From a virus: a DNA stretch of 64,000 bases. The first letter of the stretch is position 1; every line of letters begins with the position of its first letter. Both the position numbers and the translations under genes were made by a program. The DNA is taken from IMG/VR virus record IMGVR_UViG_3300045988_110853, positions 68,077 through 132,076 of that record; one strand, given 5' to 3'. The notes beneath the pieces are model-generated. The model was given only the letters and a program-made list of their open reading frames with translations. It was not told where the DNA came from and made no database searches. Shown here piece by piece: positions 1 through 64,000 of this stretch.

Positions 1-30
1 GTGTTTTTTTCAAAATTTTTGCGGTCTTTC

Positions 31-174
31 TCAATATACGAAAAATAAGAAATTAAGCAAAATTAGCACAGGAATAGCGTAGACGATATTAAAAGAGTCC
101 CACCCGAGACTTTCACAGGCGTAAGCAAAAATAAAGCCAAAAACGAGGCCGAAAATGCCGATTAAAATAATCAT
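31..174 (-). CDS. small membrane protein (about 47 aa, two hydrophobic helices)
   Basis: Start ATG overlaps the TGA stop of the upstream gene (ATGA coupling). An AGAGGA Shine-Dalgarno sits 6 nt upstream. The coordinates are trimmed from the track ORF 31..216. Confidence 0.4.
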   Translation of the reverse strand: MIILIGIFGLVFGFIFAYACESLGWDSFNIVYAIPVLILLNFLFFVY

Positions 175-434
175 TCTAAATCCTCTATATGACCATAGTG
201 TTCGTTGATATGCCATTCAAGATAGGCATTAGTCGCAATCTGAATTTCCCTATCCAGCCAATCATAAAACTCTTCGGGGTCGCAGGTCGCGCGTTCATCA
301 ATAATATCAATAAGAGAAACGCGATGAGCGAGAAATTCCGAAATATCAAGAGAATCCATAGAAGAAAGAAGTTCTTCCACACATTCTCCGCGAGTAGGGA
401 ACTTTTCAGTAGAAAAATCGTGAGTGTAATACAT
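171..434 (-). CDS. hypothetical early protein (87 aa)
   Basis: Intact ORF with an AAAGGGGA ribosome-binding site 7 nt upstream. A promoter (TAGACA-N17-TATACT) lies at 466-494. The stop codon is TGA. Confidence 0.6.
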   Translation of the reverse strand: MYYTHDFSTEKFPTRGECVEELLSSMDSLDISEFLAHRVSLIDIIDERATCDPEEFYDWLDREIQIATNAYLEWHINEHYGHIEDLE

Positions 435-465
435 TGTTTATATCCCCTTTCTTTACTGTAAACAT

Positions 466-494
466 AGTATAGCAGATTATTACATTTTTGTCTA
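466..494 (-). promoter_or_regulatory. sigma-A-type promoter TAGACA-N17-TATACT
   Basis: The hexamers were read directly. It lies upstream of gene 171-434. Confidence 0.5.
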
Positions 495-552
495 TTGGTA
501 AAATACACAAATTTAGGAAAATAATTAGTTGTATTTTTAGCTAAATTTCCTA

Positions 553-581
553 TTGACAAATTGCTGGGACGGTGGTATAAT
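553..581 (+). promoter_or_regulatory. plus-strand consensus promoter TTGACA-N17-TATAAT, convergent with the early genes
   Basis: Read directly. It is followed by a GC hairpin (589-617) and then terminator 661-696. Confidence 0.5.
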
Positions 582-591
582 GGAAATTCCG

Positions 592-700
592 GCCGTGGCA
601 GGCGCAAACGGCCGGCCATTTTATCACACTATTGGATTTTTGTCAATAGGTAAAATGACTAAAAAAATGAGGTGAATTTTCACCTCATTTTTATTTGTGA
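592..700 (+). ncRNA. candidate antisense small RNA of about 105 nt (promoter 553-581, GC hairpin, terminator)
   Basis: A promoter, a structured GC stem-loop and a rho-independent terminator lie on the plus strand with no plus-strand ORF. Confidence 0.25.
661..696. terminator. hairpin GAGGTGA-attttc-ACCTC flanked by an A-run and a T-run (bidirectional terminator)
   Basis: Read directly. Confidence 0.6.
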
Positions 701-870
701 TAACTGGTAGTGATGGTTTTGAAAATCTGATAAATGCTTTCATCTTCCAGTAGCTTCTGGATAAAAGCATCAGCTTCTTCCTCGGAATCAAAACTAACCC
801 GATTGTCATAATACTGATCCCAAGGATTCTTACCGCTGTATTCGACACTGAATGTCTTTTCAATTTCCAT
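691..870 (-). CDS. hypothetical acidic protein (59 aa; MEIEKTFSVEYSGKNPWDQYYDNR...)
   Basis: Hand-translated; it falls below the ORF-track length cut-off. A GAGGGGAG ribosome-binding site precedes it and the stop is TAA. The overlapping track ORF 624..863 looks non-protein-like and runs across a terminator. Confidence 0.5.
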   Translation of the reverse strand: MEIEKTFSVEYSGKNPWDQYYDNRVSFDSEEEADAFIQKLLEDESIYQIFKTITTSYHK

Positions 871-872
871 TT

Positions 873-1064
873 TTAGTTCTCCCCTCTCATTGACCGCTCA
901 TAATTCTCAATCATGCAACGAACCATCATACCGCCGACGGAATAAGAAGGGGCAGGCTTGCCATTCACATAGTCCTTGATGATGATTTTTTCATCTTCGT
1001 TTAACTGGTTAATGCCCTCTTTGATAGCGTTAATGAGTTCCCAATTGTAAGAAGTTTCAAGCAT
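873..1064 (-). CDS. hypothetical protein (63 aa)
   Basis: Start assigned at MLETSYN with an AAAGGAAAGGA ribosome-binding site. The promoter TTGACA-N17-TATAAT at 1095-1123 is embedded in a hairpin. Confidence 0.55.
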   Translation of the reverse strand: MLETSYNWELINAIKEGINQLNEDEKIIIKDYVNGKPAPSYSVGGMMVRCMIENYERSMRGEN

Positions 1065-1094
1065 TTTTATCAATTCCTTTCCTTTGATGGTTTT

Positions 1095-1123
1095 ATTATA
1101 GCACAAGGGGCTTATTTTGTCAA
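1095..1123 (-). promoter_or_regulatory. consensus promoter TTGACA-N17-TATAAT embedded in hairpin 1101-1134
   Basis: The -35 lies in the hairpin loop and the -10 immediately 3' of the stem. Confidence 0.6.
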
Positions 1124-1142
1124 GCCCCTTGTGCTATTTTTT

Positions 1143-1595
1143 TTAGCGCTCAGATACGATACTCAGATAGCGGTTAATCATATCCATTTCGCAACCCATG
1201 TCCCGCCAATCGCAAACCACATACCCAATGAGTTCGCCGTCTGTGGTAATCGGATAAACGCCGTAAGTGCTATTATAAGCAAATGGCTTTCTTTCATCTT
1301 CCCAATCAATAGGAGTGTAGGCCGGGAAGTTTTCCATACCCCGCAGTTTCACGGTAGTGTCATAGATTGCAATAGGACGCAGACCGGAATTTGATGCCAT
1401 TGTAATAGCGGTTCGCATAGCATCTTCGCTCAGCGAGCCAAGCACCGAATACCTCTTGAAGCAAACGCAGTCGTTATCTTCAATGAAGATTTCCAGCGGG
1501 TCGCCCTCGCGGATTTTCAGAGTGCGCCGAATCTCTTTCGGGATAACCACACGTCCAAGGTCATCAATTCTGCGAACAATACCAGTAGCTTTCAT
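1143..1595 (-). CDS. AbrB/SpoVT-family (swapped-hairpin, MazE-fold) DNA-binding regulator with an extra C-terminal domain of about 100 aa
   Basis: The N-terminus MKATGIVRRIDDLGRVVIPKEIRRTLKIREGDPLEIF closely resembles the Bacillus AbrB/SpoVT N-domain (MKSTGIVRKVDELGRVVIPIELRRTL...). The gene has its own promoter at 1626-1654 and an AAAGGGG ribosome-binding site. Confidence 0.75.
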   Translation of the reverse strand: MKATGIVRRIDDLGRVVIPKEIRRTLKIREGDPLEIFIEDNDCVCFKRYSVLGSLSEDAMRTAITMASNSGLRPIAIYDTTVKLRGMENFPAYTPIDWEDERKPFAYNSTYGVYPITTDGELIGYVVCDWRDMGCEMDMINRYLSIVSER

Positions 1596-1625
1596 TTTAA
1601 TTTTCCCCTTTCATTTGATACATTA

Positions 1626-1654
1626 AGTATAGCAGAACAAAAGACTTTTGTCAA
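1626..1654 (-). promoter_or_regulatory. promoter TTGACA-N17-TATACT for the AbrB-like gene
   Basis: Read directly. Confidence 0.6.
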
Positions 1655-1659
1655 GCCTT

Positions 1660-2133
1660 TTATTCAAGATTTTTGCTTTCCGCGACAAAATATTTTGCTT
1701 CATACTGATTTGCGATAGCCTTGACTTTTGCGCTTTCCTTTTGGGTCGCGCAGTAAAAATTGAAAAGCGTATGTTTATCGCTCAATTCAATGTAAGAGTG
1801 TGGGACGTCATGTAAATCAAAATCAATGGTATTAGTGTATTTTGTCGGGACAGTCAGCTCGACTTTCCAAAGTTTATCCTTGCGCGCCTTTTCCTCAATC
1901 CACTTGACAAGGTAAACGCCCACGAAATTACAAACGGCAGTAATAGCCATTTTCAACCAAATAGGCATACCGTCCGCGGAAGTCAGCACAATTACATAGG
2001 AATAAAAACCGTATGTAATAGCATTGATGAAAGATGCGCTAAACTTTCCGCCCTTGACAGTCAAAATGCTTTTGATAGTTGACAGAATCACATTCACCGC
2101 CGTGCAAAGCGCGAACAGAAGAATTGTATTCAT
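1660..2133 (-). CDS. membrane protein (N-terminal TM helices plus a soluble C-terminus), 157 aa
   Basis: Intact ORF with hydrophobic N-terminal segments. The stop is TAA. Its start overlaps the stop of the next gene (ATGA). Confidence 0.55.
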   Translation of the reverse strand: MNTILLFALCTAVNVILSTIKSILTVKGGKFSASFINAITYGFYSYVIVLTSADGMPIWLKMAITAVCNFVGVYLVKWIEEKARKDKLWKVELTVPTKYTNTIDFDLHDVPHSYIELSDKHTLFNFYCATQKESAKVKAIANQYEAKYFVAESKNLE

Positions 2134-2369
2134 TCAATCACCTCAATATCGCAGTAAATACAGTCGGTAATATCGACGTATTCTTCAAAACTCATTCGCT
2201 TATCATCGCGGTGTGTAAAGTCAATGTAAGCATTTTCACCGTGGAGATTGTTTTCTTCATTGTAGGCGTGAGTGGCGTAGTCAAAAGCCTTGATAGCATC
2301 GGCTTCATTATAGACTACAATTTCCTTGACTTCGGGAGCATCATACCAAATAGTATATTTCTTTTTCAT
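2130..2369 (-). CDS. hypothetical protein (79 aa)
   Basis: Start at MKKKYTIWYD with an AAAGGAAAGGG ribosome-binding site. The track start is upstream at a GTG. The stop is TGA. Confidence 0.55.
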   Translation of the reverse strand: MKKKYTIWYDAPEVKEIVVYNEADAIKAFDYATHAYNEENNLHGENAYIDFTHRDDKRMSFEEYVDITDCIYCDIEVIE

Positions 2370-2442
2370 TATTATCACCCTTTCCTTTTTCTATTATAAT
2401 AATATCATATTATAATAGAAATGTCAATAGAGAGTTTTTAAT

Positions 2443-2601
2443 TTACTCTTTTAATTTTTCTAATAGGTCATCAGCACATTCATAGCTGATGCTCCGGCGG
2501 TCGCACTCGTTGGACAAAGGACAACAAGCGCAGTCATTAAAGGTTTCCGTCCAAGAGCGCAACCAGTCAATCAGGCGTAGAGTATCAACTTCTTCATACA
2601 T
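2443..2601 (-). CDS. cysteine-rich small protein (52 aa; ...CACCPLSNECDRR...)
   Basis: Hand-translated. An AAAGGAG ribosome-binding site lies 8 nt upstream. It overlaps the stop of the upstream gene and ends in TAA. Confidence 0.45.
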   Translation of the reverse strand: MYEEVDTLRLIDWLRSWTETFNDCACCPLSNECDRRSISYECADDLLEKLKE

Positions 2602-2938
2602 TGTTTTCAGTCTCCTTTACTCGGACAAAAAAGACCTTGTTATAGATTTTTGTTGCTTTAAGGTCAATCCAAAAATACACATTTCCGCATACTCGATAGA
2701 TTTTACAAGTTTCTCCGCTAACCTTTTTGACTTCCTCAAACTTCTCGGGCGTAGTAGGGTGGAAAATTGTCAGTTTGAGAAACATCGAATAGAAAGTTAA
2801 AGGAACGAACCCGATAATAATAGCAATCCACGCGAGAATGTCAGTTAAGGTATTTCTCCATTCACACCATTCATCAGTAATTGTAGCGAACGCAATACCC
2901 ACACAAAACGCGAGAATCAACCAATACCAAGCTACCAT
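2594..2938 (-). CDS. membrane protein (114 aa)
   Basis: Intact ORF with hydrophobic N-terminal helices and an AAAGGGGGGGA ribosome-binding site. Confidence 0.55.
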   Translation of the reverse strand: MVAWYWLILAFCVGIAFATITDEWCEWRNTLTDILAWIAIIIGFVPLTFYSMFLKLTIFHPTTPEKFEEVKKVSGETCKIYRVCGNVYFWIDLKATKIYNKVFFVRVKETENNV

Positions 2939-2989
2939 TGTTTTATCCCCCCTTTATTTGATGTATACATTTTACCAGATTATGGGAAT

Positions 2990-3166
2990 TTTGTCTATTG
3001 GCAGAATAGCCAAAAATCCGCTCGAAAATTTGTTGAATCTACATCTTGACAAAAACTCGGCGCGCCACAGTCGTTCGCGCGCCGGCCATTTTATCACATT
3101 TAAGGAACTTTGTCAATAGTGAAATTAAACAAAAAAAATCTCCCAAATTTGGGAGATTTTTCATTT
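2990..3166. repeat. intergenic cassette copy B (stem CGGCGCGCC..GGCGCGCCG, covariant with copy A)
   Basis: The stem-loop lies at 3050-3078 and is followed by ggccattttatcac as in copy A. Confidence 0.6.
3131..3166. terminator. hairpin TCTCCCAAATTTGGGAGA with flanking A/T runs
   Basis: Read directly. Confidence 0.6.
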
Positions 3167-3332
3167 AATTTTCTACTGCTTCAAGGTCGGCGAGAATGGG
3201 GATAAGCTTATCCTCAATGAGCGAAACGCGGTTAATCATTTCTTGGTCGGGGGTAGGAAGCTTCTGAATCCCATAACGCGCCATCATACAGACCTTTTCG
3301 ACAACTTCGCTAAGCTTTTCCTTATTTTCCAT
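3165..3332 (-). CDS. hypothetical protein (55 aa)
   Basis: Start at MENKEKL with a TAAGGAGA ribosome-binding site. The stop is TAA and a terminator follows at 3131-3166. Confidence 0.5.
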   Translation of the reverse strand: MENKEKLSEVVEKVCMMARYGIQKLPTPDQEMINRVSLIEDKLIPILADLEAVEN

Positions 3333-3441
3333 TTTTCTATTCTCCTTAAAATAAATTTTTTGGAAAGGGTGGCAGTTGATAGGCTCAACTGCCAAAGCCA
3401 TAGGAAAGGGGGAGAGAAACGCGAACAAATGTTCGGTTTTA

Positions 3442-3681
3442 TCAGGGAATAATCAGTTCCGCATCGTAGACAGGCCGAACCATACAGGGCGCGCCAAAGC
3501 AGTCGAGATTGTAAGTGTCCAAATTGAGAGCGTTCCATTCTTCTGCGCCGGTATTTTCATCAACCACTGACGCAGTTTTGATGTAATAGACGTTTCCGGA
3601 AGCGGGGTCTTGAAAAATCATACCTTCGGGGAGGTCTTCAAATGCAACCATTTTGTTGCTATGCTTAACAGTAATTTTCAT
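3442..3681 (-). CDS. hypothetical protein (79 aa)
   Basis: An AAGGAG ribosome-binding site lies 8 nt upstream of the ATG (MKITVK...). The stop is TGA. Confidence 0.55.
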   Translation of the reverse strand: MKITVKHSNKMVAFEDLPEGMIFQDPASGNVYYIKTASVVDENTGAEEWNALNLDTYNLDCFGAPCMVRPVYDAELIIP

Positions 3682-3686
3682 TTCAT

Positions 3687-4040
3687 TCACTCCTTATTAT
3701 AAAAGCGGTAAGCCCATTCAACGATTTCGTGGCTTGTAGTAGTCCATTCCTTTTTGGGGCTGTCAAACTTTTCCGCGTATTTTTTGACGTAGTCGTTGTA
3801 TTCCATGCGTGCGGTATCGTATGCTCCAATAGCTACAAGCAAGGACTGTTTTGCTTTTTCAGCATCAGAGACGGCTTTCTTGCGGTCTGCGCCCTCGGGG
3901 TAAAGGTCGATTACGCCTAAACGAGTAATGACTTGTGTTGTTTTTTCATACACGCGGTCGCGCTCTTCCCAAACCTCATAGAGCAGTTCGTCCGCGCGAT
4001 TCTCATAGGGATTGAATGGCTTTTTCTTCTTACCGAACAT
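3687..4040 (-). CDS. hypothetical protein (117 aa, MFGKKKKPFNPYENRADELLYEVWEERDRV...)
   Basis: The C-terminal 117 aa of the track ORF 3687..4328 are protein-like. The upstream part runs through intergenic sequence and the stop of the next gene. Confidence 0.5.
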   Translation of the reverse strand: MFGKKKKPFNPYENRADELLYEVWEERDRVYEKTTQVITRLGVIDLYPEGADRKKAVSDAEKAKQSLLVAIGAYDTARMEYNDYVKKYAEKFDSPKKEWTTTSHEIVEWAYRFYNKE

Positions 4041-4368
4041 TTTTCTTTTTCTCCTTTTCTTTCTTGTTCCAAATTCTGTCGAAGAACGCATTTGCGAGAA
4101 CACGCTTGTAAAGGTTATCAGGCATAGGGCGTTCGCCGTGCTTATTTCTCCAAATCGCGGTGATTTTATCAATATCCGCGATATAGGCGGTAATGAGTGT
4201 GCCGTCCGTAGCACTACGAACAAGAAGAACGCCTGTTGTAGTGATAGTGTAGAGGACATCTTCCTCAACGCTGTCGATATATGGCTCACCAATACCGATA
4301 TTGTCATAGATGAAGAACAAGCGGTCAATGCGGTCTTGCGTGGCGTGTTTTGACATTCTGATAAGCAT
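4030..4368 (-). CDS. hypothetical protein (112 aa)
   Basis: Start at MLIRMSK with an AGAAAGAGG ribosome-binding site. A promoter lies at 4406-4434. Confidence 0.55.
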   Translation of the reverse strand: MLIRMSKHATQDRIDRLFFIYDNIGIGEPYIDSVEEDVLYTITTTGVLLVRSATDGTLITAYIADIDKITAIWRNKHGERPMPDNLYKRVLANAFFDRIWNKKEKEKKKNVR

Positions 4369-4405
4369 TTGATTTACCTCTTTCTTTCTCTCTTGGATTG
4401 ATTGT

Positions 4406-4434
4406 ATTATACCATATAGGGAGGGGCTTGTCAA
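4406..4434 (-). promoter_or_regulatory. promoter TTGACA-N17-TATAAT within hairpin GGGAGGGGCTTGTCAAGCCCCT
   Basis: Read directly. Confidence 0.6.
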
Positions 4435-4440
4435 GCCCCT

Positions 4441-4590
4441 TTAATACAATTGTTCCCCATCGTGGTAGCGCTCATATTCCGCTTCAAGGAAGTCGAGAAT
4501 AGTTTCAAAGTCGTCTGCGTCCGCGGGGTCTGCAAAGGTCTTTTCAAGAACTTCGTTAGTGTGTCTATTGTAAACTCGAACCATATCCAT
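4441..4590 (-). CDS. hypothetical acidic protein (49 aa, MDMVRVYNRHTNEVLEKTFADPADADDFETILDFLEAEYERYHDGEQLY)
   Basis: Hand-translated with an AGAAAGAGGTAAG ribosome-binding site. The stop is TAA. Confidence 0.45.
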   Translation of the reverse strand: MDMVRVYNRHTNEVLEKTFADPADADDFETILDFLEAEYERYHDGEQLY

Positions 4591-4659
4591 TTTACTTACC
4601 TCTTTCTTGATTGTATATGTATTATATCATGCGAAAGGGCTTTTGTCAAGCCCTTTTTA

Positions 4660-4866
4660 TCAGAAATGATAATTTCTGATGATGACGTCGAACTTGGGAG
4701 CATATACGGTTTTCCACTGTTCTTCAAGGGTCTTATCATTCGTGCGATATGCTTCCCACGAGACTGCGCCATAGGCGTTGTGCTTGAAAAGCTCGGCATC
4801 ACTGGGCATTTGCTCGGCATAGAGAAGCTGGGTCTTGATAAAAGAATGAATGTTGTAGTTAGTCAT
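4660..4866 (-). CDS. hypothetical protein (68 aa)
   Basis: Start at MTNYNIHS. It has a conserved leader with a GAGGT ribosome-binding site. A promoter TAGACA-N17-TATACT lies at 4906-4934. Confidence 0.5.
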   Translation of the reverse strand: MTNYNIHSFIKTQLLYAEQMPSDAELFKHNAYGAVSWEAYRTNDKTLEEQWKTVYAPKFDVIIRNYHF

Positions 4867-4905
4867 TTTATTTACCTCATCTTTCTGTTCCCTTGGAACA
4901 ATTAT

Positions 4906-4934
4906 AGTATAGCAAATGCTTAGGCATTTGTCTA
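4906..4934 (-). promoter_or_regulatory. promoter TAGACA-N17-TATACT
   Basis: It lies upstream of the conserved leader of gene 4660-4866. Confidence 0.5.
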
Positions 4935-4944
4935 TTGACGGATC

Positions 4945-4974
4945 GCACAAAATTGGGAAAAATAATTTGTGCAA
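4945..4974. promoter_or_regulatory. inverted repeat GCACAAAATT-N9-AATTTGTGCAA (operator-like)
   Basis: Read directly. Confidence 0.4.
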
Positions 4975-4992
4975 ATTTTCGCAACTTTTTGC

Positions 4993-5021
4993 TTGACAAA
5001 TTGCTGGCCCTGTGATATACT
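4993..5021 (+). promoter_or_regulatory. plus-strand promoter TTGACA-N17-TATACT, convergent with the early genes
   Basis: Same architecture as 553-581. A GC hairpin lies at 5029-5055 and a terminator at 5109-5140. Confidence 0.5.
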
Positions 5022-5029
5022 GAAAATTC

Positions 5030-5140
5030 CGGCCGCAGCGTGCGTTGGCGGCCGGCCGAATTATACCACATTGAGATGGTTTTGTCAATAGTCAAATGAA
5101 ACAAAAATTTCAGGCGAGATTTGGTTATCTCGCCTGAAAA
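5030..5140 (+). ncRNA. candidate antisense small RNA of about 105 nt, a paralogue of the 592-700 element
   Basis: Same promoter/hairpin/terminator arrangement as at 592-700. Confidence 0.25.
5109..5140. terminator. hairpin CAGGCGAGAT..ATCTCGCCTG plus AAAA
   Basis: Read directly. Confidence 0.6.
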
Positions 5141-5347
5141 TTATTCGTCCCAAATAGCTCCCGCAATCCAAAAGTATTCATAGCGGAGTTTTGACTGAAT
5201 CGCAAATAAAGAATCTGCGATTTCTCCACCAATTTCCCGGTCATCTGCGACTGAAAGTGTTTGGCTTTCTCGCGCGATTCTTTGCGCCAGCTTTTCAAGG
5301 GCTTCCGCCTGTTCTTTCAAAGCCTGCGGAATAGTTTTTTCATTCAT
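5141..5347 (-). CDS. hypothetical protein (68 aa)
   Basis: Start at MNEKTIP with a GGAAAGGGG ribosome-binding site. The stop is TAA. Confidence 0.5.
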   Translation of the reverse strand: MNEKTIPQALKEQAEALEKLAQRIARESQTLSVADDREIGGEIADSLFAIQSKLRYEYFWIAGAIWDE

Positions 5348-5349
5348 AA

Positions 5350-5694
5350 TCAATTCCCCTTTCCGAAATTAGAAGTTAATTCTAATGTATGTCCGCACTC
5401 GTCGCAATACCAATAGTAATAAACCGTGCCGTATTTACCATGAGAAGCATTTACAAATTTCATTTCATTTCCGCAGATAGAACAATAGCCATCATTCCAC
5501 GCTTTTTTGTCGGCATTATGTTCTGCGATTATCGCGCCCGTCATACCATAGCCAAGAGCGCACGAAATGAGAATACCGACTAACAATCTCACTATTGGGT
5601 GGTGTTTATCCAGATTACACCAGCAGATAAGGCAAACAAATAGTGCCATAATTGCACTAAGGATTCCACCAATAATTAAGAATTCTGCGCTCAT
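5350..5694 (-). CDS. membrane protein with a C-terminal CxxC...CxxC zinc ribbon (114 aa)
   Basis: Start at MSAEFLIIGG with a GGAAAGGGGAAATAAAAATG ribosome-binding site. The sequence contains ...YCSICGNEM...YCDECGH.... Confidence 0.55.
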   Translation of the reverse strand: MSAEFLIIGGILSAIMALFVCLICWCNLDKHHPIVRLLVGILISCALGYGMTGAIIAEHNADKKAWNDGYCSICGNEMKFVNASHGKYGTVYYYWYCDECGHTLELTSNFGKGN

Positions 5695-5696
5695 TT

Positions 5697-5768
5697 TTAT
5701 TTCCCCTTTCCGCATTTAACGCATTGAGCGTGTGTTCCGCACTTTCCATCGCAATAAGGACATTCCAT
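5697..5768 (-). CDS. possible 23-aa zinc-ribbon microprotein (MECPYCDGKCGTHAQCVKCGKGK)
   Basis: Hand-translated with an AAAGGAAAGGGG ribosome-binding site. A promoter lies at 5799-5827. Its stop overlaps the ribosome-binding site of the next gene. Confidence 0.3.
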   Translation of the reverse strand: MECPYCDGKCGTHAQCVKCGKGK

Positions 5769-5798
5769 TGATTTATTCCCCTTTCCTTTGATACATTA

Positions 5799-5827
5799 AG
5801 TATAGCAGAAAAGGGGCTATTTGTCAA
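5799..5827 (-). promoter_or_regulatory. promoter TTGACA-N17-TATACT within a hairpin
   Basis: Read directly. Confidence 0.55.
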
Positions 5828-5846
5828 GCCCCTTTTCTCATTTTTT

Positions 5847-6209
5847 TTATTTTTCTTTTCTGATGGAATAGTAGGCTCTATTCCCTTTCTGCGTGCGGGT
5901 CAACTTTCTGTCAATCCAACAAAGATAACCGCAATACCACGAAATAGTGGAGCAGGAATATTCTTTGCCAGTTTCACGGTAAAGAATAAACTGAATCTCA
6001 GTAGGACGCAGGGGCTTTTCTGCCTTTGAGAGAACATCGAGCATCATGTTTTTCATCATGGTGTTGCGGATTTCCTGTTTCAGCTTCTGCGCTTCCTTGG
6101 CTTCCTGATACTGTAAGCAAGCCCTCTCCGCGTGAATTTTGTCAATCCCCTCGAAAGTGCCATTGTCAAGAAATTTCTTCAAAAGACTATAAGTTTCACC
6201 GTTAATCAT
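5847..6209 (-). CDS. hypothetical protein, possibly a winged-helix DNA-binding regulator (120 aa)
   Basis: Intact ORF with an AAAGGGGAAC ribosome-binding site. A promoter lies at 6241-6269. The C-terminus ...KGNRAYYSI... resembles a wHTH wing. The call is tentative. Confidence 0.5.
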   Translation of the reverse strand: MINGETYSLLKKFLDNGTFEGIDKIHAERACLQYQEAKEAQKLKQEIRNTMMKNMMLDVLSKAEKPLRPTEIQFILYRETGKEYSCSTISWYCGYLCWIDRKLTRTQKGNRAYYSIRKEK

Positions 6210-6240
6210 TTTGTGTTCCCCTTTCTTTTACTATACTTGT

Positions 6241-6269
6241 ATTATATCATCTACTTCTGGATTTGTCAA
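6241..6269 (-). promoter_or_regulatory. promoter TTGACA-N17-TATAAT
   Basis: Read directly. Confidence 0.6.
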
Positions 6270-6309
6270 GGGCTTTTTGGAAAAAGAGGGAAAAATTTTC
6301 CCTCTTTAT

Positions 6310-6582
6310 TTATCCCCAAAAAACCGAAAGAACGCCGTCAATGTAGCTGGTTTTATAACCATAATTCTGCATGATAGTTTTGCAAGCCTGCTTGACGCCC
6401 TTTTCCTTTAATGAAGCAAGAGAACATTCATAAAGTGTTTCTCCCGTTCCTGCCACTCGCTCAATTTCTGGCATGATGTGGTCTTCGATGAACGCCCGCG
6501 CAAGGGCATTATTTTTAGCTTGAATTTCTTTGCGGACTTCTTCGGCTTTGCGCGTCATTTCATAAGCGTATTTAATTTCCAT
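6310..6582 (-). CDS. hypothetical protein (90 aa)
   Basis: Intact ORF with an AAAGGGAG ribosome-binding site. A promoter lies at 6613-6641. Confidence 0.55.
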   Translation of the reverse strand: MEIKYAYEMTRKAEEVRKEIQAKNNALARAFIEDHIMPEIERVAGTGETLYECSLASLKEKGVKQACKTIMQNYGYKTSYIDGVLSVFWG

Positions 6583-6612
6583 TTTGTTTTCTCCCTTTCT
6601 CTTGATGCTTTT

Positions 6613-6641
6613 ATTATAGCATATAGGGCTTGTTTTGTCAA
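6613..6641 (-). promoter_or_regulatory. promoter TTGACA-N17-TATAAT embedded in hairpin 6617-6650
   Basis: Read directly. Confidence 0.6.
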
Positions 6642-6659
6642 GCCCTATATGCTATTTTT

Positions 6660-6968
6660 TTAGCAGTAGGCGAGATTCCCGCGCGCCCAGCCATATACGC
6701 TGATTTGATTGCACGCTTTGCCAATTTCGAGCGCCTGCTTCTTGGTCTGGACTCTCTTGGACTTGTCGATATAGTAGATGCCATTCGCGAACCAAACACC
6801 GCAGTTTCCGCCATATTCCTTGACCGCGTTAATGGCTTCGCGTGCGGTCTTACATTCCACGCCATCGGTAGCAACCTGCCAGCCGGACTTGTAATTGACT
6901 TTCTTGCCATATTTAAGGGTCAGACCGTCGTTTTCAACGAGCTTACGAATGGAACGAATGTTAATCAT
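6660..6968 (-). CDS. hypothetical phage protein (102 aa)
   Basis: Intact ORF with a GGAAAGGGAAAAC ribosome-binding site. The stop is TAA. The antisense track ORF 6630..7016 is rejected. Confidence 0.55.
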   Translation of the reverse strand: MINIRSIRKLVENDGLTLKYGKKVNYKSGWQVATDGVECKTAREAINAVKEYGGNCGVWFANGIYYIDKSKRVQTKKQALEIGKACNQISVYGWARGNLAYC

Positions 6969-7059
6969 AATGTTTTCCCTTTCCGGTTTGTTTGGGTTTT
7001 CCTTCCCTTACTGTGATTATAGTATAGCACCGATTCGGGATTTTGTCTATTGGCAGAAT

Positions 7060-7089
7060 ACACAAACTTTCACCATAAAAATTGTGCAA
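7060..7089. promoter_or_regulatory. inverted repeat ACACAAA-N14-ATTGTGCAA (operator-like)
   Basis: Read directly. Confidence 0.35.
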
Positions 7090-7165
7090 ATGGTCTATTG
7101 ACAGCAAATTCCGGCCGCGCCTGGCGTGCACGGCCGGCCGAATGAATATGCAAAATGGAGCGTAT

Positions 7166-7208
7166 AAAAATTCAGCGGATTTTTATGCAATCCGCTGAAT
7201 TTTCATTT
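7166..7208. terminator. hairpin ATTCAGCGGAT..ATCCGCTGAAT with flanking A/T runs
   Basis: Read directly. Confidence 0.6.
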
Positions 7209-7215
7209 CAAATTT

Positions 7216-7455
7216 TTAACCATCAACATAAATGATAAGAATATCGCCCTTAGCTTTCAAACCAGTGACAGGCAATCCCAGCACCCATTCTTCACTTGCA
7301 CCCAAAAAATTGCCATTCAAAGTCATATGACCCTTGCGGTCTTTGAGATAACGGCCATCAGTGTTTTCATTTATCACTTCGACGCCGTTCCCCTCATAGA
7401 ACATCAACGCACCTTTTACCGTGCCAATCACATTTTTAACCATGCTTAAAGTCAT
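7216..7455 (-). CDS. hypothetical protein (79 aa)
   Basis: Start at MTLSMVKN. Its leader of about 45 nt is identical to that of gene 4660-4866. A promoter TTGACT-N17-TATACT lies at 7486-7514. Confidence 0.5.
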   Translation of the reverse strand: MTLSMVKNVIGTVKGALMFYEGNGVEVINENTDGRYLKDRKGHMTLNGNFLGASEEWVLGLPVTGLKAKGDILIIYVDG

Positions 7456-7485
7456 TTTGTTTACCTCATCTTTCTGTTCCCCTTG

Positions 7486-7514
7486 GAACAATTATAGTAT
7501 AGCATAGGGTATAG
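7486..7514 (-). promoter_or_regulatory. promoter TTGACT-N17-TATACT
   Basis: Read directly. Confidence 0.55.
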
Positions 7515-7532
7515 CAAAAGTCAATAGTCAAA

Positions 7533-7575
7533 ATGGTAAAAAGAATCGGCAGGATTTTGTGTATCCTGCCGATTC
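7533..7575. terminator. hairpin GAATCGGCAGGAT..ATCCTGCCGATTC plus TTTT
   Basis: Read directly. Confidence 0.6.
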
Positions 7576-7577
7576 TT

Positions 7578-7772
7578 TTAGTCTTCCCAACTCTCGATGA
7601 CTTCGCCGGTCATAGCGTCGATAATGTCAACCGAAAGAACATTATCTGCGTCGGCGAACTTCTGACCGAGGGCGTATGCGTTTTCCTGTCCCGCGACAGA
7701 CACTTCATAGCGATAGCGGTTGTTATCACCAGCCTTGTAGTTGTAGTAGTTAACAGAAACGATAAATAACAT
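7578..7772 (-). CDS. hypothetical protein (64 aa)
   Basis: An AAAGGGGAAC ribosome-binding site precedes it. A promoter lies at 7803-7830. The stop is TAA. Confidence 0.5.
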   Translation of the reverse strand: MLFIVSVNYYNYKAGDNNRYRYEVSVAGQENAYALGQKFADADNVLSVDIIDAMTGEVIESWED

Positions 7773-7802
7773 TTTTTTGTTCCCCTTTCTTTTTATACTC
7801 TT

Positions 7803-7830
7803 ATTATAGCACGGTTTTAGGATTTGTCAA
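7803..7830 (-). promoter_or_regulatory. promoter TTGACA-N16-TATAAT
   Basis: Read directly. Confidence 0.55.
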
Positions 7831-7854
7831 TAGTTTTTTTGAAAAAAGTTTGAA

Positions 7855-7892
7855 AAAAAATAAGGGCGTTTCCGCCCTTATTTTTCATAAAC
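7855..7892. terminator. hairpin AAGGGCG-TTTC-CGCCCTT with flanking A/T runs
   Basis: Read directly. Confidence 0.6.
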
Positions 7893-8135
7893 GATAATGT
7901 TGTTGCCTAACTTTTCAACGCGAGAATCTTCACAAAAGTGATAGGTAAAATCCGCGTAAAGATGTTTGAGAAATTCGCGTCTCCATTCGCGGGACTTCGG
8001 CTCTAATTCAAAAAGAATGTAAAGCGTTTCCTCTAATCGGTCGAGAAAGTTTTCAGTGTCCGCGATGTTGAACTTGCCCGCGAGCTTTGGCGTGGGGTTA
8101 TAAGCGCTAATAGTGAGAATGTTGTAAGTTGTCAT
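7878..8135 (-). CDS. hypothetical protein (85 aa)
   Basis: An AAAGGAGA ribosome-binding site precedes it. A promoter lies at 8166-8194. Confidence 0.5.
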   Translation of the reverse strand: MTTYNILTISAYNPTPKLAGKFNIADTENFLDRLEETLYILFELEPKSREWRREFLKHLYADFTYHFCEDSRVEKLGNNIIVYEK

Positions 8136-8165
8136 GGAAAAATCTCCTTTTCATTTGATGTTTTT

Positions 8166-8194
8166 ATTATACACGATAGTATGGAACTTGTCAA
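8166..8194 (-). promoter_or_regulatory. promoter TTGACA-N17-TATAAT
   Basis: Read directly. Confidence 0.6.
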
Positions 8195-8199
8195 TACTT

Positions 8200-8240
8200 A
8201 AAATAGAAAAAAGAGAAGTTTTTTCAACTTCTCTTTTTCA
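8200..8240. terminator. hairpin AGAGAAGTT..AACTTCTCT plus TTTT
   Basis: Read directly. Confidence 0.55.
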
Positions 8241-8328
8241 GCTTCTTTTCTGCCCATTCAATCAGCGCGCCCGCGGTGATTGTGCCAACGTAAATGAAAA
8301 GTAAAACTAAACCATCATGCAAACTCAT
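8224..8328 (-). CDS. possible 34-aa membrane microprotein (MSLHDGLVLLFIYVGTITAGALIEWAEKKLKKRS)
   Basis: A GGAGG ribosome-binding site lies 9 nt upstream. It has a single hydrophobic helix. A terminator follows. Confidence 0.35.
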   Translation of the reverse strand: MSLHDGLVLLFIYVGTITAGALIEWAEKKLKKRS

Positions 8329-8329
8329 T

Positions 8330-8458
8330 TTAATATTCCTCCACATACTCTGTAAAGACAAGCTCCCAGTCCGGGCCGAGATCCGGAGTTTTGCAGTATA
8401 ATGACTGTCGAATGTCATGCTCATTAGTGATTTTGTTGATAAACTCGAATTCATACAT
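8330..8458 (-). CDS. hypothetical small protein (42 aa, MYEFEFINKITNEHDIRQSLYCKTPDLGPDWELVFTEYVEEY)
   Basis: Hand-translated with a GAAAAGGAG ribosome-binding site. A promoter lies at 8490-8518. The track ORF 8224..8454 in another frame is probably an artefact. Confidence 0.4.
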   Translation of the reverse strand: MYEFEFINKITNEHDIRQSLYCKTPDLGPDWELVFTEYVEEY

Positions 8459-8489
8459 TGTTGTTATCTCCTTTTCTTATTGTATCTAC

Positions 8490-8518
8490 ATTATAGCAGA
8501 CAACAGGGCATTTGTCAA
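8490..8518 (-). promoter_or_regulatory. promoter TTGACA-N17-TATAAT
   Basis: Read directly. Confidence 0.6.
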
Positions 8519-8524
8519 TACCAT

Positions 8525-8562
8525 TTATAAAAAAATGTACGAGGTTTAATCCTCGTACATTT
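8525..8562. terminator. hairpin TGTACGAGG..CCTCGTACA with flanking A/T runs
   Basis: Read directly. Confidence 0.55.
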
Positions 8563-8842
8563 CCATTAACGATTTGATTTTTTCAATCGCATTTTCAATT
8601 TCTTCTACATAGTCTGCTTGTTCTTCGCTTGCGCGCATTGCCTGTTCATATGCGTCATAGATGGCTTCGCACTGTTCACGGGTATATTCTTCTTCTGGTG
8701 CGTGCTCCATGGCGACGACTGCCGCCCACGCGAGCGTTTCCGCGTCATCGAGGTTATCAGCCTTTTCCGTGGCAGTGGTAAGTTCGTGTTCGAGGCGCGT
8801 TTTTTCGAGCGAGAGGGTCTTGAGAAATTCGGTATTAGTCAT
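8546..8842 (-). CDS. acidic hypothetical protein (98 aa)
   Basis: An AAAAGGAGA ribosome-binding site precedes it. A promoter lies at 8875-8902 and a terminator at about 8520-8560. Confidence 0.55.
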   Translation of the reverse strand: MTNTEFLKTLSLEKTRLEHELTTATEKADNLDDAETLAWAAVVAMEHAPEEEYTREQCEAIYDAYEQAMRASEEQADYVEEIENAIEKIKSLMEMYED

Positions 8843-8874
8843 TGTGGTGTATCTCCTTTTCTTTTGATACCTCT

Positions 8875-8902
8875 ATTATAGCACTTCTGGACTGAATGTC
8901 AA
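8875..8902 (-). promoter_or_regulatory. promoter TTGACA-N16-TATAAT
   Basis: Read directly. Confidence 0.55.
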
Positions 8903-9180
8903 TAGGTTTTTGAAAAAAATATTTATTCATCAGGGCTGTATAAATATTCATGTATAAATATTCATTTTCGGGTGCATAAAGGCGACTGGCATAATGCACA
9001 AATTCGTTTGAAAATTTTTGTGCAACTTGCCTATTGCAAAACTCGGCGCGCTGCGGCCCACAGCGCGCCGGCCAAATGTATATGTATGATTATTCATGTA
9101 TATTCATTGCATATTCATTGTATATTTATTCATACATAATATGCAAAAATAGAGAGAGACTTAATAAGCCTCTCTCCACA
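8893..9180. repeat. intergenic cassette copy E, with flanking TATTCAT heptamer repeats
   Basis: The stem-loop lies at 9044-9073. Seven TATTCAT copies lie at 8925-8970 and 9090-9135. Confidence 0.6.
8996..9025. promoter_or_regulatory. inverted repeat GCACAAA-N14-TTTGTGCAA (operator-like)
   Basis: Read directly. Confidence 0.4.
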
Positions 9181-9526
9181 CCTTGATTATTTCATCATCT
9201 GCTATATCATCTGTGTCATTGTCGTTTATCCACAAAAGCAGAAAATCATTATCGTCAATGGTCATATTCTCAACTTCCCATTGGTTGCCGCGTTCGTCCA
9301 GTAGCGTGATAGTGTTACCATTTCGGGAAGCGACCTCTGCGCCGATAAAGCGTATGCTTCCTCTCTCTGTGCCAGCGCCACACCATTCATCTAATGCGGT
9401 GAGGTCGTAGGACTGCGGCGCTTCCTCGCAGGCTTCCGCGGTTGCGTGGTCATGGAATGAGCCGAAGAAAGACACGGAGAGAATGATGGCAATGACCATG
9501 GTGATGATTTTGGAAATGTTTTTCAT
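9161..9526 (-). CDS. secreted or membrane-anchored protein (121 aa; N-terminal signal/TM, acidic C-terminus)
   Basis: Intact ORF with an AGAAAGAGG ribosome-binding site. It has a hydrophobic N-terminus. Confidence 0.55.
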   Translation of the reverse strand: MKNISKIITMVIAIILSVSFFGSFHDHATAEACEEAPQSYDLTALDEWCGAGTERGSIRFIGAEVASRNGNTITLLDERGNQWEVENMTIDDNDFLLLWINDNDTDDIADDEIIKVWREAY

Positions 9527-9548
9527 TTTGTTTTACCTCTTTCTTACT

Positions 9549-9692
9549 TTATAGGTTAGTAGCGATAGTGACAACAGCAATAAGCATGAGCGTGCTTGAG
9601 ATAGCTTTACCTATGCTCTTGCTATCTATGGCATAGACAAAATTATATGCGCTTATAGCGGTAAGCACAATAATAGCGGCAATGATAGACAT
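9549..9692 (-). CDS. possible 47-aa membrane protein
   Basis: Hand-translated with an AGAGGGGAG ribosome-binding site. The sequence is two hydrophobic segments. Confidence 0.35.
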   Translation of the reverse strand: MSIIAAIIVLTAISAYNFVYAIDSKSIGKAISSTLMLIAVVTIATNL

Positions 9693-9722
9693 GGCATATG
9701 CTCCCCTCTTTGAGCGAGTGGG

Positions 9723-10196
9723 TTAAACCCACTCGCTGAATAACTCACTGATGAAGTCATCGTGTACGTCATCAGGCAGTTGATCGATGGTGCACTCATA
9801 GGTGCTTACCACGGTAAGCGATGAGCCATTCTCAAGGTTCTCGCGCTCAAACTTATCACGCTCGCCAGACGAGAGGAAAAATGCGGTATAATCGTAAGTG
9901 TCTTCTCCATCATTGATGGAATAGTCCACCACCTTAAAGCGTGTTTTGTTCCAGAGGTTCGCTATGATGGACAAATCCATGGCCAGCTCTTCCTCGCGGC
10001 GGACAGCTTCGAGAGACGCCTTATACTTGCGCCATGCGGCTACCGTAAAGTCTCTTATGCCGCACCCAATAAGACAATGGTATTCCTCTAAGTCTTTGAT
10101 AACCAGTTTACGTCCCTCGCGCACCATATCCCAAGCATCTTCCGCCATTGCGTTGATGGTGACAGCATCATATTTATGCAAGCCCTGAATTTTCAT
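9723..10196 (-). CDS. hypothetical protein (157 aa)
   Basis: Intact ORF with a GGGAAGGG ribosome-binding site. A hairpin at 9712-9735 overlaps the stop. Confidence 0.55.
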   Translation of the reverse strand: MKIQGLHKYDAVTINAMAEDAWDMVREGRKLVIKDLEEYHCLIGCGIRDFTVAAWRKYKASLEAVRREEELAMDLSIIANLWNKTRFKVVDYSINDGEDTYDYTAFFLSSGERDKFERENLENGSSLTVVSTYECTIDQLPDDVHDDFISELFSEWV

Positions 10197-10277
10197 TGTG
10201 TAGCCCTTCCCGCGCTTTTTGCGCTATCGTGTTATATGTAGGTATGTTCCCCCTGTGGGGAGTGAGGGCTTGCGCCC

Positions 10278-10571
10278 TCACTTTGCAATCTTTGCGGTAA
10301 CGGAAGCCGCACGCGGCGCGCCGACTTTCTTGTACTTATCAAAGCACTCGGCATAGAGTTTCGGCGCCTTGTTGCGGAACATCACCGTGTCGAGCGTTTC
10401 AGTAGCCTTGCCGCCCTTGCCAACAATAACAGTAAACTTATTGTAAGTAAAGGTAACGCTTTCGCCGTTAGCTTCCTCGCGGGCTTCTGCCTTGAGTAAT
10501 TCTAATTGTTCCTTGAGCACGTCTATCTGCGCGGAAAGCTCACACATCTTTTTAATTTTGTTGTTCGTCAT
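10278..10571 (-). CDS. hypothetical protein with an N-terminal coiled coil (97 aa)
   Basis: Start at MTNNKIKK with an AAGAGGA ribosome-binding site. The stop is TGA. A hairpin at 10261-10282 overlaps the stop. Confidence 0.55.
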   Translation of the reverse strand: MTNNKIKKMCELSAQIDVLKEQLELLKAEAREEANGESVTFTYNKFTVIVGKGGKATETLDTVMFRNKAPKLYAECFDKYKKVGAPRAASVTAKIAK

Positions 10572-10666
10572 TTTGTAAATCCTCTTTTCATGTATTTTGC
10601 TGTTCGGTGTTCCGCCGTTCAGCATGGTTACATGGTAGCAGATTCAGCCACGGGATACAATTGACG

Positions 10667-10712
10667 GATTGCACAAAGATTTGTTTTGTACGGGGCGGGC
10701 TTTTGTGCAATC
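10667..10712. promoter_or_regulatory. perfect 11-bp inverted repeat GATTGCACAAA-N24-TTTGTGCAATC (candidate operator) at the early/late junction
   Basis: Read directly. Related half-sites GCACAAA/TTTGTGCAA also lie at 4945-4974, 7060-7089, 8996-9025 and 503-538. Confidence 0.45.
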
Positions 10713-10999
10713 TACCGCCGGGCGGCACCCTTGCATCATACCTTTGCATTTTTATTCACTCAAAAATGAATAAAACCTGCATGGGGCGGGGTGTATTTCG
10801 GGAAAAATAAATTTTTATTTATTATTTTTTCTTTTGCCTGGTCAAAACACAATCTAAATCAATTTTCAATTTCAAATTACGGATTAAAACAATAATCTTA
10901 AATTACGATTTTTTCTTTCTGCCCCTTTTAGGCTTCTCTCTCCACATAAGGGTATATAATCCAGAAGTAGCAGAATAAGTAGCTTTCTGCTGATACTTT

Positions 11000-11395
11000 T
11001 TAGCAACTGCCTTCAATGGACTGAGTGGTTTCCGCATTTAATTTTTCCTCCATATATTCGATTAATTTATCTTTATATTTACAACTATCAATATATTTAT
11101 TAATAGTATCTATATCATATTTTTCCATTAAATGCTCTAATACATATTTGTATTTGTTTAACTGATATTCTTCCTGTTCTTTTTTAGTGCTTAATTGAGC
11201 CTTTTCCGCGTCTGATAAAGGTCTGTAAGTAATTGTTCTTGATCCATTATCCTTTTTCTCAATACGTATTGTTTTAAACAATTTCCAATCTCTTACAAAA
11301 GGATCTTTATCTCTTGTTGCATTAAAATATTCTTGTTCTAATCTAAATATTACCGCATCTATCCCTCTTACTTCAAAAGGCTGGTTCCGCTCCAT
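11000..11395 (-). CDS. hypothetical protein (131 aa), in the AT-rich region
   Basis: Start at MERNQPF with a GGGAGGA ribosome-binding site. The stop is TAA. Confidence 0.5.
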   Translation of the reverse strand: MERNQPFEVRGIDAVIFRLEQEYFNATRDKDPFVRDWKLFKTIRIEKKDNGSRTITYRPLSDAEKAQLSTKKEQEEYQLNKYKYVLEHLMEKYDIDTINKYIDSCKYKDKLIEYMEEKLNAETTQSIEGSC

Positions 11396-11765
11396 CTTCA
11401 ATATCCTCCCATTCAAATGTTCCATCATCTAATTCATATACAAACGCTTGCTTATAAAATGATGAAACAATTCCATCATTTGTAATTCCTTTTGGGCTAT
11501 TTTTCGCATCATGGAAACAATTATAAACAATTAATCCTTGCGTTTCATATCGCGAAAAATCTACTGCTCTTCCCTCAAAATCATAATTATAAAATATATT
11601 TAACAATAGCATACATTCATATTGCGCGATCGGCCATTTATTTAATTCTTTCTATTGATTTTCCATTTTCTAATATAGCACCCAGAAAGCTTTTCTATAT
11701 AACCATAAAAAAAGGAGCGATGCTACTAACGCACAACTCAATATTACAATAAAAACAATTTTCAT
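11373..11765 (-). CDS. hypothetical secreted/membrane protein (130 aa) containing 2 in-frame TAG sense codons
   Basis: The track ORF 11373..11612 extends in frame through two TAG codons to an ATG at 11765. That ATG is preceded by AAAAGGAG. The sequence starts MKIVFIVILSCALVASLLF.... The stop is TGA. Confidence 0.5.
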
Positions 11766-11907
11766 AAATACTCCTTTTCTTTTTTTTCTTATAATAATGA
11801 TAAAATAAAAAAAATAAAATGTCAAGTTGTGGCGCGTGCTTGGGCGAAAGTTATTTGTTTTATTAAAAAAATTTTTAAATATAAAAAGAAAAATTTTTAA
11901 ATGAAAC

Positions 11908-11936
11908 TTGACAGAAAAAATTTTTTCAAGTATAAT
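11908..11936 (+). promoter_or_regulatory. consensus promoter TTGACA-N17-TATAAT at the head of the plus-strand late/structural operon
   Basis: Read directly. A GGAGGT ribosome-binding site and ATG 11961 follow. Confidence 0.6.
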
Positions 11937-11960
11937 ATAAATATAGACTGGAGGTAAAAA

Positions 11961-13016
11961 ATGATAAAACTTGATTATTCTTTACAAACTCCAGAAGAAA
12001 GAAATCAATTAGTCGAACAAATTTTGGCTGATAATCCAGATCCGCCTGAGAAATATTTAGAAATTTTAGCAGACTATTTGGTTCTTTGTATGGAGAAACA
12101 AGAAAAAAAGGAGAAAAAATTATTAACTGATAACCGTATGGCAACAGTTAATAAACGTGAAACTTCTTTTGAAGGTCTTGTTTCCCAACTTGAAAATGGC
12201 GAAGATGGAATTTATAATTTAATTACAGATAATAGAAATACAATATTTCAACCACATATTACAATTACAAAAAAAGATTTAGAAGAAATACCAAGTTTAA
12301 ATTAGTTAAGAGAAGCCATTAATGTTTGGGAGGCTAAATTAAAAGTAACAGAAGGCAAGGATGCTTTTGTTATTAAAAAGGCTCTTATTGAAATGCGTAA
12401 AGATTAGTATGTTATGAAAAATGCTTATCGTCGTCCAATAGTGCCTACAAAATTAACCAGATCAAAGTCTTATATTCCATTAGATGATAAAACATTTATT
12501 TTTGATGATGATGGTTTTCCCATTCCCGATGGAATTAGTTTATTAAGACCTGAAATATGTTCTGCGGTTTTATGTAATTATTCCCGATTAAAGCAAGATA
12601 GTTGGGGCGAATATGATAAAGATTTATGGTATTTAATGGAGGATTTTGATAAGCTTTGTGATAAAGCCTTAGCTAATTATCCTCTTTATGATAGAATCGT
12701 TGAATATAAAATTGATGGTTTACAAAATATTGACATTCAAGAGAAAATACAAATGGAATTTGGTATTAAACATAGTCTTGAATATATTTCAAGTTTATGG
12801 CGTAATAAAATTCCAAAATTAATTGCTTCGACTGCGGAAGATGAATATTTAGATAATTATTATTTAAATGTTGAAAAAGGTAAATATAAAAAATGTAGTC
12901 GTTGTGGTAAAATAAAATTAGCTCATAATAAATATTTTAGTAAAAATAAAACAAGTAAAGATGGCTTTTATAGTATTTGTAAAAGTTGTCGAAATTCTAA
13001 GGCCAAAAAATCTTAA
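11961..13016 (+). CDS. hypothetical protein with a C-terminal CxxC...CxxC zinc ribbon (351 aa; 2 in-frame TAG)
   Basis: It follows a consensus promoter at 11908-11936 and a GGAGGT ribosome-binding site. Track ORFs 11961..12305 and 12414..13016 lie in the same frame and are joined by TAG codons. The real stop is TAA. Confidence 0.6.
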
Positions 13017-13065
13017 TATTGTCCTTTTGTTTATAATAAATAGTTGAAAGGAGAATATTTTATTT

Positions 13066-14253
13066 ATGGCTGAAACATATTATTGCGAAAAATGTAATCG
13101 TACAATGAATGGCACGGAATTCTATTCATCTAATAATTTAGAAAAATATCCTAATGATGGTAAATTTCCTGTGTGCAAAAAATGTATGACAATGCACGTC
13201 GATAATTGGAATCCAGATACTTATTTATGGATTTTACAAGAAGCGGATGTTCCTTATGTTCCAGATGAATGGAATAAATTAATGGAAAAATATGGGCGCG
13301 ATCCGCAGTCTATGACCGGTATGACGATTCTTGGACGTTATTTGTCAAAAATGAAACTCAAATAGTTTAAAGATTATCGCTGGAAAGATACAGAATTTTT
13401 ATAGTAGATGGCAAATAATAAATTAGAGCAAACTATGAAACGTCAAGGATACGATGCTCAATAGATTGCAACTGCTATTGAAAAAAGTTCTATTACTATT
13501 CCAGAAGGGGAACTAAAAGAGCCGGTTTATGCTCCACCGCCTAATGCCCCTACGGAAGATTATTTCGCACAATAGAGTGGTGAAGTGGAACAAGAGTTAG
13601 ACTTAACTGATGAAGACCGCACTTATTTAAGGCTTAAATGGGGTAAAACTTATAAACCTGAAGAATGGGTTAAGCTTGAACAATTGTATGAAGAAATGAT
13701 GGCTTCTTATGATATTCAAGGTGCCGGACATAAAGATACGCTAAAACTAATATGTAAGACATCTTTAAAGGCAAATCAATTGATCGATATTGGTGATATT
13801 GAAGGTTTCCAAAAGATGAGCAAAGTATACGATAGCTTGATGAAGTCTGGTAAATTTACCGCTGCTCAAAACAAAGCAGAATCAGGTGAATTTGTTGATT
13901 CAATTGGCGAATTAATTGAATTATGTGAAAAAGAAGGATATATTGAAAGATATTATGTTGAATAGCCACATGATAAAGTGGATTTAACTATTCAAGATAT
14001 GCAACGTTATACTCGCACTCTTATTGAAGATGAAACTAATATTAGCACAATGGTAGAAAAGGCTTTACGCGAAAATGCTAAAGAAGATGAAGAGAAAGCA
14101 AAGAACGCGGAAAGTGATATCGTTGATGATGCTGATTTAAGTATTGAAGAACTTGAAAAAACTATTAAAGATAGTGATTACGCGGATTTTGAGGATTTTA
14201 AAGAATAGGAATCCGCGCAAGATAATGAGTTCTTATAGAGTTTGGATAAGTAA
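13066..14253 (+). CDS. hypothetical protein with an N-terminal zinc ribbon (395 aa; 7 in-frame TAG, two adjacent). It may be the terminase small subunit, judged only by its position upstream of the large terminase.
   Basis: A GAAAGGAGA ribosome-binding site precedes it. Track ORFs 13066, 13585 and 13978 share one frame and are joined by TAG. It ends in a TAA that overlaps the ATG of the large terminase (TAATG). Confidence 0.55.
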
Positions 14254-15992
14254 TGGCATTACAAGATTTATTATAGTTAAGTGATAGTCGCAGAAAAATA
14301 GGTCTATCACCTGAACGAGTAGAAGCGGTGATGCCTACTATCCGCAAATACGTTGCCTTTTGGAGAGAATATCCTGATTTATTTGTAGATTTTATGGTGC
14401 GAGGAAGACGCACTGAAATAAAAGATGGAGAATTTAATTTTTATTTTTATTAGAGAGTATTTCTCCGTTCTGTTATGCGTTATTAGTATGTTTACGCGGT
14501 TTTCCCTCGTGCTTATTCTAAATCATTTTTGTCTGTTATGGCATTAATGATTAGATGTATTTTATATCCTGGTGCGCATTTGTTCGTTACTTCTGGAGGT
14601 AAAGAGCAAGGTGCTAGTATTCTTCATGATAAAGTTCAAGAAATATGTGAACTTATTCCAAGCTTTAATCGAGAAATTGATTGGAGCCGAGGAAAAACTC
14701 TTGAAGGAAAAGATAAAGTTAGATATGTATTTAAAAATGGTTCAGTTTTGGATAACCTCGCAGCTCGTGAAAGCACTCGTGGTCAGCGTCGTCATGGTGG
14801 ATTAATGGAAGAGTGTGTTGGTATTGATGATGCCATTCTTCGTGAAGTTATTATTCCTGTTATGGCAATTTCTCGTAGAGCTAAAGATGGCACTACCAAT
14901 GAACAAGAGCCATTAAATAAATCACAAATCTATATTACTACTGCTGGTTATAAGGGTACGTTCCCTTATGATAGACTTATTGGTTTCTTAGTTCGTATGG
15001 TGACTTAGCCCGATCGTTGTATGGTATTAGGCGGAACATGGCGAACTCCTGTTGCGGTAGGATTACAAAGTAAAACATTTATTACTGACCAAAAGAATGA
15101 AGGAACTTATAATGAAGCTTCATTCGAACGTGAATATGAATCTAAATGGTCAGGAACTGTTGAAGATGCTTTCTTTAATGGAGAGCATTTTGATAGAAAT
15201 AGAAAATTATTATAGCCTGAGTATGAAGCTTCTGGACGTGCAGGCGCGCAAGCTTATTATGTACTTTCTGTAGATGTAGGTCGTAAAGGATGCGATTCAG
15301 TAGTTTGTGTATTTAAAGTAACACCACAAGCACAAGGCCCAGCTATTAAATCATTAGTAAATATGTATACTATGTCAGATGATCATTTTGAAGATTAGGC
15401 TATTAAATTAAAGAAATTATTTTATAAATATAAAGCTAAAACTTTGGTTATAGATGGTAATGGTTTAGGTATTGGACTTTTAGATTATATGGTAAAATCT
15501 CAAAATGATGAAGATGGTGAATTTTTACCTGATTTTGGTGTTGAGAATGATGATGATGGATACTATAAAAAATATCGCACACCAAATACTCAATTTGATG
15601 CTATGTATGTTATTAAAGCAAATGCTCCAATAAATACTGAATGTCATGCTAATGCTCAGACTCAATTACAAGCGGGTAAGGTAAAATTCTTAATAGATGA
15701 GAGAACGGCTAAAGAAAAATTATTAGCTACTCAAAAAGGTTCAAAAATGACTCCTGAACAAAGGGCAGATTATTTAAAACCATTTACTTTAACCTCCATA
15801 TTAAAAGAAGAAATGATGAATTTACGCGAAGAAAATGAAGGTATTAATATTATCTTAAAATAGGCAAATCGCGGAATTCGTAAAGATAAATTTTCGGCTT
15901 TTGAATATGGATTATATTATTTAAAACTTGAAGAAGATAAAAAGAAAAAACGTAAAAAGTTTAATGCGGCTGATTGGTGCTTTTTAAATTAA
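14253..15992 (+). CDS. terL: terminase large subunit (579 aa; 7 in-frame TAG)
   Basis: Track ORFs 14529, 15021 and 15444 share one frame. A P-loop-like motif VFPRAYSKS is present. An ATPase segment reads IYITTAGYKG...VLGGTWRTP. A nuclease segment reads LSVDVGRKGCDSVVCV...LVIDGNGLGIGLLDYM. The gene ends in TAA at 15990-15992. Confidence 0.85.
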
Positions 15993-16004
15993 GGAGGGTG
16001 GAAA

Positions 16005-16361
16005 ATGCGTGCTTCAAGAGGAGAAATTAAAATTGAAGAAATCTTAGAAGAAGCAGGACTACCTTTTAAAATGGAATATATTTTTCCAGATTTAAAAAGC
16101 CCAAGCGGGCGTCCACTTCGTTTTGATTTTGTTATATTTGATGATGATGGAAAAATTGATTTCATTATTGAGTATTAGGGAAAATAGCATTATGAAGCCA
16201 GTTCTAAATTTGGCGGAAAACGCGGTTTATACCAGTAGCAATATAATGATAATCAAAAAAGACGTTTTTGCGCTTTACATGATTTTAGATTAATAGAGAT
16301 TCCATATACCGACGAAAACCTTATTTCTTATGATTATATAATGAAATTAGCAGGTTATTAA
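16005..16361 (+). CDS. DUF559/Vsr-like (restriction-endonuclease-fold) nuclease, 118 aa, 4 in-frame TAG. A homing-endonuclease-like insert between the terminase and portal genes.
   Basis: A GGAGGGTGG ribosome-binding site precedes it. The motif LRFDFVIFDDDGKIDFIIEYQGKQHY resembles the DUF559 pattern ...DF.....VE.DG..H. It ends in TAA. Confidence 0.5.
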
Positions 16362-16374
16362 AGGAGGTGGAACT

Positions 16375-18024
16375 TTGGATACGCAAGATCGTAATGATTA
16401 GATTCATGCTAAAGGTTTTGATATTTATAATAGTCGTTATGAATATAATTATAATGACACTATGGATTATGCCAATAGAAAAATAAAAGTTGGCACAAAA
16501 ACTTTAGATGATGCTATTTTAAAACTTGGTGATTATAGTAAGATTAGATACCCAGGTCAAACTCGTATTATCACGAAACCTGATGTGCTTCGCGCACTCG
16601 CGGAAAGAGATTTAAATGCTTTGCGATACATTTCTAATTTTTATTATGATATAAGTGGTGTATATCAACGAGTTTGTAATTATGTTGCTTTTTTATACCG
16701 CTATGATTGGTATATTGCAGCCGAAACTTATGATGATAATGTAAAAGAAGAAAAAGTTTTAAAAGATTTTTATAGAATGTTGAATTATTTTGATAATAGT
16801 TATATTAAAAAGATTTGCGGAGATATTGCTTTACAAGTCGTTAAAAATGGATGCTATTATGGATATATAGTTCCTTCAGAGAAAAATCTAATTTTACAAG
16901 AATTGCCAGTTAGATATTGTAGAACACGTTATAGTGTAAATAATACCCCAGTTGTCGAATTTGATATGCGATTTTTTGATACTTTTAGAGATATGAATTA
17001 CCGCTTAAAGGTATTAAAATTATTCCCAGAAGAATTTGCTAAAGGTTATGTTTTATATAAGCAAGGAAAACTTGCTTTAGAAGAAGCGGTTGGATGCTAG
17101 CATACTGGTAGTTGGTATGTTCTTGAGCCAGAAAATTGTATTAAATTTAATATTAATAATAGTGATGTTCCTATTTTTGTAAATTCTATTCCTACTATTA
17201 TGGATTTAGATGCAGCGCAAGATCTTGACCGCAAGAAACAAATGTAGAAGTTGCTTAAAATTTTAGTCCAAAAGCTCCCAATGGATAAAAATGGCGATTT
17301 GATATTTGATGTTGATGAAGCCAGAGATATCCATAATAATGCCGTTTAGATGTTATAGAGGGCTATTGGAGTAGATGTTTTAACTACATTTACTGATGTA
17401 GATTCTATTGATATGTCTGATAAGAATACTACTACAACGACAGATGATTTAGCTAAAGTTGAACGTAGTGTTTATAATTCATTAGGTATTTCATAGAATT
17501 TATTTAATACTGATGGTAATATGGCTTTAGAAAAATCAGTATTAAATGATGAATCTACAATAAGAAGTTTAATTTTATAGTTTAATATATTCTTTAATAG
17601 AATTATTGAAAAAAAGAGTAGTAATAAGAAATATAATTTTAGATTTTATTTATTAGAAACTACTCAAAATAATTATCAAACACTTTCTAAAATGTATAAA
17701 GAACAAGCGCAAATGGGACAATCAAAACTATTGTCTTAGATTGCTCTTGGACATTCATAGAGTTTTATTCTTAATGCAGCTCATTTTGAAAATGAGATTT
17801 TACATTTAAGTGAAATTATGATTCCTCCTCTTATGAGTTCTACTATGGGTAGTGAAGATATTTTGGGTTTAAAAGGTTCATCATCTAATAATAAAACTCA
17901 AAATAATTCAGGAAGTTCAGGTTCTGGAACTGCTAAAGCTTCTAATGGCGAGGCAGGACGTCCGGAGAAACCTGATGATTAGAAAAGTGAAAAAACTATT
18001 CAAAATAAAGAAGCAATGAAATAA
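16375..18024 (+). CDS. portal protein (549 aa; about 15 in-frame TAG)
   Basis: A TTG start lies 7 nt after AGGAGGTGG. The track ORF 16462..17100 and downstream fragments share one frame. The call rests on position after terL and on size. It ends in TAA. Confidence 0.6.
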
Positions 18025-18033
18025 GGAGGATTT

Positions 18034-19620
18034 ATGAAACATACAAGTATTAAATTAAATACACCTTGTGAGTTTATAAATATAACTCCTGTAAATCCTT
18101 TAATTTCTAAATGCCAAATTAAGGTTTGTTATGTAGATGATAAACCTAATCGTAACAAAAGCGTAATTACTAAAGATGTAGCGACTGAGATGGCTAATAG
18201 CCTTCCTGGCAGTCCTATTGTTGGCTTTTTTAATGAGAATGCTGAAGATTTTGAAGAACATAATAGGATAATTGAATTATCTAATGGCGAATTTAGAATG
18301 AGAGATAATACTCGCCCTTATGGTTTTGTTGATCTTGGAGCTAAAGTTTGGTTTTAGAAATTTTTGGATGATGGTGTTGCCGAACGTGAGTATTTAATGA
18401 CTGAAGGTTATTTGTGGACTGGTTAGTATCCTGAATGTAAACGTGTAGTTGATAAAGGGAATAATCATTCTATGGAGCTTGATGAAAAAACATTAAATGC
18501 TACGTGGGCAAAAGATAGTAATGGAAAGCCTTAGTTTTTTATTATAAATAAGGCAATTATTTCTAAACTTTGTATTTTGGGAGAAGAAAATGAACCTTGT
18601 TTCGAAGGCTCCCAAATCAATGTGAATTTTTCATTCGATGATGGTTTTAAGAACACTTTGTTCTCCATGATGAATGAACTTAAAGAATTTATGAAAGAAG
18701 GAGGACCCAAAGTGTTTACACAATATGCTGTTGAAATTGGCGATAGTTTGTGGAATTCTCTCTGGTCTTATGTTGAGACTAAATATCCTGGCGAGCCTAG
18801 TAGTTATTGTTCTATTTATCGCATTGAAGGCGTTTATGAAGATGCTGGACAAAAGTTTGCTATTCTTCAAAATAGACAAGACCAAAAATATTATCGCATG
18901 GACTTTTCTCTTACCGATGTAGAAGGCTTTGTTCCTTCTGATGCTTTAACTGAAGTAACTAAGTCTTATACTCCGGCAGCAGAGCCTCAGTTTGCTCTTG
19001 TTGATGTTGAAGCTTTTGAGACTGATTATGCTTCAAAGAAAAAGGCTGAGGAAGAGGACAAAAATAATAAATCTAATGGCCAAAACCCTGATAATAAATC
19101 AGAGGGCAATGATAATAAAAAGAACCCTGATAATGGGGAACCCTCTAATAAGTCTGATAAAGGCGACAATGGCGAGAATGATGATGATAAAAAGAAAAAG
19201 AAAAATTATTCTCTTGAGGACGTTGTTGAATATACTGAACTTAAAGCTCAGTATGATGAATTACAGACTAAATTCGCGGCTCTTGAAACTGAAAATAATA
19301 GCTTGAAAGAGCAAATTGCTCCACTTGCTGAATTTAAAAATGCCGCTGAGAAGAAAGATAAAGAAGATATGATTGCTAAATTCTATATGCTTTCTGATGA
19401 AGATAAGGCTGATGTTGTTGAAAATATTGATAAATATTCTCTTGATGATATTGAAGCTAAATTATCTGTTATTTGTGTTCGCAACAAGGTGAGTTTCGAC
19501 CTTGACGAAAATAATAAGCCCAATGGTGCTACTACTTTTAATTTGAACGATAATGGTTCAGAAGATGATGATATGCCCGCTTGGGTGAAGGCGGCTTTTG
19601 CTACCGCCAACAAAAATTAA
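18034..19620 (+). CDS. putative scaffolding protein with an N-terminal domain, a low-complexity K/D/N-rich linker and a C-terminal coiled coil (528 aa; 3 TAG)
   Basis: A TAAGGAGG ribosome-binding site precedes it. Track ORFs 18034 and 18577 share one frame. The coiled coil reads LEDVVEYTELKAQYDELQTKFAALETENNSLKEQI.... It sits between the portal and capsid genes. Confidence 0.5.
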
Positions 19621-19637
19621 TAAGGAGGACATACTAA

Positions 19638-20555
19638 ATGTTTAAAGACTTTTTGAATAAGAATCTTCCTATTAAGTCTCAGGCAAAGTATGTTGAGTTT
19701 GGTTACGGTCAGGTCGAGCCTAATCACCTTTCCGCACAAAGAAATGCTCAAATCTATGCTCAACTTCCTGCCAATAAAGACATTGAGATTCTTGAAAACG
19801 GTCAGTTTGTAAAGTATGACTATGCTGCTAATGGTAATGGTATTGGCGAAGTCAACTTCACTGGCGAAGGTGAATGGATGCTCGTTTATAACGAAATTAA
19901 GCTTTATCGTGATCATTATGATGGCAGTAAGCAGTGGGATTGCGAATTTGCTATGATTAAAGATGACTATCAGGCTCGTGTTTATAGCCCTTATGATTGG
20001 GAGCATACCGAGGTTGAATATGGTGGTCGTTTCTGGAACGGCGTTGATGAAAAGGGTCAAACCTATAAGTTAATCAATCAGACCGTTTCCGCAGATCAGG
20101 GTTTAAAGACTGTTACTATTGCTGGTCGTGTTTATGATGTTGATGAAACCGGCAAATTTACTTATGATGGTAATGAATATACTCTTGATAGTAATCATCA
20201 GGTTGCTAATGTTCCTGTAAAGTATTACTATGATAAGCTTCTTACTGATGTTCCTGATATGTATGAAATGAATTGGACTAATGATCCATATCATAAGTTA
20301 GGTATTTATCATGAGAAGTTCATGGAATCTGGCACTTCTATGGTTCCTCGTGTATTTAAGACCATGATTGGTGATCTTTATACTACTAATATGATTAATG
20401 AAGAGACTCTTGCTGTTGGAGATAAGCTTTCTCCTTCTGCTGCTACAAAGGGTATTCTTAGCAAAACTGGTGACGATTCAATGACCTGGTAGGTTGTTAA
20501 AGTTTATACTATGCCTGATGGTCAAAAGGGCGTCAAGGTAATGCGTATTAAGTAA
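19638..20555 (+). CDS. hypothetical head-module protein (305 aa; 1 TAG near the C-terminus)
   Basis: A TAAGGAGG ribosome-binding site precedes it. It ends in TAA at 20553-20555. Confidence 0.6.
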
Positions 20556-20572
20556 GAAAGGAGAAAAGGATA

Positions 20573-21679
20573 ATGTTAGATAAAAATAATTTAATTGCTC
20601 TTATGAAGCAAGTTGCTAAGGCTGATCCTTCTGCTCCTGTTGCTTATAGTTATGAGGGAAAAAATCTTAGTTATGAAGCCTTAAATGAAACTCTTCGTAA
20701 TGAAATGAATGAGTTAGCTGGTACTTATGCTCTTTATCGTGAAAATAAGAATCTTATTTTCTCTATGATTGAGCAGACTCTTGATGAGGTTCTTCCTAAG
20801 AAAGTTATTCAGCAATATGATCAGTTTGCTGAGGTTAAGACTTTCGCTCAGGGTGATAAGCCTATTTTCCGTCGTCCTCTTAATAATCGTGCTCGTGCTA
20901 AGTAGTTTGTAACTCGCGTTGGTCTTGCTGGTATTTATGAAGTCTTCAAGCTCGGACCTAAAGAGAATGAAGCCTTCGAGGTACGTACTAGCGCTATCGG
21001 CGGAGCTGCTCAGATTGGCTTCGAAGAGTTCCTTGATGGTCGTGTTGATTTCGGTGAAGTAACCAAGATCATCATGGATGGTATGGATGAACTTATTTAT
21101 AAAGAAGTCGCTGCTGCTCTTAGATCTTCTATCAATCAGCTTCCTCCTGCTAACCGCGTTGCGGCTGCCGGATTTGATGAAGCTGCTATGGATCGTTTGA
21201 TTACCATTGCTTCTGCTTATGGTACTCCTACTATTTATTGTACTTATGAGTTCGCTGTTAAGATGATTCCTCATGAGGCTTGGAGATATACTGAAGCTAT
21301 GAAGAATGAGCTTTGGAATAATGGTCGTCTTGCTACCTATAAGGGCACTAAGGTTATTATTCTTGAGCAGGGCTTTGAAGATGAAACCAATACTCGTAAG
21401 GTTATTGATCCTGGTTATGCTTGGGTTATTCCTACGGGCGCTGATGGTAAGCCTGTAAAGATTGCTTTCGAAGGTGGCACTATTGTTGACGAGTTCAATA
21501 ATTATGATCGTTCTCGTGAGATTCAGGTTTACAAGAAGGTTGGCGTAGTTTGTATGCTTGCTAACAACATCTGTGCTTATGTTGATACTTCACTTCTTGG
21601 TCAGATGTATACTTGGAATTATGATGGAGTCACTGGTAAGGTTATCACTTATGATGGCCGTCTTGATGGCACTGTTTAA
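20573..21679 (+). CDS. major capsid protein, presumed HK97 fold (368 aa; only 1 TAG)
   Basis: An AAAGGAGAAAAGG ribosome-binding site precedes it. Track ORFs 20573 and 21074 share one frame. The call rests on size and position. A strong terminator hairpin follows at 21695-21745. Confidence 0.6.
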
Positions 21680-21694
21680 TTTAATATAAATTAT

Positions 21695-21745
21695 TCCATG
21701 GGGAGAAGGGATTAAACTCCCTCTCCCCATATTTTTGTTTTATGA
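21695..21745 (+). terminator. strong hairpin GGGGAGAAGGGA..TCCCTCTCCCC plus a T-run after the capsid gene
   Basis: Read directly. Confidence 0.7.
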
Positions 21746-21765
21746 GTAAAAGGAGAAATTGAATA

Positions 21766-22359
21766 ATGATTAATAATGAAGATATTTATAATGTAAAAAA
21801 TAGAAGCACTAGTGTAGTTGTTTATACTATTCCTGATACTAATTTGCGCCGTGAATTTGCGCCCGGTGAGACTAAGCGCATTCCATTTGGTGAATTAGAG
21901 AAGTTGACTTATCAAGCGGGTGGCCGCGAATTGATTGCTAATTTTTTACAGATTTTAGAGCCAGAAGTAACTCATACTCTTAACGTTCATACTGAACCTG
22001 AATATAATATGTCAGAGCAGCAAGTTGCTGATTTAATTCTTAATGGCTCATTAGATGCTTTTTTAGACGCTCTTGATTTTGCTCCTATTGGAATTATTGA
22101 TTTAATCAAGAATTTGTCTGTTAGCCTTCCTATTACTGATATTAATAAGCGTAGAGCTTTGAAGGAAAAAACTGGGTTTGATGTTGATAAAGCTATTGCT
22201 AATGATATCGCTAGTAAAGAAGAAGATACTATTGTAGAGAAAGAACCTGCGGCTAAGCGTCGTGTAGTAAGAGAAGAACCTGTTACTCAAGGTCGTCGCA
22301 CAAGCGGTTCTGGATATAAAGTAATTAATAAAACCGAGGAAACTTCCTCCAAGAAATAA
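21766..22359 (+). CDS. hypothetical head protein (197 aa; no TAG)
   Basis: An AAAGGAGA ribosome-binding site precedes it. It is an intact ORF ending in TAA. Confidence 0.6.
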   Translation: MINNEDIYNVKNRSTSVVVYTIPDTNLRREFAPGETKRIPFGELEKLTYQAGGRELIANFLQILEPEVTHTLNVHTEPEYNMSEQQVADLILNGSLDAFLDALDFAPIGIIDLIKNLSVSLPITDINKRRALKEKTGFDVDKAIANDIASKEEDTIVEKEPAAKRRVVREEPVTQGRRTSGSGYKVINKTEETSSKK

Positions 22360-22378
22360 TTTATAGGAGGGCGATTAA

Positions 22379-22951
22379 GTGGGAACATTATTCTCAACTG
22401 TTTATAATCGCTTTCTTAACAAGGTTACTGATGATATGTATCTGGAGTTAACTCCCGAAGATACTTTAAGAGATTTATAGAATCTTATAATAGATGCTAT
22501 CCCTGGATTTGAATTTCCACGAAAAAATCTTTTAGATTATAATTTAGATGTTGCTACTATTAATGAATCTGATGCTACGCCTGATGATTTCATTGTAGGA
22601 ACAGTATGGGGAGAGCTTCCAGAACCGGGTGAAGAACCTCAAGTTTTAGTTGATAGATCCAGTTTTAATTGTGATCTAACTGAAGAAGAAATTAATATTC
22701 TAGCTATTTTAATGATGTGTGGTTGGACGCAAAGACAAGTCACTTCAATTGAGAACACTCGAATGAAATATAGTGGCTCTGATTTTAAATTTACTTCTTA
22801 GGCAAATCATTTATCTAAATTATTAAATTTACTAGGTGAATGCCAAAGATAGTCTCACCATATGTAGCGTTTATATAAACGTAGACGCTTAAATGACAAA
22901 GGTGAGTATGAATCTAATTGGGATGTATTTAAAAGTCGGTATGATTACTAA
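22379..22951 (+). CDS. putative head-tail connector/adaptor protein (190 aa; 4 TAG)
   Basis: A GTG start lies 8 nt after GGAGGG. It ends in TAA. The call rests on position only. Confidence 0.45.
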
Positions 22952-23249
22952 ATATAATTTTGATATTCCAGTAGAAAGTATAAAGGTCAATTGTTTGCGC
23001 TTAACCAACCAATTATGGAAATTAATTCCAATGCGCGAAAACAATGAAGATTGGCATAAATAGTTAGAAACTGTTATAAATGAAATTGTGGGGTTTAGTG
23101 TGATTTTTAGCGCTGAACCCCTTTATTTATAGCTATTAAACAAACTTGAGGGATTATAGAATCAAGATACTGATTTTAATTTTTATCGTAAGACTGTTTT
23201 TGAAACAATTAGTCTTTTATAGGAGATAAATTATGGCATCAGGGTTTGA
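22941..23249 (+). CDS. hypothetical small structural protein (102 aa; 4 TAG)
   Basis: The ATG overlaps the end of the previous gene. A frame of 103 codons free of TAA and TGA in AT-rich DNA is unlikely by chance. It ends in TGA and overlaps the next start. Confidence 0.4.
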
Positions 23250-24297
23250 TTATAGTAGTAAGCAACCTTTTAGATTACAACAAGGTCGCTTGGGAATTTA
23301 TGATAAACCACCCTTTGAAGGTAGCCCTGTTGAAGGCGTTAATTATACAGCGGTTCGGCTCGGTCAAATGGGCGGAAACCGCCAACAAGAACGTATGATT
23401 TTGTCTAAGCGTAGAAGTTTAGATAGAGCAGTATGGAATTCATACCAAGCCGCGGAAATTATTAAATAGGATGCGGAATATAAAAAACCTATTAGATGTT
23501 TGATTAATCCTAATAAATTAAAATAGGATTATGATGATAAGATTTTGTCTGTTGGAAATGAATATTAGTTTAAGCCAGGAGATATTTTTGAATGGTGTGG
23601 AACTAATACTTATTGGATTTGTTATCTTTAGGATTTGACTGAATTAGCTTATTTTAGAGGAGATATTAGAAAATGCTCTTATAAAATAAATTGGGTAGAT
23701 GAGGGAGAGAAAAAGTCTACTTATGCAGCAATTCGCGGTCCTGTAGAAACGAAAATTAATTATATTCAAAAACATGAAATTAGCGTAGATAATCCTAATT
23801 ATTCATTAAATATTTTATTGCCTAAAAATAAAGATACTTTAAGTTATTTTAGACGTTATACTAAATTCTATTTAGATAGTTAGGATGAGGGAGACAATTT
23901 AATTTGTTGGCGCGTTGAAGCTGTAGATTCCATAAGTATGCCTGGTATTTTAGAAGTCAATGCGACTGAATATTATATTAATGAGTAGGAAGATAATTTA
24001 GATGATAAGACTGTTGGTTCTTTAATTGCGGAACCGATTGATCCAAATCCTACAACAACTGATATTATAGGGGAAACGTTTATTTTTCCAAAGAAAACTT
24101 ATACTTATTATTTTGATGGTGAAGTTGTTTTAGAATGGAAAATAAAAAATAATAAAAAGTTGCCGGTTTCTTTAAAAATTATTAAAGAAGCAAAAAAACC
24201 AACAGTCGAAATAAGTTGGACTTCTGGATATAGTGGATAGTTCGATTTACTATATGGAGATTATAAAAAAACGATAATTGTTCAATCATTGTTTTAA
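23233..24297 (+). CDS. hypothetical structural protein (354 aa; 7 TAG)
   Basis: A TAGGAGATAAATT ribosome-binding site precedes it. Track ORFs 23233 and 23635 share one frame. It ends in TAA. Confidence 0.55.
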
Positions 24298-24312
24298 GGA
24301 GAAAAAGGTGTT

Positions 24313-24894
24313 ATGAAGATTGATGGAGTAAAAATTCCTAAATCCAGTTTCTTATCTATGGAAAAGGATTTAGAAATTGTCGTAAATCATTTATGTAAAA
24401 ATGAAAGATTAAAACGTTTATTGTATTATACTACCCCAGATGCTATAGACAAGCCAAATCTGGATGATGAACAAATGATTTAGTTATTTAAGAAAAATAT
24501 TAAATTAATTCCTAAATTATACGTTGATGGTAGTGTTTTAAATTATGTCGTAATTAGTTTTGATAATTTTATTCCTAATGATACAAATCCAGAATTTAGA
24601 GATAATATTATTGAATTCGATATAGTTTGTCATTATGATTAGTGGCATTTAAAAGATTATTAGTTACGTCCTTATCGCATTGCTGCGGAAATAGATAGTA
24701 TGATAGATAAAACACATTTAACAGGTATTGGAAAATTAGAATTTCTTGGTGGTAACCAAATTATTTTAACTGATGAATACGCTGGTTTATGTCTTATGTA
24801 TACTGCTATTCATGGAGAAGAAGATAAGAAATTTATGCCAAATCCCAATGATGAAGAAAGATTTTTAAAAGACTTTTAGGATAGAACTAAATAA
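24313..24894 (+). CDS. hypothetical neck/tail-completion protein (193 aa; 4 TAG)
   Basis: An AAGGAGAAAAAGG ribosome-binding site precedes it. Its TAA overlaps the next ATG (TAATG). Confidence 0.5.
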
Positions 24895-25619
24895 TGGATT
24901 TACGTTTAGGCTTAATGTGCGGAATTGATTTACCAATACCAGAACTTTAGGCTACAATTCATTAGCCAAAGATAAAAGAGATTGCTTTTGTTGGTGAAAA
25001 AGATTTCTTCCTTGGGGTTCAATGTCTTTGTATTGATAAAAATATAATAGCCAATTAGGGCGAAAGTCTTTTAGTTAATACGAATAATTTTTAGATATTT
25101 ATGACAATGATGAAAGAAAAAGAGATGGCTGAAAAAAAAGATTCAGTTATAAATGTTTTTTCTCTTATATTTCCAAAATATAAAACTTTATTTACTCCAA
25201 GATCTATCATTTTACAAAGTGATACTTAGATAATGATTGATGATTCAAATTTTGAAATTCTTTAGGAATATTTAAAGGAAATATTTTGTTTTAAATCTTC
25301 TGTGTCTCAAGAACTGGGTTTTAACCCTGCTAATGATACTGCTAAAAAAATTGCAGATAAATTAATGAGAGGTAGATAGAGAGTTGCTGAATTAAATGGT
25401 TCAGCTAATGTTAGTATATTTAGTTAGTATCTTTCAATGCTTACTGTAGGTTTAGATTCAATGTCTCTACAGGATTTAATGGATTTAACAATGTTCCAAC
25501 TTTTTGACCTTGTTGAAAGATATTAGCTTTATATTAATTGGGATATTGATATTCGGTCAAGGCTAGCGGGCGGAAAACCTGATGGCAAACCGGAGAACTG
25601 GATGAAAAATATCCATTAA
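24894..25619 (+). CDS. hypothetical protein (241 aa; 9 TAG)
   Basis: Start is coupled to the upstream stop. It ends in TAA at 25617-25619. It is very TAG-rich. Confidence 0.45.
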
Positions 25620-25643
25620 ATTTATTAAGGAGGAAAATAACCT

Positions 25644-26642
25644 ATGAAATTTGGTGTTCGCGAAATTTGCGATGTCGTTTTAAAGGCTAAGGCAACTCAG
25701 AAGGTTGGTAATAAAATCTTCTATAGAAATGAGCCAGTTATTTATTTCGACACTTTGAAAACTTCCAGTATGGAAGGCGCTGCTACCACTGTATATGCAC
25801 AGGGAGGACGCGGTAATGCTCGTTTAGTAGCCTGGGAAGGTGAGCGTACTGTTACCTTTACAATGGAAGATGCTCTTATTTCTCCAGAAGGTTTCATGAT
25901 TCTTTCTGGTGCTGGTCTTGTTGAAGCAAGTGCTACTAGTACTATTAAACAGCATGTTACTGAAACTGTAGATAAATCACAAATTGATAGTACAACTACT
26001 GAAGGACAAGTTACTATTCGTGTTTCTAAAAAGCCCTATCTTCCAACAGACGAACAAGAGAATTTTGCTTATGTTATGTTTGTCAAAGATGGCGAAATTA
26101 TCACTGAGCCTTTTATTCCTGTCCATGAGGAGTTAACTGCTAAGAAAGATACTAACGGTAATGAATATTTTGAATTAACTCTTAAAACTCCACATGATGA
26201 TTATATTGCTGGCACAGGTAATTATACTTTTAATGAAAAGAATGGCCTTCCAGCAGCCGCGGCATATGATAGCGCTATTGTTGATTATTATACTGAAAAG
26301 GCTAGTGGCGCTCAACAGATTGAGATTACTGCTGATAAATTCGGTGGTAACTATTATCTTGAAGCCTCTACTTTATTCCGTGATCAAAATGGTGTTGATA
26401 TGCCTGCTGAATTTATTATTCCTAACTGCAAGATTCAGTCTAACTTCACCTTTACAATGGCTTCTTCTGGTGATCCTTCTACTTTCACCTTTACTATGGA
26501 TGCTTTCCCTGACTATACTCGTTTTGACCACAGTAAGAAAGTTCTTGCTGCAATTCAAATTATTGAGGAAGGCGGAGCTAGTGACCTCCATCGTACTATG
26601 ACTGCTCACGACGAGGCTCACAATGCTTCTTTCACTGACTGA
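25644..26642 (+). CDS. major tail (tube) protein (332 aa; no TAG)
   Basis: A TTAAGGAGG ribosome-binding site precedes it. It is an intact ORF ending in TGA. The call rests on position upstream of the chaperone-like gene and the tape measure. A terminator follows at 26826-26866. Confidence 0.55.
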   Translation: MKFGVREICDVVLKAKATQKVGNKIFYRNEPVIYFDTLKTSSMEGAATTVYAQGGRGNARLVAWEGERTVTFTMEDALISPEGFMILSGAGLVEASATSTIKQHVTETVDKSQIDSTTTEGQVTIRVSKKPYLPTDEQENFAYVMFVKDGEIITEPFIPVHEELTAKKDTNGNEYFELTLKTPHDDYIAGTGNYTFNEKNGLPAAAAYDSAIVDYYTEKASGAQQIEITADKFGGNYYLEASTLFRDQNGVDMPAEFIIPNCKIQSNFTFTMASSGDPSTFTFTMDAFPDYTRFDHSKKVLAAIQIIEEGGASDLHRTMTAHDEAHNASFTD

Positions 26643-26816
26643 TGATTATTAAAGGTAAACGTTGGAACATCCAAAAGAAAACTGAGGAAGTAAAAAACAA
26701 CAATACCAAGAAAGAGAAAAAAGCTGTTAAATCTATCAAGGTTCCTGAAGAACCTGTGATTTCTGAAGAAGAAATTGATGAGGTCAGCAAATTCTTTAAT
26801 TTAGATAAAGAATAAT
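26643..26816 (+). CDS. possible small lysine-rich ORF (57 aa) just after the tail-protein stop
   Basis: An ATG abuts the TGA of the upstream gene. There is no ribosome-binding site. It could be a frameshift extension or a small gene. Confidence 0.2.
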
Positions 26817-26825
26817 TTTATGGGA

Positions 26826-26866
26826 GAGAATAGAAATATTCTCTCCCATTTTTTTTATTTAGAGAG
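26826..26866 (+). terminator. hairpin GGGAGAGAATA..TATTCTCTCCC plus a T-run after the major tail protein
   Basis: Read directly. Confidence 0.7.
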
Positions 26867-26880
26867 AAAGGAGAGATAAT

Positions 26881-27987
26881 ATGAATTCATTATAGAGAAG
26901 TATTAAGGCCAGTCCAAGAGAAATGAATACAGAAGATTTTTTAAAGAAATCTTATGAATTTACAAAAAGAAGTATGAGTTAGAAATTAAGAGCAAGAGAT
27001 ACTTCTGAAAAACAAGCTAAAAAATTAGAAGAATTCTTTCAAAGTATTCAAAATAGATAGCTTGGAAATCCTATCGAAAATATCCAAATGAGTGAATTAT
27101 TAGATGCTTTAGAATAGATTAATCCTTAGCTTTTTAATTCAATGAAATATTTATTTACTACGCCAGATAACTATGGAGATTCTAATGATGCGCATGGTAA
27201 ATATTTTGAAGGAGTTATTGCGGAAGCGGTTGCCACTGCGGAGAATTATTTTGCTGGTAATAAAACTATGACTATAAGTGGAAGTAGTAAAAAGGCTGGA
27301 ACCGCTTCTGTTAACCTTATAGATTTAGCAAAGAATTTAGATGAAGATACAAAAAGTCTAATGAATGATATTTATTAGAAAACTGCCCAAGAAATGAAAA
27401 AAGATAGTGAAGCTGCATCTTCTACAATAAAAGGAGTTTCTGGCAAAGCGGATATTATAGGAATTTAGTAGAATTATACAATATAGAAAACTAGTCATTT
27501 AGAATTAGATGAAGAAATTTATGATGCTTTATTAAATGCTACTTTTACTGCGAAAAATTATATGTCTAACACTTAGATTGAATTAGGATCTACTAATCCT
27601 TTTCGTGTTTTTATGACTATGATTCCTCTTGGAGGAGCTACAAGTAAAATTTAGAGATATTACCGTATGTTGGCTTGTAAATAGAAGCACTTTCCTGATA
27701 AGCATCCTGATGCACCAAAGTATTTTTATAGATTAAGAGCTATTTATGAATTAACTGGTGGAAAATCTAATTATACTAATACTGTATTAAATAAGCTAAT
27801 AGGTGGAAATTATACTAAATTTTTAGTTTTAAATTTATAGGGATATATAAGAGTTATTCCTACTTAGAGTGTCATAAAAGAGCTTATTGACAATATTGAT
27901 GATGATTAGTTTAATAAAGATATAGATTGGCAAAAGGCTTTATATGGACGTATTAGGATTAATCAAAATAAGTTTAGTGAAATTTAA
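26881..27987 (+). CDS. hypothetical protein (368 aa; about 17 in-frame TAG, the highest density in the window)
   Basis: A GAGAAAGGAGAG ribosome-binding site precedes it. The track ORF 27142..27378 is an internal fragment. It ends in TAA at 27985-27987. Confidence 0.5.
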
Positions 27988-27989
27988 AA

Positions 27990-28018
27990 TTGACTAAATA
28001 GAAAATTTTTTGTATAAT
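27990..28018 (+). promoter_or_regulatory. internal promoter TTGACT-N17-TATAAT upstream of the chaperone-like gene
   Basis: Read directly. Confidence 0.5.
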
Positions 28019-28045
28019 ATAATAAAGAGTAAAAGGAGGCTAATT

Positions 28046-28579
28046 ATGGCTAAAATTTCATATACTAAATTAGGAATTGGCAAGGAAGAATTGAATAAAG
28101 TTCAGACTGTAGAATATAATGATCAAACCATTGAAGTAAAGCAATATCTTCCAGTTGCAGAAAAGAGTGAATTAATTACTCGTGTATTAAATAATTCTGT
28201 AGATGAAGATAATGGATATTATAATCTTTTAAAGATGGATATGCATCTTGCACTTGAGATTGTTTATGCTTATAGCAATATTAATTTTACAGAAAAGCAA
28301 AAAGAGGATTCAGCGAAGCTTTATGATATGCTTAATGCTTCAAAGGTGCTTAATCTTATTATTGGTCTTATTCCAGAGGGGGAGTTTTATTATTTAAATA
28401 AGACTGTCCATGAAATGGCTAATAATATTGTGGCTTATCGCAATTCCGCGATGGGAATTATGGAGCGCATTACTACTGATTATAGCAATTTAAATTTTGA
28501 TGCTAGCACAATTCAGAAAGAGCTTGCCGATCCTAATAATATGACTTTATTGAAAGATATTCTCACTAAATTGGGCTAA
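28046..28579 (+). CDS. putative tail assembly chaperone (177 aa; no TAG)
   Basis: Its own promoter TTGACT-N17-TATAAT lies at 27990-28018 with an AAAGGAGG ribosome-binding site. The track start at 28010 is probably too far upstream. A terminator follows at 28621-28665. Confidence 0.45.
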   Translation: MAKISYTKLGIGKEELNKVQTVEYNDQTIEVKQYLPVAEKSELITRVLNNSVDEDNGYYNLLKMDMHLALEIVYAYSNINFTEKQKEDSAKLYDMLNASKVLNLIIGLIPEGEFYYLNKTVHEMANNIVAYRNSAMGIMERITTDYSNLNFDASTIQKELADPNNMTLLKDILTKLG

Positions 28580-28620
28580 TTAAATTATTTAATTTAATTA
28601 ATTTTTTAAAGTCATTAGAG

Positions 28621-28665
28621 TAATGGGGATAAGAGTATTTTATTACTCTTATCCCCTTTTTATTT
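28621..28665 (+). terminator. hairpin GGGGATAAGAGTA..TACTCTTATCCCC plus a T-run
   Basis: Read directly. Confidence 0.65.
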
Positions 28666-28708
28666 TTATTTTGCAAAGTAAAAATTAAGAGAGAAAGGAG
28701 ATTTTTTG

Positions 28709-31700
28709 ATGGCTAAACAATTAAATAGTTATCAAGTTAATTTACAATTTAATGCAAATACTACATAGGCGAAAACGCAATTGCAAGATTTGCAAACGAC
28801 CCTTGATGCTATTATAAAGGAATCTGTGGCGGGAGTCTCTAAAGGAGATTTTAATTTAACTAAAAGATTAAACGAAGCGCAGATAGCGGCATCAAAACTA
28901 CAAACCATTTTAGCTCAAACTACTAATGTAGAAACGGGAAAAATGGATTTAACAAGATTTTCTCAATCTTTAAAATAGAGTAATTTAGATTTAAAAAAGA
29001 TATAGAATAGTTTACTTGAGCTTGGGCCTTCTGGACAAAAAGCTTTTATGTCTTTAGCTCAATCTATTGTTGAAGCTGATGTTCCATTAAAAAGAACAAA
29101 TTTATTAGTTTCTGAATTATGGACAACTTTAAAGAATACAGCTCGTTGGTAGATTTCTTCTAGTGCATTACATGCATTTATGGGTACTATTCAATCTGCT
29201 TATGGATATGCCAAAGATTTAAATGAATCTTTAAATGATATTCGTATTGTTACTGGACACAATATTGAATATATGGATAAATTTGCTGAAAGAGCAAATA
29301 AAGCGGCGAAAGCGTTAAATGCTACTACATTAGATTACACTAATGCTTCTTTAATTTATTATCAATAGGGTTTAAGTGATGAAGAAGTAGAAAAAAGAAC
29401 AGATATTACTGTTAAAATGGCTAATGTCATTAAACAAAATGCTGATATTGTTTCTGATCAATTGACTGCGATTTGGAATAATTTCTATGATGGCTCTGAC
29501 TCTCTAGAACATTATGCTGATGCGATGGTGCGCTTAGGTGCAGATACCGCGTCTAGCTCTGATGAAATTGCTGGCGGTCTTGAAAAATTTGCGGCAGTTG
29601 CTAATACAATTGGTTTAAGCTTTGATAATGCAGCAGCTGCATTGGCTACTATTACTGCTACAACTCGTCAAAGTGAAGATGTAGTAGGTACTTCTTTAAA
29701 GACTATTTTTGCTCGTATTCAAGGTTTAAAATTAGGCGAGACTTTAGAAGATGGCACTACTTTAAATCAGTACTCACAAGCTCTTGCAGCTGTTGGAGTT
29801 AATATTAAAGACTCCAATGGACAATTAAAGGATATGGATATCATTCTTGATGATTTGGGGCACAAATGGTCAACAATTAGTAAAGATCAACAGGTAGCTT
29901 TAGCTCAGCAAGTAGCTGGTATCCGTTAGTACAACCAATTAATTGCTTTAATGGATAATTTTGATTTTTATCAAGAAAATATTCAAAGAGCAAAAGAAGC
30001 AGATGGTTCTTTACAAGAACAAGCTGATATTTATGCTGAAAGCTGGGAAGCTGCTCGTGATCGTGTGCGTGCAGCAGCCGAAAGCATTTATGATGATTTA
30101 GTTGATGATAAATTCTTTATTAGTTTATCTGATGCAATTGCTGGAGCTTTAGACGCTATTGATAAATTAATTGATTCTATAGGAGGTCTCCCAGGAGTAA
30201 TTGCCGCTCTTGGAATGATATTTACTAAAGTGTTTAAAGTTCAAATGGGCGAGGGCGTTAATAATTTAGTTTTTGGCCTTTAGTCTTTAGTTGGACTTAC
30301 AAAAAAGAGTGCAGTTTCTCTTAAACAAGAAGCTTATAATCGAGCTTCTAATATGGCTTTTGATACTGGTACTGAAGTTGGAGATAGATAGGGAGAATCA
30401 TTAAAATAGACTTTAGACTTAAAGAAAAGAATATATGATATATCTGAAAATATTACAAAAGAGGAAAAGCAATAGCTTGAAGGGTTAATTGAAATTAATC
30501 GAGCTTATAATGAACAGGCTATAAAAGCAGCTCAAAAAAAAGATTAGGCTAGTGAGAATCTTCAAAATACTCGCATGGATCTTAGAGCGCGCATAAGAAG
30601 AAATTCTGCCACTGGAGAAGTAGAGAAAAATTTAAATACTTTTGGAAATGTTCAATAGCAAATGAGTGGAATTATTAAAACTGGTTTGCGAGGAAGTAAA
30701 GCTTTAGACGGACTTAATAAAGCATTAAAAGAAGGAAGTCCATTAGGAAAAGCTTTTGAGGGTAGAATGAATACAATTCAGTAGGCTTTAATTAAAGTAG
30801 ATAGATCTGAAGCAGCTGAATCTATTGGAAATTTTGTTAAAGAGTTAAAGGACGGAACTATAACAGTAGATTAGTTCTTGAAAAAAGTAAATAATGTTGT
30901 CACTAAAGAAAATTTAATGGCTGATGCTACATTTAAAGCAGCAACTGTTCTTGAGGATGACTTTGGTAAAAAAGTTAAAATTAACGGTGAGGATTGTCAA
31001 AAGCTTGCTGAAGATATGACTGAAGTTATTGTAACAACAGATAAATTAAATACTACTAATAAGCAAGTTGCTGGGTCTTATGAAAAAATAAAAGCTGCAA
31101 TTGAAAATTATAAAAATGCTACTGGAGATTTAGGGTAGAAATTAATTTCTATGGTTAATGGTTTTTCTTCATTGGCTATGGGATTGGCTTCCATTAAGAG
31201 TATTTTTGATACTTTATCTGATGAAGATATGTCATTCTTTGATAAGCTTTTGTCAGTTAGTATGTCTTTAGGCATGGGTATTTCTATGACCGTTTCTGGT
31301 TTATCTACTATGGCTAAAGCTTATAAAGAATTGGCAGAAGCTAAAATTTTAGATAATATAAAGACTTCGCTTAATACGGCTATTACAGAGATTAATAATG
31401 TGGTAAAAGCTTAGGCAGCCGCCAGAACAGGAGCTCAAACAGAAGCTACCGGTAGATAGGTATTGGCTGAAAGCAAACTTACAAAAAATATAATATTGTA
31501 GAATGCCGCTTGGTTAGTCCGTAATAAACAGATGTCCGCAACAGCAGCTCTTGGATTAAGTTTAGCTGGTACTATATTAGTTGTAGTTGCAGCTGCAGCA
31601 GCTTTAGTACTTATATCTAAAGCAGTTTATAATTCCATTCATAAAGAAGAAATAGCAGCTGAAGCAGCAGCTAAAGCGGCTTCAGATCTTGGTAATGCTT

Positions 31701-34700
31701 ATGATGAGTGTCGTGAAAAGTATCAGCAAATGATTGATGAGTTTAATGAATACAAAGATGCCATAGATGCTTTGGATAATTTAACTAAAGGAACTCAAGA
31801 ATATCGTGATGCTTTAGAGGAAGCTAATCAAAAGGCTTTAGAATTAATCCAAAATAATCCTGATAAATTTAATAAAGATGATTATTATTGGGATGATAAT
31901 AAATTAGTTATTAAAGATACAGCTATGTCTCGTGTAGCTGAAACCAGTAGACAAGAGACTGTAGATTTATAGGCTACTTCTGCTATGGCTAATGCCAATA
32001 ATGCTCAAGCATAGGCAAATTTATAGAAAAAAAATCTTGTCGATACTGTCACTGGTTCTTTACGCAACACAACTGGCATAGATAAAACTATTGACGCTTA
32101 TTTAAATAGTGATAGAGTTGCTGTTGATAAGGAAGACTTAAAAGATATCCTTAATCTTGATAATGGTATAGACGATAAGGCTTTAATTAATGTCCTTTGG
32201 CGCAATATTGATGCTTTAAATGAGTTAAGAAATACCATGGATGGGGTTGAAACCTCTTTTGATCTTGCTAGTAAAACCGCAGCAAGAGCGCAATGGTCTG
32301 GTTCTGGTAAAGAAAATACTAAAGCTGGAAAAATGGCGCTTGAAGGTGGCGGAAGATTATATAATAATCTTTATGCTGAGGGAGAAAATACTGTTAAAGG
32401 TTATTCATTAGACACTAATTGGGCTGCCTATGAAAAAATGAATAATTTGAATTCTCTAAAAGGATATAAACGTTCTATTAAAAGCGATAAAGTTGAATAT
32501 AGTTATTATGATGAGAATGGTGAAAAGATAACTTAGGAAATCAGTAAAGAAGCTATTCAAATCGCGGCCGCAACCCAATATGCTAATGATAGGATTGGAG
32601 AAGCTTTAGATAGTTTATATCAAAATATTGCTAAAGCTAACAAAGATGGTCTTGATAGCGTAGGGAAATATTTATCAACAGAAAATTTTGATAATATGAC
32701 AAAAGGCGAGCTTAAACAATTTTAGGGATTAACTGATGATTAGTTAAGGGAATATGGAATTGATAAACAAGCTATCGAAGAAGCTAAAAAAGTTGTATTT
32801 GATGAAATTGATGGTCTTAATGAAGCTATGAGTGATTAGATCACGGTTGGAGTAAATAAGACTTTAAAAGAAAATATTTAGAATTTCGGCTCTGAAGGTA
32901 AAGATGCCTATATTAGTGCTATCAATCAAATTGGTGAATCTATTGATTGGAATGCTTTATCACCAGAATCTTAGGCTGAGGCTTGGAATAAGATTTCTAA
33001 TATTAATTGGTTTGATTTCGATGCTCAACGCCAAGCTGAAAACTTAATTAAAGAAATGGGCGGAGATGTTTCTACTCTTGGAGATAACTGGGATAAAGCT
33101 TTTAGTTAGATGCGTAAAGCTGGAGATGTTGTTCCAGTATTAACTGATATTAAAGAGCGTCTTGATAAAATAGATAGTATTACTAAAGACATGAAAATCG
33201 GTAAGATTTTAGAAAAAGAAGATTATGATACTTTAGTAAATTATAATAGTGAATTGGCAAGATATTTTACTATTTTATCTGATGGATCTGCTGTTTTTGT
33301 AGGTGATCCTCTCGATTTCCAGTAGATGATTAAATCCACTAAGCAAGATGAATTAAGTAGAACTATAAATGGATATCAAAATGCTATTGATTAGTATTAT
33401 GCGGGAGCTGAAGAACTTAAAAAAGCGGGTGGATTAGATTAGATTCGAGAAGTTGGTTCTGAAAATGTTAATAGCCAATTAGCATTTTTAAAGACTTAGA
33501 ACTACGATGAAACATAGATTTCTGATTGGATTGGTAAGCTTGCTAATTCTAGAGGATAGGATATTGATACTTTAAAAGCTATTGCTGAAGCAGTTAATGA
33601 AGTTGGTGATTCTTTCTTATCTAGCAAAGATAGTATAGAACAATATACAGCAAGTAGTCAATAGGCTATGAATGAATTGGCAATGACCACCGAAACTGCT
33701 CAAGAAGCAGAAGAAATGCTTAAAAATGGTAGTATCAATGAAATGGCTTATAATATGAGTGCCATGCAGCGTATGTCTGGTGAAAAATGGGAAAATTTAG
33801 ATTCATCTGAAGTAAATAAATATGCAGATTCTTTAATGAAGACAGCTAAAAGTTCTAAACTATTAAGTGATGAACTTGTAAATAATAAAGAGGCCGCTGA
33901 AGATGTAGCTCTTTATACTATAAAAATGAATAATGGCGTAGAGAAATTGAAAAATGGTTTTAGTGGATGGGCTGATATATTAAAGAAATCTGATTCTGCT
34001 TCACAGGAATATTATGATGCAATGATTGATATTAAAGATGCCATGTCTGATGTACTTGGGGTTTCAGAAGAATTTTTAACTGATGAGTTTATTACTAAAA
34101 ATTTAACTGATATAGGTAAGGCGGCAGAAGGTGACGCTGATGCTATAGATCGTTTGGCAGCCGCGGCAAGTAAAGATATTCTTTTAAATGTTGATTTTGT
34201 TTAGGATAATAAGCAATTACAAGATGTTTTATTATCAATGCATGATAAATTAGCGGCAGAAATTCCAGATATAAAAATTGGTACAACTTTTGAAGGTCAA
34301 GATGATTTAGTTAGATAGGCTCAAAATATTATCGGCACAGCGAAAATGACCGCCGAATAGGCAAATGCTTATTTTAGTGCCATGGGCTTTGAAACTAAAT
34401 TTAAAGTTGAACCTCAAGAAGTTGAATAGAGAACTCCAATAGTACATACTAGATAGTCAATAGTTGACGCGGGATTTAAAGACGGAGTTCCTTATTGGGA
34501 AACAACAACAGAAACTTGGAATGACGGATATAGTATTCAAAAAGGTTATGTTGATGCTATTGCTATGGCGACCTCTCCTGATGGAACGAAAACTCCGATT
34601 ATTGAAAGTATGACTAGTAAGCCTACTGGAATTATGAATAATAGTTCAAAGACTAATAGAGGTACTACAGGCTCAAGCAAAGGTGGAGGAAGTAAAAATA

Positions 34701-37627
34701 AACCAACCAAGGGAGACCTAACTAAAAAAAGCGATGTTGTTGATCGGTATAAAGAAATTACTGATAATATCAATGATACTACTCGTGCTTTAGACAAAGC
34801 TAATAAATCGGTAGATAGGCTTTGGGGTAAAGCTCATCTTGATGCAATGGCTAAAAGCAATAAGTTAACTTTAAAAGAAGTTGATTTATTAAAACAAAAG
34901 CAAAAAGAAGCTTAGGCTTATTTAAAAACAGATAAAGCTACTTTATAGCAAGCTGCGAAAAAAGCTGGAATTACTTTCACATTTGATGAAGATGGTGATA
35001 TTTCTAATTATACTGATTAGATGACTAAACTTTATAATTAGCTCATAGCTGCTTAGAATAAAGCAAATTCTTTTTCCACAAAAGATGCTCAAGATGCTTA
35101 TAAAGAAGCAACTTTAGACCCGATTCAAGAGAAAATCAATGAGTTGAAAGATGCTATTAAGCAATATGAAGATACAAGAGATTTAGTCGAAGAATTAACT
35201 GATGATATTCAAGATAAAATAAACGAATGGCAAGATAGAAATTATCAAATGCTTACTTATGAAGTTGAAATAAAAGTTCAATTAGATGAAAATGACACTA
35301 AAAAATTAGAATATTATTTCGATAAATTAAGTGATAATATTTATAAAGCTGCTGAAGCTCTTGGATATTTACAAGGTCAATTTGATCCAGTAATTAGTCA
35401 GTTAGGAACTTATGAAAATTTCTATGGCTAGTTAAATAGCGCTTATTCTAATGGAGAAATTTCTCAAGAAAATTATATTGAAGGCTTGTAGGATGTGTAT
35501 GACAGTACATTAGATAATTTAAATGCTTTGTAGGATTTAGATAAAGAAATGCTTGAATACTATGGTAATACTATAGATTTGGCAAATGATGAATTGTCTA
35601 AATATACAGATCATATGGAACATTTAACCAGTGTATTAGATCATTATCGCTCTATTATTACTTTGTTAGGTAAGGATAAAGATTATGATAAAGTCTTATC
35701 AGTTCTAAATGGAACTGCTTAGACTAAGAAAAATAACTTTGATGTTTCTAAACAATGGTATGAGAGTTTGAAACGTGAACGTGATGCTGCGGCCGCGGCC
35801 TTAGCCAATTCGACCGATGAAGCGGAACGTGAAGTGCTTCAAAAGAATTACGATGCTATATTAGCCGCGTTCGATGAAGCGGAAGAGGATATGCTCTCTA
35901 AAGCAGAAGAATATGGCGAAGCATTAAAAGAAATTCTTACTACGAAGATGGAACAAGCTGCTGATGAAATGAATAAGCAATTAAGCACCACTAAAGTAAG
36001 TATTAATGGTAATAATTTTAATATTTCTGGTTGGGATGCTTTAAATGATGCTTTAGATAGAATGTCTTCTTATCAAGATGAATATTTAACAAAAACTAAT
36101 CAGATTTATGAAATGAATAAACTACTTAATAATGTTAATTAGGCTATTGATAAGACAAATAATCAAGCAGCTAAAAATAGATACCAGCAATTTACCAAAG
36201 AAATTGAATAGTTAAGAGATAAAGATAAATTAAGTCAATTAGAATTAGAAATTGCTTAGGCTAAATATAAAGTGCTTGAAGCACAGATCGCATTAGAAGA
36301 AGCTCAAAATGCGAAATCTACTGTTAGATTACAACGCGATAATGAAGGTAATTTTGGTTATGTATATACCGCAGACCAAGAGAAAGTAAATGACGCACAA
36401 TAGGCTTTGGCAGACGCGGAAAATGACTTGTATAATATTCGTCTTAATGCGACAAATAAATACGGCCAGCAAAAACTCCAATATGAGAAAGAGCTGGCTG
36501 AAAAGCTCGCGGAACTTGATTAGAAGGCCGCGGAAGATGCAGTTTACCGCGAGACTACGTATCAGCAAGAGCGCGCTTTGGTAATTCAACAATATACTGA
36601 TTTGATTACTACTGCTGGAAATCTTTATGCGAAAGCACAAGAGGAAGATAGTAGAGTAGTTCAAGACGCTTGGGTAAATTCTTTTGATATCATTAAAGAT
36701 AATAGTAATAGTTGGAAAGATACTATTACTGAAAATACTAATATTATTAATGACACATTTAAAGAATGGCAAGATAGTATGGATGAAATCACTAAGATTG
36801 TTGGTGATGATTTAAAAGATACTCAATAGAAAGTTAAAGATGTCACCGATGAAAGTGATAAACTTTATCAAGAAGTATCTAATAAAGTTATTCCTGCTCT
36901 TGAAAGTGAATTAAGTTCTGTTCGTAGTGCAACTGAAGCCTGGGCGCAACATCGTCAGTAGTTGCTTGATACTATTAGAGCTTATGAAGAGCTTTTAGAT
37001 GCCATTCAAGCAACATTACGTGCTTAGAGCGGATTTGGTAATAGCGGTTCTAGCGGTGGAGATACTGACTGGGCGGCGATGATGGGTACTGTAGCTTATG
37101 GTTCCGCTCAATATAATCAGTATAAGAGAAACCGCGAGGAAAAAATTGCTAATGGTGGTAGTATTAATGAAGATACTACGGCTCGAGTTGATGCGTATTA
37201 TAAATTGTTAAGTGAAGGAAAAATCTCTGGTAGACTTCCTAACGGTAAGTATAGTTTTACTCAACTTACTGATTAGGAGTGGAGAGATTTAGTCGGATTT
37301 AGAAGTGGCGGTTATACCGGCACTTGGAACGATGATGGCAAGTTAGCTTTCTTACATCAGAAAGAATTAGTTCTTAATGCTGATGATACTGAAAATATGT
37401 TAGCTTCTATTCAATTAGTTAGATAGATTGCCAAACAATTAGATTTCAATAGTCAACAAATTTCTACTCTTTCATCTTCTGGATTTACTGTTAGTTCTCA
37501 AGATGGAACATTAGAATAGAATGTTAAAATTGAAGCTAGCTTCCCGAACGCAACTGATAGATATGAAATTCAAGAAGCATTTAATACATTAGTTAATGTA
37601 GCTTCTCAATATGCCAATAGAAAATAA
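28709..37627 (+). CDS. tail tape measure protein, about 2972 aa, with about 95 in-frame TAG codons
   Basis: A GAGAAAGGAG ribosome-binding site precedes it. Fifteen track ORFs (28781, 29180, 29417, ... 37079) all lie in frame 2, and a codon-by-codon walk found no TAA or TGA in frame. A TP901-family tape-measure core sits at about 29417-29929 (...DEIAGGLEKFAAVANTIGLSFDNAAAALATITATTRQSEDVVGTSLKTIFARIQG...). A TM segment reads MSATAALGLSLAGTILVVVAAAAALVLI. A GGSSGG-rich C-terminus follows. It ends in TAA. Confidence 0.8.
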
Positions 37628-37631
37628 AATT

Positions 37632-37672
37632 AAGGGTGAGGTCGCGGACTTCACCCTTTTTCTTTTTGGGTA
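37632..37672 (+). terminator. hairpin GGGTGAGGTCGCGGACTTCACCC plus a T-run after the tape measure gene
   Basis: Read directly. Confidence 0.7.
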
Positions 37673-37740
37673 ATTATATTGAATAAAATTAATTAATTTT
37701 TTAGAAAATTATAGAGTAATGAGTAAAAGGAGGGATTATT

Positions 37741-40700
37741 TTGGCTGATAACGCACTAAATATTCAAGAAAGTTTATGTCAAGCAATGAGTATTATTGCT
37801 AATTCAAGTGTTGATAAAGTTAAATTTGATAGCACTATTGAATGTACTATTATTGATGCGACTGATAAACTTATTGGTAAGTATAAGGTTAAAAATGAAT
37901 CTTATGCGGAATTTTATGCTTATTCCCAAATAACCACTTATAACAAAGATGATAAAGTGTATGTATAGATCCCAAAAGGAGACTATAATAGCACTAAATT
38001 TATTGTTGGTAAAAAGACTGATAAAAATGAAGATAAGCCATATAATTTTGTTAATCCTTTTAATACTTTTATTGATTTAACTGGAAACTTTTTTGTTGCT
38101 AAAGATAATAACAAAGAAGTTTGGAGTATTTTAGCCAATGGTAGTGAAAAAGAAATTGAGATTACCCCAAAAGGCGGAATTACTTTTACTGATGAATAGC
38201 AAGGATTTACGCGGTTGGGCCTGCGCGCTGATTTTCGCGCCTGGCTTGAAACGCTCGGCGTAGTCAGTGGTAATTATGGATTAAAATTAAATATATATGG
38301 TATAAAAGATGATACCGCAGATAATATTAAAAAGATAGAAGCAAGTATCAAAAATAATGGAGAAGTTCCTTTGATAGCATCTATTGATTTAGATACTAAT
38401 GATATGTATGGTAATCCTTATAATTTTGAAGGATATTATTCTCAAGAAATTGTCATTGATACAAGCGCGGTAGCAAAAATATACAATATAAAAATATACC
38501 TTTATCAAAAAGGTAATTTTAAAGATAGTAATAATGATTTAATTAGCTATACTAATGATTTTAATATGTCAGTCCCGCCTAATAATATTTTTGTAAAAGA
38601 TATATATATGGGATTAGGTATTTCTGCCGATGAAATTGAAAATGAATATGTAAGATTATATTCATTAGATGGAAGTACCTATGTAATTGATGATAAAGGT
38701 TAGATTGATTCTAAAACCATTAGACTAAAATGGGTTCATTTTGATGAAGATGGTAATAGAGTCCAAATAACCGAGCATAAAAAAGAGGACACATTTGAAG
38801 TTCGTTGGTATATGTATGAATTTGGGGCACCTTCCGCTGATGACTATTCTGGTGTCTATTGGACTGCGATTGAAGATAATAAAAATAATTTCTTTTATTA
38901 GCTAAAACCGCGTTCTAATAAAAATCAAGAACAAGTTAAAGTAATTATTTTATATAATGGAAAAGTTTATAGAAGTAATATAATTACTTTTAATAATGAG
39001 AAACAAGTTCCTAATGATGCAACCATTGATAGCTTAAATGCTTTATCTATTTATTGTGAAGATTAGACTAATGGTAATTATTTAATTTATAATTAGGCTA
39101 ATTATTTAATGAATAGATCAGATGGTAAGATTAGTCGTAAATTAACTTTACATTTTGATTCTAAGACTTATGCTATTACTAATGGTATAATTGGTAAGAA
39201 TCAAAATGGAGAAAGTAAATTAGTTGAGGCATAGAGAGTAATTTGGTAGATTCCTATTAAAAATACTATGCTTAATTTTGGCGTTAAAGATGATGGAACT
39301 GATGCTACTTATAAAGAAGTTGTAATTGATTTAACTAATGAAAATGTTAATGTGTCTCCTGGAGAGTTTTCTTTAGATTATACTATTAATACTTTTTATA
39401 GTGCTAATAAATCTAATAATACTGTAATTGCCAAAGTGGAAAAAGATGGTATCGTTTATACTGCTATCAAGGATTTTACTTTTGGATAGGCAGGAACCAA
39501 TGGCACTGATTGTACTTTGGTAATTGATATGGTTGCCCATGAAAACTTAAATAATAAAGTATTTACTGCTATTAGAAGTGGTGTGAGAGATAAGTATATT
39601 TTTAAGGCTTAGTTATATGATAATGAAGGCAAAGAAGTTACTAATTTTAATAACTGTAAATGGGCCTGGAAATTCATGGATGGTTCAACGGTTAATAGTG
39701 TTAGTTTAAATAATGAAAATGAATAGAGTTGTAAGTTAAGTGTTAATACTACAAATTCTATAATGAATAATTTAATTATTTTATAGGTGACACTATCTGG
39801 TTGGGGAGATTATGATTTAACCGCTTATTATCCAGTTCCTATTATGACTTTAGATAACGCTTATATAAATGGCCCAACTGAAGTAATTTATTTAAGTAAT
39901 GGCGAACCTGTATTTTCTAAAGAGCCTTATAAATTATTTGAAAATGGTAAAGTAGATAATAATGCGACTTGGAGTATTTATCCTACTGGATCTACAGATA
40001 AATTTATTGGTTAGATTAAATATAATGAAAAGAAAAAAGAATATAGATTAAGTCCTATGAATTTTTATGTTGATGGTGTAAGTACTTATGGAGTTCAAGG
40101 AAAATAGAGTGATAATGTAGTTTGGAGCCAACCTATTTTAGTTATTTAGAATAAATATCCATCAGCAATGGTAAATAAATGGGATGGATAGTTAAATATA
40201 GACGATAGTAATAATTTTATTGGTGTTGCTTAGATTGCGGCTGGTAAAAAAGAAAATAATAATACATTTACTGGCGTTTTAATGGGGTCTTTTGGTGATG
40301 GTAATGCCGATAGCAGTCTTAGTAAAAACACTGGGGTTTATGGCTATTATCAAGGTAAGTAGGTTTATGCTTTAAAAGATGATGGAACCGCAACATTTGG
40401 TAAATCTGGAAATGGTTAGATTGAAATTAAAGGCGATTCTGGAAAAATAAAATCTGCTGGTTATGATAATGGCAATGGTCTTTTAATTGATTTATTGAAT
40501 AATAAAATAGATGGAATAAAAAATGATAATAGTGTATTTTAGTTAAGTTAGAGCGAACCTTTTTTAAAAATAAATACCCCCGTGGAAAATAGTAATTAGA
40601 CACCAACTACTTTATTAAGTGTTGGAGCTAGCACTTATTATTTATAGTCAAAAAATTATAATGCTTCCACTAATACTGGCACTTATTTTAATTTGAACAC

Positions 40701-41190
40701 AGGAAATATTACAACAAATAATATTACTGTAAATAGTGGAACATTTAAAGATGATATTATTATTAATTATAATGGTGTAGCTGGGTCTACTTGGACCTAT
40801 GGCAATTAGAGTTTAAATTATATATTGAATAAGATTGGAAGTACGGCAGCTGAAGCTAGTAAAGCTGCTAAGGAAGCTAAAGATCTTACTGAAGCATCTG
40901 TAGGATGGATTGACAGAATAGATCAAGCTTAGGGTAGAGCTGATGAAGCTATTAGTGGACTATCATATGTTGGTGAAGTTCTTAATTATAAAAGAGAAAC
41001 TGGAAATGTCTATTTGCATTATTGGGGGCAAACGGGCTACGGATAGCCTCGAGTATATTTAGACGGCACTATCGCGGGTTTATCCGCTGGAAGAAGTGCT
41101 TTAAATGTGTCTGATACATCTGTTTATTTACAGGGAGAAGTAAAAATAATTGGTTCATTAACAGTTAATGGAAAAGAAATTACTGGTTAA
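37741..41190 (+). CDS. distal-tail-like protein with a long C-terminal fibre-like extension (about 1149 aa; about 35 TAG)
   Basis: A TTG start follows AAAGGAGGG. Track ORFs 37741, 38215, 39268 and 39787 share frame 1. It ends in TAA. The C-terminus has a beta-rich fibre-like sequence with a coiled segment. Confidence 0.55.
38196..38275 (+). other. GC-rich island of 80 nt (about 60% GC) inside an otherwise about 30% GC gene
   Basis: The sequence is CAAGGATTTACGCGGTTGGGCCTGCGCGCTGATTTTCGCGCCTGGCTTGAAACGCTCGGCGTAGTCAGTGG. It contains a GCGCG..CGCGC hairpin. It resembles the GC-rich hairpins of the early-region cassettes. Confidence 0.5.
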
Positions 41191-41207
41191 AAAGGAGAAA
41201 AAGGAAA

Positions 41208-41384
41208 ATGAATGAAAGAGATATTAATTTCTTAAAGGTTTTATATAATACTCTTTCTTTGGTAACAACCAAAGGAGAAGACACTATTCTTATGGGAGAG
41301 TGCTTAAAACAATTAAGAGATTTTACGAATAGATTGGTAGATCTTCAAGAGGAGAAGAATAACGAAAATAATTAGGAGGGATAA
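41208..41384 (+). CDS. small protein (58 aa; 1 TAG that lies inside the next gene's Shine-Dalgarno)
   Basis: An AAAAGGAGAAAAAGG ribosome-binding site precedes it. It ends in TAA just before the next ATG. Confidence 0.4.
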
Positions 41385-41385
41385 A

Positions 41386-44274
41386 ATGGTTAATAAATTA
41401 TATCCACCTATTATACCTGGAACTTTACCAGCATTTGTTGGTTAGGAAATTACCATTCCATTTCAAATGAATCGTGCGGTTAGTATGGTAGAGGTTTCAG
41501 GATTGTGTTATATAATTAAAACAGTATCAAGCAATGTTGTAATTGCTTAGGGAACAACCGCGGATTTTAGTCCAAGCAAAGTCCGCGGTTGCTTGGAACA
41601 AGGTTTTATTACTTTCAATATAAATCTTAAATCAATTACTAATAATGGAAAACCCATTCAATATAAATTGAATCCAGGTTAGTCTTATAAAATTCAATTA
41701 GCATATATTAATACTAGTGGAGTGGTTGGATATTATTCTACAGTTGGTATTGCTAAATGTACAACTAAACCAGCAGTTTATATAAAAGGTTTTGAAGATA
41801 ATTTAGTAGGAATAAACAAAACAGATTTTATTGGAGTATATAGTCAAAAAGAAAAAAATGATGATATTACTGAAAAAGTTTATTCATATAGATTTAAAGT
41901 ATATGATGAAAATGGTAATATTTTTGCTGATAGCGGGGAGCAATTACATAACTCAATTAATGATACAGAATTAAATGAAAGCTATGATAGTTTTGAATTA
42001 AATAAAGAATTACAAAAAAATAAAAATTATTTTATTCAATATTCTATAACCACTATTAATAACTATGAAGCAGAAAGTATTCGTTATCAAATTATTAATA
42101 GAGAAACTATTAATCCAGAATTACAAGCAACTCTTTCTGCGATTATGGATGAAAATAATGGATATGTAAAAATTAATTTAAATGGAATCCGTGATAAAAA
42201 GACAGGATTAGAGATTCCCGCGACAGGAGCTTTTGCTTTATTAAGAGCCAGTAGTGAAGATGATTTTAATACTTGGAACACGGTATTAAAATTTAAATTA
42301 GTTGGCGAAACTCCATCAAGAGAATTATATAGAGATTTTACTGTCGAGCATGGATTTAGTTATCAATACGCAGTTCAGCAATATAGTGATGAAACCGCGG
42401 TCCGCAGTAATAAAATCTTTTCTAATACTGTATATAGTATTTTTGAAGATAGTTTCTTATACAGTAATGGATAGTTATTAAAAATAAGATTTAATCCAAA
42501 AGTAAGTAGTTTTAAAATTAATACTCTTGAAAGTAAAACTGATACTATTGGAAGTCAATATCCTTATATTTTTAGGAATGGGAATACTTATTATCACGAA
42601 TTCCCGGTAAGTGGTTTAATTTCTTATCTTATGGATGAAGACCACTTATTTATGGATAAATTAGGTGATGATGAAATTAAGGATTTTACATCAACTGATT
42701 TAACTGATTATAATATCAATATAGAACGTCAATTTAAAACTAAAGCTTTAGAATTTTTGACTGATGGAGAACCTAAGTTATTTAAGTCTCCAACCGAAGG
42801 AAACTTTATTGTGCGTTTATTAAATGTAAGTTTGAGTCCAGAAGATAAATTAGGTCGTATGCTTCATACATTTAGCGGAACCGCTTATGAAATTGATAAA
42901 GTTAGCTTTGATAATCTTACTACTTATGGATTTATTGATGCAGACCCACCCGAAAGCGAAATTCTTAAATGGGATAGCATTTCTTTTGATGGATGGTATA
43001 AAATTAATGGGTATATTGATGATGTAAATACCTATATTGATAATTTAAAAGATGAAAATTTAACTTAGGCAGAAATTAATAAATTACAAGCAAATAAACA
43101 AACTTGTTTAGATAATTTATTACAAACATTAAGTTTTTATCCTATGTTTGAATTGCTTTATGACGGAAATCATTATAGTTTATAGACCAAAGATATTTTA
43201 GCTAATTCTCCTGCGATAACGATTCGATTTGAAGGCTTTGCTCCTGGAGATAAATTCAGTATTGATGGAGAAGAAATCGTTATTGGTATTACGGGTGCTT
43301 ACTTAATAGATCATGTTGCTCCAATTTATAGCGTTAAAGTAATTGAATTATCTGATGCGGGTTTACAACAAGGAACTATTGTGTATTCTTATTATGGTAA
43401 ACAAGCAAGTAAGTTTGATACTATTAATGACATTCAAGTAGCGGATTTGCCTTTAGAACAATACTATGGAACTGAAGGCAATATTTTAAATCTTTATAAT
43501 GATGATTTTAAATACAAAGTAACATAGATTTATTTCTTGCGTTTTACTAAACGTGATGTATAGAAATTATATACAAGTAATAAAGTTAATTTTTATACTA
43601 CTCCCGGCGGAGCAATTAGCGAAGAAGGAGAAAAAGATCATTCTGTAGAAATTAAACGTGCGGATTTTGATCCTACTTTAATTTATCATATTTATTTGGT
43701 AAGTCAAACTAAAGAACAAGATTACTATATTGATGGATATACTAAGAAAGAAATTTATGATTCTGGTGTATTAGTTAGTGAAAAGAATTGGGCTTGTAAT
43801 ATTAGAATAAATGAAGATGATAAACAAATTATTGGTATTGATTAGAAGAATGAATATTAGATTAAAGACTTAAGTGATATTACTTCTATTGAAATCGATC
43901 CAGGTGTTTTATGCGAATTATCAGTCCAACGTCAAGAAGTAGTTTATTCTTTTGAAAATGATAATCAAACTACTTATAGAATTTTTAATGGTTAGAATTA
44001 TATTACAACCACAATTTATCAATTAAAGCAAAATTGGTTAAGAGCTAAGAAGGCCTTAAAAGATTTTAAAGAATTAGAACAAGATAAAAGTAATCCTGAT
44101 TTCACTAAAGATGATCCATTCTATAATGTAAATTAGAATAATATTTAGACTTGTGTAAAAAATTATAATAATAAAGTAGCAGAATTACAAAAGACAGTTG
44201 ATGAAACATATACTTTATTTATTGATACTTTAAGAAAGGCGGCAGAGGATTATGAAGACTCAAAGACAATATGA
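41386..44274 (+). CDS. tail-tip or baseplate structural protein (962 aa; about 17 TAG)
   Basis: A TAGGAGGGATAAA ribosome-binding site precedes it. Track ORFs 41722 and 42631 share one frame. It ends in TGA. The call rests on position after the Dit-like gene. Confidence 0.55.
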
Positions 44275-46558
44275 TACCGACTTTCTTAAAAAATTAGATG
44301 AATTCAAACATAAAGTAGTTTATGCTCGTATTGAACTATTAACATTTGATGAATTGCCAATAGAGAGCATAGAGGGCAAGATAACCGGCGGATCGATTAA
44401 TATTGATGGGACATCTGCGGTCCGTCGGTCTTGTTCCCTTACTATGATGACTAATGAGAAATTATATAGACAATATTCTTGGGGTTTAAATTCTAAATTT
44501 AGTTTGGCTATTGGATTGGAAAATAAGATTGATAGTAAATATCCAGATATTATTTGGTTTAATCAAGGTATTTATTTAATTACTTCTTTTAATACTTCTC
44601 AAAGTGCTAGCTCATATAGTATATCTATTCAAGGTAAAGATAAAATGTGCTTACTGAATGGAGATTTGGGGGGAGATTTACCTGCTTCTATAGATTTTGG
44701 GTAGGAAGAAGTAATTACCTATACTTATAATAAACAAGATAATATAACCAAAGATAACTACATAAAAGGTAAATATTGCTATATTGTCAATAGTGAGGAA
44801 GAAGCTAAGAAACATAATGTTTATTATATTTCTACTTAGAATAAACAAACTACTTATTATGTTTTAGATGAAGAAGAATTTAGTAATAGAGAATATTATT
44901 TAAGAGAAAGTTATTTAAATTTAATTCAAATTCCTATTTAGACTATTATTAAAAAACTTCTTACAGTTTATGGCAAAGAAAAAGAAAGTAATATAGTTAT
45001 TAATGATTTAGATCAATATGGTTATGAATTATTGGCTAATAAATGTGATGAAACTATGTATTTCTTTAAAGACACGCAAACTAATAGAATAATTAATGCT
45101 TCAATAGGGACATTACCAGATTTATTAGATGTAAATAATGTAAAAATAACTGATACAAGCAATATTAAATTTGATAATTTAGATAGTAATAAACTATTGG
45201 ATGATGCTCCTGAGCCAACTAAAGTAAGATTAGTAAACAATGGGACTATTTATACTATTGTAAGTCGAACAACTAATGAAACAGTTGGTTATCGTATTTG
45301 TGATTTGGTTTACGCTGGAGATCTTATCACCAGTGTTGGTGAAAATGTGGCTAGCGTGTTAGACAAAATTAAAAATATGTTAAGTTGTTTTGAATATTAT
45401 TATGATATAGATGGTAGATTTATTTTCCAAAGAAAGAAATTTTATGAATATTAGTCTTGGACTAGTATAGTAAATAATTCTAACGGAGATAGTTATATTG
45501 AGCCTGCGGTTTATTCTTCATCTTCAATTTATTCGTTTAGAGACGGATAGACAATTATTTCTTTTAATAATACTCCACAAATTGCCAATTTAAGAAATGA
45601 TTTTTCTATTTGGGGATAGAGAGAAAGTGCGAGTGGGGCCGAAATTCCTATTCATCTAAGATACGCGATAGACCAAAAACCTATTTAGTATACTACGATT
45701 ATTGTAAATGATAATGATATAAATAGATATAAATCTACGATGTATAATAATAATATTTTTGATACTATGAATCCGCAATTAGAACAAAAAACTTATAAAA
45801 ATAAATGGTATTAGAGTGAAAATGAACCGGGGGTTATTTATTGCGACTGGCGTGAAGTTTTATATCGTATGGCCGTAGATTATTATCAATATAATTACGC
45901 AGATGATTTTGCCAGTAAAGTTGCGGCCGCGAATCCTAACCTTTATCCTTCTGGAATAACCGGTTATGAGACTTATTATGTAGATTTATTCTCCTTTTGG
46001 AGAGACATTTATGATTATGATAAGTTAGATTTCAAGGAAGAAGTAAAAAATAATCCTGAGAATTTAAATTTCTGGTTTGATTTTATTGGGGAAGAAAATG
46101 CGGATATTGCTAAATATTCAGTCCAATTAATTGGAGATAGAACAAAAGCAATTAATGATACTAATGTAAAAGTTATATGTTATAGAGATACACCCGATGT
46201 ATTATTTATGACATAGACTGATTATGATTCTATTATTTAGAATAACTATCCAACAGAAAGTGGATATATTTGGATTAATATTCCTTCTGGATATGATAAT
46301 TATTTTAAAATTAGTTCTAAGAGTAAAAGTGCGGTTGATGAGATTGAGGATTTGCTTTATACGACCGCTTACTGCGCGGAGAGCGTTTCAATTTCTACTA
46401 TTCCAGTTTATTATTTAGAGCCTAATAATAGAATTTATATTGAAGATAAAAGAAGTGGCGTTGAAGGAGAATATTTAGTTAATAAAATAACTATTCCATT
46501 AACTTATAATGGTTCAATGTCTATTAGTGCCACCAAAGCGATATCAAGAGTATATTAA
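44252..46558 (+). CDS. baseplate or minor structural protein (768 aa; about 14 TAG)
   Basis: Track ORFs 44252, 45032, 45869 and 46352 share frame 2. It ends in TAA. Confidence 0.55.
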
Positions 46559-46571
46559 GGAGGACCACTAA

Positions 46572-46916
46572 ATGGCAAGAAAGATAAGACAAATTCGTTA
46601 TTATGGTGAAGGTCTTAATTCTAAGAACTATCCAAGTGATGTTAATATGAGTAAATTAATTACAGGAACCGCATTTAAAAATAATAATCAAAATGTATTA
46701 ATTACTCAATTAGGTATTTAGACTTTGCCAGGAACGAAATTTTATTTAAATGATAGCACTAATGCTATTATTGTTGGAAATACTGGTATTTATGAATTAG
46801 ACTTAGAAGGTATTTCTACTATTAATTTGATTAAATTTGATAGAAGCTCTATGAATTTGATTAATCAAAATCAAGAAGCATATCTTATTATAGATTATTT
46901 ATTTGAGGAGGGTTGA
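46572..46916 (+). CDS. small structural protein (114 aa; 1 TAG)
   Basis: A TAAGGAGG ribosome-binding site precedes it. It ends in TGA. Confidence 0.5.
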
Positions 46917-46918
46917 TA

Positions 46919-49189
46919 ATGGGTTTTTATGGTAATATAACTAATACTTCAAAAACAACCTTTACTTTTGATAAAATTTACAGTAATAGACTTCAAATGG
47001 ATAATAGTTGTACGAGTGATGGTATATTTTTAGGACGCTATGTTTTAGTTGAATATGGTCTTCCTGCCACTCAATATTTAGTAGGATATCTTGATAATAA
47101 AATTATGTATGATGATCCTTCTGATAGAAGTGATTCTCATATTATTTTATGTGAAAATGGAAAATTAGTAAAAGTTAAAAGAAGTAATCAATGGTACTTA
47201 TATGTAGGAAATGTAACCGCGAGTGGGACTAAAGAGTGGAAATATCTTACTAGAATTACTAATGACAGAGTTGATGATGAATAGTATAATTTAAATTATC
47301 AAATAGATTATCCTGTTTATGGCCGTGGCTATGACTCTACCGTTTGGATAAAACAATATATCAATAATCAAGAGACTTATGTTTAGATTGCTGAATTAAA
47401 TACTGTTGTTCCTAATTTCTCAATTTATCCACTACTTCCTCAAGATCCCTATGTCGCAGTTGATGATAATAGTATCGTATATTAGCCAGGTAAATATTAT
47501 TATTATGATGAAACTGATAGTCATTATAAATTAGATAATAATGATATTAAAACTGAGGGGCGCGTTTATTATTTAGAAAGTGAACTTGGACCTGCGATAA
47601 CCACAGATCAAAGTAGCACAAATTTACTTTATAAATTAAGAGTTCCTACTAATTTCCAACTTGATTTAGACGATAATAATATTTATTATAATAAAGAAGG
47701 ATTTAGTAAGACAAAGCATTTTCGTGATGATAAAACAGAAAATACTATTAATTATAAATTAAGTTAGTCAGGATATAGATTTTATTATAATGTAGAATAG
47801 GATAATGTTGTTGGTGAGCCGATCGAAGATGGCTACGACCGCAAATCTCTTGTTGTAAAGCTTCCTGCTCTTGGTAATGCGGTATGTGATACCTATGATT
47901 TACTTTACGGCCAAAACCGCAATGATTCTGCCACTAATTTTGATAGAACTAACATCAAGGGTGCTTTAAATACTCTTAATAGAAAAATGAGTTTAGATAA
48001 GTTAGATACTAATAAGCTTATTTATTTTTCCACTGAAACAGATAGCGATATTGATGATAATTATATGAAATCTGCGACTATTGAAGGAGATAATTTAATT
48101 TCCGTAGATGCTGACATTGAGAAGAATAGTGGAGTTATTAAAGTTACTCATAATAATTTAGATGTGAATAAAGCATCAAAAACTTATGGCAAAGACGTGG
48201 ATTTTGGTACTTTTGGCTCTTCTATAAAATTACCTAAATTATCTACTGATAGAGCAGGTCATATTGTAAAAGAAGAAACATTTTCAGTTAGTATTCCAAA
48301 AGGTTCTTATACTAATACTAAAGAAGGTAATGTTTTTACTTCTTTAAGTTTCATTGATACTACTGGAGCTTTAAGTAGCGAGAAATCTTATTTAGGAACT
48401 TTAGCATTAGGTGAAGGGTATACTATTAATAATAAATTAAATACTATTACTAAGGATACAACTCTTAATGATAGTATTAATAAATTAATTAATAATAGCG
48501 ACAGTAAATATAATACTTTATTGGGTCAACCTAATAATAGTTTTGGTAAAGATACTATCCCGACTCTTTATGGATTAAGATAGGGGATTAATGCTGATAG
48601 GGATAGTATTGGCAATTTAAGTGATAAGATTGATGTATTGAACGGAACTGTATCTACAACCAATTCAGTTGCTTATAACATTAAGTAGGCTATTGATAAA
48701 TTAGATAAAACTGATAATAAAGTAGATAAACAATTTGTTACGGCGGTAGAAGAAAAAGATGGTTTAATAACTGTTTCAAGAAGCGCTTTACAAGAAAATG
48801 ATTTACCTATTACTTTTGATGGAACTTATAGTAGTAGTAATAAAGTTGCTACTATGAGTAGTTTAAATACTTTAAAAACTAACCTTTTAGGTGGTTATAC
48901 TGGTACATTAGCTGATATAAATACTTTAGCAAGTGGCAAATTAAATGAAAGCGCGGTGCGCGGTCTTACATATAATGCGACTTCTGGAGATAATGGAGCT
49001 AAAACAGTAGCAGGAATGTTTGATTTAATTGTAGTTTTACAAAATAAAAATGCGGAATTGAGTAAAACTATTAAAGCATTATAGGATAAAGATATAGAAT
49101 TAAATGATTTAATTACTGGGTTAAGAACTGATGTTGATGCTTTAAAGAATAATTCAAACAATACTAACACTCCGTCTGAAACAACTTAA
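46919..49189 (+). CDS. tail fibre protein (756 aa; about 13 TAG)
   Basis: A GAGGAGGG ribosome-binding site lies 6 nt upstream. Track ORFs 46913, 47987 and 48854 share one frame. It ends in TAA. A terminator lies at 49204-49236. Confidence 0.55.
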
Positions 49190-49203
49190 TTTAAATAAAG
49201 GGT

Positions 49204-49236
49204 TTGGTCTTAATAGGCCAAACCCTTTTAGTATTG
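49204..49236 (+). terminator. hairpin GGGTTTGGTCTTAATAGGCCAAACCC plus TTTT
   Basis: Read directly. Confidence 0.65.
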
Positions 49237-49277
49237 ATTAAAAAGATTTTATAAATAATAGAAAGGAGTCGATTATC

Positions 49278-49859
49278 TTGCCTAATACATTAAATAAATA
49301 TGTAAAATTTGTCAGAGGTTCTAAAACTGCTTTTGAAAGTTTAGGAACAAAAAGAGACAATGATACTTTATATTTTATTTATGAGGAAAATGATTCTTCT
49401 GGAGAACTTTATTTAGGTAGTCGTCTAATTTGCGGTGGAATTAGTTCCGCGGGTAAGTTAAGCGATTTGAGTGATATTGTTCTCAATGAAGTTAAAACAA
49501 ATCAAGTTTTAATTTATGATGAAGAACAGAAAAAATGGGTTAATTAGGGTTTAGAAAATAATGAAACTTTAATTAATTCTATTGTTGAAAAATTATCTAC
49601 GGAAGAAAATTTAGCTAAGTTAGCTCCTGTTTTTAAGGGTATAGTTCCAGGCTTAGTCCCAGTTTCTTTACACGAAACTAAAGGGAAACATATTCTTACT
49701 GATGCTGGTACATGGATCGATATGCCAGTAGGAACATTAACTTAGGGAGATATGGAAACAATCAATATAGCTAATAAATATTTAGTAGATAAAGGTCCTG
49801 ATAATTTGGTAACTCGTGTTGAAGCAGTCGAACAAACTGTTTCTTGGGCTGATATTTAA
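49278..49859 (+). CDS. fibre-associated protein (193 aa; 2 TAG)
   Basis: A TTG start lies 9 nt after AAAGGAG. It ends in TAA. Confidence 0.45.
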
Positions 49860-49873
49860 AGGAGTGAAAAAGA

Positions 49874-51520
49874 TTGAACGTTAAGTTTTTAAAAGGCTCT
49901 CAAGCCGAATTTGAAAATGTGGCAGGTAGATATAAACCTGGTGCGTTTTATTTAGTAATTAATGATAATAAGTCTGCGGATGATTATAAAAAACCAAGTC
50001 GTCTTTATTATGGTGTAGATGAAAATAATTGCGTTCCTGTAAATTAGGGCATTAATGTAGTTGATACTACAGCAGGTTTACCTCAAAGTTTTAACCAAAA
50101 TACAGCAGGCGAATTTTATTATGTAAAAGATAAAAATATTTTATGTATTAATAATGGTAAAGGCTGGATTCAAACAAATACTGATACTGTTTTGGATACT
50201 GATAAAAAGAATAGTAATGTGTCAGTAAATATTAGTCCCAATAATGCCAATGGAGCTTCTATAACTAATACTATTGCTGATAGTAGTGGTAACGTTATTA
50301 CTGAGACTTATGATATTATTGGTAGTGATTATATTCAAGTTGAAGTAATTCCTGCAACTAATGATAAAGGTGTAGACACTATTAAACTTAGTTTAACAGG
50401 AGTTAATTATCAATTAAGCTCTTCTTTAAGTAAAAAAACTTTAAATGTTAATTTAAAAAATGCCGATACTGATGCTGGTAATTTTAATATTATCGCCGGT
50501 AGTAATGTTAATATTGCCGAAAGCTCTGCGGGCAATTATACTTTAAGTGTCGATAAAGCAGTTAATGATATTAACGTAATTAATCATGCTACTGGTACTG
50601 GTTTTACTGCTTCTATTAGTGGTCCTGGTGTCGAAGGAGCTGGTAATAGTACAACTTTATCTGCTGATATTGATCCAGAAATTGCTTTAGAAGGCAAGGA
50701 TGGCAGTTATAAATTTAAAGATGGTGTTTTAACTCTTCCTGTTTATAGTAAACAAGATATTGATAATCAGCTTAGAACTATTAACGCTATGATATTCCGT
50801 GGCGGATTCCAGGTTAAAGATGGAGCCATTATTTATGATAGCGCTGATATTACTGAAATTGCTGAAGGGAATACCTTTATTTATACTGGCGCTGAAGACA
50901 CTCTTTGGAACGGTCATTACTTACGTCCTGGAGATTTAATTATCGCTTCTGGCAAAGAAGTTGATGGTGTTATTACTGGTACTATTACTTGGACTTATGT
51001 TCCTTCTGCTGATGATCCTGTTACTGAGGTCGAAGGAGCTGATGATAATAGTAATGCTGGATTTATTATTAAGCTTGGTCCTACTAAAGAACTTTTAAAT
51101 TATGTTCTTAAAGGTGAAGAAGGTATTGAGTTAGAAGTAAAAGCTCAAACTGGTTCAGTAGTGAAAGAAATTACTATTAAACATAGTAATACTTTAACTG
51201 TAAATACTCCAGTCCTTCAAGATTATGCCGATGAGTAGACTATTGTTATTAATGAACCAACTGAAATTGATGCTCAAGGCCATGTAATTAAATCTACTAA
51301 AAAAACATTTACTGTAAAGAATACTCACCAAGAAATTGCCAACGCAGATTATACAGTAAATGGTACTGATACTTTAATTCCTAATCTTAAAGTTGCTGGT
51401 GCTGATCTTGAAGGTAAACCACTTGTTTTCGCCAGTGATAGCTTAAAGGTTAATGTTTCAGCGGCGACCGCAGCTGATGATGCTAAAGTTAGTTTTGAGT
51501 TAGAGTGGGGAACATTCTAA
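49874..51520 (+). CDS. tail fibre or receptor-binding protein (548 aa; 2 TAG)
   Basis: A TTG start follows AAAGGAG. The track ORF 50192..51238 shares the frame. It ends in TAA. A terminator lies at 51566-51615. Confidence 0.5.
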
Positions 51521-51565
51521 GGGCAATACTATTTAATAATAAATATAATTTTTTCTATTTTATAT

Positions 51566-51615
51566 AGAAGAATGTTTTTTATGGGGAAAGATGAAATATT
51601 CTTTCCCCATATTTT
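51566..51615 (+). terminator. hairpin ATGGGGAAAGA..TCTTTCCCCAT plus a T-run
   Basis: Read directly. Confidence 0.65.
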
Positions 51616-51639
51616 TTTTAGGATAGAAAGGAGTAAATT

Positions 51640-54600
51640 ATGTCTAAGATACATTTTCGTCCTGTATAGGGTCCAGAAGAAAAGATAAAAGCATATCCAC
51701 AAACTGATGGATATTTTTATGTGGCGACAGATACCGGACGAGTTTATTTAGATACAGCGACTGAAAATAAAATACCAATAGGCTCAAGTGGCGTTTAGGT
51801 AATTTATGGAACTGAAAAAGAAGTCGGGATTGATTATGATGCGGATGAGAACCCAATCGGATATTCAATTCGTTTATCTAATTTATCAAGTTCTAATCCT
51901 CATATAAATGATTTAATTTTAAATAGCGATGGAGCATTTTATCGTATTAAAGGATTTAAATTAAATGATGATAAAGAAGAAGTCGCAAGTTGTGAAAAAC
52001 TATTAGCGGGCGGTGGAAGCCAAGATCAAGAAGTTAAAGTAAATGGTACTGTGTCTTTAACTTTAGACGGACCTACTGATGTGCTTAATGGCGAATCAGT
52101 AAGTGTAACCGCTCTTGTAAAATGTAGAACAATAAATGGAGAACCAGTTCTTGATTCTGTCGAAGGTACTTTAACTATTAGATAGAAAAAGAGCGATGGT
52201 TCTTGGGAAGATATTTATAGTGAAGCAAAAACCTATCAACATAATAAGCCAATTACTACTGATATTTCTGCTTATTTAAGAAATTCTTCTACACATGAAA
52301 TTGAGTTTATCGTTAGTAAAAATAGTGATCCTACTAATAACCATTTTTCTACTACTAAAAAGACTCAATTTGTAACAACTCATGAATTAACTCTTCAATG
52401 GCAAGAAAGTAAATTTAATAATAATTTGCCTTTTGATAATAGCCAAATTAATGTTTCTTGGCTAATGTCTAATAAAGTAAATAGTGCTATCGAAATTTAT
52501 TTTGATAATTATTTAATTTTAAATAGAGAATATAGTAGCACTAGTACTAGAGATGAAGATAGTTTTGCTATAACAAAAAATACTGTTATTATAGATACTA
52601 ATAATGATTCTACAATAACATTAGCAAATTATTTTCTTCATGGAGAACATACTATTAAAGCTAAACTTTATTTAGTTAATGGTGGCGAGAAAGGAAATGG
52701 AACTGATTTCATTGAAAAAGAAATTGTTATTTTAGATAGAAGCAGTAAAACTCCTTTAATTTGGACTGGTGATTTTAAAACAGAATATTATACCTATGAA
52801 ACTATTAGGATTCCTTTTAGAGTATATGACCCTAATGTAACGATTGCTAAAGTTAATTTGTATAAAAATGGTGTTTTATTAAGTACTCGTGAAGTTACTA
52901 ATTAGAATGAATGGCAATATTGGGAAATTACTAATCTTTCTGTTAATGATAGTTCTTATTATACAATTAAAGTAGGAACTGAACCATATGATTATTCTCG
53001 TAATTTTACTTTTATTATTAAAATTGATCCATTAAGAAATATGGAATTAGCTAGAAATAATGAAACAGATTTAAAAGTTAATTTTGTTGCTACTGGACGT
53101 TCTAATTCTGAAAGTAAACTAAGTCGTGAAACATTAGAAATTAAAGGAAAATATGCAGAATTTAAAAATTTTAATTGGTATAATAATGGTTGGATTTTTG
53201 ATGATAATAATACTACTTGTTTAAGGGTTAGTAATGGTGCTGAAGTCTCCATTCCTATTGGACAATTATCTTTTGATAATAGTTCTTCTACTCCTACACA
53301 TAGTATTGAAATTCAATTTAAAATTAGAAATCCACAAAATTATTCTAAGGTAATTACTAAATATACTCGTTATAAATCGAGCGATGAATCAGAGATTAAA
53401 AATTGGGTTGATGATGATGCCTGGAATGAATTTTAGAAACAAACTATTTATGTTAATTATGATGAATTTTTAACTAAAAAATATTTATTAGAGCATCCTG
53501 AAGCTCCAAGGTATGATGATTTAACTTATAATGGTTTATCACAAGTATTTAATTTAAATAATCTTGTTTGCGCTTATGGATCTCTAACAGAACCTTTAGG
53601 CATTTATTTTAGTCCACAAGATGCTACATTTACAGCAAATGGAGCTGATGAAACTGTGTCTGTGGATTTTGTTGAAGATGAAATGTTATATTTATCATTT
53701 GTTTATACGAATGCTAAAAGTGGACAAATAGGTGGAGATTCTAAATTATTAGAAATTTTCTTAAATGGAGTTTTAACTAGTGTCGCTCGTCGTGCTTCTG
53801 ATGCTTCTTCATGGACTATAAACTCTGATTCAATTAAATTTATGTCTAATGCTTGTGATATTGATATTTATAGTATTAGAGTCTATGATGTTAGTTTAAC
53901 TATTCCTGATGTGGTGTAGAATTATGCTTTTGATAAGAAAGATATTAACCAATGGGATTAGAAAGACTTATACGAATATAATACTGATTTAAATGATTAT
54001 TTGTTCTCTTACCGTAAAATGCTTGATTATAACATAGATCACAACGACAAACCTTTAATGCCTTATATTATTTTAAAAACAACTTAGAATAATAGTGAAA
54101 ATACAAATAATAGATTGCCTTATAGTAAAAGCGTAGAACCCCAAAAAGGAACTATGGAATTTGTAAATGTTCCATTAGATACTGCTTATGCAAAAGGCGA
54201 GCTTGATAAAATAGTTGAAAAAGAAGGATGGAAGCCTGTTATAGATAGTGATACCAATGAAATAAAATATACTGCGGTATAGAATTATTATTTACATCAT
54301 TGTCCTAGTTTTATAACTCTTTTTGATAAAGCAACTTTTTAGGTTCAGGGCACTTCTTCTCGAAATTATCCAAGACGTAATTATAAAGCTAAATGTAAAG
54401 AAGCTATGTTTATGAATAGAGGACCTTTTGAATCTATTTATAAAGAGGAAGAAGCCAATGATAATTTAAATACAAAAAGTAAAAGTTATCTTGAATTTTT
54501 CTATATGGACAATAATACTGTTGGTACTACTAAATTTACTTTAAAGATTGATTTTATGGAATCTTCTGGAGATTATAATAGAGGATTTGCTAATTTAGTT

Positions 54601-57600
54601 AATGAAACTTATTCTAAGCATCCGATAGAAGATTATCAAGATTCTTTTGATAAATATAACTTATATGGAGATGTTAATGATTATAGGACTTCTGTAAAAG
54701 GATATCCTGTTTTAGCATTCCATTGGCCCTCTACTAATGATAATGAATATAGTGAAAAAGATATTATTTATATCGGAAAATATAATATGTTGTTAGATAA
54801 AGGCTCTGATGAGTGTTATGGATTTAAGCCTAATAAAAAAATATTATAGAATTAGATTGAAGGGACTCCAAAAGTAAGAGATATTGTTGAGTGCTGGGAA
54901 TTTTAGAATAACTCAAGAACATACTGCTCTTTCCGTGATCCTTGGAATAGATATAAATTATCTTTTAGACCTCCATTAATGGATGATATTAATTCAGCAG
55001 GTTATTTGACTTCTGGTGGGGCTCCAATGGTTGCTGATTCTTTTGAAGTTAGATATAATTCTAATGATGATTTAATCGGTGATGTATTATTTAAATGTAC
55101 TTCTGCTGAAGCTACTGATGCTGATAAAATAATTAAATATACTGATGGTATAAATAATACTGTTCCTAGTAGATTAAAATCAGAAATAATTGTTGATGAA
55201 ACTACGGGAACTAAACATAAATAGTGGACTATTACAAATCCAGGCCAAGAACCTGTTATATTTGATATAAAGAAAAGAAAGACTTCTCGTGAGTTATTGT
55301 TAGCTTTAATGTCAAATTGGGAAGATGCTGTTAGTTGGGTTTGGAGTACTTGTTTAGATTGCAGTATCGATTTTGATGGAACTTTATATGAAATTCCATC
55401 AATGGGAAAATATGAAGAAATAGATTTAGCTTAGGCTAAATATGAAGTAAATAAATATTATATATTTGATAAAACTGATGAAAATGGCAATGACACTTAT
55501 AAAATTGCCACTGAAGGATTTAACTCAGAGGAAAAATATTATATTTATAATAATGATAGTAAAGCTTATAGTATAATTAAATTAACTGATGATGATAATA
55601 AGATTTATTAGATTAATAAATATTATATTTTATAGGACACAAATAATAAAATATATGTTTTAGACTCAGAAAAATTTAATCCATATATAACTTATTATTC
55701 TTTTATTGAAGATGAAAATTAGATTGATGATAAATGGTTATTATCTGCCCCAGTAACCTATAATTCAATTACTTATACTAAAGATAGCAAAGAATATCGT
55801 CAAGCAAAGTTTAAAAATGAATTAAGTAATTATTTTAATATTGAATATTTAGCAACTTATTTCTTAATGACTGAAATTTTTGAATGTTATGACTCTCGTG
55901 GTAAGAATGCAATGTTTGCTTCTTGGGGTCCACAGAAAGGAAATATTGAAAAATCTACGGGAATTTAGCATTATATTTGGTATCCTATTTTCTATGATAT
56001 TGACACTCAATTAGGTATTAATAACACTGGTATTCCATCATTTGAATATTACGTTGATGCTACCAAAGAAGGAAGTTATTCTACTAATGATAGTGTATTA
56101 TGGAATAATTTTTATACTTTCTTTGAAAGTAAAATTATTGATAAATATAAATAGTTAATGGGTCAAACAAATGAATCTTATAGTCCAAGTAAAGTTCAAC
56201 AAATTTTCAAAAGAGGAGAAAAAATTACTTCTAAAAAGAATGACATTGTTGATAAATGGTATAAAACTGATCCGAGTTTATTCCCAGGAAGCTATGTTGT
56301 ATAGGGCGAACGTCCTATCATTGCTTTAAATTTGGATGAAGAATACAAATATATTATTCCAACCAATTCAAAAGCTTTAGAAGCTCAAGGCGGAATTTTT
56401 GGCCGAATCAACGAAACAGGTCAATATGTTAGAGAAACTGATTAGTATTTTTACGCTTTATAGGGCGACCGCAATCTTTATCGTTCTCAATTCTTAACTA
56501 ATCGTCTTAATTATATTGACTCTTGGTTAACTCTTGATGAATATTCTGCTGATGGAGGCAGTAATAAAGTTAGAAGCCGTATTTCTGCTAATAATCCAGA
56601 TACTACTTCTGATAAATGGGTTGAAGGAGCTACTGAAGGGTCTGGATTAATCAATTCTCAATATTGGAAAGATAATGTTGAGTTTGGGACTAAAAATCAT
56701 ATGTTTGATGGTGAATATTGGATTAATATAGAACCAGCACGTAGAGCTTATGTTACTGTTGGAACAGATACATCTAATTTCCAATCTTAGAAGTATGATG
56801 GTTTAATTCCTGTTAGATTTGAAGCTCCTGACTTAAAAAGGGGCATTATGTCTAGCCCCAATTATCGTGAATAGTTGTATTATATTTATGGTTTAGAGTA
56901 GATGAAATCTCTTGGAGATTTAAGTAAGTTATATTTTTAGGAATTTTCTTTAAATGGTAAAGCAAGTAAATTAGTTGATTTATTATTAGGATATGATGGA
57001 CTCTCAGAAGAAGGAGAAACATATCATAATAATAAAGTTAATAATTGGAGTTTTCCAAGTGAGGGAATGCCATTATTAAAAGAAATGAATCTCTGTGGAA
57101 TTCAATTTACAAATCCAATGTCTTTAGATTTAAGCAAAAGTGAAAAATTAGAAAACTTTAGAGATACTGATTCAAATATTTCTAAAGTCCAATTTGCTGA
57201 AGGTGTTGCTTTAAATACTTTATATTTAACTGATTATACAAATTATTTAAGTTTAATTGAAGCAAATCTTTTAACTAAATTAATTACTAGTTATGTTCGT
57301 CCAACTCTTAATACCCTTACTAATCGTCTCGAAGTCGCAGAAGAAAATAAAGGATTATACATTAAAGGTTTAACTGATACTAATGATAATTCCATTAAAA
57401 CGAATATAAAAACTTTTGATATTCGTGGGGGTAATTTAGATTATTACTCTTATGAGTTACTAAGACGTTATTACATTGGGTGTGAAAATAGTAAATTAAC
57501 TGGATGTGGAGTTAATTTAACTAATGTTTAGTGGAGTCCTTATAGACTATTAAATGATGATAAAGTTGAATTAGATAGTGTTAATATTGAGTATTATAAA

Positions 57601-59346
57601 GATAACGGGCATTTTCAATTAGAAAAAATTAACCCAGAAGATGTAAGTAAAATTACTCCAAGCGAAATAAAAAATAATTTAATTTATTATTATGATAATA
57701 GTGTAAATGGATATGATAATATTCACAATAAAGTTATTGATTATACTTTATTACGTAGTTTATATGATAAAGCTCCTGTTTGTTTTAAAGGTATTAATTA
57801 GATTTATCCTAATATAACTGGTATTATTTATATTGAAAATACTCAAGAGATAGAAGAACACGTAATTCAAGAAGAACTATAGAGTATTTATCCTAATTTA
57901 ACTATTTTTGTAAAAAATGTTAAGAAAGAGTATTCTGCTAAGTTTGTCCTTGAGCAAGAAGACGCAAATGGAGTATTAACTCAAGAAATTTTAAAAACTT
58001 AGAAATTACCTTTATTAAGCACCAAGTTCTTTGATAATCCTACTGATTCTTCAAGTGAAACTTATATCTCTTTTGGTAGTTTACAAGAAAAAATGCCAAC
58101 CTATAACTTTAAAGGTTGGGAAGACGATACTGGTGAATTAGTAATTACAGTTGGAAAAGATGTAAATGAAAAAGATGCTGTTTTAAAAGACAATTGGGGT
58201 TCTTTATCCTTACAATCTAATAAAATAGATTATATTTTTAAAGCAAGATTTGAGCGTAAGTCTTATACAATTACTTTTGTTAATGGCGACCGCGTTATTA
58301 ATGATTCAACTGTAAAGAAAGTATTTAATTATGGCGAAAGAATTACAGTTCCAGAGGAATTTTATTACTTTAATAATACAGAAGTAACAGATTTACCAAA
58401 CGGAGAGGATTCTTTAGAATGGACTTGGAGATAGACAGGATGGGCTGATAAAGAAGGAGTTAAAATTGATTTAACAAGATAGTTAGCTTATGCTGACCGC
58501 GAATTCTATGCTGTTGGAGAACCAGTTAGTGTTTATGATAATATCTTAGTTAATGATTCCACTCATAAATATTATGATATTATAAATTCTGATGGAGAAT
58601 TATCATTTGTAATGACTGATTTAGCTAAGAATTTAAAGGGTAAAATTACTTTACCTACAACTTATAATGGTTAGCCAATTACAAGAATTAGATATAGTCA
58701 AGTTAATCCATCCGCTTCTGTGGGTATCCAAGTAAATCCTAATATTACAGCAGTATTTTTTGCTCCAAAAGACAGTAATAAAATTTCTGTAATAGATGAT
58801 TATGCTTTTACTTTAGATAGTGGATTGGAATATTTTTAGTTTAGTGACTGTTTAAAGAAAATTGGTATTAAGGCATTTTATCAATGTCCTTTAAGTCGTA
58901 ATAATATAATTCCTTATTCTTCTTCTACGGAAGGTTTAACTTTTGGAGCTCAAGCGTTCTATCAAAGTAAGATGGGCTCTTATTCTCCTTATAATTTAAT
59001 TATAGAGGGATGTAAAGATGGTATTCTTAACTTTGATGTAAATGCATTCTCTGGTTAGACAATTTTAAATATGTCTGGTAATTAGTTTAAGGGCTATACT
59101 GGTGCTATTCAAGTATAGATTGGTACTAATAAACATCCAATTAAATAGATTACAGCAGATAGTTCTGGACATGTTTTCACTCCTCGTTAGACTGGCATGC
59201 CTACTGTCGCTAATGGATATACAGGTCGTTTTAGATATTATTATGTTGCTAGTTATGGTGAAAGTGTTAAGAATACTTTACATAGAATTTATGAAGCAAT
59301 GATATCTAATAGAGCAAACTTTGAAGAAGAACCTATTGTAAAGTGA
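51640..59346 (+). CDS. giant multidomain virion protein of about 2568 aa (about 70 TAG). It contains a BspA-type leucine-rich-repeat region and a segment resembling the CotH-kinase fold.
   Basis: An AAAGGAG ribosome-binding site precedes it. Seven track ORFs (52426 ... 58093) all lie in frame 1. The stretch 55201-57120 was verified codon by codon. BspA-like LRR segments read ...LEYFQFSDCLKKIGIKAFYQCPLS.... LRR segments also lie at about 57.0-57.5 kb. A CotH-like segment reads ...GKNAMFASWGPQKGN...HYIWYPIFYDIDTQLGINNTG. It ends in TGA. Confidence 0.6.
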
Positions 59347-59355
59347 GGATAAAAT

Positions 59356-59556
59356 ATGGAAAAAGAAATTGTTTATAGATATATGGGTTCTAATGGCATT
59401 ATTGAATCTTCTATATAGTTAGCAGGAGTGCCTGCGACTAAATTATATAGATTAATTACGGATTATAATAAAAAATTAACGAGAGATGGAAAAGAATTCT
59501 TTTCCATCTCTCCTTTAGTTCCCGAAGATGAATTAGAAGAATGGCATGAGGTTTAA
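59356..59556 (+). CDS. small protein (66 aa; 1 TAG)
   Basis: A GTGAGGATAAAAT ribosome-binding site precedes it. It ends in TAA. A terminator follows at 59583-59635. Confidence 0.4.
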
Positions 59557-59582
59557 ATAGGCCAGAATACATTGATTTAAAT

Positions 59583-59635
59583 ATAAAAAAAATTAGGTTA
59601 AATAGGAAAAGAAACTATTTAACCTAATTTTTTTA
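59583..59635 (+). terminator. hairpin ATTAGGTTAAATAG..CTATTTAACCTAAT plus a T-run
   Basis: Read directly. Confidence 0.6.
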
Positions 59636-59652
59636 GAAAGGAAGAGATAGAT

Positions 59653-61335
59653 TTGATAGTTAAAAATGATAGTGTTATCGAACAAGCTAAATGGGAAGAG
59701 CTTCAAAAGAAAATCAATACTTTAGCTAAAGATAACTCAATAAAAAACGTTAATGGAAAAATCGTTGAAATAAAATCTATTGAAGACTATTATAGTAATA
59801 TCACTGGTATCGTTCAAATGAAGAAATTAGATCCATCTGTTCTTCGTATACCTTTAGATGAACCTATTATAAATATAAATGCTGATACTCGTCAAATTGA
59901 ATTAACTAAAGAATTTGGAAAAACGCAATTACTTACTGTTGAAAACGATCATTTGGCAGAAACAATTTATTTTCAAATTGATAGATATTTTGATTTACAA
60001 GATTTAGCGGCTGATGATATTAAAATTTATATTCAGTATTATTTAAACGATCAAGTTCAAGGTTATTCTGAAGCTATTTGTCCTGATATTGGAACTGCTG
60101 GAAAATTGATTTTTGGATGGCAAATTAGTGATGAAGTGACTAGTGAATCTGGTACTTTATAGTTTTCTATTATTTTCTTTAAAAAGAATCCAAAAGATAA
60201 TAATAATTTAATGTATGTATTTAATACATTACCAGCGCAAATGGTTATTAATAAAACTTTAGACATTGATGAAGATTTAATCACTGCTTAGCCTGTTGAT
60301 TATTTAACTGGTTATTTAGAAAGCCTAATTGATTCAAAGAAATCTGCTGGTTTTGGTGTCCCTGATAATGTTGCTTTCTTGGCAAGTATTTTAAATGATA
60401 AATCTGTTTATTTGACAGGGGATAAATTATATGCTTTAGCCTATAATGATACTTTAAATAATCCAGATAATACTACTATTGAGTATAAATGGATTTGTAA
60501 TTATAGAGGAACTAATACTGAATTAAAAAGCGGTATTGGCTATGAATATAAGAAAATTATTGAAGATAATAGTATTTTTAGTGGAGATATGGTTTATAAT
60601 GAAAAATTAACTTATTTCACTAAAAATGGAGATTCTTATATTAATAGTAGTAGTGATATTAATCTTGAAAACTACACTGCCAAGAAGAATGATCTCTATC
60701 TAAAAGTTCAGTATTGCGAAGTTGATGGATGTGGAAGCTATAGCGTCACCGCATTCGGCGCAACCGCCAATCAAGTAAGCAAAGAAGTTAAATGGACTGG
60801 ATTGGCTATTTCTGTTGAAGGAATTAGTGAAGATTTTAGAATTGTTCTTGATCCTTCTCCTGATAATGGATGCTATTATGGTTCTTCTAATACTATTACT
60901 GCTGTTGGATAGAATGATAAAGGCGTCCAGTGTACTTATCTTTGGAAAAAGAATGGTTCTGATTTTAGTACTGATAAAACTGTAACTTTAACTGAAGAAG
61001 ATAATTACACTTTATCAGTTCATGGTTATAAAAATAAAGATAGTATCGATTATCCTACAATTAGTTTCACTAATTATTTTGACCCAACTAATTTAGTTCC
61101 TATCATTGATAAAAAAGTTAAAATTGAGAATGGAAAATATATTGTTACAGTTACTAATACTAGTGAATTAGGCAATGGTATTTATGAATATCAATGGAAA
61201 AATGCGTAGGGTGCTACTTTAAAGACAACTTCTGATAATTCAACAGAAGTAGATGAAAATATTACTCAAGGAGCTGTAATTATCCAGAAGGGTGAAAGAA
61301 AATCGCAACCAGGAACCTTTAAGATTGAGGGGTAA
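59653..61335 (+). CDS. structural protein, fibre or baseplate, with Ig-like repeats (560 aa; 4 TAG)
   Basis: A TTG start follows GAAAGGAAG. Track ORFs 59653 and 60379 share one frame. It ends in TAA. Confidence 0.5.
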
Positions 61336-61340
61336 GATAA

Positions 61341-61961
61341 ATGATAACTAATCCAACTGATTATTATAGTGTTTTACATCAAATACAAGATGAAAATTTT
61401 CCAGTTAAATATCCCGCTCTTCCCGCCCCAGAAGATGAGAAGTTGGTTTAGATAGATTTAAATTCAAGAACTATTAGTAATGAAAATAATTATATCACAG
61501 TTGAAGGCGATCACGCTGCTGAAATTATTTATTTTGAAATAGATAGATATTTTGATACTATGGATTTAACTAATATGATGTGTATTATTTAGTATATTAA
61601 TGCTGATAATGAAAAACGCATTTATCCAGTCCCATATTATGATACTTTAACTCATAAAGATAAAATTATTTTTCCTTGGGTTTTAAATTATAGTGCTACT
61701 AAGAAATCTGGCACTTTGAATTATATGATAACTTTTTATAAAATAGAAAAAGATTCTAATAATTTATTATATAATTTAAATACGTTACCAGCAAGCCTTT
61801 AGGTTTATTCTAAACTTAATTTAGATTCTATTGTAAAAGAAGAAGATTATTATGTAATTGATGATAGTCAAGTAGTACAACAAATTTGGGAGCGTTTAGC
61901 GCGTTTAGAAGGATTTGTTGGTGGTAATGGGTTGGATGTTTATTGGATTGTTCTCGAATAA
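61341..61961 (+). CDS. paralogue of the N-terminal domain of the upstream gene (206 aa; 3 TAG)
   Basis: It shares the motif GDHAAEIIYFEIDRYFD with NDHLAETIYFQIDRYFD of the upstream gene. It ends in TAA. A terminator lies at 61975-62005. Confidence 0.45.
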
Positions 61962-61974
61962 ATAAACCAAATGG

Positions 61975-62005
61975 TATAGAATTATTAATTTAATTCTATA
62001 CCATT
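61975..62005 (+). terminator. hairpin GGTATAGAATTA..TAATTCTATACC
   Basis: Read directly. Confidence 0.5.
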
Positions 62006-62034
62006 AATTTATAGAAAGGAGTTATTGAAGATCG

Positions 62035-63006
62035 ATGGCTCTATTTAAAATTTTAAAAGGTGATTCAGATAGATTAGTCACCTATGATGCGAAAGCGGTT
62101 AATGGGAAAATACCTTTTCCATCTTTAGATTCTGGAAAAACTTTATTTACAACAGTAGAAAGCACTCCTATTACAGAGGGTTACGCTTATTTTACAGAAG
62201 ATACTCATAAATTTTATATTGATACTGCGGATAAAAGATTAAATTTATATACCGACCATGCGGATTATGCTACTTATGATGAAAATGGTCGTAATTTAGC
62301 AGAATTGTCAGAAGTATCTTATGAAAATATTGATGATACTGGAGGGCAAATTGGAGTAATAAATATTAATGGTATTGAATATCCTGTTACTTGTCCTGCT
62401 GATATTGCTGGAAAAACTATAAATAAATATACTTTTGATGTTAGCGCAGATTAGACAGTTTTTAATATTCCTTTTAATTTTAGTGATAGTAGTACACTTA
62501 CTCTTTATTATAATGGCATTATGATTTAGGAAACAGAAAATTATACTATAAATGGTAATACTATTACTTTAAATGGTTGGAAAGGTGAGTAGGGAGATTT
62601 TCTAACCGTAATGGGTATTGAAGGAGCAGCGGGAGTTAATGTTGATGAAGATATTGTTCGTATCCAAACTGAATTAAATAAAGCTTTAGAAAAAATTAAT
62701 TCTTCTACCGAAAATTTAATTTACAAAAATAAATCTAATATATTAACTAAAGATGGTAAAATTACTATGGATAGTACTTATATCCCAACGCAGGACATGG
62801 ATTTAGTAACTAAAAAATACGTTGACAATGCCACTCCTCCTACAGTTGGAACTACTACTGATTATTCTATTTATATTGGATCAACACAGCCTGCTTCTGG
62901 CACCGCGCCTTTAATATGGATAGATACAACTGCTAAAACTGGCACTTTTAAATATAGAACTTCTACCACAGGCACTTGGACACCTGTTCCCGTGGCTTGG
63001 ATTTAA
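62035..63006 (+). CDS. tail fibre or structural protein (323 aa; 3 TAG)
   Basis: An AAAGGAG ribosome-binding site precedes it. Track ORFs 62035 and 62611 share one frame. It ends in TAA. Confidence 0.5.
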
Positions 63007-63040
63007 TATAAATTTATTGTAAGAAAAAGGAGATAATATT

Positions 63041-63451
63041 ATGGATCAAAATTTGATTAATCAATTATTTCAAGTATGTTTGATTCCTATGCTTGGCGCT
63101 TTAACTACTTTTATAGTTATTTGGATTAAAGCAAAAAGTGCGGAATTACAAAAGAAAACTGATAATGACATCTTAAATAAATACGTTTAGATGGCTACTG
63201 ATACAATTACCAACTGTGTTATTGCCACTAATCAAACTTATGTAAATTCTCTTAAAGAGCAAGGTAAATTTGATGAAGCCGCACAAAAAGAAGCCTTTTA
63301 GAAAACTTATCAAGCAGTATTACTTATTTTAAGTGATGATGCTAAAGAATATTTAAATAATGCTTTTGGTGATTTGAATAAATATTTACAAGAAAAGATT
63401 GAATCTACAGTAAATAATTATCGTACTCCAAGTGATGATTTAAAACAATAA
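63041..63451 (+). CDS. putative holin (136 aa; one N-terminal TM helix and a charged C-terminus; 2 TAG)
   Basis: An AAAAAGGAGA ribosome-binding site precedes it. The sequence starts MDQNLINQLFQVCLIPMLGALTTFIVIWIKAK.... It is the last gene of the late operon and ends in TAA. Confidence 0.35.
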
Positions 63452-63461
63452 AAATAAGGGA

Positions 63462-63490
63462 GACATTCTTAATTGAATGTCTCCCTTATT
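63462..63490. terminator. bidirectional hairpin AAGGGAGACATTC..GAATGTCTCCCTT plus a T-run between convergent genes
   Basis: Read directly. Confidence 0.65.
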
Positions 63491-63494
63491 TTTT

Positions 63495-64000
63495 TTATCT
63501 AAATGGATTTTTCCATCGTCGATTAATTTCTTCATATCCTTTTTTAGGAAAATATAAAACTTCACCATTTTTAAAAGTTAAATTATCTTTATTCATTATT
63601 TTAATTTGATTTAAATTAATAATTAAGCTCGGTGGAATAAATACAAAATCTGGATGATAAACTAAAGTCCCTATATAATTTTCAAAAGAAGTTTTTAGAG
63701 TTTTACTATTTAAAACTTCATCTTCTAAATGACAACATAAGTTTCGTTTTTGAATATCAGCATATAAAACTTTATTTAAATCAATTTTTATTTCTCCTTC
63801 TGGAGTATCTAAATATTTATATTCACGTCTTTTTTCTTCTCTAACTTCATGTAAAATAGAAAAAATTTTTTCTTCACTAACCGGTTTCTTGACAAAATTA
63901 AATGCCTTTACTTCATAAGAAGCTACTCCATAGCTTGTTTGAGAGGAAACAAAAATTATTTTTCCAATATACCCGCTTGTCCTTAAAAGATGAGCTATTT
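63495..64000 (-). CDS. LytTR-family (AgrA/ComE-like) response regulator, C-terminal part; the gene continues past the window edge
   Basis: The receiver-domain end reads ...KIIFVSSQTSYGVASYEVKAFNFVKKPV. The LytTR-like DNA-binding domain reads ...IKIDLNKVLYADIQKRNLCCHLEDEVL...DFVFIPPSLIINLNQI.... It is convergent with the holin-like gene, and a hairpin at 63462-63490 lies between them. Confidence 0.55.
   Translation of the reverse strand, partial: IAHLLRTSGYIGKIIFVSSQTSYGVASYEVKAFNFVKKPVSEEKIFSILHEVREEKRREYKYLDTPEGEIKIDLNKVLYADIQKRNLCCHLEDEVLNSKTLKTSFENYIGTLVYHPDFVFIPPSLIINLNQIKIMNKDNLTFKNGEVLYFPKKGYEEINRRWKNPFR

What the first reader, a model, noticed from the sequence alone, without database searches (positions are those of the whole stretch)
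28709..37627. Exceptionally long tape measure gene (about 8.9 kb, about 2970 aa)
A single frame runs from the ATG at 28709 to the TAA at 37625, once about 95 TAGs are decoded. It carries a canonical TP901-family tape-measure core, a transmembrane segment and long coiled-coil-like repeats. At about 0.15 nm per residue this predicts a non-contractile tail longer than 400 nm. That places the virus among the longest-tailed siphoviruses. It also means tail length depends critically on efficient TAG read-through.
Basis: partly seen in the sequence, partly recalled or inferred. Interest (0 to 1): 0.6.

Follow-up and report, generated by a model that had tools for sequence, protein, structure and literature searches.

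The report
Long TAG-recoded phage tape measure gene
This is a real 2,972-residue tail tape measure gene of a gut phage that reads TAG as glutamine, predicting a non-contractile tail of about 420-440 nm, but equally long and equally recoded tape measures are already described in its relatives, so it is ordinary for its lineage.

Summary
Window 28709-37627 (+) is one frame of 2,972 sense codons ending in TAA, with no internal TAA or TGA. It has 60 in-frame TAGs, not about 95.

It is a single tape measure protein (TMP) gene:
- It matches TIGR01760 at 101 bits (cutoff 28.8) and PF10145.
- Its neighbours are syntenic with Enterococcus phage VRE9_2.
- The same frame is intact in 25 IMG/VR relatives (2,578-3,114 aa). 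Three of them have 0-2 TAGs, so the frame is open there under the standard code, or nearly so.

TAG means Gln: 106 of 159 TAG-to-other-codon swaps among close relatives are CAA or CAG.

The tail tube protein is homologous to those of large siphoviruses with measured tails. Tsamsa has a 3,123-aa TMP and a 440 nm tail. phiL47 has 3,275 aa and 480 nm. That calibration predicts about 420-437 nm here.

"Exceptional" is overstated. Recoded TMPs of 3,149-3,209 aa are published for phAss-1 and relatives, and P23-45 has 5,002 aa.

Premature stops should lower tail yield rather than shorten tails, because the C-terminus nucleates assembly.

No suppressor tRNA was found. Verdict: a new member of a known kind, of low interest.

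The parts
28709..37627 (+). Tape measure protein gene: 2,972 codons plus TAA, 60 in-frame TAG read as Gln, predicted mass 330 kDa
   Evidence: The frame is intact in 25 relatives.
28695..28700 (+). Shine-Dalgarno AAGGAG, 8 nt before the ATG at 28709
   Evidence: Sequence read. Relatives start at the aligned position.
29177..30226 (+). Conserved N-terminal TP901-type tape measure core (aa 157-506; PF10145 covers aa 197-404)
   Evidence: TIGR01760 at 101 bits. PF10145 at E=1e-26. 63-83% identity to distant relatives. Synonymous changes far outnumber non-synonymous ones.
30206..34408 (+). Fast-evolving, indel-rich central ruler region (aa about 500-1900). It contains hydrophobic stretches at aa 812-869.
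   Evidence: 10-25% identity to relatives, with gaps concentrated at aa 1100-1700. Synonymous and non-synonymous changes are about equal against close relatives, and there is a mosaic block in L007.
31538..31627 (+). Strong transmembrane-like hydrophobic segment (aa 944-973, ATAALGLSLAGTILVVVAAAAALVLISKAV)
   Evidence: Kyte-Doolittle 19-residue peak of 2.63. Coordinates.
34409..34717 (+). Pro/Gly/Ser/Thr-rich non-helical linker (aa 1901-2003) between the variable middle and the conserved C-terminal module
   Evidence: 8 of the 21 prolines fall in aa 1751-2000. Heptad score is near zero at aa 1901-2000. Coordinates.
34709..37624 (+). Highly conserved C-terminal module (aa 2001-2972), mostly long alpha-helices with one beta-hairpin at aa 2539-2556 (36323-36376). 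The C-terminal motif GGYTGTWNDDGKLAFLHQKELVLNADDT (37307-37390) is shared with the Tsamsa, phiL47 and VRE9_2 tape measures.
   Evidence: 50-90% identity to relatives. Synonymous changes far outnumber non-synonymous ones. BLASTP to cultured phage TMPs. AF2 model of a 61%-identical homologue is about 85% helix, pLDDT 70.6. No fold match below E=1e-3.
28625..28666 (+). Intrinsic terminator (13-bp stem plus T-run) between the chaperone-like gene and the tape measure gene
   Evidence: A hairpin plus T-run sits about 66-88 nt upstream of the TMP start in 24 of 25 relatives (about 80-88 nt in 23 of these), with different stem sequences in the divergent ones.
37632..37668 (+). Intrinsic terminator (12-bp stem plus T-run) starting 5 nt after the tape measure stop codon
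   Evidence: Similar hairpins were seen in several relatives (that scan was crude).
25644..26642 (+). Tail tube (major tail) protein, 332 aa, no TAG
   Evidence: phrog_2729. tblastn hits lie under genes annotated 'tail tube' or 'major tail protein' in Bacillus phages Kirov, Izhevsk, KoopaTroopa and Thrax. The protein also matches Tsamsa gp230, phiL47 orf172 and the Enterococcus EF5/VRE9 phages. The AF2 model was too poor to use.
28046..28579 (+). Probable tail assembly chaperone, 177 aa, no TAG
   Evidence: phrog_30570, which directly follows the tube gene in VRE9_2. The function is inferred from position only. No G/GT-type frameshift signature was found.
37786..41190 (+). First gene after the tape measure gene (1,134 aa, 26 TAG): presumed distal tail or tail tip protein
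   Evidence: Position only. No Pfam or PHROG match.

Best explanation
Window 28709-37627 encodes one 2,972-residue (330 kDa) tail tape measure protein. The phage is a large siphovirus of Gram-positive (Bacillota) hosts that reads TAG as glutamine in its late genes.

The protein has four parts:
- a conserved TP901-type N-terminal core;
- a long, fast-evolving helical middle that carries hydrophobic, transmembrane-like segments and absorbs the length variation;
- a short Pro/Gly/Ser-rich linker;
- a strongly conserved, mostly helical C-terminal third, ending in a motif shared with the tape measures of Tsamsa, phiL47 and the Enterococcus phages.

By analogy with lambda gpH and the TP901-1 TMP, the proposed mechanism is as follows (all inferred). 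A few copies are kept soluble by a chaperone. Their C-termini dock on the distal tail initiator. Tube subunits polymerise around the extended helices until the N-terminus is reached. This fixes the tail at about 420-440 nm.

All 60 TAGs must be read as Gln to reach the C-terminus. The full-length fraction is the per-codon decoding efficiency to the 60th power: 55% at 0.99 and 5% at 0.95. Decoding must therefore be nearly complete. Incomplete decoding would reduce the number of tails rather than shorten them (inferred).

Shown here: frame continuity, family membership, TAG=Gln, conservation as one gene, and kinship with siphoviruses whose tails have been measured by EM. Inferred: the assembly mechanism, the tail length and the effect of premature termination.
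For: Frame and chance:
- There are 0 TAA/TGA in 2,972 codons, against 131-447 in the other five frames.

Family:
- TIGR01760 at 101 bits and PF10145.
- PHROG tape measure families 4211 and 34405, whose profiles are 2,625 and 2,675 positions long.

Context:
- The neighbouring genes carry the same PHROGs in the same order as Enterococcus phage VRE9_2, whose annotated TMP is 2,673 aa.

One gene:
- All 25 IMG/VR relatives keep one TAA/TGA-free frame of 2,578-3,114 aa.
- L019, L020 and L026 have 2, 0 and 0 TAGs.
- Synonymous changes greatly exceed non-synonymous ones in aa 2001-2972, which lie downstream of 40 TAGs.

TAG=Gln:
- 106 of 159 TAG-to-other-codon swaps among relatives of at least 80% identity are CAA or CAG.
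- TAG aligns with Q 3.4 times more often than background in the low-TAG relatives.
- TAG=Gln is published for the related phAss-1 (PMC10607447).

Siphovirus and length:
- The tube protein is homologous to those of Tsamsa, PBC2, Izhevsk, Kirov, Sundance and the lactococcal 949 group.
- Tsamsa has a 3,123-aa TMP and a 440 nm non-contractile tail.
- phiL47 has a 3,275-aa TMP and a 480 nm tail.
- TP901-1 gives 0.145 nm/aa.

Helical nature:
- Proline is 0.7% of residues.
- An AF2 model of a 61%-identical C-terminal homologue is about 85% helix.
Against: - No suppressor tRNA, and no tRNA of any kind, was found in the window. None was found in about 30 kb to the left or about 10 kb to the right in relatives' contigs. 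The decoding agent is therefore unidentified.
- No particle has been seen, so morphology and tail length rest on homology.
- The tube protein's own AF2 model was too poor (pLDDT 52) to confirm a tube fold directly.
- No canonical G/GT frameshift chaperone pair was detected.
- The C-terminal third is conserved far more strongly than a passive ruler needs, so part of the protein may do something else.
Confidence: 0.9

Rival explanations
1. Only part of the 2,972 residues acts as ruler. A substantial portion, for instance the highly conserved C-terminal 970 residues or the N-terminal core, would be cargo or an ejection, membrane-channel or enzymatic module carried inside the tail. P23-45 is a precedent: the N-terminal part of its 5,002-residue tape measure is a virion RNA polymerase. 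Under this reading the tail would be clearly shorter than 0.15 nm times the residue count.
For: - The C-terminal third is 50-90% identical among relatives whose middle region is only 10-25% identical, and it is under strong purifying selection.
- A Pro/Gly/Ser-rich linker separates it from the rest.
- The Tsamsa tape measure runs as two bands of 280 and 100 kDa. The 100 kDa band is close to the 111 kDa predicted for aa 2001-2972 here.
- The P23-45 precedent (PMC10770324).
Against: - Tsamsa and phiL47 have the same architecture class. Their measured tails match the full residue count at 0.141-0.147 nm/aa.
- No Pfam, NCBIfam, PHROG or PDB-sequence hit lies outside the N-terminal core.
- The C-terminal homologue model is about 85% long helices and matches only SMC-type coiled coils, none below E=1e-3.
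Confidence: 0.1
2. The frame is not translated as one polypeptide. Some TAGs would act as real stops, giving a shorter tape measure plus separately initiated downstream products.
For: - TAG is a stop in the standard code.
- No suppressor tRNA was found in or near the window.
- The most abundant virion genes avoid TAG, so decoding capacity may be limited.
Against: - Relatives with 0-2 TAGs encode the same protein as one ORF of 2,578-2,871 aa.
- Cultured standard-code relatives have single TMPs of 2,673-3,275 aa.
- TAG swaps mainly with CAA and CAG.
- TAGs are spread evenly from codon 20 to codon 2937. The first stop would leave a 19-residue peptide.
- Nearly every late gene in the window carries TAGs.
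- The C-terminal part is under purifying selection in this frame.
Confidence: 0.03
3. The phage is a myovirus. The protein would still be a tape measure, but of a contractile tail, so the 'long-tailed siphovirus' reading would be wrong.
For: - A table in PMC6435515 lists the related Enterococcus phages EF1 and EF5 under Myoviridae, without micrographs.
- The tube protein could not be confirmed structurally.
Against: - No sheath or baseplate-wedge family was found by Pfam or PHROGs in any gene between the capsid genes and the end of the window.
- The 332-aa protein upstream is homologous to the tail tube or major tail proteins of siphoviruses verified by EM, namely Tsamsa and phiL47/949.
- The phAss-1 paper regards such TMPs as typical of siphovirus morphology.
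Confidence: 0.03

Closest known systems
Tape measure proteins of phage phAss-1 and relatives BK046881_ctckW2 and BK025033_ct6IQ4 (proposed genus Phassvirus, 'Caudoviricetes code 15 clade'; PMC10607447)
   Same: Human-gut phages of the same broad lineage. Their late genes, including the TMP, are interrupted by many TAGs read as Gln. The TMPs are 3,149-3,209 aa. My own reading of OQ749652 gives a 3,150-codon TAA/TGA-free frame.
   Different: Only the N-terminal core is detectably similar (30% identity over aa 124-652). phAss-1 carries a tRNA array that includes tRNA-Sup(CUA), whereas none was found here. The phAss-1 genome is 136 kb, whereas relatives of this window lie on contigs of 160-200 kb.
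Tape measure protein of Enterococcus phages VRE9_1-4, EF1/EF5 and H1 (about 140 kb; PHROGs 4211 and 34405)
   Same: The best cultured match. The structural module is syntenic PHROG for PHROG. The TMP is 2,673 aa. Similarity covers the N core, part of the C-terminal module and the C-terminal end.
   Different: These phages use the standard genetic code, with no in-frame TAG. Their TMP is about 300 aa shorter. Identity is only 22-42% in the aligned pieces.
Bacillus phage vB_BanS-Tsamsa gp226 (3,123 aa), with lactococcal phage phiL47 orf166 (3,275 aa) and phage 949
   Same: Homologous tail tube and a syntenic head-tail module. They share the TP901 core and the C-terminal motif. Measured non-contractile tails are 440, 480 and 500 nm, which calibrates the ruler at 0.141-0.147 nm/aa.
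   Different: Standard code. Their TMPs carry about 500 extra residues N-terminal to the core, and are longer than the one here.
TP901-1 tape measure protein (937 aa), the experimentally dissected reference for the family
   Same: Same N-terminal family (TIGR01760). Mostly helical, with hydrophobic regions and an essential C-terminal end. It behaves as a ruler at 0.145 nm/aa (PMC5099701).
   Different: It is one third of the length, has tandem repeats in the ruler part (none here), and uses the standard code.
Thermus phage P23-45 / P74-26 tape measure protein (5,002 aa)
   Same: A giant TMP of a siphovirus with an extremely long tail. This shows that 2,972 aa is not near the known maximum (PMC10770324).
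   Different: It is unrelated in sequence, and its N-terminal part is a virion RNA polymerase. No enzymatic domain was found here.

Membership tests
TP901-family phage tail tape measure protein (TIGR01760 / PF10145) | Match to the family model above the curated cutoff | tested here: met
   TIGR01760 at 101.2 bits against a cutoff of 28.8, covering aa 157-506 and model positions 4-342 of 349. PF10145 at 94.5 bits against 33.2.
TP901-family phage tail tape measure protein (TIGR01760 / PF10145) | Gene lies between the tail tube and chaperone genes and the distal tail genes of a tail module | tested here: met
   Tube homologue at 25644-26642 and chaperone-like gene at 28046-28579 lie upstream, with large tail genes downstream. 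The order matches VRE9_2, Tsamsa and phiL47.
TP901-family phage tail tape measure protein (TIGR01760 / PF10145) | Predominantly alpha-helical, proline-poor, with hydrophobic segments | tested here: met
   21 Pro in 2,972 aa and a transmembrane-like segment at aa 944-973. An AF2 model of a 61%-identical homologue of aa 2001-2972 is about 85% helix. The rest of the protein was not modelled.
TP901-family phage tail tape measure protein (TIGR01760 / PF10145) | Conserved C-terminal end of the kind needed to dock on the Dit/Tal initiator | tested here: met
   aa 2861-2972 align at 40-51% identity with the C-termini of the VRE9_2, phiL47 and Tsamsa TMPs. The docking itself was not tested.
TP901-family phage tail tape measure protein (TIGR01760 / PF10145) | Protein length sets tail length (deletions shorten the tail) | not testable with these tools
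   Needs virions and micrographs. The only indirect support is that Tsamsa and phiL47 fit 0.141-0.147 nm/aa.
TAG-to-Gln recoded phages (genetic code 15) | Essential genes are open only if TAG is a sense codon | tested here: met
   The TMP has 60 TAGs, TerL has 7, the portal candidate has 9, and nearly all + strand genes carry TAGs. All of them end in TAA or TGA.
TAG-to-Gln recoded phages (genetic code 15) | TAG corresponds to Gln in homologues | tested here: met
   106 of 159 swaps are with CAA or CAG. Q is the commonest residue opposite TAG, at 20% against a 6% background.
TAG-to-Gln recoded phages (genetic code 15) | Phage-encoded suppressor tRNA(CUA) | tested here: inconclusive
   There are no tRNAs in the window or in about 40 kb of flanks in relatives. 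The genome is incomplete here. Some recoded phages lack such a gene (PMC10607447).
TAG-to-Gln recoded phages (genetic code 15) | An early-gene block compatible with the standard code | tested here: met
   The minus-strand block at 1-11.5 kb has few in-frame TAGs. Its ORF stops are TAA 17, TGA 15 and TAG 1.
Large long-tailed siphoviruses of Bacillota (Tsamsa-like, 949-like, EF1/VRE9-like, phAss-1 group) | Homologous tail tube and TMP in a syntenic head-tail module | tested here: met
Large long-tailed siphoviruses of Bacillota (Tsamsa-like, 949-like, EF1/VRE9-like, phAss-1 group) | Long flexible non-contractile tail seen by EM | not testable with these tools
   Known only for cultured relatives. 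No sheath family was detected here.

The most novel reading that the evidence does not exclude
Tape measure supply may be gated at two levels in this lineage. The first is a conserved intrinsic terminator. It lies 53-84 nt upstream of the TMP start in the window and 66-88 nt upstream in 24 of 25 relatives, with different stem sequences in the divergent ones. The second is the need for 60 successive TAG-to-Gln decoding events. Together these would make tail nucleation, the step limited by tape measure supply, a late switch that depends on suppressor availability. In addition, the unusually conserved C-terminal 970 residues, set off by a Pro/Gly/Ser linker, may be a separate functional module. 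It could be released by cleavage, as the 280 and 100 kDa Tsamsa bands hint, and act in genome delivery rather than as a ruler.
Probability: 0.12. Interest if true: 0.5.

Novelty: new member of a known kind. Interest (0 to 1): 0.2.

Why it matters
The practical value lies in annotation. Under the standard code this gene breaks into dozens of 'hypothetical proteins', as in the GenBank record of phAss-1, where 17 CDS lie under the match.

Recognising it as one 330 kDa tape measure places the contig in a very abundant lineage of gut phages. It also gives a testable morphology: a flexible tail of about 420-440 nm.

The gene is a stringent natural reporter of TAG decoding, since 60 consecutive events are needed for any functional product. 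This supports the view that decoding is essentially complete late in infection.

None of this is new in principle. Long tape measures in this lineage and TAG-to-Gln recoding of them are both published.

Tried and rejected
- A megablast of the gene against 50,697 phage records found nothing. Only protein-level searches were informative.
- AlphaFold of the tube candidate from a shallow alignment (all sequences at least 70% identical) gave pLDDT 52, so no fold search was attempted on it. Profile and sequence searches of it against PDB sequences were empty.
- Pfam found nothing in 10 neighbouring proteins, and PHROGs gave almost no functional names.
A 61%-identical database homologue (P0122) was modelled instead. 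Its Foldseek search against the PDB returned only generic coiled coils.
- The suppressor tRNA hunt failed. ARAGORN was run on the window, on 25 TMP loci, and on three sets of flanking loci reached by walking along relatives' contigs. All were negative. A pattern scan based on the phAss-1 tRNA-Sup was considered and dropped as too unspecific.
- Literature searches for micrographs of EF1/EF5, VRE9, H1 or PMBT10 found none. The 'Myoviridae' label for EF1/EF5 in PMC6435515 is a table entry without data.
- A search for a G/GT-type frameshift chaperone pair found no extension frame.
- The idea of internal repeats was rejected.
- The overlapping frame 37212-37673 (154 codons, 9 TAG) was not analysed further and is presumed spurious.

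Full report
**1. The observation**

Window 28709-37627 (+) starts with ATG and ends with TAA. It is 8,919 nt long and contains 2,972 sense codons. It has no in-frame TAA or TGA and 60 in-frame TAGs.

The other five frames of the same stretch contain 131-447 TAA+TGA codons, so an open frame of this length in 32.5% G+C DNA is not chance.

An AAGGAG ribosome-binding site ends 8 nt before the ATG. The nearest in-frame upstream stop is the TAA at 28679.

The whole + strand block from 11.96 kb to 63 kb behaves the same way. Almost every long frame is open only if TAG is a sense codon, and all of them end in TAA or TGA.

**2. What the gene is**

With TAG translated as Gln, the product matches two curated families:
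- TIGR01760 (tape_meas_TP901) at 101.2 bits against a cutoff of 28.8, over aa 157-506;
- PF10145 at E=1e-26, over aa 197-404.

It also matches seven PHROG tape-measure families. The best two have profiles 2,625 and 2,675 positions long.

The neighbouring genes carry PHROGs 4088, 30998, 3853, 31155, 6123, 4051, 2729 and 30570. That is the order found upstream of the annotated 2,673-aa tape measure of Enterococcus phage VRE9_2. The 'canonical TP901-family core' and the tape-measure assignment are therefore confirmed.

**3. One gene or several?**

A scan of IMG/VR with the N-terminal 530 residues returned 25 related loci. In every one, the homologous frame runs without TAA or TGA for 2,578-3,114 codons and carries 0-108 TAGs. 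Three relatives (L019, L020, L026) have 2, 0 and 0 TAGs. In L020 and L026 the same protein is therefore a single ORF under the standard code.

Cultured standard-code relatives also have single tape measures:
- VRE9_2, 2,673 aa;
- Tsamsa, 3,123 aa;
- phiL47, 3,275 aa.

Codon differences against the closest relatives (L003, L005, L007) were counted in six blocks of about 500 codons. In L003:

| Region (aa) | Synonymous | Non-synonymous |
|---|---|---|
| 1-500 | 30 | 4 |
| 2001-2500 | 72 | 14 |
| 2501-2972 | 102 | 13 |

The region translated only after 40 or more TAGs is thus under purifying selection in this frame.

**4. What TAG encodes**

Among relatives of at least 80% identity, there are 159 alignment columns where one sequence has TAG and another has a different codon. 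In 106 of them the other codon is CAA or CAG. Opposite TAG, the low-TAG relatives have Q in 20% of cases against a 6% background, followed by E and K. This is the signature of code 15.

TAG supplies 32% of the Gln positions in the tape measure, and the TAGs are spread evenly from codon 20 to codon 2937.

The agent that decodes TAG was not found. There is no tRNA gene in the window or in the 25 TMP loci. There is none in about 30 kb to the left or 10 kb to the right in relatives' contigs. The distant relative phAss-1 has a large tRNA array that includes tRNA-Sup(CUA).

**5. Anatomy of the protein**

- *N-terminal core (aa about 100-500).* It is 63-83% identical to relatives outside the closest group (L003-L007), whose overall TMP identity to the window is 26-64%.
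- *Middle (aa about 500-1900).* It is only 10-25% identical to those same relatives and holds most indels (aa 1100-1700). Synonymous and non-synonymous changes are about equal even between close relatives. L007 carries a replaced block here. This region contains the hydrophobic stretches and the strong transmembrane-like segment at aa 944-973.
- *Linker (aa 1901-2003).* It is rich in Pro, Gly, Ser and Thr.
- *C-terminal module (aa 2001-2972).* It is 50-90% identical across relatives. Its last 60-110 residues align with the C-termini of the VRE9_2, phiL47 and Tsamsa tape measures.

There are no internal repeats. Proline makes up 0.7% of residues.

An AlphaFold model was made of a 61%-identical database homologue of the C-terminal module. 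The model is about 85% long helices with one beta-hairpin and a less ordered last 200 residues, at pLDDT 70.6. Foldseek against the PDB found only SMC-type coiled coils, none below E=1e-3. No enzymatic domain was detected by any library.

**6. Morphology and tail length**

No sheath or baseplate-wedge family was found anywhere in the module.

The TAG-free 332-aa protein at 25644-26642 is homologous to several tail proteins:
- proteins annotated 'tail tube' or 'major tail protein' in Bacillus phages Kirov, Izhevsk, KoopaTroopa and Thrax;
- Tsamsa gp230;
- phiL47 orf172 and the rest of the lactococcal 949 group;
- the corresponding protein of the Enterococcus phages.

Tsamsa has a flexible non-contractile tail of 440 nm and a 3,123-aa tape measure. 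phiL47 has a 480 nm tail and phage 949 a 500 nm tail. These values give 0.141 and 0.147 nm per residue, in line with 0.145 nm for TP901-1.

Applied to 2,972 residues, this predicts 419-436 nm. Subtracting about 127 residues for the embedded ends, as was done for TP901-1, gives 413 nm.

**7. Is it exceptional?**

It is not exceptional within its lineage. The window's tape measure sits in the middle of the range listed above.

The combination of a very long tape measure with TAG recoding is already published. phAss-1, BK046881_ctckW2 and BK025033_ct6IQ4 have recoded tape measures of 3,149, 3,150 and 3,209 aa. The same paper links that group to Enterococcus phage EF1 (PMC10607447).

The known maximum is much higher: 5,002 aa in Thermus phage P23-45 (PMC10770324).

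The lineage is also very common.

**8. Read-through and tail length**

The full-length fraction equals the per-codon decoding efficiency to the 60th power:

| Per-codon efficiency | Full-length fraction |
|---|---|
| 0.99 | 55% |
| 0.95 | 4.6% |
| 0.90 | 0.2% |

Decoding must therefore be nearly complete.

In TP901-1 the C-terminal 60 residues are essential. The C-terminus is proposed to dock on the Dit/Tal initiator, and a mutant with a large C-terminal deletion lacks tails. A fragment ending at a TAG lacks that end, so it should be inert rather than give a short tail. Read-through should thus govern tail yield, not length. This point is inference.

The genes for the most abundant virion proteins carry 0-1 TAG. 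These are the capsid candidates, the tube and the chaperone-like gene. Low-copy large proteins carry 10-41 TAGs per 1,000 codons. This fits limited decoding capacity or deliberate down-tuning.

**9. Rival readings**

- *Part of the protein is cargo rather than ruler.* This keeps about 10%, because the C-terminal third is so strongly conserved and because the Tsamsa tape measure runs as 280 and 100 kDa bands.
- *The frame is split into several products.* This is very unlikely for the reasons in section 3.
- *The tail is contractile.* This is very unlikely for the reasons in section 6.

**10. Verdict**

The feature is real and is correctly identified as a tape measure gene. The TAG count, the 'repeats' and the claim of exceptionality need correcting. 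It is a new member of a known kind and of low interest as a discovery. Its value is mainly for annotation, and as a stringent natural reporter of TAG decoding.

Noticed in passing
window 28625-28666 (+), also 26820-26849 and 37632-37668; relatives L003-L027, about 66-88 nt upstream of the TMP start: The tape measure gene is bracketed by strong intrinsic terminators, and a third follows the tube gene. The upstream hairpin keeps roughly the same position in 24 of 25 relatives, yet its stem sequence differs completely in the divergent ones (L020, L021/L023, L027). This suggests selection for the structure, for example to attenuate tape measure transcription relative to the tube and chaperone genes.
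   Followed up: partly
window 19638-22359, 25644-26642 and 28046-28579, versus 24894-25619 and 26881-27987: TAG use is very uneven. The capsid candidates, the tube and the chaperone-like gene have 0-1 TAG and prefer CAG, and the local G+C rises to 38%. The ORFs at 24894-25619 and 26881-27987 have 37-41 TAGs per 1,000 codons, about two thirds of their Gln positions.
   Followed up: partly
window 51640-59346 (+): A second giant frame of 2,568 codons with 40 TAGs. It has only a sub-threshold BspA-type leucine-rich-repeat hit near the C-terminus. VRE9_2 also encodes a giant (2,533-aa) protein (phrog_33923), but there it is the second gene after the TMP, whereas here four to five genes intervene. 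It is probably a tail fibre or adhesin.
   Followed up: partly
window 1-11500 (- strand): A block of about 30 small minus-strand ORFs with 40-42% G+C, against about 30% in the rest of the window. TAG is almost never used as a stop (TAA 17, TGA 15, TAG 1), and there are few in-frame TAGs. This looks like an early-gene block readable under either code.
   Followed up: partly
window 1-64000; loci L003-L027, L031-L049, L110-L136: ARAGORN found no tRNA gene in the window, or in about 30 kb to the left and 10 kb to the right in relatives' contigs. The distant relative phAss-1 has more than 30 tRNAs, including tRNA-Sup(CUA). Where TAG decoding comes from is unresolved.
   Followed up: yes
window 26881-28579: Gene order between tube and tape measure differs from VRE9_2, Tsamsa and phiL47. 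Here a TAG-rich 368-aa ORF with no PHROG or Pfam match sits between the tube and the chaperone-like gene. No G/GT-type frameshift extension or second chaperone ORF is visible.
   Followed up: partly
L007, aligned to TMP aa 1501-2000 (window about 33209-34708): In an otherwise 93-96% identical relative, this 500-codon block has 139 non-synonymous and 69 synonymous codon differences. This indicates a recombinational replacement inside the variable ruler region.
   Followed up: no
window 25644-26642; proteins P0001-P0120: The tube protein belongs to a Pfam family (PF27173) that is absent from the local Pfam copy. The lineage is therefore very abundant in metagenomes, and its genomes may be larger than the roughly 140 kb of cultured relatives.
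   Followed up: no
L001 (OQ749652.1, 5246-14713): The GenBank record of phAss-1 annotates the tape measure region as 17 separate 'hypothetical protein' CDS, although the paper re-annotated it with code 15. This is a concrete case of recoded genes being fragmented in public records.
   Followed up: no

Follow-up and report, generated by a model that had tools for sequence, protein, structure and literature searches.

A giant protein with a CotH-type kinase fold and leucine-rich repeats, probably a tail fibre, in a TAG-recoding phage related to phAss-1

Introduction

Giant phage proteins with a CotH, lectin-like and leucine-rich-repeat (LRR) architecture have already been reported, from 2017 to 2024: PMC5758913 and PMC8008677 describe such proteins with motifs of the CotH, carbohydrate-binding and LRR types, the same combination appears in bioRxiv 10.1101/2020.04.01.020958 and bioRxiv 10.1101/2024.11.15.621889, and Laminin_G_3 has also been reported for this family (PMC5758913). 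One member is the DGR-target "tail fibre" of Hankyphage p00 (BK010646.1 31489-38226, 2,245 aa), classified as DGR category f1 (Wu 2018), PC_00012 (Roux 2020) and "domain group 3" (Macadangdang 2024) and treated as a tail fibre in PMC12135933; Hankyphage itself has been described as a globally ubiquitous Bacteroides phage. A preliminary description of the locus studied here held that LRR plus CotH was not known from phage fibres, a statement contradicted by these published proteins and by the collinear Hankyphage homologue. Benler et al. called phage CotH proteins "currently unstudied", and the papers found on the family report no test of the role of the kinase fold in giant phage tail proteins. 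In Bacillus subtilis, the D228Q and D251A variants of CotH are inactive (PMC7821199).

The phAss-1 group comprises human-gut siphoviruses in which TAG is read as glutamine in late genes, and the tail fibres described for phAss-1 are of the pectate-lyase type, about 1,070 aa in length, and not the giant protein (PMC10607447). Here we describe a member of the giant CotH family from a related phage, located within a 64-kb window (the whole stretch of DNA that was analyzed).

A single recoded gene in a late structural operon

Frame 1 of 51640-59346 (+) contains neither an internal TAA nor an internal TGA and ends in TGA, with the closest in-frame TAA upstream of the gene at 51634. The two other frames over the same DNA have TAA+TGA frequencies of 4.8% and 16.7%, from which the chance of a TAA/TGA-free frame of this length is P <= 10^-55. 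Glutamine codons within the gene are CAA (45), CAG (2) and TAG (40; Table 1), and every large + strand gene between 11961 and 63006 contains in-frame TAGs.

With the standard code, the longest ORF across the gene region is 159 aa, and ARAGORN detected no suppressor tRNA within the 64-kb window; both observations would suit an artefact in which the TAGs are true stops and the region is a row of short genes or a pseudogene. Against this, no TAA or TGA interrupts the 2,568 codons and full-length homology crosses every TAG: the closest homologue (P0057, 2,581 aa) is 63% identical over an end-to-end alignment, and 36 in-frame TAGs occur in its gene, which lies on a contig of 52.9 kb. Across 27 full-length homologues, Gln accounts for 211 of the roughly 990 residues facing the TAGs of the gene, compared with a background of 3%. 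Gln is invariant at the TAG sites at aa 1608 and 1745 and present in 22 of the 27 at aa 1754, and even the standard-code Hankyphage protein aligns a Gln to the TAG at aa 1608. The recoding pattern is identical across the late genes and a related contig, TAG-to-Gln recoding is documented for the related phAss-1 phages, and a suppressor tRNA is missing from some recoded phages. An artefact is next to impossible, and the reading as several short genes or a pseudogene was rejected, being refuted as far as sequence analysis reaches. Judged from these alignments, this is one single gene in which TAG stands for glutamine, and the phage decodes TAG as glutamine in its late genes. The preliminary description had proposed a single read-through gene of 7.7 kb, as found here. 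The peptides that it quoted were located in the translation, ATYFLMTEIFECYDSRGKNAMFASWGP spanning aa 1405-1431, HYIWYPIFYDIDTQLGINNTG spanning aa 1444-1464 and FQFSDCLKKIGIKAFYQC, which is LRR-like, lying at about aa 2398-2415. Standard-code annotation cuts this gene into pieces of at most 159 aa, so proteins of this kind are undercounted.

The late structural operon runs from the large terminase (14253) and portal (16462) through a 2,972-aa probable tape measure to the tail genes. PHROG matches to tail protein and tail fibre flank the gene on both sides, confirming its earlier placement in the tail region and locating it, as in the Hankyphage DGR-target class, in a tail or tail-fibre module. 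Elsewhere, in NatCom_3357 and in a prophage remnant, homologues either follow the tape measure and Dit or immediately precede the holin and endolysin. The upstream neighbours here have no recognizable Dit or Tal annotation, which counts against the tail-fibre reading preferred below. The large terminase has 44.7% identity to that of phAss-1, and by sequence the source phage is a large gut siphovirus with kinship to the phAss-1 group. An origin from crAss-like or Lak phages was rejected, as the nearest large terminases are those of Enterococcus, Geobacillus and phAss-1 phages. A prophage-host junction at ~11.5 kb was also rejected; this stretch seems more like the standard-code early region of the phage.

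Table 1. Coordinates of the gene and of the modules of its product within the window.
Feature	Residues (aa)	Position	Strand	Remarks
Whole gene, ATG to TGA stop	1-2568	51640..59346	+	2,568 sense codons, 40 TAG read as Gln
Span with 40 in-frame TAGs		51667..59190	+	first at 51667, last at 59188
N-terminal module	1-125	51640..52014	+	motif GYFYVATDTGRVYLDTA, common to tail-fibre-like gene 62035-63006
Hankyphage-collinear segment	175-567	52162..53340	+	collinear with Hankyphage protein aa 383-748, BLASTP E 4e-11
Candidate concanavalin-A-like lectin region	~470-790	53047..54009	+	weak evidence
CotH-like N-lobe	871-1147	54250..55080	+	family HMM envelope; invariant QGTSS (54346-54360), K969, D971
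Insertion splitting CotH domain	1148-1383	55081..55788	+	missing from compact homologues
CotH-like C-lobe	1384-1671	55789..56652	+	
Catalytic loop D1418-S-R-G-K-N1423	1418-1423	55891-55908	+	within C-lobe
Y-D1453-I-D1455		55996-56004	+	within C-lobe
Middle solenoid, short beta-strands, LRR-like	~1747-1929	56878..57426	+	conserved family-wide, Hankyphage included
Alpha/beta domain	~1957-2123	57508..58008	+	homologue model only
Two Listeria-Bacteroides (InlB B-repeat-like) repeats	~2155-2297	58102..58530	+	
BspA/TpLRR-type leucine-rich repeat domain	~2312-2506	58573..59157	+	
C-terminal strand-helix-strand cap	2527-2568	59218..59343	+	homologue model

A CotH-type kinase fold split by an insertion

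Profiles and homologue models show that the centre of the protein (aa 871-1671) adopts the atypical kinase fold of the CotH type, interrupted by ~230 inserted residues. The Pfam CotH family (PF08757, gathering threshold 23.8 bits) gave no match in a scan of the whole protein and 18.2 bits (E 0.0019), below the threshold, when aa 1380-1700 were scanned alone; we attribute this low score to the insertion and to sequence divergence. CotH matched 6 of 9 homologues (best E 3.2e-5) and was the only recurrent family there. In a local hmmsearch with filters off, the family profile matched two Pfam-certified CotH proteins at 177.8 and 86 bits with the motifs aligned: QGTSS with their (Q/R)G.SS..PKK.Y, and D1418 with N1423 and D1453 with D1455 to D...KN and WDLD, respectively. 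Profiles of the kinase region (alignments A1 and A2) found no match among PDB sequences even at E 10, and the link to CotH consequently required fold comparison and the filters-off search. Structure models were made on the homologues P0057 and P0029 as proxies for the 2,568-aa protein, with 67% identity between modelled homologue and protein in the kinase region and 59% in the C-terminal third. Comparison of the homologue model with the CotH fold supports an atypical kinase fold of the CotH type, at only moderate confidence (pLDDT 68, pTM 0.70 for the kinase region), which counts against the preferred reading. The preliminary description was correct in calling a central block CotH-like, although the domain is far larger than the block it quoted; the Pfam search that it proposed falls short on the protein's own sequence, the assignment being secured through homologues, profiles and models.

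Within the insertion, aa 1213-1235 form a conserved helix, and aa 1258-1381 are a beta-rich insert in which NKYYI-type repeats occur. The latter is modelled at pLDDT 80-95 in the homologue, and the beta-repeat region (aa ~1245-1385) has no sequence match among PDB entries.

D1418, K/R1422, N1423, D1453, D1455 and QGTSS are invariant across 154 homologues falling to about 25-30% identity, in an alignment built from trimmed domains and not from whole giant proteins. In the Hymenobacter certified CotH protein, the catalytic-loop Asp is 23 residues from the first Asp of WDxD, the same distance as D228-D251 in B. subtilis CotH. Matched through motif and spacing rather than by direct alignment, D1418 and D1453 are the counterparts of the aspartates that Bacillus CotH needs for activity. 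This conservation bears on whether the fold is merely a rigid scaffold or ligand-binding domain without catalysis. Exposure of the domain on a virion without an ATP supply, the lectin-like and LRR binding modules on its flanks and the tolerance of large surface insertions would all be consistent with such a pseudo-enzyme, and fungal CotH proteins are host-binding invasins. Pseudokinases, however, usually lack catalytic residues, and here the loop D, K/R and N and both D-x-D aspartates are conserved in 100% of the 154 sequences; a non-catalytic role is unlikely.

Terminal modules

The motif of the N-terminal module is similar to that of the nearby tail-fibre-like gene (BLASTP E 7e-5 over 25 residues), the N-terminus is kept in 18 full-length homologues, and this module is probably the attachment end. 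The candidate lectin region matches Pfam DUF6250 at E 0.023, with Laminin_G_3 found in 2 of the 18 homologues. PHROGs returned matches only to families of unknown function, phrog_14959 (from aa 651) and phrog_24896, and an NCBIfam scan of the closest homologue and one compact homologue gave no match.

The distal third holds a BspA/TpLRR-type LRR domain, preceded by an LRR-like solenoid and a pair of InlB-type B-repeats. On the protein itself, LRR_5 (PF13306) scored 25.0 bits (E 1.8e-5; E 7.7e-4 in the whole-protein Pfam scan), below the cut-off of 27.7, compared with 28.3 bits in P0057 and matches in 15 of the 18 full-length homologues (best E 8.4e-13). The family profile matched solved BspA-type LRR proteins at E 1.6e-21, and similarity to solved BspA/TpLRR proteins is seen in both profile and fold. 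The BspA/Treponema-type repeats noted earlier are real and C-terminal, with a Pfam score just under the cut-off for this sequence and just over it for P0057; structure prediction, run on homologues, backed both the CotH and the LRR calls.

A search for direct repeats in 56000-64000 uncovered only a paralogue repeat and a chance match, and no TR/VR-like pair. The C-type-lectin variable repeat with DGR that marks the Hankyphage class was not seen in that stretch; the C-terminus is a BspA LRR.

Possible roles of the protein

We favor, with a probability of roughly 0.6, a giant modular tail-fibre or host-recognition protein of a TAG-recoding, phAss-1-related siphovirus, bearing a kinase-fold module predicted from sequence and models. 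A tail-fibre role is suggested by the late-operon setting, the shared N-terminal motif, the collinearity with Hankyphage, the positions of homologues and the variable C-terminal modules. The receptor-binding role raised in the preliminary description is plausible. Docking on the tail tip is a likely function of the N-terminus, and binding of a ligand on the host surface a likely function of the LRR and B-repeat modules at the C-terminus. The family probably retains the N-terminal two thirds and exchanges the C-terminal binding module; the C-terminal modules do differ between members, the head of this protein being a BspA LRR, that of Hankyphage a C-type lectin diversified by a DGR and those of others PARCEL or Kelch-like repeats.

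More speculatively, the kinase-fold module might be catalytically competent and bind, or transfer phosphate to, a host-envelope component at adsorption, a step that we put forward only tentatively. It would then be a virion-borne enzyme module beside an adhesin and not a passive spacer. The ATP supply for a virion-exposed kinase is not obvious, which weighs against the preferred reading. In its specific form, a tail-fibre phosphotransferase that modifies a polymer or protein of the host envelope during adsorption, or uses a donor other than cytoplasmic ATP, and is targeted by its LRR, lectin or DGR-diversified neighbour modules, seems unlikely.

The ATP problem would be solved if an active Ser/Thr CotH module worked inside the infected cell, where ATP is present, phosphorylating itself or other tail proteins during assembly and serving structurally on the finished virion. 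The invariant catalytic residues would fit, and by analogy Bacillus CotH, a structural part of the coat, patterns assembly through its kinase activity (PMC7821199), phosphorylating CotB and CotG while joining the spore coat. Phosphorylated tail proteins are nevertheless not known for these phages, an unsystematic look noticed no Ser-rich substrate-like repeats nearby, and many CotH-family proteins are extracellular, the Hymenobacter example having a Por_Secre_tail sorting domain; we consider an assembly kinase unlikely. Phage-encoded kinases do exist, and a possible manipulation of host signaling by CotH-like DGR targets was put forward as speculation by Roux et al. In an effector reading, the protein or a fragment of it would be delivered along with the DNA and would subvert the cell by phosphorylating its proteins. 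A multi-domain protein of about 290 kDa (a length-based estimate) with a surface-adhesin-type LRR end, a C-terminal module swapped or diversified like those of receptor-binding proteins, and a gene at the tail-fibre position behind the tape measure and tail genes, with no sign of ejection, make an injected effector very unlikely.

A search with a family profile recovered 3,744 clusters (50% identity), of which 1,156 matched at E <= 1e-30; most are proteins of 2,000-2,900 aa in which the domain occupies about aa 800-1700. Tail proteins of this giant kinase-fold type are very widespread in gut phages, the Hankyphage DGR target among them. Here the conserved core sits in a stop-codon-recoded phage with a BspA-type LRR as exchangeable tip and without detected DGR repeats; the presence of this tip on that core supports a layout of constant, enzyme-like core and swappable binding head. 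As a non-hypervariable family member, the protein may be useful for biochemistry. Were the virion phosphotransferase reading true, phosphoryl transfer, and not the usual depolymerase chemistry, would be the means by which thousands of gut phages alter the surface of the host, and the invariant CotH active site would mark a new class of virion-borne enzyme.

Comparison with known systems

Bacillus CotH, the spore-coat kinase (PDB 5JDA; PF08757), shares 14% identity with the domain described here, which differs in lying inside a 2,568-aa fibre, in being split by an insertion and in its extended C-terminal helical region. The BspA/TpLRR comparators (TpLRR 6MLX, pneumococcal PcpA 4CP6, BACOVA_04585 4FS7 and FAEPRAA2165_01021 4GT6) are bacterial surface proteins, whereas the LRR here is the distal module of a phage protein. 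Among other phage-associated CotH proteins, the "CotH kinase family protein" of Lactobacillus gasseri pHL70_2 (856 aa) is encoded straight after a "phage tail protein" in a tail module and has a weak BppU_N baseplate-protein match; its CotH domain is canonical (86 bits) and without insertion. Bacillus phage G gp353, the "CotH kinase protein" of Siphoviridae sp. ctHAs12 and the "spore coat protein-like protein" of crAss-like cr124_1 likewise possess the CotH fold or domain. All four are much shorter than 2,568 aa, and LRRs are not among their recorded features.

Like the phAss-1 group, the phage has a tape measure of very great length and recodes TAG in its structural genes, and pieces of a homologous gene occur in ctxMM9, which belongs to the wider group. 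phAss-1 has suppressor tRNAs, in contrast to the window.

The Hankyphage protein is collinear over four BLASTP segments (aa 175-1654 against its aa 383-1403) at about 22-25% identity, and its gene lies behind those of the baseplate hub and minor tail protein. Both proteins exceed 2,000 aa and belong to a tail module, with N-terminal and lectin-like regions, a CotH domain with the same invariant motifs and an LRR-like segment. They differ in the ~230-residue kinase-fold insertion, which the protein described here carries, and in the C-terminus, a C-type-lectin variable region diversified by DGR in Hankyphage and B-repeats with a BspA-type LRR here. Hankyphage is a standard-code Bacteroides transposable phage, whereas the large terminase of the present TAG-recoded phage is nearest to those of Firmicutes phages. 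This copy is distinct in its TAG-recoded, phAss-1-related phage, in the absence of DGR repeats from 56000-64000 and in its BspA-type LRR end.

Reading frame and recoding

The giant gene is translated in frame as 2,568 sense codons followed by TGA, and all 40 of its internal stops are TAG, with no TAA or TGA; the closest in-frame TAA upstream lies at 51634. Reading this DNA in its two remaining frames gives combined TAA and TGA frequencies of 4.8% and 16.7%, so the probability that a 2,568-codon frame lacks both by chance is ≤10^-55. Under the standard code the region splits into ORFs of ≤159 aa, and in-frame TAGs also occur in all large plus-strand genes from 11961 to 63006. Among 1.84 billion representative proteins, a profile search uncovered P0057, the closest full-length homologue (2,581 aa; 63% identity over residues 1 to 2568), whose gene contains 36 in-frame TAGs; the 52.9-kb contig carrying that gene shares the gene order of the window. 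When 27 full-length homologues are aligned, Gln stands opposite the giant protein's TAGs in 211 of ~990 cases (Gln background, 3%). It never varies at aa 1608 or 1745, and 22 of the 27 have it at aa 1754; position 1608 is also Gln in the homologue from Hankyphage p00, a standard-code Bacteroides phage (BK010646.1). Glutamine codons within the gene number 45 CAA, 2 CAG and 40 TAG. The preliminary description had proposed a single gene under TAG read-through, and the uninterrupted frame, the end-to-end homologue and the alignment of TAG with Gln bear this out: judged from sequence, this is one real gene in which TAG encodes Gln.

Phage identity and gene neighborhood

The giant gene is placed between tail genes and tail-fibre-like genes. 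The large terminase is nearest to its counterparts in two Enterococcus phages, VRE9_4 and H1 (47%). Also among the closest are those of Geobacillus virus E3 and of phAss-1, a phage of the human gut (44.7%). Members of the phAss-1 group are 133-136-kb siphoviruses with tape measures of ~3,150 aa and TAG reassigned to Gln in late genes; their suggested hosts, Eubacteriales, are a guess only (PMC10607447). Fragments homologous to the giant gene are found in ctxMM9, of the wider phAss-1 group. Three suppressor tRNAs are present in phAss-1, whereas ARAGORN detected no tRNA genes, and hence no suppressor, over the 64-kb window; a suppressor may lie outside it.

Features of the window (nucleotide positions)
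Feature	Position	Strand	Basis or remark
Sigma-factor-like gene	11961	+	PHROG match
Large terminase	14253	+	PHROG match
Portal	16462	+	PHROG match
Virion structural protein	25644	+	PHROG match
2,972-aa ORF, probably tape measure	28709-37627	+	60 in-frame TAGs
Tail protein	44252-46558	+	PHROG match
Giant gene	51640-59346	+	2,568 aa
First paralogue	59818-61335	+	No PHROG match
Second paralogue	61341-61961	+	No PHROG match
Tail-fibre protein	62035-63006	+	PHROG match (phrog_2710)

Positions 1-11500 have a GC content of ~0.40 and small, mostly minus-strand ORFs, with long stop-to-stop frames containing in-frame TAGs being rare. From the sigma-factor-like gene to 64000, GC is ~0.29, all genes are on the plus strand and in-frame TAGs are many. 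This sharp split at ~11.5 kb fits standard-code early genes versus recoded late genes, although a 10-point GC jump is unusual. Downstream of the giant gene, two adjacent paralogues have an N-terminal block in common (TVENDHLAETIYFQIDRYFD / TVEGDHAAEIIYFEIDRYFD), seen in the DNA as 60-nt direct repeats at 59935 and 61497 with 80% identity. A separate motif, (T/P)xGY.Y..TDT...Y.DTA, is found near the N-termini of both the giant protein (51685-51759) and the phrog_2710 protein (62155-62229; BLASTP E 7e-5), and may be a common tail-tip docking element.

A CotH kinase fold with conserved active-site residues

Direct searches for CotH (Pfam PF08757), an atypical kinase fold, had a mixed outcome: the whole giant protein gave no match and aa 1380-1700 alone fell under the 23.8-bit cut-off (18.2 bits, E 0.0019), whereas CotH was the only family to recur among nine homologous domains scanned singly, with matches in six (best E 3.2e-5). 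The conserved core, as seen from compact relatives, spans ~400 residues equivalent to aa 895-1100 plus 1368-1628; because these stretches are separated, the fold in the giant protein carries a large insertion. Within the insertion, aa ~1258-1381 (55411-55782) form a beta-rich module of ~20-residue hairpin-like "NKYYI...Y.L" repeats (pLDDT 80-95 in the homologue's model), which resembles cell-wall or glycan-binding repeats and had no matches in Pfam or in a PDB sequence search.

A tblastn search with a compact family member led to one protein each from Hymenobacter and Lactobacillus gasseri pHL70_2, both carrying the annotation "CotH kinase family protein", which pass Pfam CotH at 177.8 and 86 bits. 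In the family-profile alignment, V-Q-G-T-S-S..Y-P-R-R-N-Y, D1418-S-R-G-K-N1423 and Y-D1453-I-D1455 of the giant protein correspond respectively to (Q/R)G.SS..PKK.Y, D...(K/R)N and (W/Y)DLD of both certified proteins. The catalytic-loop Asp of the Hymenobacter protein lies 23 residues before the first Asp of WDLD, which equals the D228-to-D251 distance in B. subtilis CotH, whose D228Q and D251A mutants are both inactive (PMC7821199). Since motifs and spacing agree, D1418 and D1453 are likely equivalents of D228 and D251. Across 154 domain sequences, down to ~25-30% identity, QGTSS, Y910, N914, K969, D971, N980, R1016, K1054, N1091, D1418, R1420, K1422, N1423, Y1452, D1453 and D1455 are 100% conserved, and the giant protein keeps them all. 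The center of the giant protein is thus a CotH fold, as the preliminary description had suggested, with its active-site signature intact. Absolute conservation of the catalytic residues counts against the alternative that the kinase fold is purely a scaffold.

The distal region and proposed function

The distal region consists of an LRR-like solenoid, B-repeats and a BspA-type LRR. With LRR_5 (Pfam PF13306, BspA-type LRR), the C-terminal segment scored just under the 27.7-bit cut-off (25.0 bits, E 1.8e-5), whereas P0057 lay above it at 28.3 bits; of 18 full-length homologues, 15 matched (best E 8.4e-13). The earlier BspA-type assignment proved correct: the profile built from these 18 homologues matched the solved BspA-type LRR proteins 4gt6 (1.6e-21) and 4fs7 (2.4e-21), and further pneumococcal PcpA (1e-13) and Treponema TpLRR (3.4e-9). 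In the homologue's model, a solenoid of short strands precedes this LRR (aa ~1747-1929 in giant-protein numbering); it looks LRR-like in sequence, and something similar is present in the Hankyphage protein.

We propose, with a probability of roughly 80%, that the giant protein would serve as a tail-fibre or host-recognition protein, based on gene position, the N-terminal motif common to a neighboring tail-fibre-like gene, homology with a fibre that a DGR diversifies, and a C-terminal binding head that can be exchanged. That the kinase fold might be catalytically active at the host surface is speculative and rather doubtful. A classical kinase acting on the virion is disfavored, as there is no ATP outside the cell; the main rival is that the kinase would work in the cytoplasm during assembly, by analogy with CotH in the spore coat. 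An injected effector is unlikely, given a fibre of ~290 kDa (estimated from length) with adhesin-type repeats at its end. Thousands of phage tails would carry this conserved kinase active site.

Comparison with known giant tail proteins

The suggestion that LRR plus CotH architectures are foreign to phage fibres fails, because this architecture is already documented in giant phage tail proteins. Published examples include DGR targets of ~2,000 aa with weak CotH and Laminin_G_3 motifs (Wu et al. 2018, PMC5758913), a 2,284-aa viral target with a CotH-like kinase domain (Roux et al. 2020, bioRxiv 10.1101/2020.04.01.020958), a hypervariable C-type lectin fused to a "currently unstudied" CotH kinase domain (Benler et al. 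2021, PMC8008677), and variable proteins >2,000 aa with CotH active-region motifs beside carbohydrate-binding motifs and LRRs (Macadangdang et al. 2024, bioRxiv 10.1101/2024.11.15.621889). Our profile search recovered 3,744 clusters at E ≤1e-3 and 1,156 at E ≤1e-30, with members mostly of 2,000-2,900 aa, the domain at ~aa 800-1700, and C-terminal modules that vary between members, LRR_5, PARCEL repeats with B-repeats, and Kelch-like repeats being examples. One member follows the tape measure and Dit in Heliusvirales phage NatCom_3357, and another, in a prophage remnant, lies immediately 5' of the holin and endolysin genes. Cellular genes (MerR, MatE) stand directly before a 1,109-aa compact member on a bacterial contig (10001-13869), and next in line come a 179-aa LRR_5 protein, a holin and an Amidase_2-LysM endolysin; the locus looks like a prophage remnant keeping fibre and lysis genes only. 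CotH domains occur in small phage tail proteins too, as the L. gasseri pHL70_2 protein with canonical CotH (856 aa; NZ_CP072659.1 34924-37494) is a tail-module protein: a "phage tail protein" lies just upstream, with one short hypothetical gene between, and the 856-aa protein also gives a weak match to baseplate protein BppU_N.

The Hankyphage homologue is a 2,245-aa gene (31489-38226) preceded by baseplate hub and minor tail protein, and its 3' end holds the variable repeat of an active DGR; it is regarded as the tail fibre (PMC12135933). Mass spectrometry of Hankyphage particles detected WP_225659534.1, whose entry, labelled "Minor tail protein", stands between those for "Tail fiber protein" and thymidylate synthase, with 15 peptides and 10% coverage in the >250 kDa gel fraction (PMC12135933, Table S6). 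This entry fits as a candidate for the 2,245-aa protein, and if the two are the same it would be the first evidence of particle association for the CotH giant-protein family.

The giant protein is accordingly a new member of a documented, functionally unstudied class, distinguished by its kinase-fold insertion, its 40 TAG Gln codons and its phAss-1-related phage. The Hankyphage protein is collinear with aa 175-1654. Direct-repeat analysis of 56000-64000 found no TR/VR-type repeat near the giant gene's 3' end, and, whereas the Hankyphage gene is DGR-diversified, the giant gene appears to have no DGR and its product ends in a BspA-type LRR.
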